Positions 1 through 64,000 of a stretch of DNA of 64,000 bases are shown here, piece after piece. The notes under the pieces were generated by a model that did no database searches, was not told the DNA's origin, and saw only the letters and a list, made by a program, of their open reading frames with translations. The translations under genes and the position numbers were made by a program. The stretch is from Candidatus Gottesmanbacteria bacterium. Lineage in GTDB: Bacteria; Patescibacteriota; Microgenomatia; UBA10105; UBA927. Positions within the stretch are counted from its first letter, which is position 1. Each line of letters begins with the position of its first letter. The stretch covers positions 57,051 to 121,050 of the forward strand of contig CAIJMI010000005.1 in the NCBI GenBank assembly GCA_903821745.1. The letters are read 5' to 3'.

Positions 1-289
1 AGCAGAGACAAAAAAAGAAGCAACAGTGTTGATTGAAGAATCGAAAGTTCATGCAAAAGACGAAGCAAAACAGATAATAGAGTCTGCTCATAAAGAAGCA
101 GATGAAATTATCGAAAAAGGGAAGCTTCAGGCAGCTGAACAAAAAAAGATGATGCAAAAGGAAATGCAACAAGAGGCAATTGACCTGGCAACAGGTATGG
201 CAAAACGGTTACTGGCATCTGCAATGACAGCAGAAACAGCACATACTGTTTTGAAAAAGCATATCAAAGAATTACAAGCAATTGCATAA
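1..289 (+). CDS. atpF: F-type ATP synthase F0 subunit b, C-terminal part (5' end lies outside the window)
   Basis: The open frame enters from the window edge (frame 2; the internal Met at 26 is not the start). It encodes a charged coiled-coil b-subunit stalk (KQIIESAHKEADEIIEKGKLQAAEQ...) and sits immediately upstream of delta/alpha/gamma/beta/epsilon. Confidence 0.75.
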   Translation, partial: AETKKEATVLIEESKVHAKDEAKQIIESAHKEADEIIEKGKLQAAEQKKMMQKEMQQEAIDLATGMAKRLLASAMTAETAHTVLKKHIKELQAIA

Positions 290-292
290 CGT

Positions 293-646
293 ATGGCAGA
301 ATTAACGAAAGATGCGCGAGGATTTGTGAGCGGAATAGTTCAGTATCTTGAAGGAGATAAACCAATCTCCAGTCAAGTTCCGAAGCTGAAGAAGTTATTG
401 TCAAAAGTAACTGCAGCAGACGGGAAAGACGTTGAAGCTGAAGTGATAACGACCGTACCGATGCAGGTGGAGGAAAAACAAAAACTGACAACCGCTCTCG
501 AAAAGCTGGTGAAACATCCGGTAAAGTTGGTGTGCTCAGTTGATGAGTCATATATTGCCGGCATGCAAATAAAAATAGGAGATTGGGTTGTTGATACAAC
601 GTTTGTACACCAACTCCAGTCCCTTGCTCAAGTATTAGGAGAGTAA
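293..646 (+). CDS. atpH: ATP synthase subunit delta (OSCP)-like, short (117 aa)
   Basis: It lies between atpF and atpA in the canonical operon order. Size and composition fit a truncated delta C-terminal domain. Confidence 0.55.
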
Positions 647-651
647 CATCT

Positions 652-2172
652 ATGAAACAGGACACTACAGTGACCATCGCAAAAGAATTAGCAAAACGTT
701 TGGAAAACTACAAACCGGAAATTACGGCACGCCGTGTCGGGAAAATTCTTTCTATTGCCGATGGTGTGGTGAAGGTCAGTGGACTCCCACATGTAGCGTA
801 TCTGGAACAAGTGACGTTCAAAAATGGACTCGTAGGATTTGTCATTAATTTGGAGGAAGATGCCATCGGGGTCGTTGTTCTTGGAGACTATTTGAAGCTT
901 CATGAAGGAGATGAAGTTCAAACAACCGGCATGTTGCTTTCAATTCCCGTTGGTGACGCGTTTCTTGGACGGGTAGTGAATCCTTTAGGAGAGCCAATTG
1001 ATGGAAAAGGCCCAATTACTGCAAAAAAGACGTATCCAATTGAAAAAATCGCACCAAGCGTGATGTATCGATCTCCGGTTAATACACCACTCCAAACGGG
1101 ACTCAAAGCAATTGATGCGATGATTCCAATTGGTCGTGGACAGCGGGAACTGATTATTGGAGACAGAAACACAGGGAAAACCGCTGTTGCCATCGATACG
1201 ATCATTAACCAAAGTAAAGAAAATGTCTATTGTATTTATGTTGCCATCGGGCAAAAAACTTCTCGTGTGGCCCAAGTCGTTGCTGATCTTGAGAAACGCG
1301 GGGCAATGAAACATACAATTATCGTTTCTGCTTCCTCAAGCGACCCAACAGCATATCAGTATTTAGCTCCATATTCCGGATGTGCACTGGGTGAATATTT
1401 CATGGATCAAGGGAAAGACGCATTAGTTATCTATGACGACCTTATCAAGCATGCGTGGGCCTATCGACAAATTTCGTTGACACTGCGACGGCCGTCCGGT
1501 CGTGAGGCATACCCAGGGGATGTTTTTTACCTCCATTCACGACTGTTGGAACGGGCCTGTAAACTCGATGAAGACCATGGTGGCGGATCACTGACCGCAC
1601 TTCCAATTATTGAGACGCAGGCAAATGATTTGTCCGCATATATTCCAACCAACGTTATTTCCATAACTGACGGACAAATTTATTTGGAATCAGATTTATT
1701 CAATGCAGGACAACGGCCAGCTGTGAACATCGGACTTTCCGTTTCTCGTGTTGGAGGCGCCGCACAAATTAAAGCAATGAAAAAAGTTGCAGGAAATCTA
1801 CGTATTGATTTGGCACAGTATCGGGAACTTGCCGCGTTTGCACAATTCTCATCTGACCTTGATGAAGCAACCAAAAAACAAATTGATCGCGGAGCCCGCA
1901 TGATTGAACTTCTCAAACAGGGGCAATATGTGCCAATGGCAATTGATAAACAGATTGTCATTATTTGGGCTGGAGTAAAAGGATATCTTGACTCAATTCC
2001 CCTTGCATCAATTGGTGCGTTTGAAAAAGGATTTTTGGCTGTTATGGACAGGGATTACAAAAAAACATTAACCACGCTGTTAAAAGAACGACAATTGACA
2101 CCGGAAATTGAGGAAAGTTTAAAAAAAGCAATTGAAACGTACAAAAAAGATTTTGTTTTTGAAACGAAATAA
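652..2172 (+). CDS. atpA: ATP synthase F1 subunit alpha
   Basis: Contains the Walker A motif GDRNTGKT plus ...RELIIGDR... and the alpha signature around ...[22 protein letters not shown]...; 506 aa. Confidence 0.95.
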
Positions 2173-2186
2173 TCGGTTGATATTGT

Positions 2187-3050
2187 ATGGCAAGTATTCG
2201 AATCTTAAGAAGGCGAATTAAATCAGCAAAAAACATTGCACAGATAACAAAAGCAATGGAGCTTGTAGCAGCGTCCAAAATGAAAAAAGCGCAGGCACAA
2301 GCACTTGCAGGCAAGCAATATGCTCAAAAAATTTATGAAATGGTGACCGAGCTTGCACAAAGAACTGATGTGTCAAATCATCCGTATTTGACGCGTCCAA
2401 AAACCGTGATTGGGAAACGACTGATTATTCTTATTTCAACAACAAAAGGATTATGCGGCGGTTTAAACAGCAATTTATTTCGGTACTGTGTGAAAACATA
2501 TCCGGATTTTCAAAAGCATGATATTGTAACGGTCGGAAAAAAGGGAAGCTCACTAGCGGTTCGGTTAGGCGCAAAGCTGATAGCAGATTTTTCAGAGACC
2601 ATACCGTTTGTGACCGGAGTGCCGGCAATTATTGAGCTTGCAGTCAATGAATACTTAGCCGGTCATTATGATGGGGTTGATGTAATATTTAATGAATTTA
2701 AATCAGCCCTGCAACAATTGCCAAAAAAGAAGACCGTGTTACCGTTAACGATTGAGGCAAGTGCAGAAAAGACGGAGAAACACGATGATTTTTCGGAATT
2801 TGTGATTGAGCCGTCAAAGAATGAAGTGTTTGATGCGCTTCTTCCGCATTATTTGGAAAATCAGGTACGAGATGCGATTTTACAGGCGGAAGCCAGTGAA
2901 CAATCAGCCAGAATGGTAGCTATGAGAAATGCAACGGATAACGCATTATCGCTCATTGATGGGTTAACCCTGATGTATAACAAAGAACGACAGGCAAAAA
3001 TTACATTTGAAATTGCTGATATCGTAACAGCGAGACTCGCTGTTGAATAA
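2187..3050 (+). CDS. atpG: ATP synthase F1 subunit gamma
   Basis: N-terminus MASIRILRRRIKSAKNIAQITKAMELVAASKMKKAQ and C-terminus ...ITFEIADIVTARLAVE are typical of gamma. It sits between alpha and beta. Confidence 0.9.
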   Translation: MASIRILRRRIKSAKNIAQITKAMELVAASKMKKAQAQALAGKQYAQKIYEMVTELAQRTDVSNHPYLTRPKTVIGKRLIILISTTKGLCGGLNSNLFRYCVKTYPDFQKHDIVTVGKKGSSLAVRLGAKLIADFSETIPFVTGVPAIIELAVNEYLAGHYDGVDVIFNEFKSALQQLPKKKTVLPLTIEASAEKTEKHDDFSEFVIEPSKNEVFDALLPHYLENQVRDAILQAEASEQSARMVAMRNATDNALSLIDGLTLMYNKERQAKITFEIADIVTARLAVE

Positions 3051-3068
3051 AGGCAAATGTTTATATAA

Positions 3069-4481
<1,413 letters not shown>

Positions 4482-4489
4482 TAGGGTTT

Positions 4490-4921
4490 ATGGATACAAT
4501 GCATCTTTCAATTGTTACGCCACAGCGGGAAGCATTTAGTCAGGACGTGAATTTCGTGACTGTATCAACCCCAAATGGCACAATTGGTATTTTGCCAAAT
4601 CATGTTTCACTGGTCACAGCACTTGTTGAAGGAGAAATTAAGGTGACGGCCGGTGGGAAGGAGTCGTATTTTGCAATTGGTGGCGGTTTTATGCAGGTCA
4701 CCAAAAAGTCAGTTATCATTTTAGTATCACGCGCCGTACATGCAGATGAGCTGAATGAGGCGGAAATTAAAAAAGCACAGGAAAGCGCAAAAATGGATGT
4801 GAAACAAAAAGGTGCAGGGATTGAACGATCAGAAGCGCTTGCAATTTTGCGTCGTTCATCGCTTGAATTGAAGGTTTTACGACACAAAAAGCGACGAAGC
4901 GGTATGCCTAATGCACTATGA
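4490..4921 (+). CDS. atpC: ATP synthase F1 subunit epsilon
   Basis: Last gene of the operon at 143 aa, with a beta-sandwich N-terminus and helical C-terminus pattern. Confidence 0.75.
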   Translation: MDTMHLSIVTPQREAFSQDVNFVTVSTPNGTIGILPNHVSLVTALVEGEIKVTAGGKESYFAIGGGFMQVTKKSVIILVSRAVHADELNEAEIKKAQESAKMDVKQKGAGIERSEALAILRRSSLELKVLRHKKRRSGMPNAL

Positions 4922-5559
4922 AGCAGTTGCGGCTAAAAAATATAACGCTTGTTCAACATCCACTTATCGATCATTCCTTAACTGTTCTTCGTGATACACA
5001 TTGTTCTACAGCAGATTTTAGACAACATTCAGGAATTGTGTCACAAATTCTTATTCTTGAAGCAACCAAAAATCTTCACGTGGTGAATAAGACAATTCAA
5101 ACACCGCTTGCAAAAATGATAGGAAAACGGCTAAAAAATGACGTTGTTGTTGTTCCCGTTCTACGGTCCGGACTTGCGATGCTTATGGAACTGCAAGATT
5201 TTCTTCCATCCACGCGCGTTGGATTTATTGGGTTACATCGTGATGAAAAAACCGCGCAGGCACATCAGTATTATGAAAAATTACCGAAAATTTTTGCATC
5301 GCACAAGGTTTTTCTTATTGATCCGATGCTTGCAACAGGCGGCTCTCTCATTGCATCCATGAATATGCTTCGGGAAAAAGGTGCAAAAAATATTACGATC
5401 GTTTGCATTGTATCAGCACCAGAAGGGATTTCAGAAATTAACAAAGCGTATCCGGATGTACATATATATACTGCCGCGATAGATAAGCATTTAAATACGC
5501 AAAAATTTATTGTTCCGGGACTGGGTGATTTTGGCGATCGGTATTTTGGAACTATTTAA
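4918..5559 (+). CDS. upp: uracil phosphoribosyltransferase
   Basis: 213 aa. N-terminus ...VQHPLIDHSLTVLRD... and the PRPP-binding region ...FLIDPMLATGGSLIA... are typical of UPRTase. Its start overlaps the atpC stop (ATGA). Confidence 0.85.
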   Translation: MKQLRLKNITLVQHPLIDHSLTVLRDTHCSTADFRQHSGIVSQILILEATKNLHVVNKTIQTPLAKMIGKRLKNDVVVVPVLRSGLAMLMELQDFLPSTRVGFIGLHRDEKTAQAHQYYEKLPKIFASHKVFLIDPMLATGGSLIASMNMLREKGAKNITIVCIVSAPEGISEINKAYPDVHIYTAAIDKHLNTQKFIVPGLGDFGDRYFGTI

Positions 5560-5565
5560 AAAGAG

Positions 5566-5594
5566 TTGACAATTGTAAGATAGCTGATTATAGT
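5566..5594 (+). promoter_or_regulatory. near-consensus sigma70-type promoter (TTGACA - 17 nt - TATAGT) immediately upstream of the CBS-domain gene
   Basis: TTGACA at 5566-5571, a 17-nt spacer, and TATAGT at 5589-5594. The ATG of the next CDS is at 5605, so the transcript would be leaderless or have a very short leader. Confidence 0.5.
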
Positions 5595-5604
5595 AAATGT
5601 TCCT

Positions 5605-6066
5605 ATGAACATATCACAAATCATGCGAAAGCATATCGTGATAGCTTCACTTGAAAGTACTGTTGCTGACCTGCTTCCTCTCTTTTTTGAAAAACGGCTA
5701 AATTCTCTTCCTATTTTAAATAGAAAGCATCAACTAGTTGGTATTGTCGTTCGAGAAGATGTATTAAGGTTATTGTATCCTGATTATCAGGAGTATATTC
5801 AGGACATGATTGTAAATGATGAGCTTGATGCTTTTGATAAGGATTTTAGTGAAGTCCTGCGGGTAAAAACAAAAGATGTTATGCAAACGAAAGTACTGAC
5901 TGCTACACCGAAAACTCGTGCAATGCAGGCATTAGCCCGTATGATAGCGCATCACATTGATCAGTTGCCCGTAGTGACAGATAAAGGGAAATTAGTAAGC
6001 ATGATCACAAAAGCAGATATTTTTTATGCCTTATATAAGGCAAATAAAAAGAGAATTCACCAATAA
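5605..6066 (+). CDS. CBS-domain pair protein
   Basis: 153 aa with two CBS-like repeats (...VADLLPLFFEKRLNSLPILNRKHQLVGIVVREDVL... and ...AMQALARMIAHHIDQLPVVTDKGKLVSMITKADI...). Confidence 0.7.
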   Translation: MNISQIMRKHIVIASLESTVADLLPLFFEKRLNSLPILNRKHQLVGIVVREDVLRLLYPDYQEYIQDMIVNDELDAFDKDFSEVLRVKTKDVMQTKVLTATPKTRAMQALARMIAHHIDQLPVVTDKGKLVSMITKADIFYALYKANKKRIHQ

Positions 6067-6107
6067 ATCTTCGTTGACGGAAGAGATGTTTTTTGTTAGC
6101 ATAGCGT

Positions 6108-7769
6108 ATGCTTACTAAATTTATTTTTGTATCTGGCGGTGTCATATCAGGGATTGGAAAAGGCAATACAACAGCTTCCATAGCACTTCTTTTAAAAAAC
6201 CGTGGGTACAGGGTTACGTGTGTAAAATGTGAAAATTATCTCAACATTGATGCCGGCCTCATTAATCCAATAGAACATGGTGATCCATATCTTCTTGACG
6301 ATGGAACGGAAGCAGATATGGACATGGGAACATATGAAAAATTTTTGGGAATTAACATGAAACGGCATAATTTTGTCACCATGGGACAAATTTACCGAAC
6401 GGTCATTGATAGGGAACGGAATTTTGAATATAAAGGGGAAGATGTTGAAGCAATTCCTAATGTAACGGATGAAATTATACGGCGTATCAAAGAAGCCGGA
6501 GAAATTGAAAAAGCAGAAATAGTTGTTGTAGAGCTTGGCGGTACTGCCGGAGAATACCAAAATCAACTATATTATGAAGCATCACGTATTCTATCACATA
6601 ATAAAAAAAATACAGTTATTCATGTACATGTCAGTTACCTACCAACTCCAACGCATTTGGGCGAGCCTAAAACGAAGCCAACACAGCTTTCAGTTCGGAC
6701 ATTAAATTCCATGGGTATTCAACCGGATTTTATTGTCGCCCGTGGTGAAAAAGCAGTAGATGAACGCCGTCGTGCACGATTTGCGCTGTTTTGCAACGTG
6801 GATCCAGAAAATATTATTAACAACCCTGACGTGGAAAGCAGTGTGTATGAAATTCCTTTGCAATTTGTAGAGCAGAAATTTGATGAAAAATTACTCCAAG
6901 CATTAGGACTTCCATTAGGAAAACCGCCTGCAATGACCCAGTGGAATAAGATGGTTGAAACCATTAAAGCAAAAAAGGAAAAGATAATCACGATTGCAAT
7001 CGTTGGAAAATATTTTACGACAGGTGACTACGAACTTCGGGATAGTTATGCAGCACTTCTGGATGCAATAGATCATGCAAGCTGGGCAAAAGGTGTTGCT
7101 GTTAAAACAAAATGGATACAGGCGGAAAAACTAGAAACTGGAACACTTGAAGAATTAAAAAATATTGACGGTGTCATTGTTCCAATTGGTTGGGGACCGC
7201 GTGGTGAAGAGGGGAAGATTAAAGCTATTGAATACGCCAGGGTGAATAAAATTCCCTACTTGGGACTTTGCTATGGTATGCAGCTTGCGGTTGTTGAGTA
7301 TGCTAGAAATGTTCTTCATCTTGATGGTGCAAATACCACAGAATGTGATCAGAATACTAAATATTCGGTTATTCATATGATTTCAGGACAAAAAGAAATC
7401 ATGGAACGACGAGCCTATGGTGGAACCATGCGTTTGGGTCGGTGGGAATGTAAAGTTGCACCAAATACGCAGTCAGATACAAGTTATACAACGTATAAAG
7501 GATATGACAATGCGGAAAAGAAGATTGTGGGAGAACGACATAGGCATCGCTACGAGTTTAATAATGCCTACGCAAGTCAGCTTGAAGCTGCAGGACTTGT
7601 TATTGCGGGTCGGAGTGTTGTAGAGAACCTGGTTGAGGTTATCGAGCTTCCTAAAGCAGTACACCCGTTCTTTGTTGGAACTCAGTATCATCCAGAATAT
7701 CGGTCTACGCCGCTCGTTCCACATCCATTATTTCTCGATTTCATAGCTAGTTGTCTTCAGGAAGCATAA
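6108..7769 (+). CDS. pyrG: CTP synthase
   Basis: N-terminus KFIFVSGGVISGIGKG..., the glutamine amidotransferase triad region GLCYGMQ..., and the C-terminus ...YHPEY.S.P..PHPLF; 553 aa. Confidence 0.95.
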   Translation: MLTKFIFVSGGVISGIGKGNTTASIALLLKNRGYRVTCVKCENYLNIDAGLINPIEHGDPYLLDDGTEADMDMGTYEKFLGINMKRHNFVTMGQIYRTVIDRERNFEYKGEDVEAIPNVTDEIIRRIKEAGEIEKAEIVVVELGGTAGEYQNQLYYEASRILSHNKKNTVIHVHVSYLPTPTHLGEPKTKPTQLSVRTLNSMGIQPDFIVARGEKAVDERRRARFALFCNVDPENIINNPDVESSVYEIPLQFVEQKFDEKLLQALGLPLGKPPAMTQWNKMVETIKAKKEKIITIAIVGKYFTTGDYELRDSYAALLDAIDHASWAKGVAVKTKWIQAEKLETGTLEELKNIDGVIVPIGWGPRGEEGKIKAIEYARVNKIPYLGLCYGMQLAVVEYARNVLHLDGANTTECDQNTKYSVIHMISGQKEIMERRAYGGTMRLGRWECKVAPNTQSDTSYTTYKGYDNAEKKIVGERHRHRYEFNNAYASQLEAAGLVIAGRSVVENLVEVIELPKAVHPFFVGTQYHPEYRSTPLVPHPLFLDFIASCLQEA

Positions 7770-7788
7770 ATAGTATAATAACGAGATT

Positions 7789-8184
7789 ATGGCGAATCAA
7801 ACACACTGGAATACAACAATTCTTCATATCGGCGACACGATTCGTGTTCACTACAAATTAATTGAACATGAAAAGGTTTCCGGTAAAACAAAACGTGAAG
7901 TGAAAGATGAAACACGGGAACGTGTTCAGGTTTTTGAAGGAATCCTTATCGCCATTAAAAACGGACAAGAAAATCAAATGATCACCGTTCGCAAGATTGG
8001 AGTTGGAGCCATCGGAATTGAACGTATTTTCCCAATTATCTCTCCATGGATTAAAAAAATTGAAGTCAAAAAGCACGGCGATGTCCGTCGTGCAAAATTG
8101 TATTATCTTCGTGGTCGAAAGGGCCGAGCTGCGACAAAAATTAATGAGGCGGCTATAAAAGAAAAGCCGGAAATAAAAGGCTAA
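7789..8184 (+). CDS. rplS: 50S ribosomal protein L19
   Basis: ...GDTIRVHYKLIEHEKVSGKTKREVKDETRERVQVFEGILIAIKNGQ...ITVRKIGVGAIGIERIFPIISP... is characteristic of L19; 131 aa. Confidence 0.9.
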   Translation: MANQTHWNTTILHIGDTIRVHYKLIEHEKVSGKTKREVKDETRERVQVFEGILIAIKNGQENQMITVRKIGVGAIGIERIFPIISPWIKKIEVKKHGDVRRAKLYYLRGRKGRAATKINEAAIKEKPEIKG

Positions 8185-8443
8185 TTGTTTAATTCAGATC
8201 CTGCTTATGAGAATTTAATTTCTCAAACCTCTGTTTCATCTCCTATATTCAGGTTAAAGTCTGCAAAAAAATTATCAAAAATATGTTTGTGATCCTCAAT
8301 TCGCTTGTCTCGTCACCCATTCGAGAATGGCAAGGCGTTACCTGTGACCGATAGCATCATTTTCGTCGCAAAAAGATAGAAAAAAAGTATTGACAACCTG
8401 AAGCATATATGAAATGCTGAATCTAACTGAGGAGGAATGAATT

Positions 8444-9466
8444 ATGGCTTTTCTCAAAAAATCAAAACAGATCTCACCGTCGAAGATTCTTCTTTTTGTC
8501 CTCCTTTTTGGTTTTGGTATTTTTGCCATCTATTTGTTGTCATACAAAAATAGATTGAACTTGGATTTCCGTTCAAGAGCTGGGACGACCGTCGCTGTCA
8601 TAAAATCGTGGGATTTTGCAACAGATGGCAATACGGAAGGGTGGAACGCAACCAACATGACAGGGTTTACGACAAAATCAGGGCTTCTTGATGGAGTTGT
8701 AGGAGGAGATACGACAGGCTTAACGACAAAAGAAGTGAAAATACCATTTATAGCAAACACTGCAGTGGCATTGTCGACCAAAGAAAATGTCCGGTACGCA
8801 TTTGGGAATAAAAGCATTAAAATCCGTATGGCAGTAACTACTGGAATTTGTAGAGGTACAGCATATGTACAAGAAGAAGGACAGGAATCGAGTCTTCCGC
8901 GATGTCCAGGTGGAAACGATCCAATCACTTTTCCGTTTGAAATCAGTGTTATTACACCGCTTCGGGCTGCTGAATTTGATAAAACATTTCAAAAAGTGGT
9001 CGGCGACGGCGTGATGCATGAGTATGAATTCATTATTCCGGAATCGTTACCGATCACATCTATCCAAGGTATTTCAATAAAGTTTACGGGCCTTATGGGG
9101 AAAGCTGGCTCGGTCGTGAAAATTGATTATATTCAGGTGGTGGCAAGACAATTTATAAAACCAACACCAAAACCGGAGCCAGGCGCGTGCGGATTAAAAA
9201 ACAACGGGTGTTCCGGTTCCTGTACCTCAGGATCTACATGTAAGTTGGTGACACAGGGTGGAACAGCAGCTTGTACGTGTGTAACCAATCCCATACCAAA
9301 AGCTACCAAACCAGTCGTCGATTGTACATGGAAAGGCGCTAAATGTAGTGGTTCATGTGGGACAGGATCTACGTGTATACAAAGCGGGACAAACTCATGT
9401 AGCTGCCGAAATCTAAACCTAACCCCAACAAAAAGAATACCTACACCAATAACACGGTGGCAGTAA
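8444..9466 (+). CDS. membrane-anchored or secreted hypothetical protein with two C-terminal Cys-rich (EGF-like) repeats
   Basis: An N-terminal TM/signal helix (ILLFVLLFGFGIFAIYLL) is followed by a ~230-aa beta-rich region. It ends with two tandem modules of the form C-x4-5-C-SGSC-x-SGSTC...C.C (GACGLKNNGCSGSCTSGSTCKLV...CTCV and CTWKGAKCSGSCGTGSTCIQ...CSC). A strong SD (GAGGAGG) sits 8 nt upstream. Confidence 0.6.
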   Translation: MAFLKKSKQISPSKILLFVLLFGFGIFAIYLLSYKNRLNLDFRSRAGTTVAVIKSWDFATDGNTEGWNATNMTGFTTKSGLLDGVVGGDTTGLTTKEVKIPFIANTAVALSTKENVRYAFGNKSIKIRMAVTTGICRGTAYVQEEGQESSLPRCPGGNDPITFPFEISVITPLRAAEFDKTFQKVVGDGVMHEYEFIIPESLPITSIQGISIKFTGLMGKAGSVVKIDYIQVVARQFIKPTPKPEPGACGLKNNGCSGSCTSGSTCKLVTQGGTAACTCVTNPIPKATKPVVDCTWKGAKCSGSCGTGSTCIQSGTNSCSCRNLNLTPTKRIPTPITRWQ

Positions 9467-9604
9467 CAATAAGATAGGTTTTAGGGAGAGTGGATATTTA
9501 TAGTGAACAGCCTAGCAATCTGCATGTTTTGAAAAGGAAAATTTGTTTTAGTTCTATGCCCCCGGGCTAGCTTATGCGATAACTAAACAAATTGCAGATA
9601 CCTC

Positions 9605-9853
9605 TCAAGAATCTGACTCTTCACCCCTAGCTTTAGCGGCTTTTTCCTCTGCTAGTTCTTGAACAATTTTTTTGAGGTCGATACCATGCCTTAATGCTTG
9701 TCTTACAAAGGCATCTGCATTTAGGTCGCTAATTGGTTCTGGTTTACTTGGAGTTGCCTTTTTTTTAGATGCTTCAAATGCTCTTCGCTGTCTTTCTCTA
9801 AGCTCGGCAGCTCTAGAGTTATCTCTCATTATTTCTTTTTCTATATCGCTCAT
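9605..9853 (-). CDS. small charged hypothetical protein (82 aa)
   Basis: Intact ORF, Lys/Glu/Arg-rich, with no recognisable motif. It is convergent with the preceding gene. Confidence 0.35.
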   Translation of the reverse strand: MSDIEKEIMRDNSRAAELRERQRRAFEASKKKATPSKPEPISDLNADAFVRQALRHGIDLKKIVQELAEEKAAKARGEESDS

Positions 9854-10362
9854 ATGTTTTATTATGGCTGATTGGATTTAAAAGTTCAAGAATGTGATTC
9901 AAACAGGTTGAAATCCCTTTGTTATGCTGACAATAATTAGTTAAGTAACTAAACTAAACGTTTATGTTGCAAAGAGGGGTAGCTATTTTGAGTCAATTGT
10001 AAGTAATATACAAGTAATTAGGCGTATCTTGGTTCAAAAAGGTGGAAATCTAAATAAGAGTTGTGGTATTACCTTGACACAGGCAAATGTCTTGCTTTTA
10101 GTTAAACAGGAAAAATACCTCAGTATGACTGAAATTTCATCCAAACTAGGTATGTCTATAAGTGGGCAACGCAACTGGTAGATAATTTGGTTGAATAAAA
10201 TTTGGTTATGCGCGAAACAGATCAGATGGTGGCACGAGAACCTATTGCGCCTTTTTTTAATGTAGTTATAACCGCCCAAGAATATGGAGGTGGGCGATGC
10301 CGGTGTGTATGCCTCGCGAGAGGCAGGCACAACCCCGCAAGAGCAACATTTTTCACTTTTTG

Positions 10363-10435
10363 TGAGCCGGCCGGGACTCGAACCCGGAACCAACAGCTTA
10401 AAAGGCTGCTGCTCTACCAATTGAGCTACCGACCC
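10363..10435 (-). tRNA. tRNA-Lys (anticodon TTT)
   Basis: The reverse complement GGGTCGGTAGCTCAATTGGTAGAGCAGCAGCCTTTTAAGCTGTTGGTTCCGGGTTCGAGTCCCGGCCGGCTCA folds as a cloverleaf: a 7-bp acceptor stem (with G-U pairs), D arm, anticodon loop CTTTTAA and T-loop TTCGAGT. No CCA is encoded. Confidence 0.85.
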
Positions 10436-10490
10436 AATAAATCAAAGTAGCCATATTATAGCAATTTTTTTAGGTTCTGGCACGAGGGAT

Positions 10491-11306
10491 TTATTTTGTC
10501 AAACAAAAAATGCTTCCAACAGAAGAAAGCTCTTGTATAGTGGTGGTAGGAGTCATAAATGAAGATGCGGTGCCACCGTCTAAATTAATAGCTGTCTGCA
10601 GGGGTGACGCAAGTATCGAATTTATTTGTTGCAAAATAGTGGGTACATCTCCAAGCAATGGGCCGTCGTACGTTGATCCTTTTGTAAACAAGATGAGGAA
10701 TAGTAAATACCCCTCTTTTGTTATCCCTGCGATAGCTCGTCGTTCTGGAGTATCGTTTTTTATTGCCAATAGAAGTGGTTTTCCTTCTGATAAAAGCATG
10801 GGGCCAGTTTGAACAACGCTTATATAGTCATCAGGAGGCGATAACGATATCGCACTTGCGCGTGATGTTATACAAATATATCCATTAAATAAGGCACTTT
10901 GTAAAGGAACAGGTTGTTCATAATTCATACCAACAAACATGCCAAGTGGTGCATTGGTTTTGGAATAAAAGCCAGCATTAATAGCAAAAACGCATCCCTT
11001 TTCTTCCATAATCTGCCTCATTGTTTTCTTTTCTTTAAAATTACCAATAAGGCGTAATTTTGATGAGTCGTTAACTTCATATATCTCAAAATTATAGACA
11101 GTATCATGAAATGATATTTCCTGAAAACGATGAGATGAACTGGTTTCAGGTGTTTCTACGGAGGATAGTAATTCAGAAGAAACATTGGAATTTGTTTGAG
11201 TTACAGAAGACCGGTGTAGCAATTGAAAAGACCCAACAATGGCAAGAACAAAACTAGCTAAAATAAGAAAAACATATTTTATGCTGGTGCGTTTCCTTTT
11301 TTCCAT
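10491..11306 (-). CDS. phosphodiester glycosidase-like (DUF2233/NAGPA family) protein with N-terminal TM anchor
   Basis: Motifs AINAGFY... and ...AINLDGGTASSF resemble the DUF2233 phosphodiester glycosidase fold. The N-terminal hydrophobic helix is FLILASFVLAIVGSF. Confidence 0.45.
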   Translation of the reverse strand: MEKRKRTSIKYVFLILASFVLAIVGSFQLLHRSSVTQTNSNVSSELLSSVETPETSSSHRFQEISFHDTVYNFEIYEVNDSSKLRLIGNFKEKKTMRQIMEEKGCVFAINAGFYSKTNAPLGMFVGMNYEQPVPLQSALFNGYICITSRASAISLSPPDDYISVVQTGPMLLSEGKPLLLAIKNDTPERRAIAGITKEGYLLFLILFTKGSTYDGPLLGDVPTILQQINSILASPLQTAINLDGGTASSFMTPTTTIQELSSVGSIFCLTK

Positions 11307-12031
11307 GGAGCACTTGTTAAAATCGGTGAATATAAATCATCATCAAGTGTAATAATTAAACTCTCCGTCTCTTTTTTTGTTGGTGGTCGATTTTGAAATA
11401 CAACAAACGGGGTGTTCCGAATGATTGCAAGGGGAGTTTGTTCATTTCCTTCACCCATAACAACAACAGCCGCAGCCGACAGTCCGTCAAGAACATTTGC
11501 CTTAGTAACTTCAAGCGGTCGGCCGAAAATATCTGGTTTCCCGATATATGTATTTAATGCGTCAAACCCTGACCAAGCAATGCCGATGCCGGTTGTCCCC
11601 CATCGAAGTGGAGTAGTGTGGCTGTCTGTAATGATTACACCCAGCGTTTCTAGTTGATATTTTTCTTTAAGATACATCCATGCATCTTTTGCGCTACCCA
11701 TTGGATCTTCTGGCCATAAAATATACTGAGCATTGCCGTTGGATTCATCAATACCGCTGTTTGGAATTAAGATATTATCTGTTACGGTAAGAGCCATATG
11801 ATATTTTCTCGTAGCATCATTTTCAATGTAATACTGAGCTTCATCCCTGACGAGTGCAAATTTATCGTCTTCATTGGTTGCTTTTTTGATACGTCCCTGA
11901 CAGATACTGACAATTTTGGACGTGATTACAATAATATCTCTGTTTGCGAGACTTGGGATTGCGGAATCAAGAATACTATGCAATGAATCACCTGCAGTGA
12001 CCTGGCGAGTTTTGTATGCGGTTATCTCCAT
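11279..12031 (-). CDS. CofE/FbiB-like gamma-glutamyl ligase family protein
   Basis: ...IIVITSKIVSICQGR... and ...ITDSHTTPLRWGTTGIGIAWSGF... resemble the F420-0:gamma-glutamyl ligase (CofE) fold; 250 aa. Confidence 0.45.
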   Translation of the reverse strand: MEITAYKTRQVTAGDSLHSILDSAIPSLANRDIIVITSKIVSICQGRIKKATNEDDKFALVRDEAQYYIENDATRKYHMALTVTDNILIPNSGIDESNGNAQYILWPEDPMGSAKDAWMYLKEKYQLETLGVIITDSHTTPLRWGTTGIGIAWSGFDALNTYIGKPDIFGRPLEVTKANVLDGLSAAAVVVMGEGNEQTPLAIIRNTPFVVFQNRPPTKKETESLIITLDDDLYSPILTSAPWKKGNAPA

Positions 12032-12032
12032 G

Positions 12033-12500
12033 TTATTTATTGTTGCCGAATTTTGAATTTCGTTTTACCAGCTTGGCTACATAAATAATATCCCGAACTT
12101 CTCCGTCATCGCCTTCAATTTCATTTGATCCAGAAAGCCGCATATATTCCCGAAGATAGTCAGAAAGCGCTGCCTGAAAATCTTTAAGTTCTCCGGACAA
12201 TTCCTTTACCTTAGCGGAAAGATCAGCAACCGCCGGCTGTTTAAGAAGTTCTGATTTTGTTTTAGAGCGTACTTTCATGGCTTCTTTAACGAGTTTGTCG
12301 TGCTCCATGTACGTTGAATCATTGCGGTAGGTATCAGCAAGCATTTCCTTTAATTTTTTGAGTTCTGTTTTGCTTTTATCGACAGAAGCAATGTGTTCTT
12401 TAATGGTTGATTCCAGATTTGTAAGAAGTTCACTAGCTGTCTCTTCAACTATCTCTCCATTTTGTATTGGTTGTGTATCATCTTGTGTATTCATATCCAT
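12033..12500 (-). CDS. hypothetical coiled-coil protein (155 aa)
   Basis: Intact ORF in an operon with dus/CofE-like/DUF2233. It is rich in K/E heptads and has no recognisable catalytic motif. Confidence 0.35.
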   Translation of the reverse strand: MDMNTQDDTQPIQNGEIVEETASELLTNLESTIKEHIASVDKSKTELKKLKEMLADTYRNDSTYMEHDKLVKEAMKVRSKTKSELLKQPAVADLSAKVKELSGELKDFQAALSDYLREYMRLSGSNEIEGDDGEVRDIIYVAKLVKRNSKFGNNK

Positions 12501-12528
12501 ACACTATATAGAAAACGGGCAATAAAAA

Positions 12529-13515
12529 TCAAGTTGACAAACCGAAGAGAGTCTGAAGAATGTTTCTGGCTTCATCCGTTGTTCGTATTGTGATAAGTTT
12601 TTGGCGAATTTCCGATGCATGTTCAATACCCCTGATATACCATGCCAGATGTTTCCGTAAGGATAGTGGATTTGAATCTGGTGTCAGCGCGTCAAAATAA
12701 TTGCAGTGATCAATAGCTGTGTAAATTCGTTCTGCAAATGTTGGTATATGGTCGGTAAATACCCAAGGATTACCAAGTGTAGCCCTGCCGATTAGGACGC
12801 CATCGTAAGAATAATTTTTTGCTTTTTCGAGTGCATCTTTATATGAGGAAACATCACCATTACCAAGAAGCAGCACATGTTTTGTTTTCGCAAGATCTGC
12901 AGCAATTTTAATTTCATCCCAATTAGCAATTCCGGAATACTGTTGCGTCAGGGTTCTTCCATGAAGAGCAATGGCATCAAGTGGCATTTCAAGAAGTACT
13001 GATATCCATTCTGTAGTGATAATGGTGTCATAACCAATGCGTGTTTTTACGGATAACCCGATAGGCTTACCGCTTTTTTTAATGGCTGCATAGACAGATG
13101 CAATAATTTTTTGTGCAAGTTGAGGTGTACGGATAAGCGCAGCACCTCCACCGCTATGCGTAACTCTGCGGGCGGGACATCCCATATTAATATCAATGCC
13201 AACAACCGAAGTTTTTTCGAGAAGCATGGTTGTAGCTTCCGCCATACCCCTTGGGTCTTTACCAAATAATTGCCCAACAAGTGGCGTTGTGGTTTGGTGT
13301 GTAGCAAACGTTCGAAGAAGCTTTTTGTTGCGTATGAGTCCATCAGCTGACACAAATTCTGTATACAGTATGGTTGGATGTCCAATAATATCAACAACTG
13401 CCCGAAATGCTGGGTCAGTTATGCCGTCCATAGGGGATAAACCGATAATTGGGCTTTTAAAAATTGACCAAAACGATGTAGCCATAGTGATGTATAATTC
13501 CTCATATCTTATCAC
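12529..13515 (-). CDS. dus: tRNA-dihydrouridine synthase
   Basis: ...SPMDGITDPAFRAVV... and ...GIDINMGCPARRVTHSGGGAALI... (FMN-binding TIM barrel with the catalytic Cys) are typical of the Dus family. Confidence 0.85.
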   Translation of the reverse strand: MIRYEELYITMATSFWSIFKSPIIGLSPMDGITDPAFRAVVDIIGHPTILYTEFVSADGLIRNKKLLRTFATHQTTTPLVGQLFGKDPRGMAEATTMLLEKTSVVGIDINMGCPARRVTHSGGGAALIRTPQLAQKIIASVYAAIKKSGKPIGLSVKTRIGYDTIITTEWISVLLEMPLDAIALHGRTLTQQYSGIANWDEIKIAADLAKTKHVLLLGNGDVSSYKDALEKAKNYSYDGVLIGRATLGNPWVFTDHIPTFAERIYTAIDHCNYFDALTPDSNPLSLRKHLAWYIRGIEHASEIRQKLITIRTTDEARNILQTLFGLST

Positions 13516-13527
13516 GATGCAGCCTAT

Positions 13528-14508
13528 ATGAACACAAAATTTAAAAACGTCGCAGCACTTACATCACTGAAGTATTTTACAGCCACAAAAGACGGGTCAA
13601 TACTGTTGCGGTCAGGTATTGTTGATCATATTATTGATAGCCATACCCATATTGGTTTGGGACTCCTAGAAAATTCGTTACCGGAACCTACGAAGTATGT
13701 GTTTCCATTAAACGACGCAGCAATTGATATTTCGCATTATTCTGCACACGATTTTGATGCAAAATTGGTGAGGCGTGCCAGAATGGAAACACTAAAGGCA
13801 GTGCTTGCACGAGGAAGAAACTATCATTGCAGCGCTTCTCATTTAGTTCGTGAATTGAAGAATTTGCGCATTGATAGGGCGGTCGTACTGGCAGTTGATA
13901 TTTTTGGCAAAATAAATTCTAGTATGGTGTTAGCAACTGCTTCCAAACAACCAAAACACTTTATTCCCTTTATTTCTCTGCATCCTAGAAAACAAAATAA
14001 TGAACAATTAATGAAACACTATGTAGAACGGGGAGCAAGGGGTATAAAAATACATCCACCGATGCAGTTGGTTCGACCAAATAGCAGATATGTGTGTTCG
14101 ATGATGAAGCTGGCGACGGAATATCATTTGCCGGTTCTATTTCATTGTGGCTTCACACCCTTGTCTCCAAAATTTCAAAAACGGTTTTCCAACATGGAGG
14201 ATTATAAAAAAGTTGTTTCTCTCTATAAGGATATTCCAATCATTCTTGGCCATAGCGGTATTGATGAATGGGAAGAAGCACTCGCAATTGCAAAACAGTA
14301 TGACCATGTGTATTTGGAACTAAGTGGACAGCCGTCACAGGTTATTCAGAAAATTATAAAAACGATCGGTGATGACAGGTTATTGTTCGGATCTGATTGG
14401 CCCTACTATCCAACAACACTCCCCCTCGCAAAGGTGCTTCTTGCAACTGAAGGTAAAGAAAAATCAAGAGAAAAAATATTATATACAAATGCTTCCCATT
14501 TGTTCTAA
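13528..14508 (+). CDS. amidohydrolase-family (TIM-barrel metal-dependent hydrolase) protein
   Basis: An N-terminal HxH metal motif (IIDSHTHIGL), followed by ...GIKIHPPMQ..., ...LFHCG..., ...LGHSG... and ...FGSDWPY... fits the Amidohydro_2 pattern. Confidence 0.65.
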   Translation: MNTKFKNVAALTSLKYFTATKDGSILLRSGIVDHIIDSHTHIGLGLLENSLPEPTKYVFPLNDAAIDISHYSAHDFDAKLVRRARMETLKAVLARGRNYHCSASHLVRELKNLRIDRAVVLAVDIFGKINSSMVLATASKQPKHFIPFISLHPRKQNNEQLMKHYVERGARGIKIHPPMQLVRPNSRYVCSMMKLATEYHLPVLFHCGFTPLSPKFQKRFSNMEDYKKVVSLYKDIPIILGHSGIDEWEEALAIAKQYDHVYLELSGQPSQVIQKIIKTIGDDRLLFGSDWPYYPTTLPLAKVLLATEGKEKSREKILYTNASHLF

Positions 14509-14533
14509 TCTTTGATAAAATACAAATCGTTTG

Positions 14534-14606
14534 GCCCCCATCGTCTAGTGGCCTAGGACGGGTGGTTTTCAGCCACCAGATCGCCGGTTCGACTCCGACT
14601 GGGGGT
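14534..14606 (+). tRNA. tRNA-Glu (anticodon TTC)
   Basis: GCCCCCATCGTCTAGTGGCCTAGGACGGGTGGTTTTCAGCCACCAGATCGCCGGTTCGACTCCGACTGGGGGTA has a short D-stem typical of tRNA-Glu, anticodon loop TTTTCAG and T-loop TTCGACT. Confidence 0.8.
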
Positions 14607-14735
14607 ACATAGTTTCATAATCGCAAGACACCCGTCGAATTATAAAGTACTCCAGGATTTTTTTGTGGATCAAAAAATAATTCGTTCATGTTTCATATAT
14701 TCGAATAATAGCAAATAATTATGTAATCTATAACG

Positions 14736-15419
14736 TTACACAATTTGCAGTTTATTTGAATTAGTTTTTAACCACTTTATATATTGCTTATATGCAGGCT
14801 TATATGCAGCAACTATTTTCCAAAATTTCGGTCCGTGATTTTTTTCTTTTGTGTGGGAAAGTTCGTGGACAACAACATAATCAAGAACAAGGATTGGTGC
14901 CATCACAAGTCGCCAATTAAACTGTAATGCGTTATTCGGAGCACATGAACCCCATTTAGAACTGGTATCCGAATAGGTAATATTTTTATACGCGGTATTC
15001 ATAGCATTAGCATAAAAATTCACCCGTTCAGTTATAATTCGTTTCGCTTCTTTTACATACCAATTTGTTAATTCTACTTTTCCCCGGAATAGAAGATGTT
15101 TTGGATAATGAAGTTTTCCTTTATCTAAAGTAATTTGTCTGCCTAAATCAATCGTTACGACATAGGGATTACCAAGATAATAATAAATGTCACCGTCTTC
15201 AATCGCATGTTTAATTTTAAGTGGAAATTTTTGTGTTACTGCAACTTTTTTTTCTATCCATTCTTTTTTACTCTCGACAAACTGGTCAATGAGAAATTTT
15301 GGGAGTAGCGTTGGTGCTTTGACGACCACAGCACCGGTTGGTGCTATTTGGATAAGAATACTGCGTCGGTGAGACCGAAAAAGTTCGTACTTCATTTTTT
15401 CTTGTAACAAGCCCGACAA
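14736..15419 (-). CDS. YgjP-like (DUF45/WLM, M48-like) zinc metallohydrolase
   Basis: Contains the HExxH motif with downstream ...HGPKFW... (VVHELSHTKEKNHGPKFWKIV), characteristic of DUF45. Confidence 0.6.
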   Translation of the reverse strand: MSGLLQEKMKYELFRSHRRSILIQIAPTGAVVVKAPTLLPKFLIDQFVESKKEWIEKKVAVTQKFPLKIKHAIEDGDIYYYLGNPYVVTIDLGRQITLDKGKLHYPKHLLFRGKVELTNWYVKEAKRIITERVNFYANAMNTAYKNITYSDTSSKWGSCAPNNALQFNWRLVMAPILVLDYVVVHELSHTKEKNHGPKFWKIVAAYKPAYKQYIKWLKTNSNKLQIV

Positions 15420-15967
15420 CGCGCTACATAGACGTTGTCTGAAAATTTTGCAACGAGGGACGGATCAGTATGGAGTGCGTTAACAGTTTTTCCTTTGGTT
15501 ATTCGTTTATGAAAAACCGCGTCATTACCACATATGCTGCAAACTGAAGATAATTTTGTCACCTTATCAGCAATTGACATGAGTGTTGGCATAGGAGCAA
15601 ATGGTTGCCGATCAAACGTCATCGCAAGCCCTGCAACAATGACATGTTTTTTCTGTTGAAGCAATGTCTCCACAACTGGAACAAGCGCCTCCCCAAACCA
15701 TTGTGCTTCATCAATTGCGACTAAATCCGTATTTTTTGTTACAGTTTTGAGTATGTCTTTCGCGTGATGAATCAGTTCTGAGGCAAATGTCATCCCTGCA
15801 TGGCTATGGATTTCCTTTTCCTTTCCATAGCGAATATCAATGGCATGTTTAAAGACAACAACGTGTTTCTTGCCAATAGTTGCACGTTTTACTTGTCGGA
15901 TGAGTTCTTCTGTTTTGCCGCAGTACATAGGACCTGCAATGACTTCTAGATATCCGATACGGTTCAT
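15392..15967 (-). CDS. tdk: thymidine kinase
   Basis: P-loop GPMYCGKTEEL, ...VIAGLAMTFDRQPF..., and a C-terminal zinc ribbon C..C...C..C; 191 aa. Confidence 0.9.
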   Translation of the reverse strand: MNRIGYLEVIAGPMYCGKTEELIRQVKRATIGKKHVVVFKHAIDIRYGKEKEIHSHAGMTFASELIHHAKDILKTVTKNTDLVAIDEAQWFGEALVPVVETLLQQKKHVIVAGLAMTFDRQPFAPMPTLMSIADKVTKLSSVCSICGNDAVFHKRITKGKTVNALHTDPSLVAKFSDNVYVARCRACYKKK

Positions 15968-16335
15968 ATGAGACAGATACTACGGCATGAATCTTGTCTG
16001 CGCAAGAGGACGCAACGGTTTCGGGTTTTATTGATATAGTTCTATCTATTTTATCATCTTGTTAGGATTCATTTTCGGGTTTAGTATGAATATATGGCAG
16101 ATAGAATTGATGAATCAGTTACGGTTGCAACAGCTCTTCTAAGTAAAACCATCGTACCGGAACGTGTGGAATGGAGACATCATACCTATATTTGTACGCG
16201 ATGCACGATGCAGTATACCAGCATGGACGGTCAAACACTGCTCCATGTGTTTTTTATGACAACAAAAGAAGCATGTATGCAGATAGTGTTAAACACACGA
16301 TCACTGCGATGGACATTACAGGCAATTGAGACACT

Positions 16336-17604
16336 ATGATACGCCAATTTACTGCGCATTTACCAACAGTGCTCTATATAGACATTAACTCCTGTTTTGC
16401 AACCATTGAACAACAAGCGCATCCAAAATATCAAGGAAAACCGCTTGTGATTGCAGCGTATGAAACAGAAAACGGTGTTATTTTAGCAGCATCATATGAA
16501 GCGAAACGGTGTGGTGTGCAAACGGGGATGCGGATTTCCGAGGGCAAAAGACTATGTCCGGCCCTTCTTGTCACCGTACCGGATCCAGAAAAATATCGGT
16601 TCGTTAATACCCGTCTTACCGAACTTGTTTCATCCTATTCATCACACATACAAGTCCAATCAATCGATGAAATGATCGTCCGCATGGATGAAACACCGTA
16701 TCTTACAGGGTACACGAATACTGAAAAAGTGGTAGTTGATCGAATGCGGTATTTGGGAATGGAAATAAAAAAACGGATTCGGGAAGAAATAGGTGATCGT
16801 ATAACGGTATCTATCGGTATTGCACCCAACGCATTTTTGGCAAAAACAGCGTCAAATTTAAAAAAACCGGATGGACTGGAAGAAATAATTGCAAGCAATA
16901 TTATTCGTGTTCTAGATTCTTTGCAACTTACGGATTTATGCGGAATAAAAAAGGGGAACGGTAGGCGATTGCTGGCACATGGTATTACGACCCCTCGTAT
17001 GATGTTTGAATCCCCACCTGAGGCAGTAGAACGGGCATTTGGGTCAATCACGGGTCGATATTGGTGGTTATGGCTTCATGGATTTGAAATCGGATCTATT
17101 TATGCAGAAAAACAAAACGAAGAACGAAAAAGTTATAGTCAATCGTCATCGCTTCAGTGTCCGACTATTCCCAGTGATACCAATGCCATACAAGTTATCT
17201 ACCAGTTAGTGGCAAAAATGACTGGTCGGCTTCGAGAAGATGGATGCAGTACTGGTGGTGTTATGGCAGGATGTGCATTTAGAGACGGAACCTATTGGCA
17301 AAAACGGAAAAAATTGACAACGAAAAAGTATGCAACAGAAGATATATTTGAGGTAATCCGGAAACTCTTTTTTTATGCGCCCGCTAAACTGATTCATACG
17401 GTGTTTGTTGGCGTATATGATATTCATGCAGATTTATATTCCCAGTTAACGATGGATGAACAGGAACTCGAAAAACAGGCCCGTACAAAGGCAATAGACA
17501 GTATTTGTCATAAATTTGGGAGTCAGTCGATTACGTCAGGCATCGCAATGCAGGCAAAACAAATAATTGTTGACCGTATTGCGTTTGGAAAAGGTGCATT
17601 GTAA
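16336..17604 (+). CDS. dinB: Y-family DNA polymerase (DNA polymerase IV-like)
   Basis: N-terminus ...LYIDINSCFATIEQ...KPLVIAA..., ...SIDEMIV... and ...SIGIAPNAFLAKTAS... are typical of the ImpB/MucB/DinB family. Confidence 0.85.
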   Translation: MIRQFTAHLPTVLYIDINSCFATIEQQAHPKYQGKPLVIAAYETENGVILAASYEAKRCGVQTGMRISEGKRLCPALLVTVPDPEKYRFVNTRLTELVSSYSSHIQVQSIDEMIVRMDETPYLTGYTNTEKVVVDRMRYLGMEIKKRIREEIGDRITVSIGIAPNAFLAKTASNLKKPDGLEEIIASNIIRVLDSLQLTDLCGIKKGNGRRLLAHGITTPRMMFESPPEAVERAFGSITGRYWWLWLHGFEIGSIYAEKQNEERKSYSQSSSLQCPTIPSDTNAIQVIYQLVAKMTGRLREDGCSTGGVMAGCAFRDGTYWQKRKKLTTKKYATEDIFEVIRKLFFYAPAKLIHTVFVGVYDIHADLYSQLTMDEQELEKQARTKAIDSICHKFGSQSITSGIAMQAKQIIVDRIAFGKGAL

Positions 17605-17729
17605 GATAATAAGAATAAATCAAGAGCGATGAGTAGTGATCTAGCACAGTGACTCATCCAGCAACCGATGCGAATGTATCGCCCGCGGTGCTCCAGCTAG
17701 AAAACGATTAGCCCTTAGAAAGGAAACAT

Positions 17730-18836
17730 ATGATTACGTATTTTACTTCTGAATCCGTTGCTGCAGGTCATCCCGATAAAGTGTGTGACCAAGTATCTGA
17801 TGCTGTTGTTGACGCGGCACTTGCAGTATACCCGAAGAGTCGAGTTGCTGTGGAAACATTGGTTACCAAAAATAGAATTGTACTTGCCGGCGAAGTGACC
17901 TGTCCAAAACGATTGGATTACAAAAAAATTGCCCAAAAAACAATTAAGCGTCTTGGATACACAAAAGAGCTATTTGAATTTACGAACAACTCCCCGATTT
18001 CAATCTATATACACGAACAGTCCCCGGATATTGCAAAAGGGGTTGATGATGGAGGAGCTGGCGACCAAGGAATGATGTTTGGCTATGCGTGTAACGACAC
18101 ACCAGAATATATGCCGCTGCCAATTATTTTTGCGCATCGCCTTGTTGAACAGATGGACAACGTTCGGGAGAATAAAAAACTTTCGTATTTACGACCGGAT
18201 GGAAAAGCAGAAGTCAAAGTAAAATATGACGGCATGATTCCAAAGGAAATGGAAGAAATCGTTCTTGCTGTGCCACATGATCCCAAAAAAACAAATAGTG
18301 AGGTAAAACAGGATTTAATCCGGTATGTTATTTCGCCTATTTGTGAGTGGTATCATATGTATATACCAAAAACCGATGCAATTATTTTAAATGGTACCGG
18401 TACATGGGATATTGGTGGTCCTGCATCAGATACTGGGGTGACGGGAAGAAAAATTATTGTTGACACGTACGGGTCATTTGCAAGGCACGGTGGTGGCTGT
18501 TTTTCCGGAAAAGATCCGACAAAAGTGGATCGAAGTGCCGCATATGCCTGCCGGTTTATTGCCAAAAATATTATTCACCAAAAATTTGCAAAACGTGTTG
18601 AAGTGCGAGTTGCCTATGTTATTGGTCAGGAGGATCCGATTGATCTACAGTTTGAATGTTTTGGAACGGAACAAAAACCAATGGCAACCATAAAGTCATA
18701 CGCAAATCAGATTCTTTCATTATCCGTTAAAGGTATTATTGAAGGATTACATCTTAGGCAACCGATGTATGAAAAGACCGCTGCATACGGACATTTCGGT
18801 CGAGATGGATTCCCTTGGGAAGCAGTGTTAGAATAA
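17730..18836 (+). CDS. metK: S-adenosylmethionine synthetase
   Basis: ...FTSESVAAGHPDKVCDQVSDAVVDA..., ...GAGDQGMMFGYA... and ...GGGCFSGKDPTKVDRSAAYA... are MetK signatures. Confidence 0.95.
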   Translation: MITYFTSESVAAGHPDKVCDQVSDAVVDAALAVYPKSRVAVETLVTKNRIVLAGEVTCPKRLDYKKIAQKTIKRLGYTKELFEFTNNSPISIYIHEQSPDIAKGVDDGGAGDQGMMFGYACNDTPEYMPLPIIFAHRLVEQMDNVRENKKLSYLRPDGKAEVKVKYDGMIPKEMEEIVLAVPHDPKKTNSEVKQDLIRYVISPICEWYHMYIPKTDAIILNGTGTWDIGGPASDTGVTGRKIIVDTYGSFARHGGGCFSGKDPTKVDRSAAYACRFIAKNIIHQKFAKRVEVRVAYVIGQEDPIDLQFECFGTEQKPMATIKSYANQILSLSVKGIIEGLHLRQPMYEKTAAYGHFGRDGFPWEAVLE

Positions 18837-18840
18837 CAGC

Positions 18841-20037
18841 GTGAAGAAAAACGATCCAAAAATTGAATCAAAACCACTTGCGGAACTGCTTCGACCAAAA
18901 ACGCTTGACGATGTCGTTGGTCAGGCACACGTTGTTGGCAAGGACGGAATACTTCGAAAAATGCTAATCAGTGGTTTTATACCCTCCATGATTTTTTGGG
19001 GGCCACCGGGGTGCGGCAAAACAACACTTGCAGAGCTCGTTAGTACATTGACAAAATCCGTATTTATTTCAAAATCTGCAGTTACAACTAATCTTGCAGA
19101 TATTCGAGAAGTTATTGCACTTGCCGCAAAGCGACTAGTTGATTCTGGGCAACGGACAGTATTGTTTATTGATGAAATTCACCGATTTAATAAAGCACAA
19201 CAGGATGCCTTGTTGCCGCATGTAGAAAAAGGAACTGTTATTTTTATTGGAGCAACAACAGAAAATCCATCATTTGAAGTCATCTCACCGCTTCTCTCAA
19301 GAAGCCGCGTTTTGGTGCTTCATGCATTGACGGAGGATGAGCTAACGGCAATTGCAATACGTGGATTACAGTTTGTGAAACGATCCACAACAAAAGAAGC
19401 ACTTGCCGCACTTCTCACCTTTGGCAACGGTGACGCAAGACAGGTATTAACTATCATTGAAATTGCAGCAAAATTGAATACCAAAACACAGCTGGAAGAA
19501 TCGGATATTGAAGAAGCAGCACAACGGAAAATGCTGCAATACGATCAAACGGGTGATGAACATTACAATACGATCAGTGCATTTATCAAATCTATTCGGG
19601 CTAGTGATGTTGATGCAGCCCTATATTATCTTGCTCGTATGGTAAAGTCAGGAGAAGATCCGCTTTTTATTGCACGTCGTATGGTGGTATTTGCTTCTGA
19701 GGATATCGGTATGGCACAACCAACCGCCCTTGTTGTTGCTAACTCCGTATTTCGAGCATGCGAAACTATTGGATTCCCGGAATGTCAGGAAAATTTAGCG
19801 CATGGTGTTGTGTATCTTTGTAAAGCGCCCAAAAATCGCGATGCGTACAATGCATACATGGCAGCACTTTCTGATGTTGAACAGTTTGGGAATCTCGCAA
19901 TTCCCCTCACAATCAGAAATGCTCCAACATCATTAATGAAGGGGTTAGAATACGGCAAAGGATATGAAAAATATTCGAAGGAAAGTTTCTTACCGGACAA
20001 GATCAAAGGAAAACGGTACTATACACCAACGTCATAA
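18841..20037 (+). CDS. rarA: replication-associated recombination protein A (AAA+ ATPase)
   Basis: Walker A FWGPPGCGKTTLA, Walker B VLFIDEIHRFNKAQQD and a MgsA C-terminal domain. It uses a GTG start. Confidence 0.85.
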   Translation: MKKNDPKIESKPLAELLRPKTLDDVVGQAHVVGKDGILRKMLISGFIPSMIFWGPPGCGKTTLAELVSTLTKSVFISKSAVTTNLADIREVIALAAKRLVDSGQRTVLFIDEIHRFNKAQQDALLPHVEKGTVIFIGATTENPSFEVISPLLSRSRVLVLHALTEDELTAIAIRGLQFVKRSTTKEALAALLTFGNGDARQVLTIIEIAAKLNTKTQLEESDIEEAAQRKMLQYDQTGDEHYNTISAFIKSIRASDVDAALYYLARMVKSGEDPLFIARRMVVFASEDIGMAQPTALVVANSVFRACETIGFPECQENLAHGVVYLCKAPKNRDAYNAYMAALSDVEQFGNLAIPLTIRNAPTSLMKGLEYGKGYEKYSKESFLPDKIKGKRYYTPTS

Positions 20038-20043
20038 TCGTTT

Positions 20044-20466
20044 ATGAAAACAGAATATTCAGCAGGTGCAGTTATTGTAAAAATGGTTCAAGGCACCTGG
20101 CATGTACTTTGTATTCGCGATATGAACAAAAACCTCACGTTTCCCAAAGGGCTCATTGAACCAAAAGAAGACGCACGGGATGCAGCTATTCGTGAAGCCG
20201 AGGAAGAAACAGGTATTTCAAACATTGTCTATAAAGCACCGTTGCCGGAGGTGGCCTATTTTTATACTCGAAACGGAGCAACGCTTCATAAAACGGTCTC
20301 ATACTTTTTATTTACTTATGAAGGAACAGAAAAACTGAAACCGCAGATTGAAGAAGGCATTACGGATATTTTATGGCTTCCGTTGGAACAAGCAACGGAT
20401 TCAATCGGCTACACAAAATCAAATCTGCCGTTATTGACTGAAACAAAACGGCTTTTATCTGTATGA
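20044..20466 (+). CDS. NUDIX hydrolase
   Basis: Nudix box ...GLIEPKEDARDAAIREAEEETGI...; 140 aa. Confidence 0.8.
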   Translation: MKTEYSAGAVIVKMVQGTWHVLCIRDMNKNLTFPKGLIEPKEDARDAAIREAEEETGISNIVYKAPLPEVAYFYTRNGATLHKTVSYFLFTYEGTEKLKPQIEEGITDILWLPLEQATDSIGYTKSNLPLLTETKRLLSV

Positions 20467-21152
20467 AAATACTCCTCCACGGCGAACATATCGAAGGGTC
20501 AAGAGAAGAATATATCAGATTGAAAACATCCTTTGGATCAAAAGAAATCCGTGAGTTAAATGGCAGACAAATAGATGAGGCAACACTCATTCAGGCAGTG
20601 CAATCCAATTCTTTGTTTGGCGAAGGAAGTATTGTGTGTATTGAACAGCTATTCGGAACCCTCGGGAAAAAGGCAAAACAGGCCGCCATATACGCAACTA
20701 TCATTAAAGAAGCTGATCCCACAGCAACGATTTTGCTTTGGGAACAAAAAGAAATTGGAAAAGAAATTTTGACACTCCTTGGACCGTCTGTTTCGGCGCG
20801 GCTTTTTGCGTATCCAAAAATTATTTTTTCTTTTCTTGATTCCATCAAACCTGATGGAATAAAGCAATCGCTTTTATATATGGATGAGCTGCTTGTTACA
20901 GAGCCTGCTGAGCTCGTTTGGAGTATGCTTATTTCAAGAATACGGACACTGATTCAGATAAAAGATGGCATTACACCCGACAAAATGTCAGCATGGCAGC
21001 TCGGGCGTTTGACAAACCAGGCGCGCTTGTTTACGATGAATAAACTGCTCGATATGCACAAAAACCTTCTCACAATGGAATATACCCTTAAAAATGGAAC
21101 ATCCCCATTTACCATGCCAGAAAGTATCAAACAATTTGTGTTGTCTGTATAA
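20463..21152 (+). CDS. holA: DNA polymerase III delta subunit-like protein (short)
   Basis: The N-terminal pattern (...IQAVQSNSLFGEGSIVCIEQLF...) and helical C-terminus resemble HolA. It is 229 aa versus ~330 aa typical; assignment is tentative. Confidence 0.4.
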   Translation: MKILLHGEHIEGSREEYIRLKTSFGSKEIRELNGRQIDEATLIQAVQSNSLFGEGSIVCIEQLFGTLGKKAKQAAIYATIIKEADPTATILLWEQKEIGKEILTLLGPSVSARLFAYPKIIFSFLDSIKPDGIKQSLLYMDELLVTEPAELVWSMLISRIRTLIQIKDGITPDKMSAWQLGRLTNQARLFTMNKLLDMHKNLLTMEYTLKNGTSPFTMPESIKQFVLSV

Positions 21153-21164
21153 AAAGGAGGAACT

Positions 21165-22526
21165 ATGAATCTAGATCTTTCCATATTTAAAGATTATGAC
21201 GTTCGGGGTATCTATCCAAATCAAATGAACGGAGACGTTGCAAAACAGATTGCCTACGCAATTATCAGGCAATTTCATCCAAAAACTGTGGCAATCTGTC
21301 GTGATATGCGTCTTTCTGGTGAAGAAATCCGAAACGGGTTTGTTGAAGTTTTTACAAAACTTGGTGTGAATATATTTGATGCGGGACTCGTTGGCACGGA
21401 AATGCAGTATTTTATTGCAGGCACGAAGGATTATGACCTGGTAATCATGATTTCTGCATCCCACAATCCTTCCGAATACAATGGATTTAAGATGGTTTTA
21501 AAAGGTCCTATTGCCGTAACGAGTGACAGCGGTATGTATGCGGTACGAGATTTTATTAAAGACGGACCGCTTCCTGATGCACCGACGGCTGGAACAGTGG
21601 TAAAAATTGACGTATGGGCTGATTGGAAAGCAAAAGTGATGTCGCTTATTGATGTTTCGACATTTAAAAAGATGAATATTGTGGTTGATGCAGGAAACGG
21701 TATGGCCGGAAAAATTGTTGAGGCAATTTTTCCAGGGTTACCGTTTGAGCTAACGCCATTATATTTTGAGCCGGATGGTCATTTTCCTAACCACACACCA
21801 AATCCCTTGATTGCAAAAAATAATGAAATGTTACAAAAAACCATTCTGGAAAAACACGCTGATGTAGGACTGACATTTGATGGAGATGCAGATCGCATGT
21901 TTTTGGTTGATGATAAAGGCAGAATTGTCAGTGGAACCATAACAACGGCCTTGCTTGCCAGATATATTCTCAAAAAGTTTCCGGGCGAAATCATTCTCTA
22001 TAACGCAATTTGCGGTCGGATTGTGCCAAAAATAGTTGCCCAATATGGCGGAAAATCACAACGAGTTCGCGTGGGACACAGCTATATAAAAACCTACATG
22101 CGCGAAACCGGAGCAATTTTCGCAGGTGAACATTCCGGTCATTATTATCACCGGGACTTTTTCCGTGCAGAAAGCGGTATTCTCACTGCACTAATGGTTC
22201 TTTCTCTCCTTGGGGGAGAAACGAAAAAACTATCAGAACTGGTTGATGAACTTGACGTGTATCCTGCAAGCGGAGAAATCAATTTCACAACAGAAAAAAT
22301 TCCGCAGATTATTGAAGCAATTAAAACAGGATTTACGGACGCTGCAAGTAAAGACGAACTTGATGGAATGAGCGTTTGGTATCCGACGTATTGGTTTAAC
22401 GTACGAGCCTCAAAAACCGAGCCGGTAATCCGTTTAAATGTTGAGGCGGACACCAAAGAAATTTTAGACATAAAAACGAAAGAATTAATGGAGTTTATGA
22501 AATCAATGGGAGCAATTGTTAAATGA
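21165..22526 (+). CDS. phosphomannomutase/phosphoglucomutase
   Basis: Phosphoserine loop ISASHNPSEYNGFK and metal-binding loop FDGDADR; 453 aa. Confidence 0.9.
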   Translation: MNLDLSIFKDYDVRGIYPNQMNGDVAKQIAYAIIRQFHPKTVAICRDMRLSGEEIRNGFVEVFTKLGVNIFDAGLVGTEMQYFIAGTKDYDLVIMISASHNPSEYNGFKMVLKGPIAVTSDSGMYAVRDFIKDGPLPDAPTAGTVVKIDVWADWKAKVMSLIDVSTFKKMNIVVDAGNGMAGKIVEAIFPGLPFELTPLYFEPDGHFPNHTPNPLIAKNNEMLQKTILEKHADVGLTFDGDADRMFLVDDKGRIVSGTITTALLARYILKKFPGEIILYNAICGRIVPKIVAQYGGKSQRVRVGHSYIKTYMRETGAIFAGEHSGHYYHRDFFRAESGILTALMVLSLLGGETKKLSELVDELDVYPASGEINFTTEKIPQIIEAIKTGFTDAASKDELDGMSVWYPTYWFNVRASKTEPVIRLNVEADTKEILDIKTKELMEFMKSMGAIVK

Positions 22527-23353
22527 ACGACTCAGCTTTTTATTTAGAATTACAACAACAAGCCGAACGAATTGTCGAACAAGCCGCTAAAATTCTTGTG
22601 GCTAACGAACAATCGTTTACTATCGCGACACAAAAAGATATAGTGGATGTTGCAACAAGCGCTGACGTAGAAGTTGAAAAATACATTAAATCAGAAGTGA
22701 GGAAACTGTATACCAGTCATGGGTTTTATGGTGAAGAATTCGGTAAGGAAAATGCAGATGCAAAATATATCTGGATCATCGATCCGCTGGATGGAACAAA
22801 AGATTACGTTCGAGGAATGGGTCAATATAACTCATTAATTGCGGTAGAAGAGGATAAAAAACTTGTTGCAGGTGTGATTCGTCGCATCGGTCATAATCAA
22901 TTATTCAGTAGTTCCTTGGGGAACGGCGCATTCCGGGATAAAATAAATCGATTAACGGTTTCAAAAACGGATAAACTCGACGTGGCATTTATCGGTTCGA
23001 ATATAATGACAAAAGCAAAACAAACGCCGGAAGTCATGGATACATATCTGCGTTTGTTTAAACAGTTTATGTTATCTGCCTATCGGTTACGAACTCTTTG
23101 GGATGATTCACGATTGATAAGTTGGGTAGCACAAGGTTCTATTGATGCCACTCTTTGCTTACCCAATAGTCTTAAATGGTTTGACGTTGCGCCGGCAATT
23201 CTTCTTGCTGAAGAAGCGGGTGCCAAAGTAACAAACTGGAAAGGTGAACCAATAATTAATCATGATCTTTCTGAGGGAATTCTCGTTTCAAATGGAATAC
23301 TTCACGAACAATTACTAACCATTATACAAAAGGAGATTTATGCAAAATCTTGA
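22523..23353 (+). CDS. inositol monophosphatase family protein
   Basis: ...WIIDPLDGTKDYVRG... and ...WDDS.. motifs of the IMPase/SuhB family. Confidence 0.8.
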   Translation: MNDSAFYLELQQQAERIVEQAAKILVANEQSFTIATQKDIVDVATSADVEVEKYIKSEVRKLYTSHGFYGEEFGKENADAKYIWIIDPLDGTKDYVRGMGQYNSLIAVEEDKKLVAGVIRRIGHNQLFSSSLGNGAFRDKINRLTVSKTDKLDVAFIGSNIMTKAKQTPEVMDTYLRLFKQFMLSAYRLRTLWDDSRLISWVAQGSIDATLCLPNSLKWFDVAPAILLAEEAGAKVTNWKGEPIINHDLSEGILVSNGILHEQLLTIIQKEIYAKS

Positions 23354-24410
23354 TGACAACAATGCAATTACAGCGTTAGATCCCTCAAATGTGTTTGGAT
23401 CTATCGGGATGTTTCCTGATCAATGTGAAGCTTCATGGAAAGAAGCCTCAGGTGTTGTTTTTCCTGAAGAGTATAAAAAAGTAAAAAATATTGTTGTCTG
23501 TGGAATGGGCGGTTCACGCTTTACTCCACGAACGGTGAAAGAATTATTCCAAGAAAAAATTACCATTCCTTACGAAATAATCGACGGCTATGATATTCCA
23601 GGATACGTAAATAGCGAGACACTCGTTATCTTATCTTCCTATTCGGGAACAACGGAGGAAGTTATATCCTGTGGCAAACAAGCGTTAGAAAAAAAGGCAA
23701 AAGTAGCGGGCATTGCATTTGGTGGGGCAATAATTGATCTTCTCAAGACCAATAATTTACCACACTATCAATTTGACGCAAAGAAAAATCCTTGTGGTCA
23801 ACCACGAGTTGGTGGTGGATATTTGCTCATGGCGCACATGGCGTTTTTAAAAAACCTTGGGTTTTTGGTGCTGACAAACGAAGAGGTAGATAAGGCAATT
23901 GCATTTAGTAGAGAGGCCGGCGCAAAAATGAATGGCATGGTCGTAACAACAAATAATCAGGCAAAACAACTTGCCATTGAACTTAAAGAAAAGCATGTCT
24001 TTTTTGTTGCTGCAGAATTTATGCGCGGTTTTGTAAACGGATTTGCCAACCAAATGAATGAGACGGCAAAAAATATATCTGATTTTCGGTATATTCCGGA
24101 GCTTAATCACCATTTACTTGAAGGTCTCAAACATCCGGAAACCCTCCATCAAAATGGGATTTTTGTTTTTCTTGAGTCGTCGCTCTATAGTCCGAAAATT
24201 CAAAAACGGTTTGCAATAACGAAAGATGTGGTCGGGCAACAGCATGTGCAAACAAAATCAGTGTTGTTTACGGGATCTGATAAACTTTCTCAAGTTTTGG
24301 AAGGCTATGTGCTTGCAGGATATGCAACGTTCTACCTTGCGATGCTTTATGATACTGACCCCGTAGCAATTCCGTGGGTTGATTATTTCAAAGCCCAGCT
24401 TGCAAAATGA
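23340..24410 (+). CDS. bifunctional phosphoglucose/phosphomannose isomerase (archaeal-type SIS-domain PGI/PMI)
   Basis: SIS motif ...VVCGMGGSRF...; the ~350-aa size and overall pattern match the PGI/PMI family found in archaea and CPR. Confidence 0.65.
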   Translation: MQNLDDNNAITALDPSNVFGSIGMFPDQCEASWKEASGVVFPEEYKKVKNIVVCGMGGSRFTPRTVKELFQEKITIPYEIIDGYDIPGYVNSETLVILSSYSGTTEEVISCGKQALEKKAKVAGIAFGGAIIDLLKTNNLPHYQFDAKKNPCGQPRVGGGYLLMAHMAFLKNLGFLVLTNEEVDKAIAFSREAGAKMNGMVVTTNNQAKQLAIELKEKHVFFVAAEFMRGFVNGFANQMNETAKNISDFRYIPELNHHLLEGLKHPETLHQNGIFVFLESSLYSPKIQKRFAITKDVVGQQHVQTKSVLFTGSDKLSQVLEGYVLAGYATFYLAMLYDTDPVAIPWVDYFKAQLAK

Positions 24411-24455
24411 GGAAGCCCTCTTGCACGAATTGAAAATATTCTCCATACTGAATAT

Positions 24456-26723
24456 ATGGCGAAAAAATTCGTTGTATGGTTTCGTGATGTAGGAAAAGAA
24501 GATATTCCGCTCGTTGGTGGGAAAGGTGCAAATTTAGGTGAAATGACAAAGGCGGGTTTTCCTGTTCCCAATGGATTTATCGTTACAGCTGATGCCTATC
24601 ATCAGTTTCTTGACGAGAATCATTTGCGGGATAAAATCGTATCCATTATAGAAGGCCTCAATGTTGAATCATCCAAGGACCTTGAAAAGGCATCAAAGGA
24701 AGTACGTTTTGTCATTGAACACGCGCCTATTCCAAAAGCAATTGCACAAAAAATATTTCAGGCGTATTTTCAACTCGAAAAAGGGATTTTTAAACATCCG
24801 CTCGTGGCTGTTCGATCATCAGCAACAGCCGAAGACCTTCCAAATGCCTCATTTGCAGGCCAGCAAGAAACATTTTTAAATGTGAAGGGCGAAGCAAATC
24901 TTCTGGAAAAAATTCGGGAATGTTGGGCATCACTCTTTACCGCTCGAGCAATTTTTTACCGACAGACAAATCATTTTGATCATTTTCGTGTTGGAATAGC
25001 TGTTCCTGTTCAAAAAATGGTCGAATCAGACAACTCCGGCATCATGTTTACCATTGATCCCGTAACGAATAACAAAGAGCACGTTGTTATTGAAGCAATT
25101 TATGGTCTTGGAGAAATGATTGTACAGGGTATGGTGACACCAGATCATTATGAAGTAGACAAAAAATCAAATGATATCATTAAGAAAATTGCCAAAACAC
25201 AGGAAAAGATGATGCTTCGAAAGGATGGAAAAAACGTAATTATTCCGCTTTTAAAAAAAACCGGAGAAAAAATAAAACTCACCGATAAACAGATACTTAC
25301 ACTTGCCACTCTTGGAAAACAATTAGAAAAGCATTATTACTTCCCGCAGGACAGTGAATGGGCGATTGAGAAGAACAAAGTTTATATTGTTCAAACCCGT
25401 CCGGTAACAACAATCGGCATGAAGTCGGAAAACGCATCTTCATCAACGGTGAAAGAACAGGATGTCATTGCCCAAGGTGATCCAGCAAGTCCAGGTATTT
25501 CATCAGGACCCGTAAAAATTCTCTCAAGTGCCAAGGAAATTGGAAAAATTATGCACGGTGACATTCTTGTTGCCGAACAAACAAATCCCGATTATGTGCC
25601 AGCAATGAAAAAAGCTACAGCAATTGTAACCGAACGCGGAGGTCGAACATCTCATGCAGCCATTGTTTCCCGCGAGCTTGGAATTCCAGCAGTTGTCGGA
25701 ACAGAAGGAATCATGAAAAGTGTAAAAGACGGCATGGTTATAACGGTTAACGGTTCAACCGGCGTTATTTCCAAAGGTGCACTGACTGCCAGTTCCTTAA
25801 AAGTTCCGGTTACACAAATGAAACATATTAAAACTGCGACAAAAGTATATGTCAATCTTGCAGAACCCGAACGGGCAGCAGCAATTGCAAGAATGGATGT
25901 TGACGGCGTCGGACTTTTACGGGCTGAATTTATGATTGCAGGTATCGGAACGCACCCAAAAAAATTAATTGCTGACCACAAAGAACATATTTTTATCGAC
26001 ACGCTTGCAGATCAGCTGGCAACATTTTGTAAAGCATTTTCTCCGAGGCCTGTTATTTATCGTGCAACAGATTTTAAAACAAATGAATACCGAAGCCTAA
26101 AAGGTGGAAATCTCTATGAACCAGAAGAATCCAATCCCATGCTTGGCTTTCGAGGAGCTGCACGGTATGTTGCTGATCAGCGCGTATTTGAAATGGAACT
26201 TGCTGCCATTAAGCAAGTACGAAATAAGCACAACTTAAAAAACCTTTGGTTCATGGTTCCTTTTGTCAGGACGCCGCAAGAGCTGTTGAAAATTAAACAA
26301 ATTATGGCCGCAAATGGGCTCACAAGGTCGTCAAATTTTAAATTATTCTTAATGGTAGAAATTCCAACCAATGTCATAAGATTAGACGATTTCTTGGATG
26401 TTGGCGTTGATGGCGTCTCCATTGGATCAAACGATTTAACTATGCTTATAATGGGAACTGACCGCGATAATAGCGAAGTTGCCAAAGAATTCAACGAACA
26501 GGATCCCTCCGTCTTATGGGCCTTCGAAAAAACAATCAAAACCTGTATTAAACGAAATGTGACGGTGTCCATATGCGGTCAGGCCCCTTCAGATTATCCT
26601 GACTTGGTTGAAAAATTAGTATCTTGGGGTATAACTAGTGTTTCACTTAATCCCGATGCAGTTGAGCACGTTCGAGAAATAATTGCCCATGTAGAAAAAA
26701 GACTGGTAACAAAAACAAAATAA
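24456..26723 (+). CDS. ppsA: phosphoenolpyruvate synthase (pyruvate, water dikinase)
   Basis: N-terminal ATP-grasp region, phospho-His domain ...GGRTSHAAIVSRELGIPAVVG... and a C-terminal PEP-utilising TIM barrel; 755 aa. Confidence 0.9.
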   Translation: MAKKFVVWFRDVGKEDIPLVGGKGANLGEMTKAGFPVPNGFIVTADAYHQFLDENHLRDKIVSIIEGLNVESSKDLEKASKEVRFVIEHAPIPKAIAQKIFQAYFQLEKGIFKHPLVAVRSSATAEDLPNASFAGQQETFLNVKGEANLLEKIRECWASLFTARAIFYRQTNHFDHFRVGIAVPVQKMVESDNSGIMFTIDPVTNNKEHVVIEAIYGLGEMIVQGMVTPDHYEVDKKSNDIIKKIAKTQEKMMLRKDGKNVIIPLLKKTGEKIKLTDKQILTLATLGKQLEKHYYFPQDSEWAIEKNKVYIVQTRPVTTIGMKSENASSSTVKEQDVIAQGDPASPGISSGPVKILSSAKEIGKIMHGDILVAEQTNPDYVPAMKKATAIVTERGGRTSHAAIVSRELGIPAVVGTEGIMKSVKDGMVITVNGSTGVISKGALTASSLKVPVTQMKHIKTATKVYVNLAEPERAAAIARMDVDGVGLLRAEFMIAGIGTHPKKLIADHKEHIFIDTLADQLATFCKAFSPRPVIYRATDFKTNEYRSLKGGNLYEPEESNPMLGFRGAARYVADQRVFEMELAAIKQVRNKHNLKNLWFMVPFVRTPQELLKIKQIMAANGLTRSSNFKLFLMVEIPTNVIRLDDFLDVGVDGVSIGSNDLTMLIMGTDRDNSEVAKEFNEQDPSVLWAFEKTIKTCIKRNVTVSICGQAPSDYPDLVEKLVSWGITSVSLNPDAVEHVREIIAHVEKRLVTKTK

Positions 26724-26729
26724 TGTTTT

Positions 26730-28010
26730 ATGGCGCAACCTGCCGATACAACTATCTATGGAATATATGCTCGGGAAATAATTAATTCTCGTGCAACCCC
26801 AACGCTCGAAGCAACAGTTATACTGCAAAGCGGCTATCGTGGAACTGCATCGGTATCAACAGGAATGGCAATTGGCAAATTTGACTGCCAGGAACTTCGT
26901 GATGATGACCAAAATCGTTTTGACGGGTTTGGGGTAAAAAATGCAGTGAATCTTATCAATGCGACAATTTCAAATGCTCTTCGCGGCAAGCCCGCAGATG
27001 ATCAATCTCTCATTGATAAAACGATGATTGAGCTTGATGGAACGCCGAATAAATCTAAACTTGGTGCAAATACCCTATTGACCGTATCCCATGCTGTTGC
27101 GGTAGCGGCTGCAAATGCACGTCTTACGCCGCTTTATACATATTTAAATGCAATGTACACACAATATCACCAAACTGAAGTGAAACGTATTCCAACGCCA
27201 ATTTTTAATATTGTTAATGGTGGCAAACATGGTGCAGGAAATTTAAATTTTCAGGAGTTCCAAATTATTCCAGCATCAAATAAAACATTTCCTGAAAGTT
27301 ACCAAATGGGTGTTGAAATTTATAGAGCAACGCAAAAAATACTCGCATTTCGGAATGCAGGTCAATCTGTTGGAGATGAAGGTGGTTTTACACCCAATCT
27401 ATTTACTAATACTGATGCTATTGAAATCGTACTTGAAGCAATAAAATCATCAACGTATCAATTTGGGATTGACACATTTTTAGGACTTGACCTTGCAGCC
27501 ACACTTTTTAAAACAGACCAAGGATATCTTATTAAAGATCGAGCTGCCGCCTACACCACAAAAGACTTTATTCAATATTTAAAAGACATTCATGCAAAAT
27601 ATAGAATATTGTATTTGGAAGATCCGCTTGAGGAAAATGACTGGTTCGGTTGGACCGCCATTACAAAAGAGATGGATAAAGATACCCTTATTGCAGCTGA
27701 TGATCTCATTGCGACAAATAAAACACGTCTTGAACGAGCAATACGGGAAAAGGCCTGTTCGGCAATTTTAATTAAACCAAATCGTATTGGAACATTGTCT
27801 GAAGTGTTTGATGTGATTGCCCTTGCCAAAAAAAATGACATGAAATGTATTATCTCCCATAGGTCGGGTGAAACAAACGATACATTTCTCGCTGACCTAG
27901 GCGTTGCGGTTCAGGCAGACTACGTGAAATTTGGTGCCCCAGCCCGTGGTGAGCGGGTTGCCAAATACAACAGATTGCTTGAAATTTCAACACAACTTTT
28001 TACGAAATAA
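26730..28010 (+). CDS. eno: enolase
   Basis: ...IINSRATPTLEA... N-terminus, ...SHRSGETNDTFLADLGVA... and ...RGERVAKYNRLLEI... signatures; 426 aa. Confidence 0.95.
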   Translation: MAQPADTTIYGIYAREIINSRATPTLEATVILQSGYRGTASVSTGMAIGKFDCQELRDDDQNRFDGFGVKNAVNLINATISNALRGKPADDQSLIDKTMIELDGTPNKSKLGANTLLTVSHAVAVAAANARLTPLYTYLNAMYTQYHQTEVKRIPTPIFNIVNGGKHGAGNLNFQEFQIIPASNKTFPESYQMGVEIYRATQKILAFRNAGQSVGDEGGFTPNLFTNTDAIEIVLEAIKSSTYQFGIDTFLGLDLAATLFKTDQGYLIKDRAAAYTTKDFIQYLKDIHAKYRILYLEDPLEENDWFGWTAITKEMDKDTLIAADDLIATNKTRLERAIREKACSAILIKPNRIGTLSEVFDVIALAKKNDMKCIISHRSGETNDTFLADLGVAVQADYVKFGAPARGERVAKYNRLLEISTQLFTK

Positions 28011-28011
28011 T

Positions 28012-28767
28012 ATGACAGATCGATCGATCATCATGAAAAAAAATAAAGTATTTTTGCTTGCCTATGACCAAGGGTTTGAACACGGTCCGACCGATTTTAA
28101 TGAAAAAAATGTTGATCCAGAATTTGTTTTAAACATTGCGCGAAAATCCAATGTCTATACCGGAATTATTTTTCATGAAGGTATTGCAGAGAGCTACTAT
28201 GACCCAAAAGTTGAAAAAACGCCGCTTATTATTAAACTCAATGGAAAAACATCATTCCATAAAGATGAGGAACCATATAGTCCGCAGCTTTGCACGATCA
28301 AAGAAGCGATACGATTGGGGGCAAAGGCAGTCGGGTACACCATATATATAGGAAGTGAGCACGAAGCCACCATGATGAAGGAGTTTAGCCAAATTGAAGA
28401 TGAAGCGCACGCGGCAGGACTTGTCGTCATATTGTGGGCATATCCACGGGGAAAAAATGTTGCAGGACGGGAAAATACCCGCGAAACGCTTTCCTATGCA
28501 GCACGGCTTGGATTAGAACTAGGTGCTGATTTTGTAAAGTTGCCCTACACAGGTGACAAAGACTCATTTCGGTGGGTTGTCGAGTCAGCTGGGAAAACCG
28601 GGGTACTTGTTCAGGGTGGAGCCAAAAAAACAGAAGAAGAATTTTTGCAGGAAATCCGGGAATGTATATCCATTGGCGTTGCAGGATTTGCGGTTGGGCG
28701 AAATATTTGGCAATCAGATGACCCAGTTGAGTTGTCAAAAAAGGTAGCGGCAATACTATATGGATAA
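28012..28767 (+). CDS. class I fructose-bisphosphate aldolase, archaeal/DhnA type
   Basis: ...LLAYDQGFEHGP... and ...ADFVKLPYTG... match DhnA-type class I FBA. I placed the start at the ATG at 28012; the ORF-track start at 27931 would overlap eno. Confidence 0.7.
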   Translation: MTDRSIIMKKNKVFLLAYDQGFEHGPTDFNEKNVDPEFVLNIARKSNVYTGIIFHEGIAESYYDPKVEKTPLIIKLNGKTSFHKDEEPYSPQLCTIKEAIRLGAKAVGYTIYIGSEHEATMMKEFSQIEDEAHAAGLVVILWAYPRGKNVAGRENTRETLSYAARLGLELGADFVKLPYTGDKDSFRWVVESAGKTGVLVQGGAKKTEEEFLQEIRECISIGVAGFAVGRNIWQSDDPVELSKKVAAILYG

Positions 28768-29752
28768 AACAACAGTTCTTGTTATCGGAGATGTTGCCTT
28801 TGATGTCTTTATGGCACCTCAAATAGGTGAGACGCTTCCACAAATGAGGGCGGAGGAAAAATACATCTGTTTTCCATATGGTGACAAGATTCCCGTTGAA
28901 CATCTCGAATCATTTCCAGGAGGTAACGCGACAAATGTTTCCATTGGGCTACAACGTTTGGATATTCCATCTACAATTCTAACCACAATTGGAACGGATA
29001 ATATCAGTAAAGTTATTTTTGGGGAATTGCAACATGAAGATGTTGGCATGGAGTATGTAACGGTACAGGCTGGTATTTCATCAAATTATTCGACGATTAT
29101 TTCCTATCAGGGTGAACGAACAATTTTTACATATCATGCTCCCAAAAAATACGTCTATGAAAAAATTGACCCCCTACCTCCCTATATCTACCTTACATCA
29201 ATGGGTGAACGATTTCTACCTTACTATCAGGAACTCATAAATCATCTCATTGAATCACCAAAGATCATTCTTATGTTTAATCCCGGAAGCCTACAAAAAC
29301 GTGCACCAATTGAAGACATACATATGGTCCTGAAACGAACAAATATTCTGTTTGTCAATCGTGAAGAAGCAGAAACGTTTAGTGAAGTATCAAACAGTGA
29401 AGGGAAGGAAAAGGAAATATTGCAGGTGCTCCAAAAACTTGGGCCAAAAACAGTCATCATGACGGACAATGAAAAAGGCGTTTATGGGACAGATGGAACA
29501 CACTATGTCCATATGTCCATAATTCCTGTAACAGTCCTTGAAAAAACCGGCGCAGGAGATTCCTTTAATTCCGGATTTATTGCAGCAATATTGAAGGGGT
29601 TATCATTTGAAAAAGCACTCCAATGGGGCACCATGAATGCAGCCTCCGTTATTGGGTATGTTGGAGCACAAAAAGGGCTACTGCATACAAAGGATATTGA
29701 CTCCTGGTCCCGAATGTTTGATAACGCGAAAGTAACCACCGAAGAGTTATAA
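28760..29752 (+). CDS. PfkB-family carbohydrate kinase
   Basis: C-terminal ...TGAGDSFNSGFIAAILKG... (PfkB signature 2) and an N-terminal GG dipeptide region. It lies within the glycolytic gene cluster. Confidence 0.8.
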   Translation: MDKTTVLVIGDVAFDVFMAPQIGETLPQMRAEEKYICFPYGDKIPVEHLESFPGGNATNVSIGLQRLDIPSTILTTIGTDNISKVIFGELQHEDVGMEYVTVQAGISSNYSTIISYQGERTIFTYHAPKKYVYEKIDPLPPYIYLTSMGERFLPYYQELINHLIESPKIILMFNPGSLQKRAPIEDIHMVLKRTNILFVNREEAETFSEVSNSEGKEKEILQVLQKLGPKTVIMTDNEKGVYGTDGTHYVHMSIIPVTVLEKTGAGDSFNSGFIAAILKGLSFEKALQWGTMNAASVIGYVGAQKGLLHTKDIDSWSRMFDNAKVTTEEL

Positions 29753-29756
29753 ATAG

Positions 29757-30440
29757 TTAAAATATAACAACTAACTCACCTTTTACATCATTCAGTCTTT
29801 CTTTTGCCTCTTTTATTGTACCTCTCCAGGCATTTTCATGAACTTTCGTGAGTTCTCGAATAATGGCGATCTGCTTTGACAGGCCAAATACTGATTCGAT
29901 ATCAAGTAGAGTTTGGCTAAGCTTATGCGGAGCGCAATAGGAAACAACGGTATTGCCTGCTGTTTTTAATTCTTCGAGAAGTTTCATACGGTGTCCCTGT
30001 TTTTCAGGCAAATACCCGACGAAAGTCCAATGATTCACCGGAAATCCGGAAAGCTGTAACGCAGGAAGTATTGCGGATGCCCCTAGAACCGGTGTTACTA
30101 AAATATTTCTTTTTATTGCTGCCTCTACAAGCCGATAGCCAGGATCGGAAATCATTGGGGTCCCTGCGTCTGAAACAAGCGTAATTGAAGTACCATTTTT
30201 AAGAAATCCGATAAGTTCTGGAACAAGTTTTTCTTCATTCTTATCGTGATATGCAATGAGTTTTGGTGTGATATCGCCAACATACGTTGGAAATCGCTCT
30301 TTTAAAATGGCCAAGAGCTGTCCTGTTTGTCTGGTATCTTCACATGCGATAATTTCAGACGAAAAAATAGTTTTTAATGCACGAATGGAAATATCATCAA
30401 TATTCCCAATAGGTGTGGAGACAAGAAATAAGGTTGCCAT
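29757..30440 (-). CDS. rsmI: 16S rRNA (cytidine1402-2'-O)-methyltransferase
   Basis: ...LFLVSTPIGNIDDISIRALKTI....IACEDTR... tetrapyrrole-methylase fold typical of RsmI. Confidence 0.85.
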   Translation of the reverse strand: MATLFLVSTPIGNIDDISIRALKTIFSSEIIACEDTRQTGQLLAILKERFPTYVGDITPKLIAYHDKNEEKLVPELIGFLKNGTSITLVSDAGTPMISDPGYRLVEAAIKRNILVTPVLGASAILPALQLSGFPVNHWTFVGYLPEKQGHRMKLLEELKTAGNTVVSYCAPHKLSQTLLDIESVFGLSKQIAIIRELTKVHENAWRGTIKEAKERLNDVKGELVVIF

Positions 30441-30457
30441 AGACGTATTATACGCGT

Positions 30458-31087
30458 TTAGGAGACAGAATAGCGGCGTATGACCCCGACCACACGTCCT
30501 TGTATTTTTACGTGGGTGGTAAAAATAGGAGACATGGTGGAATTAGCCGGCATCAGTTTGATTCGATCTTTTTCAAAATAAATGCGTTTAAGTGTCGCAA
30601 ATCCATTCGGAAGAAGGGCAACAACAATATCTCCATTCTTTGCGTCCTGTTGGTGCTGTACAACAACGTAATCTCCATCAAGGATTCCGTCATCAATCAT
30701 GGATGTTCCTTTGACCTGCAACACGTAATTAGCCTTTTCTTGGGAAATCATTCCTGGTGCAACAGCCATGTACTGATTAGGGTCTGTAAATGGCTCCAAT
30801 GGTTGCCCTGCGGCAATGTAGCCTAGGATTGGTAACTCTACTGCAGCTTCGGTTGACCCAACACGGTATTGCTCTTTGACTACTTCAATACCGCGAGCCG
30901 TACCATCAAGTTTTCTGACAAAGCCTTTATCTCGAAGACGGCTAATGTGTTCATGCACCGTTGCAACCGATCCAATACCGACAGATGCACCCATTTCTTT
31001 GAGTGTTGGTGCATACCCATACCGTTGAATGAATTGCGTGATAAACTCTAAGAGTTGACGTTCTTTCGGATATAATGTTGCAGTCAT
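30458..31087 (-). CDS. lexA: LexA repressor
   Basis: N-terminal wHTH (...LTPKERQLLEFI....GYAPTLKEMGASVGI...) and C-terminal S24 peptidase with catalytic Ser/Lys (...VKGTSMID.GI.DGDYVVV... and ...TLKR...). Confidence 0.9.
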   Translation of the reverse strand: MTATLYPKERQLLEFITQFIQRYGYAPTLKEMGASVGIGSVATVHEHISRLRDKGFVRKLDGTARGIEVVKEQYRVGSTEAAVELPILGYIAAGQPLEPFTDPNQYMAVAPGMISQEKANYVLQVKGTSMIDDGILDGDYVVVQHQQDAKNGDIVVALLPNGFATLKRIYFEKDRIKLMPANSTMSPIFTTHVKIQGRVVGVIRRYSVS

Positions 31088-31113
31088 ATATTAAATAAAA
31101 ACCGAATGTGTGT

Positions 31114-31130
31114 TACTATTAATGGTAGTA
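31114..31130. promoter_or_regulatory. candidate LexA operator (SOS box): palindrome TACTA-N7-TAGTA
   Basis: A perfect 5-7-5 inverted repeat, tactattaatggtagta, lies in the 125-bp divergent intergenic region between lexA (-) and uvrB (+). Confidence 0.5.
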
Positions 31131-31212
31131 TTTCATACAAAACACGAACCGTCAATAGTATTTATTATAAACAAACCGTATCAAATTTGACAAAGACCGA
31201 ACAGAAAACCAT

Positions 31213-33225
31213 ATGATTTCATTTTCACTTAAAAGCGATATGAAGCCAACCGGTGATCAACCAGAAGCAATTGACGCGCTTGTTAATCATTTGGAAAAAA
31301 ATTATAAAGATCTGGTGCTTGTTGGGGTAACTGGAAGTGGTAAAACCTTCACCATGGCAAACGTCATTGCAAAATTGCAACGTCCTACGCTCATCATTTC
31401 ACATAATAAAACATTAGCAGCCCAGTTATATCAGGAGTTTCGGGATTTCTTTCCAAAAAACGCTGTTTCCTATTTTGTTTCCTATTATGATTATTATCAG
31501 CCGGAGTCCTACATACCACAATCGGATACGTATATTGAAAAAGAAACGCAGATTAATGAAGAAATAGATAAACTGCGTTTAGCAGCCACCGCAAACATCC
31601 TTACTCGTCCAGATACGATTGTTGTTGCATCCGTCTCTTGTATTTATAACATTGGATCACCTCGTGAATACGGCAATTTTGCCCTTGAGCTAAAAACAGG
31701 AATGAAAATCCGTCGGGAAGACATTATTACCCGGCTGGTTGCACTCCAATATGAACGGAACATGTGGGAAGTAAAACGAGGGTACTTTCGGGTTCGTGGA
31801 GAAACAATTGATCTTTTTCCGGCGTACGAAGATCAACTTCTACGAATTGAAATCATAAACGATACACTCGTATCTCTATCCCATGTCGACCCGCTTACTG
31901 GAAATGTTGAAGATACACTACCTGCGGTAGTTATTTATCCTGCAAAACACTACATGACAGATCCAACGATGTATAAGGAGGTCCTTAAGGTAATTCAAGC
32001 GGATATGGAAAAACAGGTTGCCCTGTTTAAAAAACAAGGGAAACTTATTGAAGCACAGCGGATTCATGAACGGGTTACCCATGATTTGGAAATGCTGCAG
32101 GAAGTTGGCTATGTCAACGGAATTGAAAATTATTCTAGGTATTTTGACGGAAGAAAGCCGGGAGATCCACCCTACACACTTTTTGACTATTTTGAAGAAG
32201 CAACAAAAGGAAAACCGTGGCTTCTCTTTATTGATGAATCCCATATGACGATTCCACAAATTCGCGGCATGTACAATGGCGACCGGTCAAGAAAACAAAC
32301 GCTTATTGATTACGGATTCAGACTTCCCTCAGCCCTTGATAATCGGCCAATGGTATTTGATGAATTTTTACGGAAACGCCCACAAACCGTGTATGTTTCC
32401 GCAACTCCTGATGACTGGGAACTGACAAACGCAAAACACATTGTTGAACAATTGGTTCGTCCAACCGGCCTTATTGATCCTATTATCTCCATTCGTCCTG
32501 CCAAAGGACAAATTGCGGATTTAGAAAAGGAAATTACAAAGCGCATTGCGCTTCATGAACGCGTTATTGTTACAACACTAACAAAACAAATGGCTGAAGA
32601 TCTCACCGCGTATTTAAAACAAAAAGGCGTACTTGTTGAATATATTCACTCGGATATTGAAACGCTTGATCGGACAACAATTCTTGCCAATCTTCGGAAA
32701 GGCGCATTTGATGTCATTATTGGTGTGAACTTACTTCGCGAAGGCCTGGATTTACCAGAGGTGTCCTTGGTTGCCATTCTTGATGCAGACAAGGAAGGAT
32801 TTTTACGAAGTCGTGTTAGTTTAATTCAAACCATGGGTCGAGCAGCAAGGCATATTAAGGGAGAAGTTATTCTCTACGCTGATATGATGACAAAATCGAT
32901 TACTGCAGCAGTTGAAGAAGTAGAACGGCGGAAAAAAGTGCAGCTTGCATACAACAAAAAACATAATATTACGCCGACAACCATTCATAAGGCTATACGG
33001 TCAGGACTCATTGCAGAATGGAGCCAGCAGCATGAAGCCGCGGAAAAAATATATACCGACCTTGCAACATATACCGACAAAAAGGTTGAATCGATGACAG
33101 AACTTGACAAGCAAAAACTCATTCATAAAATGCGTATTCTGATGCAGAAGGCTTCTAAAAATTTGCAATTCGAAGAAGCTGCATCAATACGCGATTTTAT
33201 TGCATCACTTGCTGCAAAGAAGTAG
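31213..33225 (+). CDS. uvrB: excinuclease ABC subunit B
   Basis: ...GDQPEAIDAL..., helicase motifs GVTGSGKTFT and ...DESH...; 670 aa. Confidence 0.95.
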   Translation: MISFSLKSDMKPTGDQPEAIDALVNHLEKNYKDLVLVGVTGSGKTFTMANVIAKLQRPTLIISHNKTLAAQLYQEFRDFFPKNAVSYFVSYYDYYQPESYIPQSDTYIEKETQINEEIDKLRLAATANILTRPDTIVVASVSCIYNIGSPREYGNFALELKTGMKIRREDIITRLVALQYERNMWEVKRGYFRVRGETIDLFPAYEDQLLRIEIINDTLVSLSHVDPLTGNVEDTLPAVVIYPAKHYMTDPTMYKEVLKVIQADMEKQVALFKKQGKLIEAQRIHERVTHDLEMLQEVGYVNGIENYSRYFDGRKPGDPPYTLFDYFEEATKGKPWLLFIDESHMTIPQIRGMYNGDRSRKQTLIDYGFRLPSALDNRPMVFDEFLRKRPQTVYVSATPDDWELTNAKHIVEQLVRPTGLIDPIISIRPAKGQIADLEKEITKRIALHERVIVTTLTKQMAEDLTAYLKQKGVLVEYIHSDIETLDRTTILANLRKGAFDVIIGVNLLREGLDLPEVSLVAILDADKEGFLRSRVSLIQTMGRAARHIKGEVILYADMMTKSITAAVEEVERRKKVQLAYNKKHNITPTTIHKAIRSGLIAEWSQQHEAAEKIYTDLATYTDKKVESMTELDKQKLIHKMRILMQKASKNLQFEEAASIRDFIASLAAKK

Positions 33226-33292
33226 ATATGGAGTATAATATCTGTTGTGCCACGGGACCATCCGCGGTCAATTTGGTTGGGTGAAATAATAT

Positions 33293-36244
33293 ATGGACGA
33301 TCAAATCATCATATCAGGAGCACGGCAGCATAATTTAAAAAACATAAATTGTTTGCTGCCGAAAAAAAAAGTGGTTGTTTTTACTGGGGTATCAGGATCC
33401 GGTAAGTCATCGCTTGCGTTTGACACGATCTATGCTGAAGGCCAACGGCGGTATGTTGAGTCTCTCTCATCCTATGCCAGACAATTTTTAGGCATTATGG
33501 ATAAGCCGGATGTAGACAACATTATTGGCTTGTCACCTGCAATATCCATTGATCAAAAATCAACTTCTCACAATCCAAGATCAACCGTTGGCACAGTAAC
33601 GGAAATTTACGATTACCTACGGCTGCTGTTTGCAAGAATTGGTCATCCACATTGTCCAACGTGTGGGAGAGAAATTTCAAAACTTTCAACGGCGCAAATT
33701 GTTTCCATGGTACTTACTGAAACCCAATCGCAACTAACCGATACCACCAAAAAAACGGTGTTTCTCATGGTGCTTGCACCTCTTATTCGTGATAGGAAAG
33801 GCGAATATAGCGGCTTATTTGAGAACTTAAAAGCAAAAGGCTACAAAACAATTCGCGTCGATGGCATTTTTTATCCAATCGATGATGTTGTGGTTCTTAT
33901 AAAAACAAATAAACACACAATTGATGTTGTCGTTGATAAGGTGAGTATTGAAAAAAAGTCGTTCCGTGATGAAAAAATAAAACACACAATTACCAGCAGG
34001 CTTTCCGACAGTGTTGAACAAGCATTGGCTCTTTCAGGAGGATTGGTAACGATTTCACAGATTAAAGATACGGTATTTGCGTTCTCGGAACATCCAAAAA
34101 AGGTCAAAGATACCATATATTCAGAACATTTTTCCTGTCCAGTCTGTAACACGTCAATTTCTGAATTGGAACCTAGGATGTTTTCATTTAATTCTCCGCA
34201 TGGAGCATGTCCTGCGTGTGGCGGTATTGGTTTTGTATCAACGGTCGATTCGACGCTGATTATGAATCCGGAATTATCCATCAGTGAAGGCGGTATTTTA
34301 CCATTCTCTCGCATGTTTTTACATGACACTTGGTTTGCTCGAATTATAAAAACAGTTGCCGATGCGTACAATATTGATACACGAAAACCCATCGGCCAGC
34401 TGACAGCAAAACAACAAGAGATATTGCTGTACGGCACTGGTGAAACGATTCATGAAGTTGAAGGCACAAACCGATTTGGAGAATTTACAACAATACATGA
34501 GTCCTTTAACGGTTTTATTGCAGAGCTTAAAAAACGGCATCGGGAAACACAATCTTCGTATATGCGTGAGGAAATTGAAAAATTTATGCGCGAAGAAATA
34601 TGCGATCAATGTCATGGAACGAGGCTAAAAAAAGAAAGTCTTACAGTAACTATTGATGGATTTTCAATTGCGGATAGCACAGGGCTTTCTATTCAGGAAA
34701 CCATTCACTGGGTAGAACGTCTATCACACCAAACAAAATCCATGTTGAGTGCACGAGAAAAAATTATATCAGGACCAATTTTAAAAGAAATACGTATCCG
34801 GTTACAGTTTCTTCTTAATGTGGGACTCACGTATCTTACCCTTGCCCGCGGTGCATCAACATTATCTGGCGGCGAAGCACAGCGTATTCGACTTGCCTCT
34901 CAAATCGGTTCAGGACTTTCCGGAGTACTCTATGTGCTTGATGAACCGTCAATTGGACTACACCAACGGGATAACAGAAAACTCATTGATACACTGCACC
35001 ATCTTCGCAATTTAGGAAATACCGTCATTGTTGTTGAACATGACCGGGAAATGATGGAGTCTGCTGATCATATCGTTGATTTTGGACCAGGTGCAGGAGA
35101 ACATGGAGGAACAATTGTTGCTCAGGGTACGTTTGAAGAGATTCTTACATCAAAATCCCTGACCAGCCAGTATTTATCAAACAAAAAAACAATCACACGG
35201 ACACTTCGTCCATTTCTTTTTGATACGGTTGCCAAAAAAGAATCGGACAATGAACATCTTCGCATCATTGGCGCGACACATAATAATTTAAAAAATGTTA
35301 CAGCAACGATTCCACTTGGGAAATTGGTTTGTATTACCGGCGTCTCAGGAAGCGGAAAATCATCCCTTATTGTAGATACGTTATTTCCAGCGTTGCAGCA
35401 CCACTTTAATCCTGTATCAAAGGAAAAACCTGGACATTTTGAGAAAATTGAAGGTCTTGAAAAAATTGATAAAACGATTCTTATTGATCAATCACCAATT
35501 GGTAGAACTCCCCGAAGCAATCCTGCCACATATACCGGATTATTTACCTACATCCGTGATTTGTTTGCGATGATGCCTGACGCTAAAGCAAAAGGGTACA
35601 CAACAGGAAGGTTTTCATTTAACGTAAAAGGCGGTCGGTGCGAAGCATGTGAAGGTGAAGGACAAAAGCGTATTGAAATGCAATTTTTATCTGATGTCTT
35701 TGTTACCTGCGAAGTTTGTAAAGGAACCCGATATAACCAGGAGACGCTTGAGGTCCTGTATCACGAAAAAAATATAGCAGATGTCCTGCAGATGAGTGTT
35801 GACGAAGCAATCGGGTTTTTTCAACATCATTCAGGAATCCAGGAAAAACTCAAAACCATTCAGGATGTCGGTCTTGGATATATGAAATTAGGCCAACCCG
35901 CAACTACGCTTTCCGGTGGTGAAGCCCAGCGCGTGAAACTAGCAACAGAACTTTCGCGCCGTGCGACAGGAAAAACAGTCTACGTACTTGATGAACCAAC
36001 AACAGGGTTACACTTTGCGGATTTGGAAAAATTGTTACATGTGCTTGACCGTCTGACTGCTTATGGAAATACCGTTATCGTTATTGAACATAATTTGGAT
36101 ATAATAAAGAATGCAGACTGGATTATTGACATGGGTCCGGAAGGGGGAGACGAAGGGGGAAAAATAATTGCCGTCGGAACTCCTCTTGAAATAAGTAACA
36201 ATAGTGCATCTGCGACCGGACAATTTTTACAAACAGTGTTATGA
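33293..36244 (+). CDS. uvrA: excinuclease ABC subunit A
   Basis: Two ABC ATPase modules (GVSGSGKSSL twice; LSGGEAQR twice) with zinc-finger inserts; 983 aa. Confidence 0.95.
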   Translation: MDDQIIISGARQHNLKNINCLLPKKKVVVFTGVSGSGKSSLAFDTIYAEGQRRYVESLSSYARQFLGIMDKPDVDNIIGLSPAISIDQKSTSHNPRSTVGTVTEIYDYLRLLFARIGHPHCPTCGREISKLSTAQIVSMVLTETQSQLTDTTKKTVFLMVLAPLIRDRKGEYSGLFENLKAKGYKTIRVDGIFYPIDDVVVLIKTNKHTIDVVVDKVSIEKKSFRDEKIKHTITSRLSDSVEQALALSGGLVTISQIKDTVFAFSEHPKKVKDTIYSEHFSCPVCNTSISELEPRMFSFNSPHGACPACGGIGFVSTVDSTLIMNPELSISEGGILPFSRMFLHDTWFARIIKTVADAYNIDTRKPIGQLTAKQQEILLYGTGETIHEVEGTNRFGEFTTIHESFNGFIAELKKRHRETQSSYMREEIEKFMREEICDQCHGTRLKKESLTVTIDGFSIADSTGLSIQETIHWVERLSHQTKSMLSAREKIISGPILKEIRIRLQFLLNVGLTYLTLARGASTLSGGEAQRIRLASQIGSGLSGVLYVLDEPSIGLHQRDNRKLIDTLHHLRNLGNTVIVVEHDREMMESADHIVDFGPGAGEHGGTIVAQGTFEEILTSKSLTSQYLSNKKTITRTLRPFLFDTVAKKESDNEHLRIIGATHNNLKNVTATIPLGKLVCITGVSGSGKSSLIVDTLFPALQHHFNPVSKEKPGHFEKIEGLEKIDKTILIDQSPIGRTPRSNPATYTGLFTYIRDLFAMMPDAKAKGYTTGRFSFNVKGGRCEACEGEGQKRIEMQFLSDVFVTCEVCKGTRYNQETLEVLYHEKNIADVLQMSVDEAIGFFQHHSGIQEKLKTIQDVGLGYMKLGQPATTLSGGEAQRVKLATELSRRATGKTVYVLDEPTTGLHFADLEKLLHVLDRLTAYGNTVIVIEHNLDIIKNADWIIDMGPEGGDEGGKIIAVGTPLEISNNSASATGQFLQTVL

Positions 36245-38028
36245 AATTAAACATCATACGGTATATCCAATACATTTCTTGTATTGTTGTTTGTTGTTTC
36301 CTTCCTACATCCTTGAAAGCCGCTGATTTTATTGCGGATTATGATACGCAGTATGCGGTTTCTCCAAGCGGGACAACCATTGTTACACAAAACATAACGC
36401 TTACCAACAAGCAATCAAATTTATATCCCAAGCAATACGCAATCAGTATTGAAAGCGATAAAATCCATAATGTTATCGCCTATGACAAAAAAGGCGTCAT
36501 TACGCCTAAAATTACCCAAGGTGGAGGAAAAACACAGATCGTTGTCTTGTTTAATGAACAGGTTGTGGGACTCGACAAACAGCTCAACTTTTCACTTCGC
36601 TATGAAAACGGGGACATCGCAGAGCAGCTCGGAAATATATGGGAAATAAAAATTCCCGGAATAACGGAAGATGAAACGCTTGGAGAATATAACGTTTCTT
36701 TACAAACACCTTCCTCATTTCCACCAAATGCATATATGACACCACTTCCGGCAGTGGGCGGAAGGTGGATAAAAGCGCAGTTGATTAGCGGTGGTATTTA
36801 CGCAGGATACGGGGAATTTCAATCCTATATTGTGGAGGCAACGTATAATCTCGAAAATGATACGTTATCATCTAAACTAACAACCATTACGATTCCTGCA
36901 GATACTGCATATCAAACCGTCAGTATTATCAGTATGAATCCAAAGCCAAAAGAAATGAAAAAGGATGAGGACGGAAATTGGATAGCGAATTATGAACTTT
37001 CTTCCATGCAAAAAGTAGACGTGAATGCAAAACTCAATGTACAAACGTACAATAAAGCAAAAAAAACCATACAAACGGCACTTACGGATAAAACGGTTTA
37101 TCTTCAGCAGCAGCGGTATTGGGAAATCGGAGATACAAAAATTCAGTCACTAGCCAAACAATATACAACCCCTCGGGAAATATACGATTATGTTATAAGA
37201 ACGCTATCTTATACAAAAACAACCAACAAAGAATCCATACGAAAAGGTGCAGTTGGCGCACTTGCTGATCCGACAAACAGTGTATGTACGGAATTTACTG
37301 ATCTGTTTATTGCAATTGCGCGAGCAGCGGGTATTCCGGCACGCGAAGTGATTGGGTATGCATATACGACGGATGCAAAGCTGCGTCCATTGCTTACGGG
37401 ATCTGATGTTTTACATGCATGGCCAGAATATTACGATACAACAAAGCAGGTCTGGATACCAATTGACCCAACATGGGGGCATACCACAGGTGGAGTAAAC
37501 TATTTTGATGTGTTCGATTTTAATCATATTGCGTTCGTCGTACATGGAAAATCAAGTGAAACTCCCTATCCAGCAGGTTCCTACAAAGAAGGTTCCATAC
37601 CGAAAAAAAATGTGTCTGTTACATTTGCGCCAGTTATGAAAACCATCGTAAACAATAGTTTTAGAACTACTTTTTTACTACCAAAAAAAGTTTCAGCCGG
37701 CAAAAATCTTGTTGGATCAGTCCAGATAGAAAATTTAGGCAATACAACGTCAGAAAAAGTTGCGATTGTTATTGACGCAAACCCATTTTTGTTTCATACA
37801 GAAAAACAAGAAGAGAACATCCCTCCGTTTGGAATGATCACTCTTCCGATTTCTATATCCATTCCAAATTATCTCTCAAACGGAAAAGGCACGGTGAATG
37901 TTTCTGTGAATGGAGAAATAAATTCTTTTACCTATACGGTAACTCCCATGTATTGGCTCCTTATGCCAATAAGTATTATTTTTATCTGCCTGATTATTAT
38001 TCTATGGTTGATATTCAAAAAAAAGTAA
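36241..38028 (+). CDS. secreted/membrane transglutaminase-like (Cys-His-Asp papain-fold) domain protein
   Basis: Signal peptide, then a TGase core with ...NSVCTEFTDLFIAIARAAGIPAREVIGYA... (Cys), ...HAWPEYY... (His) and ...WIPIDPTWG... (Asp), and a C-terminal TM helix. Its start overlaps the uvrA stop (ATGA). Confidence 0.75.
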   Translation: MKLNIIRYIQYISCIVVCCFLPTSLKAADFIADYDTQYAVSPSGTTIVTQNITLTNKQSNLYPKQYAISIESDKIHNVIAYDKKGVITPKITQGGGKTQIVVLFNEQVVGLDKQLNFSLRYENGDIAEQLGNIWEIKIPGITEDETLGEYNVSLQTPSSFPPNAYMTPLPAVGGRWIKAQLISGGIYAGYGEFQSYIVEATYNLENDTLSSKLTTITIPADTAYQTVSIISMNPKPKEMKKDEDGNWIANYELSSMQKVDVNAKLNVQTYNKAKKTIQTALTDKTVYLQQQRYWEIGDTKIQSLAKQYTTPREIYDYVIRTLSYTKTTNKESIRKGAVGALADPTNSVCTEFTDLFIAIARAAGIPAREVIGYAYTTDAKLRPLLTGSDVLHAWPEYYDTTKQVWIPIDPTWGHTTGGVNYFDVFDFNHIAFVVHGKSSETPYPAGSYKEGSIPKKNVSVTFAPVMKTIVNNSFRTTFLLPKKVSAGKNLVGSVQIENLGNTTSEKVAIVIDANPFLFHTEKQEENIPPFGMITLPISISIPNYLSNGKGTVNVSVNGEINSFTYTVTPMYWLLMPISIIFICLIIILWLIFKKK

Positions 38029-39326
38029 GCGAACTTCCCACAACTCCTGGCGTCTATCTCTATAAAGATGCTTCTGACACAATCATTTACGTCGGAAAAG
38101 CCGTCAATCTGAGACGACGGGTAAAACAATATTTTGAAAAAGGGCACACCTTATCACCAAAGACGGAACAACTTGTTTCCACTATTGCAGATTTGGACCA
38201 TAAGGATACAGTAACCGAGTTTGATGCATTGCTTCTTGAATCCAATCTTATTCGAACGTACCAACCAAAGTACAACATGATTGCAAAGGACGATAAAAGC
38301 CCAATTTACATCCATGTGTCACTGGAAGACAACTTACCACGCATTCAACTTACAAGAAAACCGAAGTCACCAGAAAAACATACATTTTACGCAGGACCAT
38401 TCCAATCAACGCGTGTTGCAAAATCCATTCTTCGATCAATACGGCGTTGTATTCCATATTGCACCCAAAAACAACGAACGGGCAAACCTTGTTTCTATAC
38501 CCATATCAACCTTTGTTCTCCGTGCCCATCAGAAATAGTAAAAATGCCTGAAGGACAACCAAAACAGCTGTTAATTCAACAGTACCGAAAAAATATTTTT
38601 AAAATTAAACGTATTTTGGAAGGCAATATTTTACCGGTTGCAAACGATCTTGAACAAGAAATGAACGAAGAAGCAAAAAATAATCATTTCGAACAAGCAG
38701 CACAACTTCGAGACCGAATAATTGCGCTCCAGCAGTTATTACTGACACATTTTGATCCTTCATTATATCTTGATGATGCAGTTACCATCGGCGAAACTGT
38801 TGAACAGGAGCTTAAAGATCTTCGAAGCATTCTGATAACTGCATACCCAACAATGCAACAGCTACAAAAAATTGAATGCGTTGATATTTCCAATAATGCA
38901 GGCACTGATCCCGTGGGATCTCTCGTCGTCATGGAACACGGCATTATAGACAGGTCACAATACCGGAGATTTGCAATTCGGGATATTGTAGGTTCAAATG
39001 ATACTGCGATGATTAATCAAGTTGTAGAACGGAGGCTAAAACATAAGGAATGGTCATTGCCAGATCTTCTCGTGATTGATGGCGGGAAGGGGCAAGTGAA
39101 AGCCGCAGAACAAGCAATAAAACGAAGCGCAGTCTCAATTCCTATTATTGGTCTTGCAAAAAAATATGAATCCATCGTTATGCCTGTTGATGGAATTTGG
39201 AAGCTTTTGCATCTTGCAAGTACCCGTCCAGCTATTCAACTTCTCAAGCGAATTCGCGATGAGTCACATCGCTTCGCGATTGGCTATCACCGATTAAAAC
39301 GAGCCAAAACATGGAACGAATCGTAA
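38004..39326 (+). CDS. uvrC: excinuclease ABC subunit C (short form lacking C-terminal HhH2)
   Basis: GIY-YIG domain (...PGVYLYKDASDTIIYVGKAVNLRRRVKQYF...), UvrB-interacting region and RNase H-like endonuclease domain. It is ~440 aa and ends before any helix-hairpin-helix pair. I placed the start at the ATG at 38004; the ORF-track start is at 37953. Confidence 0.85.
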   Translation: MVDIQKKVSELPTTPGVYLYKDASDTIIYVGKAVNLRRRVKQYFEKGHTLSPKTEQLVSTIADLDHKDTVTEFDALLLESNLIRTYQPKYNMIAKDDKSPIYIHVSLEDNLPRIQLTRKPKSPEKHTFYAGPFQSTRVAKSILRSIRRCIPYCTQKQRTGKPCFYTHINLCSPCPSEIVKMPEGQPKQLLIQQYRKNIFKIKRILEGNILPVANDLEQEMNEEAKNNHFEQAAQLRDRIIALQQLLLTHFDPSLYLDDAVTIGETVEQELKDLRSILITAYPTMQQLQKIECVDISNNAGTDPVGSLVVMEHGIIDRSQYRRFAIRDIVGSNDTAMINQVVERRLKHKEWSLPDLLVIDGGKGQVKAAEQAIKRSAVSIPIIGLAKKYESIVMPVDGIWKLLHLASTRPAIQLLKRIRDESHRFAIGYHRLKRAKTWNES

Positions 39327-39327
39327 A

Positions 39328-39768
39328 TTGATTCCCTGCTATCAATCTGATAGCATATTTACTATGAAATACTTCATCAAGGTCTGGGTATTTTACGTGT
39401 TTAGCTTGTGGCTAACCAAAGAACTGTTTCCAGCATTTACGGTTGGCGGTGGATGGGGAACTTTGTTTATCTCGGGACTCATTTTGTCACTCCTCATGCT
39501 CATCGTAAAACCCATATTGAAAATTTTATTTATTCCGATTAATATCCTTACATTTGGTTTACTTTCATGGTTTATTAATGTCATCGTTATTTATCTTCTA
39601 ACCTTACTTGCACCAAATGTTGCAATTCACGCGTGGATATTTCCTGGATTGACCTGGTCAGGCTTTGTCATGCCAGCAACGTCTCTTTCATATCTCATGT
39701 GTCTTATTGCAACGTCACTAAGTGTTACGTGTATCACGAATATTCTTGAGGATATTACGGAGTCCTAA
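39328..39768 (+). CDS. DUF360/YvlD-like small integral membrane protein (likely start at 39364, MKYFIK...)
   Basis: Four predicted TM helices with the G-rich first helix typical of the YvlD/phage-holin-IV superfamily. Confidence 0.45.
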   Translation: MIPCYQSDSIFTMKYFIKVWVFYVFSLWLTKELFPAFTVGGGWGTLFISGLILSLLMLIVKPILKILFIPINILTFGLLSWFINVIVIYLLTLLAPNVAIHAWIFPGLTWSGFVMPATSLSYLMCLIATSLSVTCITNILEDITES

Positions 39769-39772
39769 TAAT

Positions 39773-40786
39773 ATGAAAACATCTGAACATCTTCCACGGG
39801 TAGTTTGTATTGGTGGTGGTACTGGAACATTCGTCGTTTTAAAGGGGATGAAGCAATATTCCTGTAAGCTAAGTGCTGTTGTCTCTATGAGTGATAGCGG
39901 CGGCAGTAATAAACGAATTCGAGATGAATTTGGACTGTTACCGACATCTGATATCAGACAATGTCTTGTAGCTCTTTCTGACGAAAAAAATGGGAAGGGA
40001 CTCATGCGAACTCTTTTTATGTACCGGTTTGAAAAAGGAGAGGGTATTTCCGGTATGACCTTCGGAAATCTATTTATGGCAGCGCTTGCAGATATTTTAG
40101 GAAGCCAGGAAGAGGCAATTCGACAAACTGGAAAGGTGCTTCGGATTCATGGATCAGTTATCCCAGTCTCTTTTACCAAAACAAATCTTACTGCTACCTA
40201 TGAAGATGGAACAACCGTTACAGGTGAGCATATTATTGATGAACCTGAACATGATGGATCATTAAAAATAACGGATGTTGCACTTGATCCAAAAGCAGAA
40301 GCCAATCCTGAAGCAATTGACGCATTACAATCAGCAGATCTTATTGTTCTTGGTCCAGGAGACTTGTATACGAGTGTGCTTCCAAATTTATTAGTAAATG
40401 GCATGCTTGAAGCAATACAAAAATCAAAAGCTACCGTCGTCTATATCATGAACCTCATGACGAAAAACGGCCAGACATATAACTACACAGCTGTCGATCA
40501 CCTCAATGTATTAAAAAAATATCTTGGAAACCGAATAAATACTGTTATTATGAATAATCAAGCTTTATCACCAGACGCATTAGCCGTTTACGCAAAATAT
40601 CACGAACTTCCCGTAATAGATGACCTTGATAAGGTAAGGAATGAATACAACATTATTCGAAATGACATAGTAAGCAATATCGTTATTACGAAGGCTCCAT
40701 CAGATACGCTTGTGCGAAGCCTTATTCGTCACGATAGCGATAAGCTCGCAAACGTGCTAGTATCGATTTTGGAGTACAAATCATGA
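39773..40786 (+). CDS. YvcK/UPF0052 (CofD-like) gluconeogenesis factor family protein
   Basis: ...RVVCIGGGTGTFVVLKG....SAVVSMSDSGGSNKRIRDEFGLLPTSDIRQ... is diagnostic of the YvcK/CofD fold. I placed the start at the ATG at 39773. Confidence 0.8.
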   Translation: MKTSEHLPRVVCIGGGTGTFVVLKGMKQYSCKLSAVVSMSDSGGSNKRIRDEFGLLPTSDIRQCLVALSDEKNGKGLMRTLFMYRFEKGEGISGMTFGNLFMAALADILGSQEEAIRQTGKVLRIHGSVIPVSFTKTNLTATYEDGTTVTGEHIIDEPEHDGSLKITDVALDPKAEANPEAIDALQSADLIVLGPGDLYTSVLPNLLVNGMLEAIQKSKATVVYIMNLMTKNGQTYNYTAVDHLNVLKKYLGNRINTVIMNNQALSPDALAVYAKYHELPVIDDLDKVRNEYNIIRNDIVSNIVITKAPSDTLVRSLIRHDSDKLANVLVSILEYKS

Positions 40787-40995
40787 GGTCAGTATTACTT
40801 ATTATTCAGCTTGTTGTTGCCATCACACTTGTCGGACTTATCCTTCTACAAAACAGCAAAGGCGGTCTCACCGCAGGAGTTGGTGGAGAAGCGTATCGAA
40901 CAAAAAGAGGTGCAGAAAAAGTTATTTTCAGTGCCACTATTGTTGCGGGTGTTATTTTTTTCATTATTTCAATTATAAATCTACTCGTGAAATAA
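40783..40995 (+). CDS. secG: preprotein translocase subunit SecG
   Basis: 70 aa with two TM helices and the SecG signature ...LILLQNSKGGLTAGVGG... Confidence 0.75.
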   Translation: MRSVLLIIQLVVAITLVGLILLQNSKGGLTAGVGGEAYRTKRGAEKVIFSATIVAGVIFFIISIINLLVK

Positions 40996-40998
40996 CGT

Positions 40999-42351
40999 AT
41001 GAGTCTTTTACGACGGGGACGGTTTTTGTTTTGGGCCGTTCGGGAACTTGCAAAAAAATACACGCGGTCACTGGTTATTGGTATCATCCTAGGATTTGGG
41101 ATTATGTTTGCTTTGTGGAAAATTTTCCCCCTTATTCGTTCTTCAGAGCTCTCCGCTACTCGCCGCATTGGGTATGTTGGTGAATACTCACCAAGCAATC
41201 TTCCTCTTGAGATTCAAAAACAAATGAGCTTCGGCCTCACAAATATTGCAAAAAATGGAGCTGCAATAAAGGGATTGGCAACAGCATGGGAATCAACAGA
41301 TAGCGGAAAGCTGTATACATTTCATTTAGATCCGCTTGTCACCTGGCATACAGGAAAACCAGTCGTAGCCTCAGATATTAACTACAATATTAACAATGTG
41401 ACATTTCAGGCACTTGATGATCATACATTACAAGTCAAACTACCAAACCCATTCAGTGTTTTTACTGTTCTGGTTTCCAAACCTATTTTTTCAAAAAATC
41501 TGACTGGTTTTGGACAATATAAAGTATCAACACTTAGATTAAAAGGGGGAACCATTACCTTTCTTCGGTTAGTAGCAGCAGGTACTACTCCTTTACCGAC
41601 CCTGGAATACCGTTTCTATCGTTCAGAAGACCAAGCAATGTTGGCATATAAGCTGGGAGAAATTGACGAACTTGCTGATATCAGTAGCATTGATCCAACA
41701 CTTGAAAAATGGAGGAATACCCGCATTCAAAAAACCTATAACAAAAATAGAATTATTACCCTGTATTTTAATATGAAAGATCCTCTCATGAAAGATAAGC
41801 AAATTCGGCAAATGCTTGCCTATTCCATTCCAGACCTTGGGTTTACCCACGCGTATTCTCCAATTGCGCCCACCTCATGGGCATACACCGATGAAGTAAA
41901 ACATTATGATCCTGACATGAAACAGGCAAAAGCATTATTTACTGCCGCCAAAATGGGTACATCGTCAGCAGAAATAACCATTACGACATTTTCCCAATAC
42001 CTGGGAGTTGCACAGGAAATGGTAAAAAGCTGGCAAAGTCTGGGTTTGAAAGTAAATATACGGACTGCAAATACCATTAATGAACCATATCAAATTCTTC
42101 TTTCAGCTCAGGACATTCCAACGGACCCTGACCAGTATGTTTATTGGCATTCGACACAGGGAGCTACAAATATATCAGGTATTGCGAATGCAAAAATTGA
42201 TAAACTTCTTGAAGATGGTCGAATAGAACAAAATACCGATACGCGAACAAAACTGTACGTGGATTTTCAAAAACGATTGGTTGAAGAGCTTCCAGTTGTA
42301 TTTCTCTATTATCCGACAGTCTATTCAATGATGCGGTCTTCAGGTCAATAA
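40999..42351 (+). CDS. membrane-anchored solute-binding protein, family 5 (Opp/Dpp-like) candidate
   Basis: N-terminal TM anchor, ~430-aa periplasmic-type domain with family-5 SBP-like blocks (...YTFHLDPLVTWHTGKPV... and ...DPDQYVYWHS...). No adjacent permease or ATPase genes. Confidence 0.45.
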   Translation: MSLLRRGRFLFWAVRELAKKYTRSLVIGIILGFGIMFALWKIFPLIRSSELSATRRIGYVGEYSPSNLPLEIQKQMSFGLTNIAKNGAAIKGLATAWESTDSGKLYTFHLDPLVTWHTGKPVVASDINYNINNVTFQALDDHTLQVKLPNPFSVFTVLVSKPIFSKNLTGFGQYKVSTLRLKGGTITFLRLVAAGTTPLPTLEYRFYRSEDQAMLAYKLGEIDELADISSIDPTLEKWRNTRIQKTYNKNRIITLYFNMKDPLMKDKQIRQMLAYSIPDLGFTHAYSPIAPTSWAYTDEVKHYDPDMKQAKALFTAAKMGTSSAEITITTFSQYLGVAQEMVKSWQSLGLKVNIRTANTINEPYQILLSAQDIPTDPDQYVYWHSTQGATNISGIANAKIDKLLEDGRIEQNTDTRTKLYVDFQKRLVEELPVVFLYYPTVYSMMRSSGQ

Positions 42352-42356
42352 AATTT

Positions 42357-42911
42357 TTATAACGTTATTATATTATTAAGCACCTTGCCAAAGGCTAAGG
42401 AAATAAAATTAACAACTACTGATTCAGGTTTTTGATAAGGTAAAGCAAACAATTCAACAACAAGCGCCTGCTCTATCCCATCTTTTTGATAATAAATGAC
42501 TGCTATACCAGTTTCTGTATATGTTTTCGATAACATAACATTTTTATGTTTTGGCGAATTGAGCCACCCTTGAATAACACCATTCACACTTTGATAGTCT
42601 TTAGCAAGATTCTCCCCAGCTTTCGTATAGTGATATCCAGTTCGCTGTATGAATGTCCATCCAGTATCATTTGTTTTTGGATTTATATGCGCCCAATATT
42701 CATTATTTTTCATGTCTTCAGCTTTCAATCTTGCGGCTACAATAAGCTTCTCATTCATCATAAGTGAAGGTAATCCATTTTGCTCTCTAACAGTATTGAC
42801 TGAATAAAGAAGTGCATCTGAAGTAATATCGGACGGGGCAGCCCAAATAGGAGTTGCACAACAAAATGCCATAACCAACACAATCACCAATAACTGCACA
42901 GCTTTGAACAT
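42357..42911 (-). CDS. secreted CAP/SCP/PR-1-like domain protein
   Basis: Signal peptide followed by CAP-domain blocks (...VNTVREQNGLPSL..., ...HYTQ(K)AGENLA..., ...GWLNSPKHKNVML...). Confidence 0.7.
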   Translation of the reverse strand: MFKAVQLLVIVLVMAFCCATPIWAAPSDITSDALLYSVNTVREQNGLPSLMMNEKLIVAARLKAEDMKNNEYWAHINPKTNDTGWTFIQRTGYHYTKAGENLAKDYQSVNGVIQGWLNSPKHKNVMLSKTYTETGIAVIYYQKDGIEQALVVELFALPYQKPESVVVNFISLAFGKVLNNIITL

Positions 42912-43006
42912 AGCTGTAGCGTACTATGGGTTTAATTAAGGATCTTGATAAGATATCTGACATAAATTTGTCAAAATAGTATTTTTCTGGTATACTTCAA
43001 AACTAT

Positions 43007-44224
43007 ATGTCTGGTTTAGCCCAATCTGTCGTTACAAATCAATATGAGCAAGCGGCGCAATCCTGGAAGGCAATGCTTGATATCGGGGATAATCTTTCAA
43101 TTCTATTTTTTCCATATTCAGACCGCGTCCGAAGAATCGAGCAATTCATTTCAGAAAATAAAAAATCACAAAAGGATGAATATCATCGAATATTTTTACA
43201 GATAGATCCACTTCTGCTTAATATTGAAGAAAAAAGTGATTTAATGGATAACATAATCAAGAAGCTAGAAAATAAAAAAATAATCCATAAAAAAGATTCT
43301 TTTGAAGCAGTAATAAAACAACTTGCTGTTAAAAAAATACAAATCGTACTTATAGTACTAACCGCCGACAGTCTTTTACTACAAAGCACTAAATTTTTTC
43401 TTGCCGCTCTTCATGAAATACTATATGAAAATAATCCGTTTATTGTCAGCGTGTGCTGTTTTGAAGTCGACATAACACACCCGCAATATGCTGCAATATT
43501 TCGTCAATACCCACAGTTATTACATAGTATTTTTTACTATCCTTTATACGATAAAAAAGACACGGAGCATTTTATTAAATATGTTGCAAAAAAATGGAAC
43601 GTTGCAATGACGCATCCACAAATTGATCACCTGATAGCAACCTGTGGCGGTAAATGGTGGTTTATTAAAGACGCGGTACGGCAACTTCGATTACAAAAAA
43701 GTTGGAATGAAGATACTGATGGAATGGTATACCGAAAAAACATGGTTATTCAATCTCTATTGTCGTCTGAACGAAGCGTTCTTTTAAAACTATTGACTGG
43801 AAGAAAAATATTTAACGAAGAGGAACAACATAGCATAAATCACCTAATAAAATTACGACTTATTAGTGATGACAATCACCTTCTTGTACCAATTTTAAGA
43901 AAACCTCTTCTTGCAAGTGTGCGATCTGACCATGCATTAACATATGAAAACAATATGGTCTATCTCAATCAAGTACCAATCGGAAGTTTTTTTTCAAGAA
44001 AAGAAATCAGGGCCTTAAAAATACTGGTTTCTCAACCAGGAACAATAATCTCCCGAGAAACGTTAGCGCAAGCAATTTGGCCAGCAAATACAAATGCAAA
44101 TTATTCTGATTGGGCAATTGATCAAATAATTGCGCGCGTGCGAAAACGATTACCAGAATTTGAAATTCCACCTGCCTCCATTAAGTCCATCCGCGGAAAA
44201 GGATATATGTATATTCAACTGTAA
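43007..44224 (+). CDS. hypothetical protein with C-terminal OmpR/PhoB-type winged-helix DNA-binding domain (trans_reg_C) and a ~300-aa uncharacterised N-terminal region
   Basis: The C-terminal ~95 aa (...FSRKEIRALKILVSQPGTIISRETLAQAIWPANTNANYSDWAIDQIIARVRKRL....IKSIRGKGYMYI) match the trans_reg_C wHTH pattern. The N-terminal part has no clear receiver-domain aspartate or other known motif. The gene is AT-rich. Confidence 0.55.
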   Translation: MSGLAQSVVTNQYEQAAQSWKAMLDIGDNLSILFFPYSDRVRRIEQFISENKKSQKDEYHRIFLQIDPLLLNIEEKSDLMDNIIKKLENKKIIHKKDSFEAVIKQLAVKKIQIVLIVLTADSLLLQSTKFFLAALHEILYENNPFIVSVCCFEVDITHPQYAAIFRQYPQLLHSIFYYPLYDKKDTEHFIKYVAKKWNVAMTHPQIDHLIATCGGKWWFIKDAVRQLRLQKSWNEDTDGMVYRKNMVIQSLLSSERSVLLKLLTGRKIFNEEEQHSINHLIKLRLISDDNHLLVPILRKPLLASVRSDHALTYENNMVYLNQVPIGSFFSRKEIRALKILVSQPGTIISRETLAQAIWPANTNANYSDWAIDQIIARVRKRLPEFEIPPASIKSIRGKGYMYIQL

Positions 44225-44228
44225 AACT

Positions 44229-46154
44229 ATGGTAAATCCTGAGATATTCCGAAATCCTGAACCCGACCTTATCTATCAAAGATCGTTGTTTGATGACACA
44301 GAAAGTTTTCTGGTGCGTTCTGAAAATCCCATCTATACGAAATCGCTTCTGTATTCCATAGACGAGGAAATAAAACTTCTTGCACGTTACCCTGATAAAA
44401 CAAATGCAGGCTTTATGCTGGTGGGGAGTCTTGCAAGATATCTATCGGGTCATGGCGATATTGATACCAACTGGAAAATACGAAAAAAAGCCGACAATAT
44501 GAAATATTTTATAAATAATCCCACACATATGCTTGATTTTGCGCGAATATCGGGACCCGATCAAGATATGGATACCACATTCGTATTTAATGACGCGGGC
44601 TCTCTTGAGAGTTTATACGCATATATCAAAGCAAATGTAGGCGATGCAGTAGAAAATATAACATATGAGACGTCGACAAATGGCGTACCTATCCAAACCA
44701 CGTACCTCGACTTCATTGATAAACACAATACAAAAATACACTTAGAATACGGTCCAATCTGCACAAATCCTAATGTTATACACATGACCATGGGATTTTT
44801 TAATGACAAAGAGAGAGTGTTCCATATAGACATCGCTGAATATCCCAAGGACGGCATCCAAGCAGAAAACCAAAATCGACTTGGAGGAAATACCATACTC
44901 GCGCAGGATGTCCGTCTTCCAATTTATGTGAATGGCAATGACGAAACCATGTATACACTTGATTTGAATAAAAGGAATAGCCTTTTTTTCAAAGAACGTA
45001 TAAATATTGATGAAAAACCAATAGATGCAGTAATGGAACTTGCAATCCGCGCGTTACGAATACATTTAATTCACTCAGACCAATTATTTTATGATTCGTC
45101 GTTCACATCATTAACTCCACTGTTTTTTACAAAGGGTAATGGTAACCTATTTGATCTTCGAAAAGGTATTCAAGGTTTTATACGAGCTGGGGAAAAACTA
45201 AGAAAAGAAAAGAATGAATTATTAAAAACAGAACTTCTTATTTGTATGGCCTATGATCCGTATGAAACCGCAAAATTTTTGCATGACACGGGATTATATC
45301 TTCTTTTTCCTGGCCTTCGTACCTTTACTCATGCAGATTGGAAACGTTTATATACATCCAACGCATTTACATTTTTACGGGATGGTACTCCAATAATAAA
45401 TAAAGATGTAAGGTCAATTGAAAATGTACAGTATTCGCATGAATATTTTCAACGCGTAAGGTGGAATAGAAATGTTAATGGCATAAAAATGTTCATTCGC
45501 GCGTTCGGTGAGGTCATGAAAACAAAAATAACTGATCTTGATATAAATAACTATGACCAAATGTACACCCTCTTGTTTACAACGGAATCAACTGCACCTA
45601 GATTCCATAGACAATTTACAAATCTTCCAAATGCACTAATAGATGCACTAAAAACATACCCAAGCGGTGTAACAGAACGTGAAATACAAGAATACGTACA
45701 AAGTATAATAAAACAAAAAATAACGCGCGAAGAATTTCAAGTAGCGTTATTTACATTAAAACAAAAAGGATATATTGACCGTCATAATCGATGGGTTAAT
45801 AGCAATACAAAAGTCGTATTTTATACCCCTCGCTTAAACAAAAATGGACATCTCGATACTACAACAATATCACTCAGACATCTTGAAATAAAAAGAGCTA
45901 TTGCAAATATTCAGGTACCTAACGGCAATGAAACAAAAATGCAAATCTTAGAAGAAATTCTTCAACTCCTCCCTTGCACATCTGTTGAATCCTTTCGTGC
46001 ACTTCGAGAAAATGAACGAAATTTACTAGTAAATCTTATGGAAGAAGAACTAAAAAAACGAAATGATATAACATTCGCAAATGAAGATTTAAAGATATTT
46101 ATAAGTGAAGTACAGCGAGCGTGTATAAATTTCAGCCGCAAAAGAGGTCTGTAA
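44229..46154 (+). CDS. large hypothetical protein (641 aa) with N-terminal Pol-beta/minimal-nucleotidyltransferase-like motif
   Basis: The start is 4 nt after the upstream stop. Residues 60-80, ...AGFMLVGSLARYLSGHGDIDTNWKI..., fit the hG[GS]-x9-13-Dh[DE]h nucleotidyltransferase signature (the MNT consensus GS.AR.....SDIDL). A candidate third acidic residue is in TTFVFNDAG. The ~500-aa remainder has no recognisable motif. Confidence 0.5.
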   Translation: MVNPEIFRNPEPDLIYQRSLFDDTESFLVRSENPIYTKSLLYSIDEEIKLLARYPDKTNAGFMLVGSLARYLSGHGDIDTNWKIRKKADNMKYFINNPTHMLDFARISGPDQDMDTTFVFNDAGSLESLYAYIKANVGDAVENITYETSTNGVPIQTTYLDFIDKHNTKIHLEYGPICTNPNVIHMTMGFFNDKERVFHIDIAEYPKDGIQAENQNRLGGNTILAQDVRLPIYVNGNDETMYTLDLNKRNSLFFKERINIDEKPIDAVMELAIRALRIHLIHSDQLFYDSSFTSLTPLFFTKGNGNLFDLRKGIQGFIRAGEKLRKEKNELLKTELLICMAYDPYETAKFLHDTGLYLLFPGLRTFTHADWKRLYTSNAFTFLRDGTPIINKDVRSIENVQYSHEYFQRVRWNRNVNGIKMFIRAFGEVMKTKITDLDINNYDQMYTLLFTTESTAPRFHRQFTNLPNALIDALKTYPSGVTEREIQEYVQSIIKQKITREEFQVALFTLKQKGYIDRHNRWVNSNTKVVFYTPRLNKNGHLDTTTISLRHLEIKRAIANIQVPNGNETKMQILEEILQLLPCTSVESFRALRENERNLLVNLMEEELKKRNDITFANEDLKIFISEVQRACINFSRKRGL

Positions 46155-46160
46155 CATATG

Positions 46161-46232
46161 CTGCCGGGCTAGGGATCGGACCTAGGAACTTCTGCTCCAA
46201 AGGCAGACGTGTTACCACTACACCACCCGGCA
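46161..46232 (-). tRNA. tRNA-Gln (anticodon TTG)
   Basis: The reverse complement TGCCGGGTGGTGTAGTGGTAACACGTCTGCCTTTGGAGCAGAAGTTCCTAGGTCCGATCCCTAGCCCGGCAG has a U1-A72 acceptor pair (Gln-typical), anticodon loop CTTTGGA and T-loop TCCGATC. Confidence 0.8.
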
Positions 46233-46238
46233 ACATTT

Positions 46239-46313
46239 TGGAGCGGCGGAAGGGATTTGAACCCTCGACCTCTTCCTTGGCAAGGAAGCATTCTACCACT
46301 GAACTACCGCCGC
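46239..46313 (-). tRNA. tRNA-Gly (anticodon GCC), CCA encoded
   Basis: The reverse complement GCGGCGGTAGTTCAGTGGTAGAATGCTTCCTTGCCAAGGAAGAGGTCGAGGGTTCAAATCCCTTCCGCCGCTCCA has anticodon loop TTGCCAA. Confidence 0.85.
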
Positions 46314-46468
46314 ACTGTTTATTTTCGTTAACAGTGCCGAGACTAGGAATTGCACCCAGATAACTTGTTTTTCAGACAAGCGCCTTGACTACCTCGGCCA
46401 TCTCGGCAAAGAAAACAGTCTTTATTATAGAATGTCTGTCTGTATCTGCCAATATCTGAAAAAAGATT

Positions 46469-47548
46469 TCACCTTCCACCGACCAGAAAGACAAAAAGTT
46501 TTGAGGTAAACCTCCGGAGTAAAAATCCAAGTCCAATGGTAATACACAGGGTAACGACAATTGACCCGCAATATAGTATAAATAAAGCGTTTTCGCTTCG
46601 TCCAACAAAATCTACACCGATGCGTTTAACAAGTTCAAGAAGCGGCTCGTGACTGACAAAGATAAAAAAGGTAAACGGAGTTAACAGGGAAATGGTTGAT
46701 AGACACCTTAACTTAGCTATCATGTCATAACCAAACCATAGTGCGCAAATGCCTACAGCAATCGTCATATTATCGAGCTGCCGCAGTGTCAACCACAATG
46801 ATGGAAATATACCAAATGCAACACAGGTTTTTGAAACGATTAATATAATCCAACAAAGAAACGCAAATATGCCCATTTGTTTAGCATTTTCAGATGGCAA
46901 GTAAACACGTGAAATCGCGACATATGCGCCAAGCAGGTAAAAAAATCCGCCCCTGTATAAAAAAGAAAATACCGGTGGGAGAGGTATGGAAAATATCCAC
47001 AAAATAAATAAAGGAACAACAAGACCAACTGAAGTAAACTTCAATACAATATAAAAAAGAGGGGCAAGTAGAGTATACAGTATAAGGTCAGCCAAAAACC
47101 ACAAAGGAAACGTAACACCGTGGTGAAGAATCGATTGCACATAATAAGAAAATGGCTGGCCAATAACACGGCCGGTATACAAAGAAGAAAAATAGTTAGT
47201 TAATTCCGGAAAAGATTGTAGAATGAAAATAAATCCTAAACCAAGCGCGCTCCAAACCACATATGGAACGAAAAGGGAATGTGTGCGAGAACGAATTTTG
47301 AAAAAATATCGTGAGAGCGTAAAATTTCTAAAAAACAAATACCCGGAAAGCAAAAAAAACAATGCAACGGCAATGCGCGAAACGCCGTAACCTACAACAT
47401 ATTGAAAAATAGTATTCCAGGTAGCTTTTCCGAAAAATGAAGAATTGGGATCGATATAGCCGGTAAAATTAATCGCATGTTGAAGCAAAACAAAAAATAT
47501 TGCGATAAATGAAACAATTTTAATTTTTTGACTCAGATAGTCTGTCAT
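46469..47548 (-). CDS. acyltransferase family 3 (OafA/YrhL-like) integral membrane protein
   Basis: Ten or more predicted TM helices; the N-terminus ...IVSFIAIFFVLLQHAIN... with a conserved His, and the general architecture of acyltransferase_3. Confidence 0.65.
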   Translation of the reverse strand: MTDYLSQKIKIVSFIAIFFVLLQHAINFTGYIDPNSSFFGKATWNTIFQYVVGYGVSRIAVALFFLLSGYLFFRNFTLSRYFFKIRSRTHSLFVPYVVWSALGLGFIFILQSFPELTNYFSSLYTGRVIGQPFSYYVQSILHHGVTFPLWFLADLILYTLLAPLFYIVLKFTSVGLVVPLFILWIFSIPLPPVFSFLYRGGFFYLLGAYVAISRVYLPSENAKQMGIFAFLCWIILIVSKTCVAFGIFPSLWLTLRQLDNMTIAVGICALWFGYDMIAKLRCLSTISLLTPFTFFIFVSHEPLLELVKRIGVDFVGRSENALFILYCGSIVVTLCITIGLGFLLRRFTSKLFVFLVGGR

Positions 47549-47557
47549 AAAAAACAG

Positions 47558-47629
47558 TGGACGATAAGGGACTCGAACCCCTAACCCCTTCGATGTAAAC
47601 GAAGTGCTCTACCATTGAGCTAATCGTCC
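47558..47629 (-). tRNA. tRNA-Val (anticodon TAC)
   Basis: The reverse complement GGACGATTAGCTCAATGGTAGAGCACTTCGTTTACATCGAAGGGGTTAGGGGTTCGAGTCCCTTATCGTCCA has anticodon loop TTTACAT. Confidence 0.85.
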
Positions 47630-47681
47630 GTTAGGTTCAATTATACAGGAGTAGTTACACGGTAGGCAATGCACCACCACA

Positions 47682-48425
47682 TTAATACGGTTTATATTTT
47701 CCAGAGGAATTTTTACACCGGTTATTTTTTTCGTCACATTTATCTTGACACGTTGCGTCGTTTGGAAAAACAAATGGACATAAACTACGATCGGGATCAT
47801 CAAAAACCTCACAGTATCCAATTTGACCACCACCCGGAGCACAAACGTACCGTAAATACGCAGGACTTGGCTCAGGAGTTGGCGTTAAAACTGGAGTAGC
47901 TATTGGTACAGTTGGAAGTGTAGGCTCCGCAATTGGTGTAACAGTAGGCGTTAATGTTGGTGGAACTGCTTCTGTCGGAATAGGTGTAATACGCGGTCCC
48001 GACCATATACATGAAGTAATTGAGATATTGGAGCTTGCAACACCAAAATTATACGCACATTCTGGTCCGCACCCCTGAGAACACCCAACAAGGGGAATGG
48101 ACAAATCATTATTTCTCTCTAACTTTGTATAAATTTTGTACCATTGGTATCCTGTTAATGAATCAGTCAAATATACATAAGGTTCATGGGTCATTGGATC
48201 ACAAGGAAAGGAATCCAGAAGTACTCGATCATTTAACATAAATGGTTCATTGCATGATGGAATGGTAGAGGGATACGCAGAAGCAGCATCGTAATAGTAT
48301 TCCATAACCAATTCCAAATTTTTTAAATCCTTTTTACGCTGTAAATCGTGAGCCTGAGAAAAATACGAAGTTGCACCAAAATATGCACCGGGCGCAACAA
48401 CGCCGATAATCGTAATAATAACCAA
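47682..48425 (-). CDS. type IV pilin-like protein with extended Pro/Thr-rich and Cys-rich C-terminal region; N-terminal coding extends upstream to ~48466+ but lacks a canonical start codon
   Basis: The minus-strand frame upstream of the tracked ORF encodes ...KKKHNLA|FSLIELLVIITIIGVVAPGAYFG..., a class-III (prepilin) signal with Glu+5. Between the in-frame stop (~48495) and this motif there is no ATG, GTG or TTG; the ORF track starts at a TTG inside the hydrophobic helix. The C-terminal half is P/T-rich (...TPIPTEAVPPTLTPTVTPIAEPTLPTVP...) followed by Cys-rich motifs. Confidence 0.6.
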   Translation of the reverse strand: MVIITIIGVVAPGAYFGATSYFSQAHDLQRKKDLKNLELVMEYYYDAASAYPSTIPSCNEPFMLNDRVLLDSFPCDPMTHEPYVYLTDSLTGYQWYKIYTKLERNNDLSIPLVGCSQGCGPECAYNFGVASSNISITSCIWSGPRITPIPTEAVPPTLTPTVTPIAEPTLPTVPIATPVLTPTPEPSPAYLRYVCAPGGGQIGYCEVFDDPDRSLCPFVFPNDATCQDKCDEKNNRCKNSSGKYKPY

Positions 48426-48518
48426 TAGTTCAATAAGGGAAAATGCTAAATTATGTTTCTTCTTGAAGTGTTGTATTATTTTTTTCGTATATATTTACTA
48501 TACAACAAAACTATTTTG

Positions 48519-48600
48519 TGCGGACGAGAGGACTTGAACCTCCATGCCTTGCGGCACAGCCTCCTCAAGACTGCGCGTATACCAATTCCGCCACGTCCGC
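48519..48600 (-). tRNA. tRNA-Leu (anticodon GAG), long variable arm
   Basis: The reverse complement GCGGACGTGGCGGAATTGGTATACGCGCAGTCTTGAGGAGGCTGTGCCGCAAGGCATGGAGGTTCAAGTCCTCTCGTCCGCA has anticodon loop TTGAGGA. Confidence 0.85.
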
Positions 48601-48673
48601 ATGAGAAATGTATTGTCTATTGTACTAGATAACTTTCATTGCGTAAATATTAGGTTCGTGTGATAATATCGGC

Positions 48674-49228
48674 ATGAAATCCAACCTCAATACAATTACT
48701 AAAGGCGTTTCATACCTATTAACCGGCCTTGGTATCGATTGGAAACACGATAAAAATTTTATCGAAACACCAAAACGAGTTGCCCGAGCGATGGTGGAAT
48801 TAAACGACGGCTTATATAATCCTTATGAACGGTTTACTTCATTTCCCAGTACGTATAACGGCATTATTTTCTTTAAAAGCATTAAGGCAACCGCACTGTG
48901 TCCCCACCATCTTATGCCAATTGAATACGATATTTCATTTGCGTACATTCCAAATGGAACGGTTTTGGGATTGTCAAAAATTCCACGTATTATCAAAAAT
49001 TTATGTCAACGGCCGGTCTTGCAGGAAGATTTGACAAATGACATCGTCAAAAAATTTGCTGATAAGCTCCAACCGAAAGGAATTGCAATTGAAGTTCGGG
49101 GCATTCATGGGTGTATGAAATTTCGAGGAATTCAAGAAGCTGAAATTGTAAAAACCGCGCAGCTTTATGGATTGTTTTTAACGGCTCCGCAAACGAGAGA
49201 GGAATTTTATAATCTCATCACAAAATAA
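48674..49228 (+). CDS. folE: GTP cyclohydrolase I
   Basis: ...ALCPHHLMPIEYDISFAYIPNGTVLGLSKIPRII..... is the FolE zinc/active-site region; 184 aa. Confidence 0.8.
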   Translation: MKSNLNTITKGVSYLLTGLGIDWKHDKNFIETPKRVARAMVELNDGLYNPYERFTSFPSTYNGIIFFKSIKATALCPHHLMPIEYDISFAYIPNGTVLGLSKIPRIIKNLCQRPVLQEDLTNDIVKKFADKLQPKGIAIEVRGIHGCMKFRGIQEAEIVKTAQLYGLFLTAPQTREEFYNLITK

Positions 49229-49229
49229 C

Positions 49230-50321
49230 ATGGCGAAAAAAATACCTGTACCGATATGGACTATTTTGGTCATTGTCTGTATTGCGTCTCTTGGAATTAT
49301 TCGATATATTTCACCAAAATACCACTATATAGACACTATTTCTCAAGCTGAACAAGCAGTGGAAAATATGTCTCCAGCACAAATCATCGGACAACTGTTC
49401 ATCTGGGGCATACCTGACACCGTGCTTTCCTCGGCTTCCGCTAATTTGATAAGAACAACTCAACCCGCAGGTGTTATTCTAACCGGAAATTTTACAAATG
49501 AGGAATTACATCGAATGACATGGGATATTAAGCAAATTCAGTCCAGCGTACCAATGTTTATCGCAATAGATGAAGAGGGCGGAGTAGTACGACATATCAA
49601 AAATGATGAATTGCCGGGTGGACAAAAATTAGGCCAGTTAAATAAAGAAGATTTTTGCATGACTTTCACATCACGGAGTGCACTCTTACAAAAAAATGAT
49701 ATCAATACCAATTTTAATATCATCGGCGATGTTGGTTGGAACATACAAAGTTACATGTGGCAACGAACATACGCCAATACACCAATTGCTGTCGCAGATT
49801 ATGTTGAACAGGCTATCGCTTGTTCAAACTCCATAGTAACTGTTATTAAACATTTTCCTGGCCATGCAGATACAGCAGTGAATTCACATTTTAAAATCCC
49901 AATTGTCGACAAAAATGAATTGACTTGGCGACAGGAAGACGGTCTTCCATTTTTTCGTTCTATAGAAAATAACGTCGGCATGATTATGGTAGGTCACATT
50001 GAATACCCAAAAATTGCAAGTGGACCAGCCTCACTTTCCAAAAAATTTCACCAAATAATTTCTGATTCCCAATTTCAGGGACTCACAATAACGGATGATT
50101 TGGGTATGCTTGAACAAAGTGGCTACTCACCAAACCTGTATATAAAACAGGCGTTGAACGCAGGGAATAACCTGTTGCTTATAACAACATCAAGTATTCC
50201 ACCCGAAACTGTGTATTTAAATCTACTTAGCGAAGCAACACAATCATCGATGCTGATGGAAACTATTCAAAAAAATGTACAAAAAACACTTGAATTTAAA
50301 AGAGAAAACCTACATCCCTAA
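49230..50321 (+). CDS. glycoside hydrolase family 3 N-terminal domain protein (NagZ-like beta-N-acetylhexosaminidase), membrane-anchored
   Basis: GH3 signature ...KHFPGHADTAVNSHFKIPIV... and ...IAIDEEGGVVRH...; N-terminal TM helix. Confidence 0.75.
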   Translation: MAKKIPVPIWTILVIVCIASLGIIRYISPKYHYIDTISQAEQAVENMSPAQIIGQLFIWGIPDTVLSSASANLIRTTQPAGVILTGNFTNEELHRMTWDIKQIQSSVPMFIAIDEEGGVVRHIKNDELPGGQKLGQLNKEDFCMTFTSRSALLQKNDINTNFNIIGDVGWNIQSYMWQRTYANTPIAVADYVEQAIACSNSIVTVIKHFPGHADTAVNSHFKIPIVDKNELTWRQEDGLPFFRSIENNVGMIMVGHIEYPKIASGPASLSKKFHQIISDSQFQGLTITDDLGMLEQSGYSPNLYIKQALNAGNNLLLITTSSIPPETVYLNLLSEATQSSMLMETIQKNVQKTLEFKRENLHP

Positions 50322-50374
50322 TTGCTTTTTAGCTAAGTACTTCATATGATAGAAAAGGATCATTTATACTGCCT

Positions 50375-51511
50375 ATGAACCAAAACGATAAGAAAAAAAC
50401 CGTGAAATACGAAGGATCTGCGGATGCTTCAAAACTTCCACCCAAGTCGGAAGAAAAAACAATTGAAAAACCCCCTGAAAAACAGGAAAAAATTGAGCTG
50501 TCAATTGATAAGGAAGCTATTAAAAAATTTAAATTAATAGCCGTTGCGTATTCCCACGTTGAAAGAGAATGGTTTCCTAATGAGGAATCCTACCTTGCAG
50601 AGGTGGAAGTTGAGCAGCGAGCTGCTGACGTCATAAAAGAAATTGAAAAACTGGGACTTAGAGCAAAAGGATATCCTGGTGATCAGTATTTTTTAACAAA
50701 TCTGCTTGTTGATCGACCTGATCTTGTACTAAATCTCGTTGACACACTAAAAGGAAAGGATGCGCTACAAACATCAATACCTGCGGCTCTTGAGCTGGCA
50801 AACATTCCGTATACCGGAGCCGAGATGCAAGGACTCGTCATTGGAAATGACCGGCATTTGATTAAACAACTCTTAACGGCATACCAAATCCCAACGCCGT
50901 CATTTCAATATATTCGGTACGCGGGAACAGCAATCCAGGAATCTATTGGGTTGCCGCTCATTGTAAAACTGAACGAAAGTGGAGGCAGTGTTGGCATTAA
51001 CAATGACGCGGTGAAAGAGACGATTGAAAAAGCACAAAAACGAGTAGACGAATTGATTGGTATATATAAAGTCGGCGTCATTGTCGAGCGATTTATTGAC
51101 GGACCGGAACTTACGGTTGTTGTATTTGATGACCGAACAAAAAAACACGTATTTATGGGCGAAAAAGTTTTCCGTATCAAACCTGACGGAAAACATTATT
51201 TTACAAGTATTGAAAGTTACGATGATAGCAAGGCCTACCGGTATAAAAAAGTGAATGATGAACTTGCAGCGAAAGTTGCCAAGCTTGCTATTCGAGCATT
51301 TAACGGCCTTCGATATAAAGATTACGCAAAGTTTGATATACGCGTTGATGAAGCAACAAGCACGCCGTATTTTACAGATTGTAATCCAAACACTGCATTT
51401 GGACCGGACAAAGGGTTACCACTAACTGAAGTCTTAAAACTTGGGGGTGTAACATTTCAGGATATGCTTGCAAGTCTACTTTCCAAATACGCAAAAACTA
51501 TTTTTCAATAA
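50375..51511 (+). CDS. ATP-grasp enzyme, D-alanine--D-alanine ligase-like
   Basis: N-terminal Ddl-like domain (...KLIAVAYSHVEREW...), ATP-grasp core (...GLPLIVKLNESGGSVGI...VIVERFIDGPELTV...); 378 aa with a Lys/Glu-rich N-terminal extension. Confidence 0.6.
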   Translation: MNQNDKKKTVKYEGSADASKLPPKSEEKTIEKPPEKQEKIELSIDKEAIKKFKLIAVAYSHVEREWFPNEESYLAEVEVEQRAADVIKEIEKLGLRAKGYPGDQYFLTNLLVDRPDLVLNLVDTLKGKDALQTSIPAALELANIPYTGAEMQGLVIGNDRHLIKQLLTAYQIPTPSFQYIRYAGTAIQESIGLPLIVKLNESGGSVGINNDAVKETIEKAQKRVDELIGIYKVGVIVERFIDGPELTVVVFDDRTKKHVFMGEKVFRIKPDGKHYFTSIESYDDSKAYRYKKVNDELAAKVAKLAIRAFNGLRYKDYAKFDIRVDEATSTPYFTDCNPNTAFGPDKGLPLTEVLKLGGVTFQDMLASLLSKYAKTIFQ

Positions 51512-51518
51512 TTACAAG

Positions 51519-51600
51519 TGCCTCCGAGAGGATTTGAACCTCTAAGGGTTGCCCCATATGCTCCTGAAGCATACGCGTCTACCAATTGCGCCACGGAGGC
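51519..51600 (-). tRNA. tRNA-Leu (anticodon CAG), long variable arm
   Basis: The reverse complement GCCTCCGTGGCGCAATTGGTAGACGCGTATGCTTCAGGAGCATATGGGGCAACCCTTAGAGGTTCAAATCCTCTCGGAGGCA has anticodon loop TTCAGGA. Confidence 0.85.
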
Positions 51601-51661
51601 TCCGCGACTACCAAAAATTATAACACACAAACATTTTATCCCTATAGTACAATACAGATGT

Positions 51662-52561
51662 ATGAAGAACGAATGGAAAAAACTCCCTGAAGCATTCTTA
51701 GATCGATTGGAACAAATCGTACCGAAAGATGCAGTAAAAAGGATACTGCATGCGTATACGGTGCAACGAAAAACGACCATTCGGGTTAATACCTTAAAAA
51801 CAACAACCGAAGAACTCTTAACTATATTTAAAGAGCACCATATTATTTATAAACCATCTGACATCTCGCCAATTGCATTTATTATTCAAAATGAAAAGCG
51901 GGATCTTCTTGATCTTGATGCGTATACTAAAGGTCTGTTCTATATTCAAAGCCTCTCAAGTCAACTCCCAGCACTTGCTCTTGATCCAAAGCCAAACGAG
52001 AAAATTCTTGATATCGCAGCAGCGCCAGGGAGCAAAACTACACAAATTGCAGCCATCATGAATAATACCGGTGAAATTGTTGCAAACGACAACAGTAGAA
52101 TCAGAGGATATAAATTAGAAGCAAATCTTAAAACTCAAGGCGTAACAAATACTAAAATAGGTATATCGGCAGGACAAACACTCTGGCAAATATATCCGGA
52201 ATATTTTGACCGCGCACTTGTTGATGCTCCTTGCAGTATGGAAGGAACTTTTACTACAACAAACCCAAAAACGTATGAGCATTGGTCTGTCAAAGAGAAC
52301 AAAGAATTAGTACAGAGACAAAAATGGTTACTCCGATCAGCAATCAGTGCAACAAAACCAGGAGGGATTATTGTCTACTCAACGTGCACACTTGAACCAT
52401 CAGAAAATGAACAGGTTATTGAATGGATATTGAAAAAAGAGAAAGGGCATATTGAACTAGCAAAACCAATGTCTCATATCTATCCGTCTGAAACCATGGA
52501 AGGATTTTTTGTTGCAACCCTTAAAAAAACTTCGTCAACCATCCCTTCGGTACTGCTCTAG
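51662..52561 (+). CDS. 16S rRNA m5C methyltransferase, RsmB/RsmF (NOL1/NOP2/Sun) family
   Basis: SAM-binding ...LDIAAAPGSKTTQIA... and catalytic ...DAPCSMEGT...YSTCTLEP... motifs. I placed the start at the ATG at 51662 because the ORF-track start at 51518 overlaps tRNA-Leu. Confidence 0.8.
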   Translation: MKNEWKKLPEAFLDRLEQIVPKDAVKRILHAYTVQRKTTIRVNTLKTTTEELLTIFKEHHIIYKPSDISPIAFIIQNEKRDLLDLDAYTKGLFYIQSLSSQLPALALDPKPNEKILDIAAAPGSKTTQIAAIMNNTGEIVANDNSRIRGYKLEANLKTQGVTNTKIGISAGQTLWQIYPEYFDRALVDAPCSMEGTFTTTNPKTYEHWSVKENKELVQRQKWLLRSAISATKPGGIIVYSTCTLEPSENEQVIEWILKKEKGHIELAKPMSHIYPSETMEGFFVATLKKTSSTIPSVLL

Positions 52562-52599
52562 TAAACAAAAGTCGTTTACAGTAAAATAAGGAGGTAATA

Positions 52600-52685
52600 G
52601 CCGCGGTGGTGAAACTGGTATACACGCAGGACTTAAAATTCTGTGGGTGTTAAAACCCGTGTGGGTTCGATTCCCGCCCGCGGCA
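52600..52685 (+). tRNA. tRNA-Leu (anticodon TAA), long variable arm
   Basis: GCCGCGGTGGTGAAACTGGTATACACGCAGGACTTAAAATTCTGTGGGTGTTAAAACCCGTGTGGGTTCGATTCCCGCCCGCGGCA has anticodon loop CTTAAAA. Confidence 0.8.
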
Positions 52686-52714
52686 CAAAAAAATAATCAG
52701 CACAGTGTACTGCC

Positions 52715-53734
52715 ATGATAAAAACATTTCCTTATCTTGAAGTAACCGGCAACAATCATGATCTGGGTCTTGCCATTGGAGAAATGTTTCGAGGAAAAAT
52801 TCAGGAAGTCATATCAGACCGGAAACATTATATTCGTAAATATCAGGAACGATTATCCCAAACGGAAAGTTTTGTAAAAGAAACCAAAAAAGCGTTTCCT
52901 AATCTTATCCGCGAAATTGAAGGAATGGCCGAAGGGGCCGACGTTCCGTTCCTCGATTTATTTTTTCACAATACCCCCGAAGTATACGACAGGACAAGCG
53001 AATGGGACCGGGAACAGGCACAACTAGAAGACCACTGCACCATTGCTGTCAGCTTCACAGAACGAGGTCCACTCATCGGACATAATGAAGACTGGGACAT
53101 TGAAAGTTTGGATGAGCTCTATGTTCTGAAAGCTACAGTCAACGGAACAACCTATCTCGGCCTCAATTATGCAACCTTTATGGTTGGTTGTTCAGCAACA
53201 CTAACCAGTAACGGTCTCGTACAATGTATTAATGAACTACATCAGGAAACACATATCGGTGTTGGGAAATATTTTATATCACGGGCAGTTCTTGATTGCA
53301 AAACGCTTGAGGAAGCAGCGGCCTGCATCCAACACACTCATCGGTCATCAGGGTATAATCACGTCCTTGTACAAGATAAAGAGATAATGGATATTGAAAC
53401 CGCTGGGATGGATATTGATATTGAAAAACAAACATCCAGACCGTACGCGCATACCAATCATTTTATATCCGATCGAATGAAAGTATTTGAAAAAGACGAA
53501 GCGACACATCACAAAAATTCGTATGATCGTTTGACGCGGGCCAATGAGCTCGTTCGAAACGATATGACTGTTGCGGATATGATGGCACTGTTATCTGATA
53601 CAAAAAATTCGATGTATCCTATTTGTCGGGAAGACGCAACAATCGGAGCCGTTATTTTGGAACCGTTACAAAAAAGAATTCATATTTGTTACGGGCCTCC
53701 TAATAGAGGCACTTTTGTTCCATATACGCTATAA
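52715..53734 (+). CDS. Ntn-hydrolase-like C45-family (acyl-CoA:6-APA acyltransferase-like) peptidase/hydrolase
   Basis: ...EDHCTIAVSF... (candidate nucleophile Cys), ...GHNEDWD... and the overall ~340-aa architecture of C45/AAT proteins. Confidence 0.45.
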   Translation: MIKTFPYLEVTGNNHDLGLAIGEMFRGKIQEVISDRKHYIRKYQERLSQTESFVKETKKAFPNLIREIEGMAEGADVPFLDLFFHNTPEVYDRTSEWDREQAQLEDHCTIAVSFTERGPLIGHNEDWDIESLDELYVLKATVNGTTYLGLNYATFMVGCSATLTSNGLVQCINELHQETHIGVGKYFISRAVLDCKTLEEAAACIQHTHRSSGYNHVLVQDKEIMDIETAGMDIDIEKQTSRPYAHTNHFISDRMKVFEKDEATHHKNSYDRLTRANELVRNDMTVADMMALLSDTKNSMYPICREDATIGAVILEPLQKRIHICYGPPNRGTFVPYTL

Positions 53735-53743
53735 TAACGAAAT

Positions 53744-53817
53744 CGGGATGTGGCGCAATTGGCTAGCGCGCATCGTTTGGGACGATGAGGTTGAGAGTTC
53801 AAGTCTCTCCATCCCGA
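53744..53817 (+). tRNA. tRNA-Pro (anticodon TGG)
   Basis: CGGGATGTGGCGCAATTGGCTAGCGCGCATCGTTTGGGACGATGAGGTTGAGAGTTCAAGTCTCTCCATCCCGA has a C1-G72 pair typical of bacterial tRNA-Pro and anticodon loop TTTGGGA. Confidence 0.85.
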
Positions 53818-53830
53818 CTGCATAAATTGT

Positions 53831-54880
53831 ATGTTTTCTTCTTACCTACAACAAAAAAAAGAGCTCATTCTCCAAGCTCTTTCAGCCTATATAGCAAGCC
53901 AAAAAAATCAAGATGTCGGAATCAATGAGTGGAAACTTGACGCGCTTGATCGCATTGAGGCGTTCATGCAAAACGGAAAAATGATCCGTGGGACACTCGT
54001 TTATCTCGGAGCTACAATTGCCGAAGCGAAAGATACAGAGGATCTTGCCAATCTTGCCCTTGCTATGGAATTTTTCCAAACAGGACTGTTAATGCACGAC
54101 GACATAATAGACAATGCCACCGCACGAAGAGGTAAACCTACGCTTCATACGACATACACGGAGCTCATGAATAAAAAACAATCCAGATACCCCAAAAATA
54201 CTGGAACATCCTTGGCCATTTTAACAGGGGATATCGCTTTCTTTCTTGGCATGCAACTTTTAACAAAGCTACAAAATCAATCATTGGCAACATTTTGTAC
54301 AAAAGAATTACAAACTGTCAGTTATGCCCAAATGCTTGATGTGGCATTAGGAGCCAGCAACAGACCGGCAAAATCAATAAACGACATATTGAAAATGTAC
54401 CAGAATAAAACAGGCAGATATTCAATATTACTTCCTCTAACAATCGGAGCAATGATGGGAAAAGCAAACGCTCAAACACTCAAACACATAGCTAAAAGTA
54501 GCGAAGCATTAGGAATTGCTTTTCAGCTTGTTGACGACTCGCTTGATATATTCGGAAACGAGCAAATAACAGGAAAAACGATAGGCACAGACATACAGGA
54601 AGGGAAACAAACACCCTATATCCATTTTCTACGCGCTCTGGGAGACGAAACGATTACCCAACACATTCAAGAATTGTTTAATAAAGGCACTATTACCCCT
54701 GAAGATATGGTGTGGGTAAAACAAAAAATTAAAAAAACTGGGATAGATAAAAAAATTGTTGCGATGATTTCTGAATACAAAACACAAGCAATTGAAGCAA
54801 TCACACGCATTCCAATGAAAAACGAAACACAAAAACTTACGCTGTCATTTGTCGAGTACCTTACAAACCGTATACAATAA
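53831..54880 (+). CDS. polyprenyl diphosphate synthase (trans-isoprenyl diphosphate synthase family)
   Basis: First Asp-rich motif ...LLMHDDIIDNATARRGKPT... and second Asp-rich region ...FQLVDDSLDIFG...; 349 aa. Confidence 0.85.
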   Translation: MFSSYLQQKKELILQALSAYIASQKNQDVGINEWKLDALDRIEAFMQNGKMIRGTLVYLGATIAEAKDTEDLANLALAMEFFQTGLLMHDDIIDNATARRGKPTLHTTYTELMNKKQSRYPKNTGTSLAILTGDIAFFLGMQLLTKLQNQSLATFCTKELQTVSYAQMLDVALGASNRPAKSINDILKMYQNKTGRYSILLPLTIGAMMGKANAQTLKHIAKSSEALGIAFQLVDDSLDIFGNEQITGKTIGTDIQEGKQTPYIHFLRALGDETITQHIQELFNKGTITPEDMVWVKQKIKKTGIDKKIVAMISEYKTQAIEAITRIPMKNETQKLTLSFVEYLTNRIQ

Positions 54881-54884
54881 AGAT

Positions 54885-55325
54885 ATGAATCCAAAAATTA
54901 TCATTCTGGTTGGTCTGTTTCTTCTCAGTATCTTTTCTTTTTGGTTTTATACCCGCCATCCATTAAGTGGTACGGTAACAATTAAAAATACGATCTTTAT
55001 CGTTGACGTAGCCGTCACAAATATCGAAAAAGAAAAAGGGTTGGGGTATCGCAAAAATCTTGAACCAAAACATGGAATGCTGTTTGTCTACGATCATCAA
55101 GAAATCTTTCCTTTTTGGATGAAAGGAATGAATTTTCCCCTTGATTTTATCTGGCTTCAAGGTAACATTATTGTCGATATCACAAAAAATGTACAACCAC
55201 CAAATGGACTGGATATGCATGTTGTTAAACCGACCGTGAAAGTCGACAAAATACTAGAACTGAACGCGGGCGAAGTAGATGCCTATAACATTAAAATAGG
55301 GGATACAGTTTTATATAATAAATAG
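54885..55325 (+). CDS. DUF192 (COG1430) family protein with N-terminal TM anchor
   Basis: ...GMLFVYDHQEIFPFWMKGMNFPLDFIWL... is the DUF192 core. I placed the start at the ATG at 54885; the ORF-track start at 54849 overlaps the previous gene. Confidence 0.65.
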   Translation: MNPKIIILVGLFLLSIFSFWFYTRHPLSGTVTIKNTIFIVDVAVTNIEKEKGLGYRKNLEPKHGMLFVYDHQEIFPFWMKGMNFPLDFIWLQGNIIVDITKNVQPPNGLDMHVVKPTVKVDKILELNAGEVDAYNIKIGDTVLYNK

Positions 55326-55371
55326 ATGTGTTGAGCGTAACACAAAGTCTTTGGTATAATAGCAAAAGTTC

Positions 55372-55446
55372 GCGGCATTAGTTCACTGGTAGAACGCAAC
55401 TTTTCCAAAGTTGATGTAAGGGGTCCGATTCCCCTATGCCGCTCCA
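55372..55446 (+). tRNA. tRNA-Gly (anticodon TCC), CCA encoded
   Basis: GCGGCATTAGTTCACTGGTAGAACGCAACTTTTCCAAAGTTGATGTAAGGGGTCCGATTCCCCTATGCCGCTCCA has anticodon loop TTTCCAA and T-loop TCCGATT. Confidence 0.85.
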
Positions 55447-55491
55447 AATCACATCGCTCTCAATCCCCATTCGTAGTATAATTCCCATATA

Positions 55492-55563
55492 GCTCCCGTA
55501 GTTCAACGGATAGAACAAGCCCCTTCTAAGGGTTAAATGGAGGTTCGATTCCCCCCGGGAGCG
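55492..55563 (+). tRNA. tRNA-Arg (anticodon TCT)
   Basis: GCTCCCGTAGTTCAACGGATAGAACAAGCCCCTTCTAAGGGTTAAATGGAGGTTCGATTCCCCCCGGGAGCG has anticodon loop CTTCTAA. One A-C mismatch in the T-stem as I read it. Confidence 0.75.
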
Positions 55564-55573
55564 CTCTTTCTTT

Positions 55574-57286
55574 ATGATTCAACTTCTTATTACTATCTGT
55601 CTACTCATATTTCTTCAAACCAACGTTCAGGCTATTTATGATCCGCTATCCGTTGCAAATAATAAATACGGCATACACATAACCGATCAAAATGACATTT
55701 CGGCAACACACGATCTCGTGAACTCAACCAATGGAGATTGGGGATACGTCACCGTTGTCATTACTGACAATGACTTAAATAGAAATAAATGGCAGGAAGT
55801 ATTTAATACCATGCGTCGAAAACATCTTATTCCCTTAGTGCGTATCGCAACACATGTTGAAGGAGATGCCTGGGTTATTCCCCAGGAAGTCAATATTGAT
55901 AAATGGGTGGATTTTTTAAACAGCTTAAATTGGCCAATAGAAAATCGGTACGTTATTTTATTTAACGAACCAAATCACGCAAACGAATGGGGAAATACAT
56001 TAGACCCAGCAAGATACGGTGACCTTTTGATCAAATTTTCTCAGGCCTTAAAGAATGTTTCAAACGATTTCTTTATTCTTCCTGCTGGTCTTGATGCATC
56101 AGCCGCAAACGATGGAGCAACAATGGACGAAAAAACATATCTTACACAACTTTTTTCAAACTACCCGGATCTTTTCAACTATATCGATGGTTGGACATCC
56201 CACGCATACCCTAATCCCGCATTTTCAGGTTCTCCCAATGCTCTTGGTAAGGGAACGCTTGCGACATTTGCGTGGGAACGCGAATTGATCCGCTCATTTG
56301 GTATCACAAAAAAGTTACCCATATTTATCACAGAAACGGGATGGGAACACAGTGAGGGAAAATATTTGAACAACCGTTTATTATCATCTAACATTATCGC
56401 AAGTTACCTCCAGACAGCGGCCTCAGGCATTTGGACCGATAGGGATATTGTTGCAATCACTCCGTTTCTTCTAAATTATCAAGACAATCCTTTTGATCAT
56501 TTTTCCTGGAGAAAATTAAATTCAGCCGACTACTATCCTGAATATTATTCCTACCAGTCCTTACCAAAAACAGCTGGTACACCAAAACAGCGTGAAGTAT
56601 ATCAATTCACCCCATCACTATTTCCAGACTCCCTTGTTGTACATTCAACATATACACTGGAAACAACCTTACAAAACCTAGGCCAAAGCATTATTGAACC
56701 AAACAACGGGTATATCTTAACAATTCGTGATGAGACAAACCTCTTTGATGTCTTTACAGAACCGCTTCCAGTTCTCGAACCAAACGAAAAAGGCAGAGTC
56801 CGAGCCTTTATAAAAACACCAAAAGCAGAAGGAGACTACATAGTAACAACAATGATTACCCATGGAAGCATTCGCGTTCCCATTGAAACGAAAACAATAC
56901 ACATCATCCCTCCACCTTCAGCTGATCTATCCGTACAACTGGGATGGAGAAAAAACAGTGATAATCAGATCGCAACCGTTCTTCTATATGACACAAAAGA
57001 CACGCTCCTTCATAAATTTACGGACATTCGGATTCAAAACAATCACCTGAGTATTACCGGTTTTTATCAAGTGAAGCCTGGTGAAAAATACCGCGTTGTT
57101 GTCCTTGTTCCATACTATTTACCACGCCAAGCAATCATCACGATGCAAACAGAAGCCAACGTTTGGTCGGTAAAGCGTCTCTATCCGTTTGACTTTAACC
57201 GTGACGGCAAGTTGACTGTTCAAGACATCATTGCATTACTTCTGATGTCACCAAATATAGTCATACAATTATTTTTACATTCCTGA
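55574..57286 (+). CDS. secreted glycoside hydrolase, clan GH-A (cellulase-like TIM barrel) with C-terminal dockerin-like Ca-binding repeat
   Basis: Signal peptide; ...LFNEPNHANEWG... (NEP acid/base motif) and ...IFITETGWEH... (TE.G nucleophile motif) ~150 aa apart, as in GH5/GH39-type enzymes. The C-terminal ...FDFNRDGKLTVQDIIALL... is a dockerin/EF-hand-like segment. Confidence 0.6.
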   Translation: MIQLLITICLLIFLQTNVQAIYDPLSVANNKYGIHITDQNDISATHDLVNSTNGDWGYVTVVITDNDLNRNKWQEVFNTMRRKHLIPLVRIATHVEGDAWVIPQEVNIDKWVDFLNSLNWPIENRYVILFNEPNHANEWGNTLDPARYGDLLIKFSQALKNVSNDFFILPAGLDASAANDGATMDEKTYLTQLFSNYPDLFNYIDGWTSHAYPNPAFSGSPNALGKGTLATFAWERELIRSFGITKKLPIFITETGWEHSEGKYLNNRLLSSNIIASYLQTAASGIWTDRDIVAITPFLLNYQDNPFDHFSWRKLNSADYYPEYYSYQSLPKTAGTPKQREVYQFTPSLFPDSLVVHSTYTLETTLQNLGQSIIEPNNGYILTIRDETNLFDVFTEPLPVLEPNEKGRVRAFIKTPKAEGDYIVTTMITHGSIRVPIETKTIHIIPPPSADLSVQLGWRKNSDNQIATVLLYDTKDTLLHKFTDIRIQNNHLSITGFYQVKPGEKYRVVVLVPYYLPRQAIITMQTEANVWSVKRLYPFDFNRDGKLTVQDIIALLLMSPNIVIQLFLHS

Positions 57287-57337
57287 ATGCTTCACGAACA
57301 AGCAAAAGTACGATATACTCAAAGGTGGAAAACCAAT

Positions 57338-57416
57338 GGTGACTGTAGCTCAGCCCGGTTAGAGCGCCTCCCTGTGGAGGAGGATGTCGAGGGTCCGAAT
57401 CCCTTCAGTCACCCCA
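57338..57416 (+). tRNA. tRNA-His (anticodon GTG) with genome-encoded G-1 and CCA
   Basis: G-GTGACTGTAGCTCAGCCCGGTTAGAGCGCCTCCCTGTGGAGGAGGATGTCGAGGGTCCGAATCCCTTCAGTCAC-C-CCA has an extra 5' G pairing with C73 (the His identity element) and anticodon loop CTGTGGA. Confidence 0.85.
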
Positions 57417-57889
57417 TGAACGATAAAGACTTTTTGAAATTAGCAGTTGAACAAGCAAAAAAATCCGTTGAAATGGGAGGATTTCCTGCTGGTGCAGTCA
57501 TTGTCAAAAATGGACAAGTAATAGCAGAAGGAATCAGTCTTGGATACACGCTTCATGATCCCACAGAACATGCAGAAACGTCCGCGATCAAGAAAGCCTG
57601 CAAAACGATTGGCTCTTCCAATTTAGAAGGCGCCACTCTCTATGAATCCTTGGAATGTTGCACCATGTGTTTTTCGGTGAGCAATTGGGCAGGAATTTCA
57701 AGAATCGTCTATGCCTGTAGAAAAACACCGGATATGGTGAACAAACAATACTATGAAGGCATGACCAAAAACGAAGATATAAACGCTACGAACAACAATA
57801 AAATAGACCTTGTATTCATTCCTGAATTTGAACAAGAATGTTTAGATATGGTAAAAGACTGGGAACAAAAACAAACAAAAGCCTCCTAA
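57416..57889 (+). CDS. CMP/dCMP-type zinc deaminase (TadA/nucleoside deaminase-like)
   Basis: Zinc motifs ...HAETSAI... (H-A-E) and ...ECCTMC... (PC..C-like) ~30 aa apart. The ATG start (57416-57418) shares its A with the terminal A of the tRNA-His CCA; the ORF-track start at 57287 would run through the tRNA. Confidence 0.7.
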   Translation: MNDKDFLKLAVEQAKKSVEMGGFPAGAVIVKNGQVIAEGISLGYTLHDPTEHAETSAIKKACKTIGSSNLEGATLYESLECCTMCFSVSNWAGISRIVYACRKTPDMVNKQYYEGMTKNEDINATNNNKIDLVFIPEFEQECLDMVKDWEQKQTKAS

Positions 57890-57960
57890 ACGCTAGCGGT
57901 TTTACCAAATAATGATATCGGAGATTCTCTTGTGTATAATAGAGACAAGTTTTAATTTTT

Positions 57961-59538
57961 ATGCAATTATCAAATACCGTTGAGAATTTACTTGCAGTTT
58001 TTGAAACTGATCGCATCCAATCCAAAGGAGAAAGTGGAATCTCCGTTTCCCGCACCGTATCTGCCCTTGCTACCCTTTATGAAAAAGCTCGAAATGCTGT
58101 GGAATTTCGAGCGGAGCACTTAGTTAGACGAGCTGCAATTGAACGTATCCTCAAACGCCGAATAATGCTTGGCGAAAACGCTGAGACTATTGCCGAAAAT
58201 TTAGGCATCGAGCTCATGTGGGCAAAATACATTGATAGCTCACTTATTACAGAACAAAAGGGGAAAGAGCTCACTGCCATCATCAGACGCTATCTCTTTA
58301 TTCGGCAAAACGTGTTTGGAACATCTGGAAAAAGAAAAGACCTCACATGGGGAATGATGCTTGGACTTGCTTCATCAGAAATTGATGAAACAATCGTATC
58401 ACCACAAAAACGTGCAGCATTAGTTAATTTTGTGTATCAAGCATTTAAAGACAGAATTAAAATTCCACGACTTGATGGGAAACAACACGATATCCAAACG
58501 TATATTGCGGTGGAACGCGCATTTGCTCAAGCAGATAACGCGCTCATTTCATATCATCTTCTCCATATCATGTATCCAGCATGGTTCACTGTTCAAGATG
58601 ACACGATCGCACAACATATAGATCAATTTCTTGATCAGATGCAATACATCCAGGATAATTTATTTTTACGGGTCAATGCACCAATCGTCCGACATCTGCG
58701 TTCCCAGCTTCCACCATACCGCCTAATCCGCGATTTGTTCCTTGAACAAAAAGAATCAGAACTACGAGAAATCATCAACGATTCTGAAAAACTCGACACA
58801 GCTCTGACCACGCTTGCAAATAAACGGTATCACGAAATCGGAGCAAAAGTACGACGAGCAGTTCTTAGAAGCATCATTTATATATTTTTGACTAAAATGA
58901 TACTTGCACTGGCTCTTGAGGCACCATATGACATGTTTGTCGCCAAAAAGGTTGCATACATACCGCTTCTGATTAATCTCTTATTTCCACCAATACTGCT
59001 TTATTTTGTTGCAGGATTTATTAAAATTCCTGGGCTTGATAATACAAAGTTACTTGTTGCTAAAGCAAAAGACATATTACATTATTTTGACACCGCAAAA
59101 GTTTCAGGTGGTATTTATACAGGAGCAGTAAAAAACAACCGACCAATCCTTTCAGCAATATTTACCATGTTCTATATTGCTGCATTTGCAGTAGTATTCG
59201 GCCTTATTACACTGGGACTAACACGCTTACACTTTACACTCGTTAGTCAAATTATCTTTGTATTTTTTGTTGCCTTGGTTTCCATATTTGCATATCGAAT
59301 TAGACAGTCAGCAAAGGAATATGAAGTTATTGAACATCAGGGCATTCTTGAACCACTCATCGATTTCTTCTTTTTACCAATTCTTCGTGCTGGAGACATG
59401 CTATCCAAAGAAATTGCAAAAATTAACTTCTTTATTTTCCTTTTCGATTTTGTCCTCGAAGCGCCACTCAAAGTTATCTTTGGGGTTGTTGAGGAATGGA
59501 TCCGTTTTATACGGATGAAAAAAGAAGAAATCTTGTAA
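57961..59538 (+). CDS. hypothetical protein: ~300-aa soluble N-terminal domain plus 4-5 C-terminal TM helices
   Basis: Intact 525-aa ORF with no recognisable catalytic motif. Hydrophobic helices run from ~aa 300 (IIYIFLTKMILALAL; IPLLINLLFPPILLYFVAGFI; ILSAIFTMFYIAAFAVVFGLITLGL; IIFVFFVALVSIFAY). It lies 10 nt upstream of the hydrogenase module. Confidence 0.45.
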   Translation: MQLSNTVENLLAVFETDRIQSKGESGISVSRTVSALATLYEKARNAVEFRAEHLVRRAAIERILKRRIMLGENAETIAENLGIELMWAKYIDSSLITEQKGKELTAIIRRYLFIRQNVFGTSGKRKDLTWGMMLGLASSEIDETIVSPQKRAALVNFVYQAFKDRIKIPRLDGKQHDIQTYIAVERAFAQADNALISYHLLHIMYPAWFTVQDDTIAQHIDQFLDQMQYIQDNLFLRVNAPIVRHLRSQLPPYRLIRDLFLEQKESELREIINDSEKLDTALTTLANKRYHEIGAKVRRAVLRSIIYIFLTKMILALALEAPYDMFVAKKVAYIPLLINLLFPPILLYFVAGFIKIPGLDNTKLLVAKAKDILHYFDTAKVSGGIYTGAVKNNRPILSAIFTMFYIAAFAVVFGLITLGLTRLHFTLVSQIIFVFFVALVSIFAYRIRQSAKEYEVIEHQGILEPLIDFFFLPILRAGDMLSKEIAKINFFIFLFDFVLEAPLKVIFGVVEEWIRFIRMKKEEIL

Positions 59539-59547
59539 TAATCGTTC

Positions 59548-60570
59548 ATGAAACAATTGTCTTCTGAAGAACTACTTACAAAAATCGAAAAAGCGCACCT
59601 CGTGGGTCGTGGCGGAAGCGGCTATTCAACGGCGACAAAATGGAAAGAGATGTTTGCAAAACATCATGACAGCATCTATATGGCGGTCAATGGATCTGAA
59701 GGAGAGCCTGGGACACTCAAGGACGGATACATTTTAAAAAATTGTCTACCTGACCTTTTATACGGTATTTCCCAAGCTTACGTTATTTTCCCGCAGACAA
59801 AATCCATATATCTCTATCTTCGAAAAGATTATTTTGAAACGTATAAAGACGCGATAGAAAATGAGCTCAAAAATTCAGTTCCAACACTTCCCCTTCTTAT
59901 GTTTAAAGAACCAGGCGGATATCTTTGCGGTGAAAACACGGTTCTTGTAAATGCAATTGAACAAAAACGGTTAGAGCCACGAAGAAAACCACCATATATT
60001 TCGGAAAAAGGATTATTTGATAAACCAACAATCGTTAACAATCTGGAAACTTTTTATCAAATAGGGAAAATTGCAAAAGACGAATATCGCGATACGAGGT
60101 TGTATTCAATTACTGGGGCCATTACAAATCCCGGAGTGTATGAAGAAGCCAATACCATTACCGTTTTTGAGCTTCTTGCTAAAACAAATAATGTACTCGG
60201 CGACACCATGTTTGTGCAGCTTGGCGGGGGAGCAAGCGGAATATATCTTACCAAAGAAGAACTGGCACAAACACCAGCCAACCGAGGCACCGGAGCACTC
60301 ATTATATATGACAGTACCACATGCTCATTTCTTTCCCTTCTGACGGAAAAGCTTCAATTTTTAATTGGAGAAAATTGTGGAAAATGTACACCTTGCAGAG
60401 AAGGGTTGTACCGTATGCACGAAATGGTAACAAAGGGACAATGGAATGAAACGCTTGCCAAGGACATTGCCGAAACGCTTGCCAAAACGAGTTTTTGCGG
60501 TCTTGGCGTGGGCGCTGGAAATGCGTTCGTCAGTTTATTTACAAAAAAGGATCAACTATGGAAAAAATAA
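59548..60570 (+). CDS. NuoF-like NADH-binding flavoprotein / 51-kDa subunit homologue (HydB-like), short form
   Basis: ...GRGGSGYSTATKW... (FMN/NADH site), ...VNGSEGEPGTLKDGY... and the [4Fe-4S] motif ...ENCGKCTPCREG...; 340 aa versus ~420-600 aa for canonical NuoF/HydB. Confidence 0.6.
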   Translation: MKQLSSEELLTKIEKAHLVGRGGSGYSTATKWKEMFAKHHDSIYMAVNGSEGEPGTLKDGYILKNCLPDLLYGISQAYVIFPQTKSIYLYLRKDYFETYKDAIENELKNSVPTLPLLMFKEPGGYLCGENTVLVNAIEQKRLEPRRKPPYISEKGLFDKPTIVNNLETFYQIGKIAKDEYRDTRLYSITGAITNPGVYEEANTITVFELLAKTNNVLGDTMFVQLGGGASGIYLTKEELAQTPANRGTGALIIYDSTTCSFLSLLTEKLQFLIGENCGKCTPCREGLYRMHEMVTKGQWNETLAKDIAETLAKTSFCGLGVGAGNAFVSLFTKKDQLWKK

Positions 60571-62240
60571 CAATTACTGTTGATGGAAATGGCATGCAGG
60601 TTACTGAAGGACAGCAATTACTTGCTGCTTTACAAGAACAGGGAATTAAGATTCCTGCTCTTTGTTATCATCCAGATTTCGAACCGGAAGAAAATTGCAG
60701 ATTATGCCTGGTTGAAGTAAACGGTAAAATTGTCACTTCCTGTAGCACGCGAATCAAACAAGGAATGGTTGTTCAAACAAATACCGAAGAACTGCTCAAA
60801 CTTCGAAAGACTAATGCAGAACTTTTGATTGCCAATTATGAAGGTTCCGATACCAGCTTTCGAAAAACCCTGTTACAGGAAATAACCTGTGAAGCAGGGG
60901 TCTGTCACACATCATCCTTGGTCCCACGAAAAAGTAAACGGGGAGAACTGCATTTTAGGGATATTCTGTTTTATGATCTCAAAAAATGCGTTGATTGCAG
61001 AAACTGCGTAAAAGCCTGTCAGACACAAAGCGTCTGTGCAGTATGTGTCAAAAATTATGGATATAGAGAGGAAATATCAAAACGGAATGACCGCTATTGC
61101 GTTTTTTGTGGCCAGTGTTTAGCGCATTGTCCAGCAGGAGCCATTTCGACAAATCCCATAATGGCAACAGAGGTCGGTACACTACTAACAAAAAAGGACA
61201 ACAAACCAGTAATGGTTGCACAAATAGCGCCTGCTGTTCGGGCAGCAATTGGTGAAGAATTCGGACTTCCGCATGGAACAATCGCAACAGAACAATTAAC
61301 GGAATCGTTAAAAAAAATCGGATTTGATTACGTATTTGATGTATCCGTTGGTGCAGATCTTACGACGGTAGAAGAGGCAAAAGAATTAGTACATCGTATC
61401 CAAACCAAAGGAAAACTGCCGATGTTTACATCTTGCTGTCCCGGATGGGTGAGGTATTTGGGAGTCTATTTTCCAAAGCTGTTACCAAATCTGACAACGG
61501 TGCATTCCCCACAAATTATGATGGCAGGCATTATTAAATGGTATTGGGCTAAAAAAATGCAGATTCCCAAAGAACGCGTTCACGTTGTATCGATCATGCC
61601 GTGTTTGGCAAAAAAATGGGAATCCCGGAGACCGGAATATCAAATTGATGGCATCAATCGTATCGATAACGTCTTAACAACCGTTGAAATTGCACGAATG
61701 ATTAAAGAAAAGGGAATTGATATTGCCAAGCTCAAAGGTGTACCCATGGATGACCCATTAGGGGATCCGACGGGTGCTGGTGTTATCTTTGGCGCTTCAG
61801 GCGGCGTAATGGTTGCGGCGCTTCGGTCAGGCTTTTATTTGCTTACTGGAAAAAATCCTGAAATTTTAGAATTTGAAAAAATTACAACGCTTGATGGATA
61901 TAAAACCATGGAAGTATCAGCACCAGGACTTAAACTTCGCGTTGCAGCAATTGATGGTCTTGGCAACGTCGGCAAAATCATAACAAAATTGAATGACTTT
62001 GATTATATAGAAGTCATGGCCTGCCGCGGAGGTTGCATTGGTGGAGGTGGACAACCGGTTCCTGTCAATGACAATATCAGAAAAAAACGTGCGGCAGCGC
62101 TATTTTCGATTGACAAAAACGCACCACTTCGTTTTGCGCATGACAATCCAGCCATCAAAATATTATATAAAGAATTTTTGACAGATGAACAAACAATCCA
62201 TACAATCTGTCATTATGGTCCACACCCTTCAGGAAGCTGA
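60558..62240 (+). CDS. hydA: [FeFe]-hydrogenase catalytic subunit with N-terminal 2Fe-2S ferredoxin-like and 4Fe-4S cluster domains
   Basis: H-cluster motifs L1 ...FTSCCPGWVRY..., L2 ...MPCLAKKWES... and L3 ...EVMACRGGCIGGGGQP.... The N-terminal ...ALCYHPDFEPEENCRLCLVEV... is a 2Fe-2S domain, with two C.{2}C.{2}C.{3}CP ferredoxin motifs. I placed the start at the ATG at 60558, overlapping the previous stop. Confidence 0.9.
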   Translation: MEKITITVDGNGMQVTEGQQLLAALQEQGIKIPALCYHPDFEPEENCRLCLVEVNGKIVTSCSTRIKQGMVVQTNTEELLKLRKTNAELLIANYEGSDTSFRKTLLQEITCEAGVCHTSSLVPRKSKRGELHFRDILFYDLKKCVDCRNCVKACQTQSVCAVCVKNYGYREEISKRNDRYCVFCGQCLAHCPAGAISTNPIMATEVGTLLTKKDNKPVMVAQIAPAVRAAIGEEFGLPHGTIATEQLTESLKKIGFDYVFDVSVGADLTTVEEAKELVHRIQTKGKLPMFTSCCPGWVRYLGVYFPKLLPNLTTVHSPQIMMAGIIKWYWAKKMQIPKERVHVVSIMPCLAKKWESRRPEYQIDGINRIDNVLTTVEIARMIKEKGIDIAKLKGVPMDDPLGDPTGAGVIFGASGGVMVAALRSGFYLLTGKNPEILEFEKITTLDGYKTMEVSAPGLKLRVAAIDGLGNVGKIITKLNDFDYIEVMACRGGCIGGGGQPVPVNDNIRKKRAAALFSIDKNAPLRFAHDNPAIKILYKEFLTDEQTIHTICHYGPHPSGS

Positions 62241-63408
62241 AAACTATTGTAACTCGTTTATCGCCCCAATGGGCAAACACCGAGAACGAACATTGGACCG
62301 AATGAAAACGCTAATGGATTTGCTCGGCAATCCTCAAAAAACCGTAACCGTGATTCATGTCGGTGGGTCAACAGGGAAAAGTTCTACAGCATATATCATA
62401 GCTGTTCTTCTTGAAACAACAGGTCTTCGAGTTGGTCTTCATATAAAACCCCATCTCCAAAAAATTACCGAGCGGTGCTGTATTAATCGCATACCAATAC
62501 CCGATGACCAATTTATTGCTTACGTCAACGCTATTCAACCATATATCAATACAATGATCGAAAAACCAACATACTTTGAGATCCTTGTTGCCATAACACT
62601 TTGGTATTTTGCCAAAAATCACGTTGATGTTGCAGTCATGGAGGTTGGACGTGGCGGACGAGTCGATGCAACAAATATCTGTTCTTCAAAACTATACGTT
62701 TTAACGAATGTTACGCTTATGCATACCGATATTCTTGGAAAAACGCTTGAAGATATCACGAAAGAAAAAATGGGAATAGTCAAACACAAGAACATGAAGG
62801 TAATCACAGGTGTTAGCCAGCCAAAATTACGATCATATCTTCAAAAGCTTGGACGAACACTGCATATTCCGATAACAATGGTTAATATAACTAAACACCT
62901 TACGCCATTAGAACAAAACCAGCGCCTTGCCATTGCCGCAGTGAAACTATTTACGTCAATTACGGAATCACAAATTCAACAGTGTCTGTCAACGATACAA
63001 ATTCCGGGACGAATGGAAATATGGGTAGTGAACGGACAAACGTTCATCATGGATAATGGTAAAACCAATAAATTTCTTACATTACTTCCATATCGATTTC
63101 CTAAAAAAAACATGCATGTTGTACTTCCTGCACAACTACTACTCAATACCAAAGCACTTATAAAGCAAACGGCTCCGTTTACTTCAGAATTTATTTTTGT
63201 TTCTTTTCCTGAAAGGCGTCCAGGAAAAATGGATAGGGCTCTAATGGAAAAAAGTATTCAAAAAAAACACAGAACATTTATTGATATAGAAAAATTTATT
63301 AGAACCTATATGAATAAACCCAACGAGGATGTTTTTTTAATCACCGGGAGCTTGAAGCTCATCGGCGCCATCCGCACTATCTTAAAACCTTCAATTGAAC
63401 TAAAATGA
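62215..63408 (+). CDS. folC: folylpolyglutamate synthase / dihydrofolate synthase (Mur-ligase family)
   Basis: P-loop ...VIHVGGSTGKSST... ~47 aa from the proposed start, plus Mur-ligase middle and C-terminal domains. The start is uncertain (Met candidates at 62185, 62215, 62269) and overlaps the hydA 3' end. Confidence 0.75.
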   Translation: MVHTLQEAENYCNSFIAPMGKHRERTLDRMKTLMDLLGNPQKTVTVIHVGGSTGKSSTAYIIAVLLETTGLRVGLHIKPHLQKITERCCINRIPIPDDQFIAYVNAIQPYINTMIEKPTYFEILVAITLWYFAKNHVDVAVMEVGRGGRVDATNICSSKLYVLTNVTLMHTDILGKTLEDITKEKMGIVKHKNMKVITGVSQPKLRSYLQKLGRTLHIPITMVNITKHLTPLEQNQRLAIAAVKLFTSITESQIQQCLSTIQIPGRMEIWVVNGQTFIMDNGKTNKFLTLLPYRFPKKNMHVVLPAQLLLNTKALIKQTAPFTSEFIFVSFPERRPGKMDRALMEKSIQKKHRTFIDIEKFIRTYMNKPNEDVFLITGSLKLIGAIRTILKPSIELK

Positions 63409-63412
63409 TCAT

Positions 63413-63961
63413 GTGATCAGCATCCAAGACCAAAAACAAATGCTTCGAAAACAAATACTTCTTGCCCGGAGAGCGTTTATTGGTCCTCCAAAACAAAAAG
63501 CAGATCGACTAATTTTTCAAAATATCACACACCATCAGCTTTATCAAAACGCAAAAACGATTTGCACCTATGTGTCCTTGGCAGACGAAGCTGACACACA
63601 TGCGCTTATTGATAATATTCTTACAAAAGAAGATAAAACACTGGTTGTGCCAAAAATTGAAGGTGAAACCATCACACTCTATCGCATTCATTCCTACGCA
63701 GATTTAGAAAAAGGAACACTCGGTATATTGGAACCCAAAAAAGGATGTGCATTGGCAACGATTGAGACAGTAGATCTTTTTATTGTCCCTGGCGTTGCAT
63801 TCGGCCATGACGGAACACGCATTGGTATGGGAAAAGGATATTATGACCGACTGCTTGCTAAAACCAACGCAACAAAAATTGGTATCGCATACCCGTTTCA
63901 AATTTTCGATTCCATTCCAACAACGGACAGGGATGAACGCGTTGATCTTCTTATATCCTAA
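63413..63961 (+). CDS. 5-formyltetrahydrofolate cyclo-ligase
   Basis: ...VDLFIVPGVAFGHDGTRIGMGKGYYDRLL... is the MTHFS signature; 182 aa. Confidence 0.85.
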   Translation: MISIQDQKQMLRKQILLARRAFIGPPKQKADRLIFQNITHHQLYQNAKTICTYVSLADEADTHALIDNILTKEDKTLVVPKIEGETITLYRIHSYADLEKGTLGILEPKKGCALATIETVDLFIVPGVAFGHDGTRIGMGKGYYDRLLAKTNATKIGIAYPFQIFDSIPTTDRDERVDLLIS

Positions 63962-64000
63962 CGTAGGCAACAGCTACATCTTGCATCAATCTGATTGTGC

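Follow-up and report, generated by a model that had tools for sequence, protein, structure and literature searches.

Gene Content of the Locus

The window, i.e., the whole stretch of 64,000 nt that was analyzed, contains about 60 open reading frames. On its minus strand lies lexA, divergent from the plus-strand series uvrB-uvrA-[transglutaminase-like]-uvrC, with a spacer of 125 nt between lexA and uvrB (Table 1). A compact SOS/NER locus of this layout had been proposed in the original prediction; the gene calls agree with it, and the arrangement is kept across Gottesmanbacteria, where uvrB stands divergent from lexA at nearly all loci. The locus is an ordinary compact SOS/NER cluster, probably the core of a conventional LexA-governed regulon in an uncultured lineage (Gottesmanbacteria; Microgenomates, Patescibacteria/CPR). 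About 45 other open reading frames of the window were annotated by Pfam and correspond to housekeeping functions.

TABLE 1. Genes, boxes and promoter elements discussed in the text, in order of position.
Feature	Position	Strand	Remarks
tdk (thymidine kinase)	15392..15967	-	Divergent from orf81-dinB
Box D1, TTCGGGTTTTATTGAT	16020..16035	+	Adjoins TATCAA element on tdk side; kept in L075, L078
Box D2, TTCGGGTTTAGTATGA	16074..16089	+	Spacer and -10 region of orf81-dinB promoter; 17.0 bits
orf81	16094..16339	+	Conserved, 81 aa, no family match; stop overlaps dinB ATG
dinB (Y-family DNA polymerase IV)	16336..17604	+	Profile match
lexA	30458..31087	-	Canonical repressor; LexA_DNA_bind and Peptidase_S24
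Box C, TTCGGTTTTTATTTAA	31091..31106	-	lexA 5' leader; ends 3 nt before lexA ATG
Palindrome, TACTATTAATGGTAGTA (TACTA-N7-TAGTA)	31114..31130		Spans -10 to about +6 of lexA promoter
Extended -10 of lexA promoter, TGAAATACT	31127..31135	-	Hexamer AATACT at 31127-31132; overlaps TAGTA arm
Box B, TTCGTGTTTTGTATGA	31133..31148	-	TTCGT variant; occupies -35/-10 spacer of lexA promoter
-35 of lexA promoter, TTGACG	31150..31155	-	Promoter scan, conservation
TATCAA (TTGATA on minus strand)	31179..31184	+	Site-A logo; candidate -10 of uvrB
Box A, TTCGGTCTTTGTCAAA	31186..31201	-	11 nt upstream of uvrB ATG; 53 nt from box B
uvrB	31213..33225	+	Domain profile match
uvrA	33293..36244	+	67-nt gap after uvrB
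Transglut_core protein	36241..38028	+	N-terminal signal peptide, C-terminal membrane anchor
uvrC	38004..39326	+	440 aa; GIY-YIG, UVR and RNase H-like endonuclease domains

LexA carries a winged-HTH domain (PF01726, 1.5e-15) and an S24 peptidase domain (PF00717, 1.1e-28), and scored 183 bits against TIGR00498 (cut-off 111). Alignment to LexA structures of the PDB placed the cleavage site at Ala93-Gly94 (IAAGQP) and the catalytic residues at Ser129 (KGTSM) and Lys167 (TLKR), all of them intact. The recognition helix, SVATVHEHI, occupies residues 40–48.

Downstream, the gap between uvrB and uvrA is free of the TTCGG box described below. The promoter scan found a strong promoter-like site (11/12) in the 3' end of uvrB, at 33104–33131, which could transcribe uvrA onward without LexA control. 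The ATGA overlap announced between uvrA and the transglutaminase-like gene is present at 36241–36244. The latter gene keeps its position in three relatives (L082–L084) and is directly divergent from lexA in a fourth one (L080); its product is probably a cell-surface protein carried along in the operon. The maximal open reading frame of uvrC begins at 37953, with the ATG at 38004 as the likely start and a 25-nt overlap with the preceding gene. UvrC scored 325 bits against TIGR00194 (cut-off 285) and, as had been noticed, is devoid of the C-terminal (HhH)2 domain: the protein stops straight after the endonuclease domain, with zero HhH matches, and the UvrC of relatives (439–442 aa) lack it as well.

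Conserved Boxes at lexA Promoters

De novo enrichment in 55 upstream regions of Gottesmanbacteria lexA returned TTCGG as the top 5-mer (111 observed vs. 8.6 expected). It was found in 51 of the 55 regions, its reverse complement once; a count by strand gave 129 vs. 3. The conserved box is an oriented TTCGG-N6-TTYGG with a period of 11 (logo TTCGGKTWWWTTTYGG), the second half TTYGG being present in most Gottesmanbacteria. Successive boxes were separated by 42 nt in 26 cases, by 53/54 nt in 21 and by 11 nt in 6.

Three such boxes (A, B, C) occupy the lexA/uvrB spacer of the window. The distances of 53 nt (A to B) and 42 nt (B to C) amount to 5 and 4 helical turns, placing the boxes on one helix face. 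In the window genome, a strong first half-site is followed by a degenerate one that matches TTCGG at only 1–2 of 5 positions, and the first half of box B reads TTCGT. Box C is the best match to the position weight matrix in the window (17.5 bits), although the specificity of a single-box matrix is low (35 matches of at least 9 bits vs. about 18 in shuffles). Another match, of 17 bits, lies antisense within upp. In true intergenic DNA of the window, TTCGG is limited to the lexA/uvrB and tdk/orf81-dinB spacers.

According to the promoter scan, the lexA promoter is TTGACG-17-AATACT with an upstream TG. TTGAC-NN-TTCGG is kept in 51 lexA promoters, and TGGAATACT in 51 site-B alignments. The second half of box B overlaps the TG of the extended -10, thus the conservation of this box may partly reflect the promoter. 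Boxes B and C lie over the -35/-10 spacer and the leader of lexA in 51 of the 55 relatives, and such conservation points to autoregulation of lexA. Beyond Gottesmanbacteria, the lexA promoters of distant Patescibacteria (L059, L060, L074; inverted in L069) and of Gemmatimonadota (L061, L063, L065–L072) carry perfect TTCGG-N6-TTCGG repeats between their -35 and -10 elements. Among all loci examined, exact repeats are nearly confined to lexA promoters, and the LexA proteins of Gottesmanbacteria, distant Patescibacteria and Gemmatimonadota with boxes have the recognition helix S[V/P]ATVHEHI in common.

The boxes could be real cis-elements read by another factor than LexA, i.e., a second repressor, a nucleoid protein or, as a promoter-proximal element of damage-response genes, an alternative sigma factor. 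The case for LexA binding is one of comparative genomics, the distance of box B to the adjoining -35 hexamer is fixed, and the boxes are strictly oriented and resemble, in the window genome, single half-sites rather than dimer sites. We nevertheless regard this explanation as unlikely. No -35/-10 frame encloses boxes A, C, and D1, and the repeat tracks the promoter of lexA itself in two phyla sharing a recognition helix, which is the signature of autoregulation. Also, a direct repeat of period 11 fits a known binding mode of LexA (GTTC-N7-GTTC in Alphaproteobacteria), and the LexA motif of Patescibacteria is itself cited as a direct repeat.

Boxes Between tdk and dinB

The original prediction had reported no palindrome of the TACTA-N7-TAGTA type upstream of dinB, and indeed none is there. 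The further impression of a dinB gene lacking an operator did not hold, as the promoter region of orf81-dinB contains two conserved TTCGG boxes, D1 and D2, which place dinB in the predicted regulon. The distance from D1 to D2 is 54 nt; D2, which is kept in L075, L076, and L078, extends to 4 nt before the ATG of orf81. Metagenomic relatives with a DinB of about 60% identity preserve both boxes and the 54-nt distance. Through box D1, tdk is a possible extra member of the regulon.

The uvrB Side of the Spacer

We predict that box A acts as operator for the uvrB transcription unit. In about 30 genomes it lies 1–11 nt from the start codon of the divergent gene, and it is also present in L080, a locus with the transglutaminase-like gene instead of uvrB opposite lexA. 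The consensus promoter scan defined no confident uvrB promoter and missed the conserved TATCAA element upstream of box A; this element, which also precedes tdk beside box D1, is a candidate -10 of uvrB.

These features might also be read as LexA control of lexA and dinB only, with constitutive expression from uvrB onward and box A just reinforcing lexA autoregulation by cooperative contacts. Such a scheme would suit the outcome of the scan, the orientation of box A, which is that of lexA and not that of uvrB, and the promoter-like site before uvrA. We consider it very improbable, given that box A adjoins the divergent start codon whichever gene stands there and that the same geometry recurs at tdk. 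Moreover, uvrA and uvrB are LexA targets in both Escherichia coli and Bacillus subtilis.

The Palindrome in the lexA/uvrB Spacer

The element put forward in the original prediction was the palindrome TACTATTAATGGTAGTA, taken for a lineage-specific LexA box and for the single operator of lexA and of the whole uvrBA-x-uvrC unit. The palindrome exists, its dyad is exact, its location in the lexA promoter is a classic repressor position, and the four closest relatives (L001–L004) also have it, with a spacer that varies. However, among 74 lexA loci of relatives (LexA identity of 88% or more) it was found in these 4 and was absent upstream of lexA/uvrB in the other 70, despite an identical LexA recognition helix in genomes with and without it. 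Absence from related genomes is the outcome that the original prediction had itself named as counting against the palindrome. It is also missing at dinB, and no second exact copy occurs elsewhere in the window, where matches with at most one mismatch numbered 3 vs. 1.0 expected.

Nor is it the only strong palindrome of the spacer, which contains three perfect 5+5 palindromes. This number does not exceed chance: when the 125-nt spacer was shuffled, 85% of the resulting sequences had at least one (mean 2.5), and 17% had one whose arms were separated by exactly 7 nt. At the equivalent position of 36 promoters, we observed 14 palindromes vs. 11.7 expected, thus no excess. The TAGTA arm runs into the -10 hexamer of lexA, and on the lexA strand TACTA is part of the -10 element AATACTA. 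In other genomes TCGTA, TCCTA or TCATA is aligned with the TAGTA arm of the window, so that this arm could differ from them by one substitution. Finally, some 85 nt separate the palindrome from the start of uvrB, whereas a conserved, dedicated box adjoins this gene.

The palindrome was rejected as a LexA box and judged to be a chance or lineage-local dyad; a role as sole operator is extremely improbable. In our reading it arose from the -10 box together with a local substitution just downstream, where transcription begins. Conservation singles out not one operator common to both promoters but three distinct TTCGG boxes in phase, one for the uvrB side and two for the lexA side. The view that the LexA box of this lineage is neither CTGT-N8-ACAG nor the Cheo box was borne out.

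Proposed Regulation

On the basis of these comparisons, we infer that the oriented direct-repeat box TTCGG-N6-TTYGG, with its 11-bp period, is likely the LexA operator, and that it serves a conventional SOS regulon. LexA bound to the boxes, presumably in a cooperative manner, would keep RNA polymerase off both divergent promoters, thereby repressing lexA itself as well as uvrB, uvrA, the transglutaminase-like gene and uvrC, which may form one operon. Boxes D1 and D2 would impose the same repression on orf81-dinB, and perhaps on tdk. Upon DNA damage, RecA-ssDNA filaments would promote self-cleavage of LexA between Ala93 and Gly94, by means of Ser129 and Lys167, and derepression would follow. 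The recA gene is located neither in the window nor in the loci that were compared.

A bolder scheme can be entertained tentatively, and we hold it to be rather doubtful. The LexA operator of Gottesmanbacteria may be the remnant of a compact TTCGG-N6-TTCGG dimer site, reduced to single strong half-sites that stay strictly in phase on the helix (spacings of 42 and 53/54 bp, i.e., 4 and 5 turns) across the divergent pairs lexA/uvrB and dinB/tdk. Repression would then be achieved by higher-order cooperative or looped LexA coupling both promoters of each pair, in a regulon including tdk, the cell-surface transglutaminase-like protein and the 81-aa partner of DinB. If true, the same type of LexA and box in Gemmatimonadota would suggest an ancient origin or a transfer between phyla.

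Our data correct a plausible-looking but wrong operator assignment, and the map of five boxes (A, B, C, D1, D2) offers a testable scheme of SOS control in an uncultured CPR lineage with reduced genomes. The general significance is modest, since the regulon logic (LexA over lexA, uvr, and dinB) is textbook knowledge and a direct-repeat LexA motif of Patescibacteria, as cited, was already published in 2017. For studies of LexA motif evolution, small leads lie in the phased arrangement of half-sites over divergent promoter pairs, in tdk as a possible SOS gene and in the small DinB-coupled protein.

Comparison With Known LexA Systems

The closest precedent concerns the same superphylum and the same regulator. 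The study of the SOS response in Patescibacteria (Sanchez-Osuna, Barbe & Erill, Environ Microbiol 2017; 19:3465) is cited as describing a LexA that recognizes a direct-repeat motif, in agreement with the TTCGG-N6-TTCGG found here at Patescibacteria lexA promoters; the likeness is to the motif as described by the citing text. The form found in Gottesmanbacteria shows a degenerate second half-site and a set of three boxes, in phase at spacings of 42 and 53/54 nt. The GTTC-N7-GTTC box of Alphaproteobacteria is likewise a direct repeat, built on a TTC core and with a period of 11 bp, but the TTCGG half-site is without its conserved 5' G. According to the same citing text, direct-repeat recognition in Patescibacteria and Alphaproteobacteria had independent origins.

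The right half of the Cheo box of Firmicutes and Actinobacteria (GAAC-N4-GTTC) reads GTTCG and resembles (G/A)TTCGG, and boxes are positioned over the lexA, uvrB, and dinB promoters as in B. subtilis. Unlike the Cheo box, the present element is direct and not palindromic, and has no inverted left half at the required distance (logo positions -10 to -6). The logic is that of the E. coli and B. subtilis SOS systems, in which LexA represses its own gene together with NER genes and a Y-family polymerase. The differences from these two species are the clustering of lexA, uvrB, uvrA, and uvrC with a cell-surface transglutaminase-like gene inside, the UvrC without (HhH)2 and the 81-aa open reading frame before dinB.

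Cooperative binding of LexA to tandem sites, one strong and the others degenerate, is documented at Verrucomicrobia lexA promoters and at colicin promoters. As appears to be the case here, several LexA sites are combined there in the lexA promoter, with a single well-conserved element. The tandem sites are 1–10 bp apart, whereas the boxes of Gottesmanbacteria are spaced by 42 and 53/54 bp, in helical phase over two divergent promoters.

Gene Organization of the lexA/uvr Locus

The observation of a divergent lexA/uvr locus is real, but the original prediction, which took a palindrome TACTA-N7-TAGTA in the spacer as the shared LexA box, misassigned its operator. The gene calls themselves hold up (see table). 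LexA carries its cleavage site at Ala93-Gly94 and its catalytic residues at Ser129 and Lys167, and its gene lies on the opposite strand from uvrB across a spacer of 125 nt. The ATGA overlap between uvrA and the transglutaminase-like gene (36241-36244) is present, and uvrC, read from its most likely start, overlaps the upstream gene by 25 nt. UvrC indeed lacks the (HhH)2 domain, the protein stopping directly after the RNase H-like endonuclease domain. In related loci (L082, 1822-3150; L084, 1770-3089) UvrC is also without (HhH)2 and has 439-442 aa, so its absence is a lineage trait and not a truncation or an assembly artefact.

Coordinates of the genes and boxes under study
Feature	Position	Strand	Remark
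tdk (thymidine kinase)	15392-15967	-	divergent from orf81-dinB
box D1	16020-16035	+	
box D2	16074-16089	+	
orf81	16094-16339	+	conserved 81-codon ORF, stop overlaps dinB ATG
lexA	30458-31087	-	LexA_DNA_bind and Peptidase_S24; TIGR00498 183 bits (cut-off 111)
box C	31091-31106	-	42 nt from box B
box B	31133-31148	-	TTCGT variant
box A	31186-31201	-	53 nt from box B
uvrB	31213-33225	+	
uvrA	33293-36244	+	
Transglut_core protein	36241-38028	+	
uvrC	38004-39326	+	most likely start ATG 38004, 440 aa

The order of lexA, divergent from uvrB-uvrA-TGase-uvrC-(holin_4_2-like)-cofD-secG, is kept in relatives whose LexA is 76% and 93% identical. The transglutaminase-core protein, conserved in position between uvrA and uvrC, carries a signal peptide and is anchored in the membrane at its C-terminus. 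It is thus predicted to be extracytoplasmic, and we rejected a role as the bacterial counterpart of Rad4/XPC, the damage sensor with a transglutaminase fold; the protein reads as a surface protein carried along in the unit and not as a repair factor. No convincing terminator was found between the co-directional genes of the uvr unit. The 3′ end of uvrB contains a near-consensus promoter-like site, TTGACA-16-TAAAAT (11/12), at 33104-33131 (+). The uvrA ATG follows about 160 nt later and no TTCGG box is near the site, which may be a LexA-independent internal promoter giving uvrA its own start. The extent of the operon is therefore inferred.

The TACTA-N7-TAGTA Palindrome

The palindrome TACTATTAATGGTAGTA is present at 31114-31130. 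It is not the sole strong dyad of the spacer, as had been stated, since this AT-rich segment holds three perfect 5+5 palindromes. When the spacer was shuffled, 85% of the shuffles had at least one such palindrome (mean 2.5), and in 17% a palindrome with arms exactly 7 nt apart was present; the palindrome is no more than chance expectation. A promoter scan placed its TAGTA arm over the -10 hexamer of the lexA promoter, which consists of TTGACG (31155-31150), 17 nt and AATACT (31132-31127) with TG upstream.

For comparison, 74 lexA loci were taken from contigs that represent each species by one genome; about 58 of these loci are Gottesmanbacteria-like (LexA 63-94% identical). Homologues with 75-94% identity carry the names Gottesmanbacteria, Microgenomates or Patescibacteria, which places the window in this CPR lineage. 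Absence of the palindrome from related genomes, the outcome the original prediction itself named as counting against a LexA box, is what we found: only 4 of the 74 loci have TACTA-N7-TAGTA, and these (L001-L004) belong to the genomes nearest to the window's own, with a LexA identity of 88% or more. Outside them, no TACTA/TAGTA dyad with another spacer length occurs in the 74 loci, and the TAGTA position reads TCGTA, TCCTA or TCATA in the remaining genomes. Palindromes in general show no enrichment from -10 to +25: 14 promoters out of 36 have one there, where 11.7 would be expected. The LexA recognition helix S[V/P]ATVHEHI is the same across the compared genomes, with or without the palindrome, so that a private operator for this subclade is not expected.

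Two other readings of the region were rejected. An RNA hairpin or known RNA element was dropped, as transcription would cover only half of the palindrome and Rfam gives only tRNAs in the window; a longer inverted repeat around the lexA promoter (31114-31126 with 31148-31160) is not kept by relatives.

TTCGG Boxes in lexA Promoters

When all 5-mers were counted without bias in the 130 nt preceding each of 55 lexA genes, TTCGG ranked highest, with 111 occurrences against 8.6 expected, in 51 of the 55 regions; its reverse complement occurred once. A separate count by strand gave 129 against 3. The logo reads TTCGG-K-T-W-W-W-T-T-T-Y-G-G, with a weaker second TTYGG at a distance of exactly 11 nt and no Cheo-like inverted left half-site beside TTCGG. 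Successive boxes are separated by 42 nt (26 cases), 53/54 nt (21) or 11 nt (6), all of which are integral helical turns. The standard arrangement begins beside the divergent gene, with box A 1-11 nt away from that gene's start codon and directly downstream of a TATCAA that is conserved. Box B follows at 53/54 nt and is set into the lexA promoter, where TTGAC (-35) and TGGAATACT (extended -10) flank it; box C falls 42 nt beyond box B, within the lexA leader. The window has all three boxes, with weak second half-sites in its genome. A consensus scan gave no uvrB promoter on the + strand of the spacer, and TATCAA is a candidate element of that promoter. Locus L080, from another genome, lacks uvrB, uvrA and uvrC at the lexA site and has a transglutaminase-like gene (8039-9838) directly divergent from lexA; it keeps boxes A and B despite this different neighbor.

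A PWM scan of the window with a single box is too unspecific alone (35 matches against about 18 in shuffles), and boxes were therefore judged by intergenic place, orientation, phasing and cross-genome conservation, not by PWM score alone. Away from the SOS promoters, the sequence most like a box is TTCGGTAATTTTTCATAATACT at 5273-5291 (-). It is antisense in upp (4918-5559, +), the gene of uracil phosphoribosyltransferase, has TTCAT as second half followed by a -10-like TAATACT, and could be either a coincidence or an antisense promoter.

Also, insertions of roughly 130-250 nt separate the SOS promoter from the start codon in a lexA leader (L045, about 3830-3998, terminal repeats CCAGGTAGTGAAAACTCGAT...ATCGAGTTTCTACTACCTGG) and in a dinB leader (L078, about 2615-2860, ends CCACGTAGTAGAATTTCGAC...GTCGAAATTTCACTACATGG). 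Their terminal inverted repeats are similar, and they look like a MITE family.

Boxes Upstream of dinB and the Rest of the Window

The original prediction had found no similar palindrome upstream of dinB. The same TTCGG signal as at lexA and uvrB was found there: in the 64 kb, intergenic TTCGG occurs only twice in the lexA/uvrB spacer and twice in the tdk/dinB spacer (16020 and 16074). The latter boxes are 54 nt apart, the second ending 4 nt before the orf81 ATG. Relatives from metagenomes, whose DinB is about 60% identical, retain orf81; the box in the promoter spacer is kept in L075, L076 and L078, and the 54-nt pair in L075 and L078. Its protein matches no Pfam or NCBIfam family; homologues in three metagenomic relatives are gap-free, 81 aa long and 38-52% identical, with a conserved C-terminal motif ...ACMQI.LNT.TLRWTL..IE. 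The orf81 promoter looks leaderless, the ATG following the -10 TAGTAT by about 7 nt. On the tdk side, D1 lies just downstream of a TATCAA; as this is the geometry of uvrB and box A, tdk may be damage-inducible in this lineage.

The other genes with a Pfam annotation, which make up about 45 of the window's roughly 60 ORFs, have housekeeping roles (among them ATP synthase, glycolysis, metK and rarA). No RecA signature was found in the window or in any retrieved locus. Two tRNA genes each overlap a long mechanical ORF, the one at 57339-57413 (+) with 57287-57889 and the one at 51519-51600 (-) with the first codons of 51518-52561; the starts or calls of these ORFs are probably wrong.

Conservation of the Box Across Phyla

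A clean TTCGG-N6-TTCGG was observed in the lexA promoter of distant loci (LexA 36-47% identical), usually between -35 and -10. Among Patescibacteria it occurs in L059, L060 and L074, reversed in L069 and as TTTGG-N6-TTCGG in L062; among Gemmatimonadota it is perfect in L061, L063 and L065-L072, sitting between TTGACT and TAATCT in L065-L072. The Gemmatimonadota LexA is 37-46% identical and has the SVATVHEHI helix in common with Patescibacteria; judged by sequence, the two phyla have the same LexA type and box. Across all retrieved loci, exact repeats are almost confined to lexA promoters. Together with the common helix, this means that in both phyla the box goes with the repressor gene, which is what an autoregulatory operator should do.

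The single-cell patescibacterial genome L060 has a second perfect box, TTCGGTATTTGTTCGG (2583-2598), just after lexA. The box precedes an ORF of about 43 codons with a hydrophobic product (about 2632-2760), which may be a small membrane protein made under SOS induction, for example a division inhibitor or a toxin.

Proposed Regulation and Comparison With Known Systems

We infer that LexA is the protein acting on the TTCGG boxes; the weak second half-sites in this genome are a main caveat. LexA dimers on boxes B and C would block the lexA promoter and LexA on box A the uvrB unit, and D1 and D2 would serve in the same way for tdk/orf81-dinB. That the boxes are phased at 4 and 5 turns points to cooperative contacts, and RecA-induced self-cleavage of LexA would lift repression.

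That LexA controls lexA, uvrA/uvrB and dinB is textbook knowledge. Both this regulon logic and a direct-repeat LexA motif are already known, and our data add modest side leads only. A Patescibacteria SOS study is cited as a further direct-repeat LexA case (Sanchez-Osuna et al., 2017), and cooperative LexA binding to strong-plus-degenerate tandem sites is documented in work on Verrucomicrobia. The LexA box of Alphaproteobacteria is the direct repeat GTTC-N7-GTTC, which has its 11-bp period in common with the boxes described here.

Follow-up and report, generated by a model that had tools for sequence, protein, structure and literature searches.

Related nucleotidyltransferases and the present locus

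The nucleotidyltransferase fold of the Pol-beta superfamily is defined by two sequence elements, hG[GS], with which helix 2 begins, and [DE]h[DE]h, which lies on strand 2 (Kuchta et al. 2009, PMC2794190). On a structurally adjacent strand, an h[DE]h pattern supplies a third carboxylate (PMC2794190). Among the class II tRNA nucleotidyltransferases, motif B (DxxRRD) is responsible for ribose recognition and motif D (EDxxR) acts as the base template (PMC2910056). We analyzed a 641-aa protein encoded in a window of 64,000 nucleotides (the whole stretch of DNA that was analyzed), which is a new, lineage-restricted and unannotated variant of the Pol-beta nucleotidyltransferase superfamily. Both defining elements are present in its model and in the alignment of its family, hG[GS] as V65-G66-S67 and [DE]h[DE]h as D113 and D115.

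Two groups of described enzymes offer themselves for comparison. The minimal MNT/KNTase enzymes (PF01909) share the superfamily core and both elements, but the distance between GS and DxD is 9–13 residues there and has a median of 48 in the present family, whose protein is also 641 aa long, carries a neck domain and has no PF01909 match. The class II CCA-adding enzymes and poly(A) polymerases, in turn, resemble it in the order of their elements: h-G-[GS]-helix, DxD strand, a later acidic strand, a basic pair and a neck E-x3-R-x2-R.

Target gene and its family

All coordinates given here refer to the + strand. The gene occupies positions 44229–46154, with an ATG at 44229 and a stop codon at 46152–46154, and the homologues share the start Met. 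No match to the protein was found in Pfam, NCBIfam, PADLOC or PHROG, and scans of family libraries with 36 members of its family gave nothing significant. PDB sequence searches with the single sequence and two profiles recovered no nucleotidyltransferase; the only matches were translin and the RNA polymerase alpha C-terminal domain, both at chance level.

A word-indexed homologue search returned eight close homologues with 36–100% identity, one of which comes from a Microgenomates MAG, and the same eight proteins were obtained again when the search was repeated with two family alignments. By an exhaustive HMM profile search of 1.84 billion representatives, we obtained 69 cluster representatives of the family, mostly 600–800 aa in length and one of them annotated as Candidatus Woesebacteria. 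In the GTDB genomes, two loci were found with the close-homologue alignment. Relatives were found in none of the phage, plasmid or IMG/VR collections, and literature searches found no description of the family. As far as seen, the family is rare, unannotated and restricted to Microgenomates/Woesebacteria genomes. The family alignment contains 73 sequences; D77, D79, D122, W82 and E142 were counted in 36 family members and the other residues in 66–70.

Predicted structure and domain layout

The AlphaFold2 model built from the 73-sequence alignment has a pLDDT of 93.9 and a pTM of 0.92, and it supersedes a model from eight sequences with a pLDDT of only 64.6. In this model, the N-terminal part begins with helix 38–52 and strand 57–65, followed by G66-S67, helix 66–72, a loop with D77, helices 78–93 and 98–108, strand 112–120 and helix 126–136; then come five antiparallel strands, the last of which (195–204) carries D201. 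As predicted, the N-terminal part is thus laid out as an alpha-beta-alpha-beta-alpha nucleotidyltransferase core that is broken by a two-helix insertion. The family-specific insertion covers aa 73–110 (44445–44558), consists of a loop and helices 78–93 and 98–108, and holds D77, D79 and W82, the last conserved in 30 of 36 sequences.

Behind the core, a helical region resembling a neck extends over aa ~263–455 (45015–45593; 265–451 in the model) and contains the conserved residues E335, D343-P344 and D353-[ST]-G...P361-G362, with E335 kept in 60/70 and P344 in 66/70. The model further places a winged-helix domain at aa 466–535 (45624–45833), whose recognition helix reads as not basic in the sequence, and a C-terminal helical region at aa 552–640 (45882–46148), which has a weak profile match (E 0.055) to the RNA polymerase alpha C-terminal domain.

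Conserved residues and the proposed active site

The first-pass annotation of this DNA had proposed a Pol-beta/MNT-type catalytic motif made of G66-S67 and D77-x-D79. Its positions are accurate (G66 at 44424–44426, S67 at 44427–44429, D77 at 44457–44459 and D79 at 44463–44465), and nine residues do lie between S67 and D77. The proposal stands for the fold and for G66-S67 as the hG[GS] element, but not for D77 and D79 as the DxD pair. In the model, G66-S67 (44424–44429) opens the second core helix (66–72), and its counterpart in the hhalign alignment is the GG of class II motif A. Position 66 is G in 51 and S in 12 of 66 sequences, and position 67 is S in 48 and G in eight. D77, in contrast, is D in only six of 36 sequences and D79 in four (E in ten), and of the two, D77 sits in a loop and D79 in helix 78–93, neither of them on a beta strand. 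Even among the eight close homologues, where G66, S67, A69, R70 and Y71 are invariant, D77 is found in seven and D79 in the query only. Any D-x-[DE] at 9–14 residues past GS occurs in merely 6/66 family members, and a conserved DxD lies elsewhere; therefore D77-x-D79 is a coincidence in one sequence. Judged from the alignment and the model, these two residues are not catalytic and sit in the insertion of about 40 residues that follows the GS helix and precedes the DxD strand.

A scan of 53 long ORFs in the window, 19,197 aa in total, found the pattern hG[GS]x9-13Dh[DE] a single time, against 0.74 occurrences expected from residue shuffles; by itself the pattern is not beyond chance. A minimal MNT/KNTase-type enzyme with the motif G66-S67-x9-D77-x-D79 and D122 as third carboxylate is consequently no longer attractive: the query sequence does fit hG[GS]x9DhD and its GS is truly conserved, but the low counts of D77 and D79, the confinement of D79 to the query, their placement off any strand and a chance expectation of about 0.7 per window proteome all speak against it. 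Moreover, D122, which had been picked out in TTFVFNDAG, is D in just 6/36, and no Pfam match to NTP_transf_2 (PF01909) was obtained with the query at E<=10 or with 36 family members at E<=0.1. We regard such an enzyme as extremely improbable.

The D77-x-D79 motif had also been called the only catalytic-looking element of the protein, a description contradicted by several residues that are far better conserved, namely D113-x-D115, D201, R217 and E270-x3-R274-x2-R277. D113-M-D115-T forms a [DE]h[DE]h element on strand 112–120 of the model (D113–D115 at 44565–44573), and it is paired by hhalign with D21-x-D23 of E. coli Cca. D113 is conserved in 67/67 sequences and D115 in 66/67. The family's median number of residues from S67 to D113 is 48, with extremes of 22 and 61, and the query has about 45.

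From conservation and the model, D201 (44829–44831), within F-H-I-D-I on strand 195–204, is the candidate third carboxylate. It is D in 54, H in 11 and E in two of 68 sequences, and I200-D201-I202 is h[DE]h-like. E142 was considered for the same role and dropped in favour of D201, because it is E in only 11/36 sequences family-wide and is conserved in the close subfamily only.

Downstream, N216-R217 (44874–44879) has the family consensus [KR]-R, with R217 in 68/68 and position 216 occupied by K in 45 and by R in 12. This pair is possibly the counterpart of the arginines in the RRD of class II motif B. The first neck helix carries E270-x3-R274-x2-R277 (45036–45059), which hhalign pairs with motif D; E270 is conserved in 62/69, R274 in 69/69 and R277 in 68/69, and position 271 is I, L or V. 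Because the DxD is invariant and the GS conserved, and because a third acidic residue and arginines accompany them, the enzyme is most likely active.

Probable remote relation to class II CCA-adding enzymes and poly(A) polymerase

Structure comparison finds the class II head plus neck fold in the 641-aa protein. The structural neighbours are the Aquifex A-adding enzyme (4wby, score 11.5), the CCA-adding enzymes of B. stearothermophilus (1miv, 10.7), human (1ou5, 10.5) and Thermotoga (3h37, 9.6), the poly(A) polymerase of E. coli (3aql, 9.1) and the CCA-adding enzyme of Arabidopsis (9kma, 8.9). The family named in the first-pass annotation, MNT/KNTase/cGAS, is thereby replaced by class II CCA-adding enzymes and poly(A) polymerases as the nearest structural relatives. 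A Foldseek search against the PDB gave no match at E<=0.001 and did not recover class II enzymes or nucleotidyltransferases, and no Pfam match to PolyA_pol (PF01743) was found with the query at E<=10 or with 36 members at E<=0.1.

For profile comparison we used a class II reference alignment of five sequences, namely Cca and PcnB of E. coli K-12 together with three PDB sequences from a phmmer alignment. With default settings, hhalign matched the neck only, aligning query 332–362 to Cca 177–209 (E 0.015), and the value against the five-sequence alignment was E 0.011 with a probability of 3–4%, a weak link at the level of sequence. Greedy extension is collinear and pairs L-V-G-S-L-A-R with L-V-G-G-A-V-R; then, after a gap of 33 residues over 73–105, D113-x-D115 stands opposite D21-x-D23, E270-x3-R274-x2-R277 opposite E130-D-x2-R134-x2-R137, and neck motif opposite neck motif. 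The global mode gave a meaningless alignment.

The likeness extends to the neck motif "E...L.D.G....hP", which is common to both families, and to the spacing of motif D "EDxxRxxR", which the present family matches with its Asp changed to a hydrophobic I/L/V at 271. The differences are considerable. Class II motif A, GGxVRDxLLGx4DxD, has a short distance between GG and DxD (12 residues in E. coli Cca), whereas the family has GS in place of GG and a distance of 22–61 residues (median 48). Of motifs B and D, only [KR]216-R217 and E270...R274 are kept, by a correspondence that we infer, and R217 is not followed by Asp as in the class II RRD. With position 271 hydrophobic and the Asp of RRD absent, nucleotide specificity, if any, must therefore be built differently. 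Two extra beta strands are present in the head, as judged from the model and the sequence of the B. stearothermophilus enzyme without superposition. Moreover, in place of body and tail the family has other helices, a winged helix and a helical C-terminal part, and it is always accompanied by an OmpR-type partner gene. We consider it probable that the catalytic head and neck, taken jointly with activity as a Pol-beta nucleotidyltransferase, are remote relatives of the class II tRNA nucleotidyltransferases and bacterial poly(A) polymerase, by shared ancestry or derivation.

Partner gene and genomic context

Directly upstream at 43007–44224 lies a gene for a 405-aa protein with a C-terminal winged helix of the OmpR/PhoB type (Trans_reg_C, E 5e-13), and its stop codon ends 4 nt before the target ATG. 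In profile searches, many response-regulator DNA-binding domains in the PDB match this C-terminus. The N-terminal part of about 320 aa received no assignment; one of eight partner homologues matches AAA_35 (E 0.002), and no P-loop is visible in the partner alignment. A promoter-like site, TTGTCA-17-TATACT with TG, is located at 42968–42996. It is a consensus match in a region that is not enriched for such sites, and transcription of a two-gene operon may start from it.

The partner was directly upstream of the target in every locus checked (four close and six distant), the two genes overlapping by up to 20 nt or lying up to 8 nt apart. Among close relatives the entire gene neighbourhood is shared, consisting of UvrC, a holin-like gene, CofD, SecG, SBP_bac_5, CAP, partner, target, PspC and Acyl_transf_3, and synteny in these relatives alone says little. 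The six distant members, with 15–26% identity, are found amid differing neighbours: Obg; L11/L1 and L10/L12; a GGDEF gene and Crp; Lgt; ABC-transporter genes upstream together with FtsH, and an amino-acid kinase gene downstream; or a LysM-domain gene upstream, and a CAP gene and CTP synthase downstream. Each of them nevertheless has a Trans_reg_C protein of 377–434 aa immediately upstream, overlapping by no more than 20 nt or 1–2 nt apart. A seventh distant contig ends 173 nt upstream of the family member. Kept in six loci with different neighbours, the two genes thus make up a conserved module, and they probably form an operon.

Proposed function

We propose that the 641-aa protein is an active member of the Pol-beta nucleotidyltransferase superfamily. 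G66-S67 would form the turn that holds the NTP, metal would be bound by D113 and D115 on core strand 2, and D201 would probably be the third carboxylate; R217 and E270/R274/R277 of the neck helix probably line the nucleotide pocket. The enzyme's reaction would be the template-free addition of an NMP, taken from an NTP, to a nucleic-acid 3'-OH, probably that of an RNA. That it acts on a nucleic-acid 3' end is probable by analogy with its structural neighbours, the class II enzymes. Winged helix and C-terminal helices would take the place of the tRNA-binding body and tail. The gene would be co-transcribed, and probably translationally coupled, with the OmpR-type winged-helix partner, whose N-terminus would be degenerate and AAA-like, and this partner might either regulate the operon or work with the enzyme. 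As a whole, an active class II-related nucleotidyltransferase with this site and this partner is our best explanation, and we hold it to be likely, though well short of certain.

A bolder and more speculative reading, which we put forward only tentatively and think rather doubtful, is an undescribed two-protein system specific to Microgenomates, in which a class II-like enzyme with body and tail swapped for a winged helix and a helical C-terminus would act with a DNA-binding, ORC/AAA-like OmpR-type partner. It could add nucleotides without a template to a particular RNA or DNA end, with the partner selecting the loci, or it could nucleotidylate the partner as a regulatory switch.

Alternative explanations

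Besides the MNT-type enzyme discussed above, other explanations deal with the acceptor and the role of the pair. The acceptor might not be a nucleic acid at all, so that the enzyme AMPylates or UMPylates its partner in the way of GlnE/GlnD, or makes a second messenger sensed by the partner in the way of cGAS/CD-NTase/OAS. We find this unlikely, since class II RNA-tailing enzymes score 2–4 Z units higher and are aligned over head plus neck, GlnE, GlnD and cGAS are absent among the best 60 structural matches, and the protein's own winged helix and helical C-terminus suit a macromolecular ligand. The OAS/cGAS/CD-NTase enzymes score below those of class II, and neither a SMODS or Mab-21 Pfam match nor an effector gene nearby was found. 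The pair may also recall toxin-antitoxin modules. In abiEi-abiEii, a winged-helix antitoxin gene precedes a nucleotidyltransferase toxin gene, and a pair of the AbiE/MenAT type would here comprise an upstream winged-helix antitoxin and autoregulator and a nucleotidyltransferase toxin that modifies tRNA 3' ends. The gene order, with the winged-helix gene upstream of the nucleotidyltransferase gene and often overlapping it, is indeed that of AbiEi/MenA with AbiEii/MenT. However, the partner carries an OmpR-type winged helix at its C-terminus, AbiEi and AbiEii are far smaller than the two present proteins, and PADLOC, Pfam (DUF1814/AbiEii) and PHROG gave no match. There is one copy per locus examined, flanked in the window and in close relatives by core genes (UvrC, SecG) in conserved order, a stable chromosomal synteny without mobile-element association, and relatives were lacking in the phage, plasmid and IMG/VR collections. 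Together these points render a toxin-antitoxin pair distinctly improbable.

Two further explanations concern catalysis and its substrate. A catalytically dead scaffold of the nucleotidyltransferase fold, binding nucleotide or nucleic acid only, would be in keeping with the His that replaces D201 in 11/68 sequences and with the degenerate specificity residues of motifs B and D; yet D113 and D115, like R217, R274 and R277, stay practically unchanged even at identities of about 15%, and invariant carboxylates and arginines across the family are the pattern expected of an active site, which leaves the dead scaffold a very small chance. The protein could, on the other hand, be the clade's own tRNA CCA-adding enzyme and substitute for a lost canonical cca. 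The 3' CCA is encoded in none of the 13 tRNA genes of the window, tblastn and hmmsearch for Cca/PcnB brought up no canonical class II enzyme, neither in the window nor at relatives' loci, which represent a small fraction of each genome, and the structural neighbours are CCA-adding enzymes. We do not favour this explanation and consider it very improbable, because the view is limited to 64 kb, about 6% of a roughly 1-Mb genome, because the family is too rare for it (69 clusters among 1.84 billion representatives), and because its specificity motifs are too divergent, lacking the two Asp residues, one in EDxxR and one in RRD, on which recognition of CTP/ATP and of the ribose depends (PMC2910056). 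Body and tail domains are absent as well, and the obligate DNA-binding partner would be left unexplained. We therefore keep the active class II-related enzyme with its partner as the preferred explanation.

Implications

A general caution follows from this locus, as a textbook GS-x9-DxD in a single sequence was half coincidence. What was a "hypothetical protein" has been given a fold, an obligate partner and a corrected active site (G66-S67, D113, D115 and probably D201), which makes it a testable enzyme. With it, the class II CCA/poly(A)-polymerase scaffold would gain a new domain architecture, and if the two-protein system is true, either of its two options would be a new function for this scaffold, apart from CCA addition and polyadenylation. 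This bears on Microgenomates/Woesebacteria, in which most genes of unknown function are still opaque.

Two-gene module and its neighbours

The protein encoded directly upstream of the nucleotidyltransferase (405 aa, 43007-44224, plus strand) carries a C-terminal OmpR/PhoB winged helix, and despite this winged helix the receiver domain is absent from the protein. Its N-terminal part of about 320 aa contains the conserved motifs F-E-x-D, Y-Y-P-L-Y and G-G-x-[WF]-W and lacks a P-loop. One homologue of this partner gave a match to AAA_35 (E 0.002), and the N-terminal part may be a degenerate AAA-like domain. In close genomes the partner is the better conserved protein of the two, with identities of 74-80% against 36-54% for the nucleotidyltransferase.

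The module is adjoined by a CAP/SCP/PR-1-domain gene (PF00188; 42357-42911, minus strand), whose product has an N-terminal signal-like segment. A gene of this type also lies beside the module in two distant genomes (L010, 4288-4794; L017, 5753-6280), where the other neighbours differ. It may be a third gene associated with the module.

One locus, contig CAZSTG010000012.1, codes for a homologue of the nucleotidyltransferase with 51% identity and was deposited as an "uncultured Gammaproteobacteria bacterium" MAG. This contig is probably mis-binned, because other family members derive from Microgenomates and Woesebacteria.

C-terminal helices and tRNA genes

The C-terminal helices of the nucleotidyltransferase (aa 552-640; 45882-46148, plus strand) matched the helix-hairpin-helix C-terminal domain of RNA polymerase alpha weakly and not significantly (E 0.055), and together with the winged helix they resembled two-domain PadR, likewise without significance (Foldseek E 0.02).

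The slot directly downstream of the nucleotidyltransferase gene is occupied by a PspC gene in close relatives. In the window, a convergent tRNA cluster, Gln-Gly-Phe (46160-46407, minus strand), lies 6 nt from the stop codon of the nucleotidyltransferase gene.

The mechanical ORF listing includes a 347-aa ORF (51518-52561, plus strand) with a GTG start placed at 51518, exactly where the tRNA-Leu(cag) gene of the other strand (51518-51600, minus) has its first base; translation of the ORF probably begins at a more downstream codon.

In all, 13 tRNA genes occur in the 64-kb window, at 46160-46407 (minus strand) and 10 other sites. None of the 13 encodes the 3' CCA, and the organism therefore requires CCA-adding activity.

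Follow-up and report, generated by a model that had tools for sequence, protein, structure and literature searches.

Introduction

Several described systems pair the catalytic subunit of an [FeFe]-hydrogenase with a NuoF-type flavoprotein. These include the non-bifurcating, NADH-dependent enzymes Syntrophus aciditrophicus HydAB and Syntrophomonas wolfei Hyd1ABC; for a HydAB enzyme, NADH-dependent, ferredoxin-independent H2 production has been shown at H2 partial pressures of 2-40 Pa, and the 'dimeric' S. aciditrophicus HydB also has a fused NuoE-like domain (PMC7311640). Non-bifurcating beta subunits are marked by a Thr in an FPTG-type loop, a Tyr in GxYxCGE and the lack of extra Fe-S domains, and GGPSG is a mark of bifurcating beta subunits (PMC7311640). 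Further points of comparison are the bifurcating HydABC enzymes (group A3; T. maritima 7p5h, T. kivui 8a6t, A. woodii 7q4v), the NuoE-NuoF-NuoG module of complex I, and the hymABCD operon of Eubacterium (Peptoclostridium) acidaminophilum (Graentzdoerffer et al. 2003, cited in PMC4967309). Here we compare these systems with a locus in a 64-kb stretch of a Candidatus Gottesmanbacteria genome (64,000 nucleotides; hereafter, the window).

Results

Three ORFs lie head to tail on the plus strand where a first-pass annotation had placed them, encoding a 525-aa membrane protein (57961..59538), a short NuoF-like flavoprotein of 340 aa (59548..60570) and the [FeFe]-hydrogenase catalytic subunit HydA (60558..62240). 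Translation of hydA really begins at the ATG at 60558; the product has 560 aa, in agreement with the public gene call. The overlap proposed at the first pass was found (13 nt, nuoF and hydA), but the spacer between the 525-aa gene and nuoF is 9 nt rather than 10. All genes from 48674 to the window end are on the plus strand. As for the single transcript suggested at the first pass, the 525-aa gene is probably co-transcribed, within the window's own clade, with the hydrogenase genes and the folate genes that follow them, by juxtaposition rather than shared function; short spacers are the norm throughout this one-directional array.

The 340-aa flavoprotein matched the Pfam families Complex1_51K (E 2.8e-23) and NADH_4Fe-4S (E 4.7e-14), and it shares with NuoF of complex I the FMN and NADH sites and the ligands of cluster N3; unlike the complex I module, the locus has no NuoE or other nuo genes, and the TIGR01959 score was 179 bits, far under the cut-off of 558. 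In alignment, residues 48-415 of the 418 of Aquifex NuoF were covered, with nothing missing but ~45 residues at the N-terminus and some of the loops, and the motifs GRGGSGYSTATKW, NGSEGEPGTLKD, GGYLCGENT, EPRRKPPY, ENCGKCTPCREG and SFCGLG, the last of which holds the fourth Cys, were kept. Because the alignment spans this range, the protein has the whole NuoF core and is no catalytic truncation; its earlier description as a truncated NuoF-like subunit was right about its shortness and its ENCGKCTPCREG motif, but not about the core. It comprises only an FMN/NAD(H) domain and one [4Fe-4S] site, and homologues of 305-359 aa number more than 120 in Patescibacteria. Like the Syntrophus and Syntrophomonas beta subunits, it is of the FMN/NADH-binding NuoF type without C-terminal ferredoxin domains, and it carries the Thr and Tyr markers of non-bifurcating subunits and no extra Fe-S domains. 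It is likewise homologous to the core of bifurcating HydB (E 1e-33 to 1e-35), but the latter has ~600-630 aa and additional Fe-S domains. The flavoprotein is also without the additional [2Fe-2S] described at the N-terminus of HymB (PMC4967309).

HydA contains Fer2_4, two Fer4, Fe_hyd_lg_C and Fe_hyd_SSU domains (Pfam) and scored 416 bits against TIGR02512 (cut-off 406), and its N-terminus is homologous to NuoG (TIGR01973 and PRK08493 matches), a further likeness to complex I. The H-cluster motifs TSCCPGW, MPCLAKKWE and EVMACRGGCIGGGGQP and the Fer2_4 match confirm the complete H-cluster and N-terminal 2Fe-2S domain reported at the first pass. With its [2Fe-2S] domain, two [4Fe-4S] sites and H-cluster domain, the protein resembles HydA of S. 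aciditrophicus and S. wolfei, which has an N-terminal [2Fe-2S] and ferredoxin-type clusters, while among solved structures it comes closest to HydA1 of the bifurcating T. kivui enzyme (8a6t_A, E 1e-134). A motif scan and alignment of 13 homologues revealed that the His-ligated [4Fe-4S] (FS4C) is missing, H-x3-C-x2-C-x5-C being replaced by NYEGSDTSFRK. This loss, together with the flavoprotein's SLBB-region motif GGGASG, distinguishes the enzyme from those of S. aciditrophicus and S. wolfei, and the loss of FS4C also distinguishes it from bifurcating HydABC. Both the missing FS4C and the folate one-carbon genes downstream had been overlooked in the first-pass annotation.

A NuoE profile built from 32 real NuoE proteins, which as a positive control gave 33 matches in 30 control loci, detected no NuoE in the window (E <= 10); in 16 loci of diverse lineages that carry the short NuoF and HydA genes, the surrounding +/-8-10 kb likewise held no gene or domain of NuoE/HydC type, upholding the earlier remark that no NuoE/HydC-like 24-kDa subunit is visible. 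The locus thereby departs from S. aciditrophicus, whose HydB fuses a NuoE-like (HydC-like) domain to NuoF, from hymABCD with its NuoE-like HymA, and from HydABC with its HydC. No hydE/F/G-type radical-SAM motif was found within the window. HydA directly follows the short NuoF in 15/15 related loci with room to judge, and the pair is a common Patescibacteria cassette, in keeping with the first-pass view of a streamlined hydrogenase unlike trimeric HydABC. All NuoF-type flavoproteins among the solved-structure matches that can be checked against the literature are accompanied by NuoE, either as a separate NuoE-like subunit or as a fused domain; without it, the enzyme might lack stability or require another partner.

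Judging from these sequence features, the two-subunit enzyme is most likely non-bifurcating, because this subfamily has neither a NuoE/HydC module nor FS4C. Bifurcation with an additional partner is possible, since GGGASG is close to the bifurcating GGPSG. We consider it improbable that the pair is what remains, or one part, of a bifurcating HydABC-type enzyme whose absent modules (a NuoE-like subunit or a ferredoxin-binding domain) have their genes elsewhere or have given way to some unrecognised protein, for which the HymD-like protein described below or, in one locus (L150), a small FMN-fold protein (a PNPOx-like 122-aa gene between nuoF and hydA) would be candidates. The L150 gene and the kinship of HydA to T. 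kivui HydA1 argue for such a remnant, as do the resemblance of GGGASG to GGPSG (PMC7311640) and the Hym operon, the source of the HymD name, which includes a NuoE-like HymA (PMC4967309). These points are countered by the absence of NuoE across diverse lineages, by a flavoprotein in which the non-bifurcating Thr and Tyr are present and every additional Fe-S domain of bifurcating beta subunits is absent, and by the loss of FS4C from HydA.

The 525-aa protein fits its earlier outline of a ~300-aa soluble domain and 4-5 TM helices: hydropathy indicated an N-terminal ~295 aa without hydrophobic segments, then five such segments (303-322, 333-355, 396-420, 425-447 and 487-510). AlphaFold models are all-helical (AF2 pLDDT 85.4), and we found no Pfam or NCBIfam match and no fold match among solved structures (PDB). 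The protein has zero cysteines, its family has no conserved Cys and a single conserved His, in the soluble part, and there is no conserved Cys/His ligand set, cofactor domain or visible redox-cofactor site. This uncharacterised Patescibacteria family is large, with 993 representatives at 50% identity. Among its species-level (species-representative) loci with at least 3 kb downstream (n = 39), a hydrogenase adjoined it in four, all from one clade with at least 77% identity to the window protein; in the other 35 hydrogenase was absent within 3-10 kb. Conversely, 11 cassette loci from other lineages had no 525-aa-type protein nearby. The family more often follows a 570-aa secreted protein (28 loci), as part of a separate conserved block of polyprenyl synthase, DUF192, the secreted protein and then the 525-aa protein. 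The window's own clade is the only one in which the 525-aa gene meets the hydrogenase-folate block.

These distributions bear on the first-pass proposal that the membrane protein serves as a dedicated anchor or electron-transfer partner, tethering NuoF-HydA at least in the window clade. The 9-nt same-strand spacer is too short for a terminator, the 525-aa gene is always tightly upstream of the cassette in this clade (spacers of 9-15 nt or overlap; 7/7 loci, L001, L006-L009, L145 and L148), and clade-specific recruitment is possible. However, the seven loci represent a single evolutionary event, and the hydrogenase-free majority of 525-aa loci, a pattern that the first pass itself had named as one that would refute its proposal, the cassettes that lack the protein and its want of any cofactor ligands make a partner role quite unlikely. 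It is of a widespread, housekeeping type, and its hydrogenase neighbour is confined to a single narrow lineage.

The HymD protein of hymABCD is small and hydrophobic. A HymD-like protein of ~172 aa adjoins the cassette in 12/18 loci and was found in 0/128 control loci (0/52 with the 525-aa gene only and 0/76 generic NuoF loci). The cassette's recurrent membrane neighbour is this HymD-like/ECF-S-like protein, not the 525-aa protein. Such loci recall hymABCD in that the flavoprotein is HymB-like, HydA is HymC-like and a small multi-TM 'HymD subunit' stands beside them, but in the window genome the HymD-like gene lies ~5.8 kb downstream on the opposite strand, after folD and just outside the window (L148 9741-10259, minus strand). 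Public names in this family include '[Fe] hydrogenase, HymD subunit', 'iron hydrogenase', 'ECF transporter S component' and 'riboflavin transporter'. As with these names, PF12822 links the family to ECF-transporter S components (such as RibU and FolT): many homologues have a precomputed match, and 4/9 members matched weakly (best E 5.6e-7). Unlike S components, the members tested scored under the Pfam cut-off, window-clade members gave no match, and no ECF A/T genes were seen near HymD-like genes.

After hydA the folate block opens with a FolC/FPGS-like Mur-ligase-family gene (62185..63408, plus strand; Pfam Mur_ligase_M), which holds the same place in L001, L006-L009 and L145, followed by 5-formyltetrahydrofolate cyclo-ligase (5FCL; 63413..63961, plus strand; PF01812 in the same contig's public gene calls). 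Past the window end, the same genome continues with SHMT, FTHFS and FolD (L148; public gene calls and tblastn). The cassette in Microgenomates is embedded in a folate one-carbon operon. Four different folate-linked orders surround it: NuoF-HydA-FolC-5FCL-SHMT-FTHFS-FolD in the window clade, SHMT-HymD-like-NuoF-HydA-FTHFS-FolD in L062, the same with SHMT inverted in L149, and SHMT-FTHFS-FolD-NuoF-HydA-5FCL in L146; these may descend from one ancestral linkage. Parcubacteria-type cassettes showed no folate linkage. The NuoF-HydA cassette is tied more consistently to folate one-carbon genes and the HymD-like protein than to the 525-aa protein.

Discussion

With a probability of roughly 0.55, we read the locus as encoding a NuoE-less, FS4C-less, NAD(P)H-linked [FeFe]-hydrogenase whose role is to keep the redox step of FolD in balance, with the 525-aa gene adjacent through lineage-specific juxtaposition. 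The short NuoF-like protein and HydA would form a two-subunit, cytoplasmic enzyme in which electrons pass from NAD(P)H to FMN and the single N3-type [4Fe-4S] of the flavoprotein, then to the [2Fe-2S] at the N-terminus of HydA, which corresponds to N1b of complex I, and through two ferredoxin-type [4Fe-4S] clusters to the H-cluster, a path that could also run in reverse.

Such an enzyme would exchange electrons between H2 and the NAD(P)H that FolD handles in its methylene-THF dehydrogenase step. An SHMT-FolD-FTHFS route that ends in formate, depends on NAD+ and generates ATP has been described in a mitochondrion-related organelle (PMC9746703). Against the folate link speaks the commonness of the genes concerned, glyA and folD occurring in about 80% of CPR genomes in any case (PMC11974145).

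The sequence itself does not set the direction, and the cassette could instead be an H2-uptake module driving formate assimilation, with H2 oxidation supplying NAD(P)H to a reductive pathway from formate and ATP through formyl-THF and methylene-THF to serine and to C1 units for purines, thymidylate and fMet. The same folate-operon evidence would fit, electron transfer from H2 to NAD+ is thermodynamically the easy way round, enzymes of the HydAB type can work in both directions (PMC7311640), and the FolC-like and 5FCL genes suit cofactor upkeep for biosynthesis. Yet in fermenters, Group A [FeFe]-hydrogenases mostly produce H2, and CPR bacteria are generally called fermentative, without other obvious NADH sinks, so that we regard uptake as rather unlikely. 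In the favored, H2-evolving direction, the cell would convert serine to glycine and formate with a gain of ATP and, at low H2 pressure, would dispose of the electrons as H2.

A compact NuoF-HydA pair

ORF calling recovered the three genes of the first-pass annotation, namely a 525-aa membrane protein (57961-59538), a 340-aa NuoF-like flavoprotein (59548-60570), and a 560-aa HydA, whose ATG at 60558 agrees with the public gene call and whose frame ends at 62240. The 525-aa gene is separated from nuoF by 9 nt, and nuoF overlaps hydA by 13 nt; all long ORFs from 48.7 kb to the window end lie on the plus strand. The window has a G+C content of ~40%, and the public sequences nearest to it bear the labels Candidatus Gottesmanbacteria or Microgenomates. 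A promoter and terminator scan of the region returned counts at chance level and was not used as evidence. Its best sigma-70-like match (62178-62206; 11/12, TTGACA, 17 nt, TACAAT) sits in the 3'-terminal part of hydA, where a FolC-like ORF begins that, as mechanically listed, overlaps hydA by 56 nt (62185-62240); the true folC start may lie further downstream, and an internal promoter may be present there. Two other mechanical ORFs overlap tRNA genes, of which the window holds 13. One, a cytidine/tRNA-adenosine deaminase-like gene (57287-57889), overlaps tRNA-His (57339-57416) and probably starts at a Met at ~57416, and the other (51518-52561) overlaps a tRNA-Leu on the opposite strand.

The flavoprotein aligns to residues 48-415 of the 418 residues of Aquifex NuoF and retains the motifs GRGGSGYSTATKW, NGSEGEPGTLKD, GGYLCGENT, EPRRKPPY, ENCGKCTPCREG, and SFCGLG, which are also conserved among 21 family members. 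By this alignment and the retained motifs, it is a complete FMN/NAD(H)/N3-cluster core, N3 being the [4Fe-4S] site of NuoF. The ~45 residues with which NuoF begins are missing, as is any additional Fe-S domain, and Pfam detected Complex1_51K and NADH_4Fe-4S only. The protein differs from complex I NuoF/NuoEFG both in score, reaching 179 bits against TIGR01959 and thus falling below the NuoF equivalog level (cut-off 558.65), and in context, with no further nuo genes in the cassette neighbourhood. The short form is consistent, as the best 120 homologues are all 305-359 aa. When metagenomes were scanned with a profile of the short-NuoF alignment, the matches listed were mostly ordinary NuoF, with L065-L068 as the useful loci among them; the ordinary nuoF loci in turn supplied NuoE sequences and served as negative controls. 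At L150, a Parcubacteria-type locus, a 122-aa PNPOx-like protein (8996-9364; PF01243, E = 1.8e-7) lies between nuoF and hydA. PNPOx-like proteins have an FMN-binding split-barrel fold, and this one may be one more flavin or electron-transfer component.

HydA comprises a Fer2_4 domain, two ferredoxin-type 4Fe-4S motifs, an H-cluster domain (Fe_hyd_lg_C, E = 9.8e-85), and a small-subunit-like tail. All three H-cluster motifs are present (L1 TSCCPxW, L2 MPCxxKxxE, and L3 ExMACxxGCxxGGGQP), and with 416.1 bits against TIGR02512 (cut-off 405.95) the protein classifies, by sequence, as a group A [FeFe]-hydrogenase catalytic subunit. Its closest solved relative is the bifurcating T. kivui HydA1 (8a6t_A, E = 1e-134). 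FS2 and both CxxCxxCxxxC motifs are kept, but FS4C, the His-ligated [4Fe-4S] site, is gone: the H-x3-C-x2-C-x5-C of the reference is replaced by NYEGSDTSFRK, and a Pfam search did not detect PF10588. The window HydA thereby departs from the M3-type (CpI-like) enzyme, which has FS2, FS4C, and two [4Fe-4S] clusters. The site (HydA residues ~90-105) is lost in every folate-linked Microgenomates-type cassette (e.g. L062, L146, L001, L008, and L145) and kept in the Parcubacteria-type cassettes L063-L067 and L147. HydA directly follows the short NuoF in all 15 related loci with room for it (15/15), showing that the pairing is obligate.

Absence of a NuoE-like subunit

The first-pass annotation had seen no NuoE/HydC-like subunit, and a dedicated search bore this out. 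We built a NuoE profile from 32 NuoE proteins encoded directly upstream of ordinary nuoF in metagenome loci; it gave 33 matches across 30 control loci and none at E ≤ 10 in the window and 16 related cassette loci. A motif scan likewise found no NuoE-type C-x4-C...C-x3-C in any real ORF of the window. In L062, the 166-aa product of the gene upstream of nuoF was considered as a divergent NuoE and rejected, being a hydrophobic multi-TM protein of the HymD-like family described below. Among window ORFs of at least 60 aa, none carries the CxxxCxxC radical-SAM motif, which places the maturase genes hydE and hydG outside these 64 kb. This absence is not decisive, since known maturases are also missing in many archaea with active [FeFe]-hydrogenases (PMC11216029).

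The 525-aa membrane protein adjoins the hydrogenase in a single clade

It had been proposed that the 525-aa protein is a membrane anchor or electron-transfer partner of the hydrogenase. The family is large, with 577 proteins at E ≤ 0.001 in a word-indexed search and 993 representatives at 50% identity in an exhaustive one, and uniform in size, the 120 matches listed all being ~515-600 aa. In a one-genome-per-species scan yielding 56 loci, with neighbours checked by tblastn using the window proteins, NuoF and HydA adjoined the 525-aa gene in L006-L009 only, whose 525-aa proteins are 77-86% identical to that of the window. Neither was found by tblastn in another 35 loci whose downstream sequence spans 3 kb or more, where identity to the window protein is 32-59%, bar one short fragment; gene calls of two ~1-Mb Gottesmanbacteria contigs confirmed the absence. 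Conversely, no 525-aa protein occurs near the cassettes of other lineages (L062-L067, L146, L147, L149, and L150). The proposed partnership was thus not borne out: the hydrogenase accompanies the family only in the closest relatives of the window, loci of other lineages carry one without the other, and we conclude that the two were brought together once, by a juxtaposition specific to this clade. As for the suggestion of one transcript, the 9-nt spacer makes co-transcription of the 525-aa gene with nuoF-hydA likely in this clade, but co-transcription says nothing of shared function.

The composition of the protein also differs from that of cytochrome b-type or Fe-S membrane subunits, which have Cys clusters or paired transmembrane His. 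The window protein contains no cysteine, no column of 87 aligned family sequences reaches 50% Cys, and the sole well-conserved His in these sequences (H53, 89%) belongs to the soluble domain. Because its five hydrophobic segments hold conserved charged residues (R303, K312, E320, N339, D496, E500, and K504), a transporter, channel, or membrane enzyme would fit better than an electron carrier. A hydrogenase anchored in the membrane by this protein is not supported.

The soluble domain had been called novel, and neither profile nor PDB fold searches gave a significant match. Pfam, NCBIfam, PADLOC, and PHROGs matched none of 34 diverse family members at E ≤ 1, sequence-profile searches of the PDB with two alignments gave chance-level matches only, and Foldseek against the PDB returned no match. 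Taken as no more than a lead, a resemblance to COQ9/TetR could indicate a lipid- or ligand-binding helical bundle. Our tentative guess, a transporter- or channel-like membrane protein whose cytoplasmic helical domain binds a ligand, draws solely on the conserved charges within the membrane part and on this weak TetR-C/COQ9 resemblance. An internal repeat in the membrane part, suggested by a 'LEAP' motif occurring twice, was rejected (hhalign probability 1.5%).

The commoner neighbour of the family, in 28 loci, is a secreted 570-aa protein encoded upstream, with DUF192 and polyprenyl synthase genes also often upstream. In the window this most frequent upstream neighbour (55574-57286, plus strand) begins with a signal-peptide-like stretch, contains the motifs NEPNH and ITETGW, and has, close to its C-terminus, a dockerin-like segment, DFNRDGKLT. 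It matches nothing in Pfam, PADLOC, or PHROGs; we take the NEPNH and ITETGW motifs to be reminiscent of clan GH-A glycosidases. The flanks of 25 loci with the 525-aa gene repeatedly contain small GIY-YIG nuclease-domain ORFs of ~82-91 aa (e.g. L002 12401-12676, L004 11795-12043, and L145 18878-19150), IS200-type Y1 transposases, and toxin-antitoxin pairs. The region downstream of the 525-aa gene appears to be a hotspot of insertion and rearrangement, through which the hydrogenase-folate block may have come to abut this gene. The title 'uncultured Gammaproteobacteria bacterium' stands on many public MAG records with a Microgenomates-type 525-aa gene (binchicken co-assemblies; L007, L009, L010, L012, L013, and others); such titles look like placeholder mislabels, since gene content and synteny match Gottesmanbacteria/Microgenomates.

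A HymD-like membrane protein recurs beside the cassette

The expectation of a membrane companion for the hydrogenase held in part, the 525-aa protein having been the wrong gene. A HymD-like multi-TM protein of ~172 aa lies beside the cassette in 12 of 18 loci and in none of the 128 controls (0/52 loci with the 525-aa gene only and 0/76 ordinary nuoF loci). Its gene is upstream of nuoF in L062 (7500-8000) and L149 (7499-8026), and downstream of hydA in L063 (11149-11670), L066 (9923-10459), L147 (12901-13422), and L150 (11184-11708). In the window clade it is convergent after folD, as in L145 (18370-18894), L006 (20050-20580), and L148 (9741-10259, minus strand), the last in the same genome as the window and ~3.9 kb past the window end. 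In databases its homologues go by '[Fe] hydrogenase, HymD subunit', 'iron hydrogenase', 'ECF transporter S component', or 'riboflavin transporter', and many have a precomputed PF12822 match. Among the nine members that we scanned, PF12822 matched four at E ≤ 1, all below the gathering threshold of 30.7 bits (best 27.2 bits, E = 4.6e-6). Cofactor uptake, for example of riboflavin for the FMN site, and a true hydrogenase subunit are both candidate roles.

In Microgenomates-type lineages the cassette is embedded in folate genes

In the window genome, hydA is followed by genes for a FolC-like protein, 5-formyltetrahydrofolate cyclo-ligase, SHMT, FTHFS, and FolD, an order shared by the other window-clade loci. 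Three other Microgenomates-type lineages (53-54% identical) carry the cassette within the same folate gene set in different orders: SHMT, the 166-aa membrane protein, NuoF, HydA, FTHFS, and FolD in L062; the same with SHMT inverted in L149; and SHMT, FTHFS, FolD, NuoF, HydA, and the cyclo-ligase in L146. The Parcubacteria-type cassettes (37-47% identical) lack this linkage. The evidence for it consists of these four arrangements, and the four may share one ancestor.

Predicted electron path and physiological role

Electrons would pass from NAD(P)H to FMN and the N3-type cluster of the flavoprotein, then to the HydA [2Fe-2S] cluster (the counterpart of complex I N1b), the two [4Fe-4S] clusters, and the H-cluster. 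We infer a non-bifurcating enzyme from two features: the bifurcating beta-subunit's extra Fe-S domains are absent, and the flavoprotein carries Thr (STATKW) and Tyr (GGYLCGE) at the sites that, according to Losey et al. (PMC7311640), distinguish non-bifurcating enzymes. Residue equivalence comes from motif alignment rather than from aligning T. maritima HydB directly. The non-bifurcating markers are mostly present; the assignment is not clean, since the SLBB motif GGGASG is close, though not identical, to the bifurcating GGPSG.

The dehydrogenase step of FolD would be the physiological partner reaction. In the oxidative direction, serine would yield glycine and methylene-THF, then formyl-THF, and finally formate and ATP, a path that would require NAD(P)+ regeneration. 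Such a serine-to-formate route with ATP yield has been described for a mitochondrion-related organelle (PMC9746703), and NADH can drive H2 formation where the H2 pressure is a few tens of Pa (PMC7311640). The sequences fit equally well with the opposite role, formate assimilation fed by H2. Returning to the oxidative reading, we give roughly one chance in three (about 35%) to the joint proposal that Microgenomates possess a hard-wired serine/C1-to-formate and H2 module, in which a two-subunit hydrogenase is operonically fused to SHMT-FolD-FTHFS with the HymD-like protein as a conserved third component, and that the 525-aa protein founds a large Patescibacteria-wide family of membrane proteins, with ~1000 clusters at 50% identity and a fold without a solved relative. 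In this module, substrate-level ATP from formyl-THF would be paid for by H2 release.

Relation to known hydrogenases and significance

In function, the cassette comes closest to the S. aciditrophicus HydAB / S. wolfei Hyd1ABC class, which unlike it includes a NuoE-like module; residues 15-152 of S. aciditrophicus HydB are Hyd1C-like (PMC7311640), whereas the window flavoprotein starts at the NuoF core without such a fused part. The closest operon analogue is hymABCD (Graentzdoerffer 2003, as cited in PMC4967309): the window has HymB-like and HymC-like proteins and the genome a HymD-like protein nearby, but the NuoE-like HymA is absent. Bifurcating HydABC (A3) has a separate HydC, a NuoE-like thioredoxin-fold [2Fe-2S] protein absent here. 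Its HydB has an N-terminal [2Fe-2S] and two C-terminal [4Fe-4S] domains and is marked by A/E and M near the NADH site, F near FMN, and GGPSG in SLBB (PMC7311640); the 340-aa flavoprotein lacks these domains and does not carry this marker set. An incomplete literature search found no description of a NuoE-less CPR hydrogenase cassette or of its folate linkage.

Surveys class group A [FeFe]-hydrogenases by their neighbours, as A1 (monomeric) or A3 (with hydB and hydC) (PMC5520028). A widespread cassette with hydB and without hydC falls between the two and would be mistaken for either a ferredoxin-dependent or a bifurcating enzyme. If our reading is correct, this NAD(P)H-dependent [FeFe]-hydrogenase, lacking both NuoE and FS4C, would be the smallest NuoF-coupled hydrogenase so far. 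Should the pair work alone, NuoE would be dispensable for a NuoF-type NADH input module, and the pair would offer a very compact NADH-to-H2 wire for biochemistry or engineering. We advise against annotating the 525-aa protein as hydrogenase-associated; as a large conserved family it merits study in its own right. For fermenters with reduced genomes, the link to SHMT-FolD-FTHFS is a concrete and testable proposal for how reducing equivalents may be disposed of or supplied, possibly with a gain of ATP.
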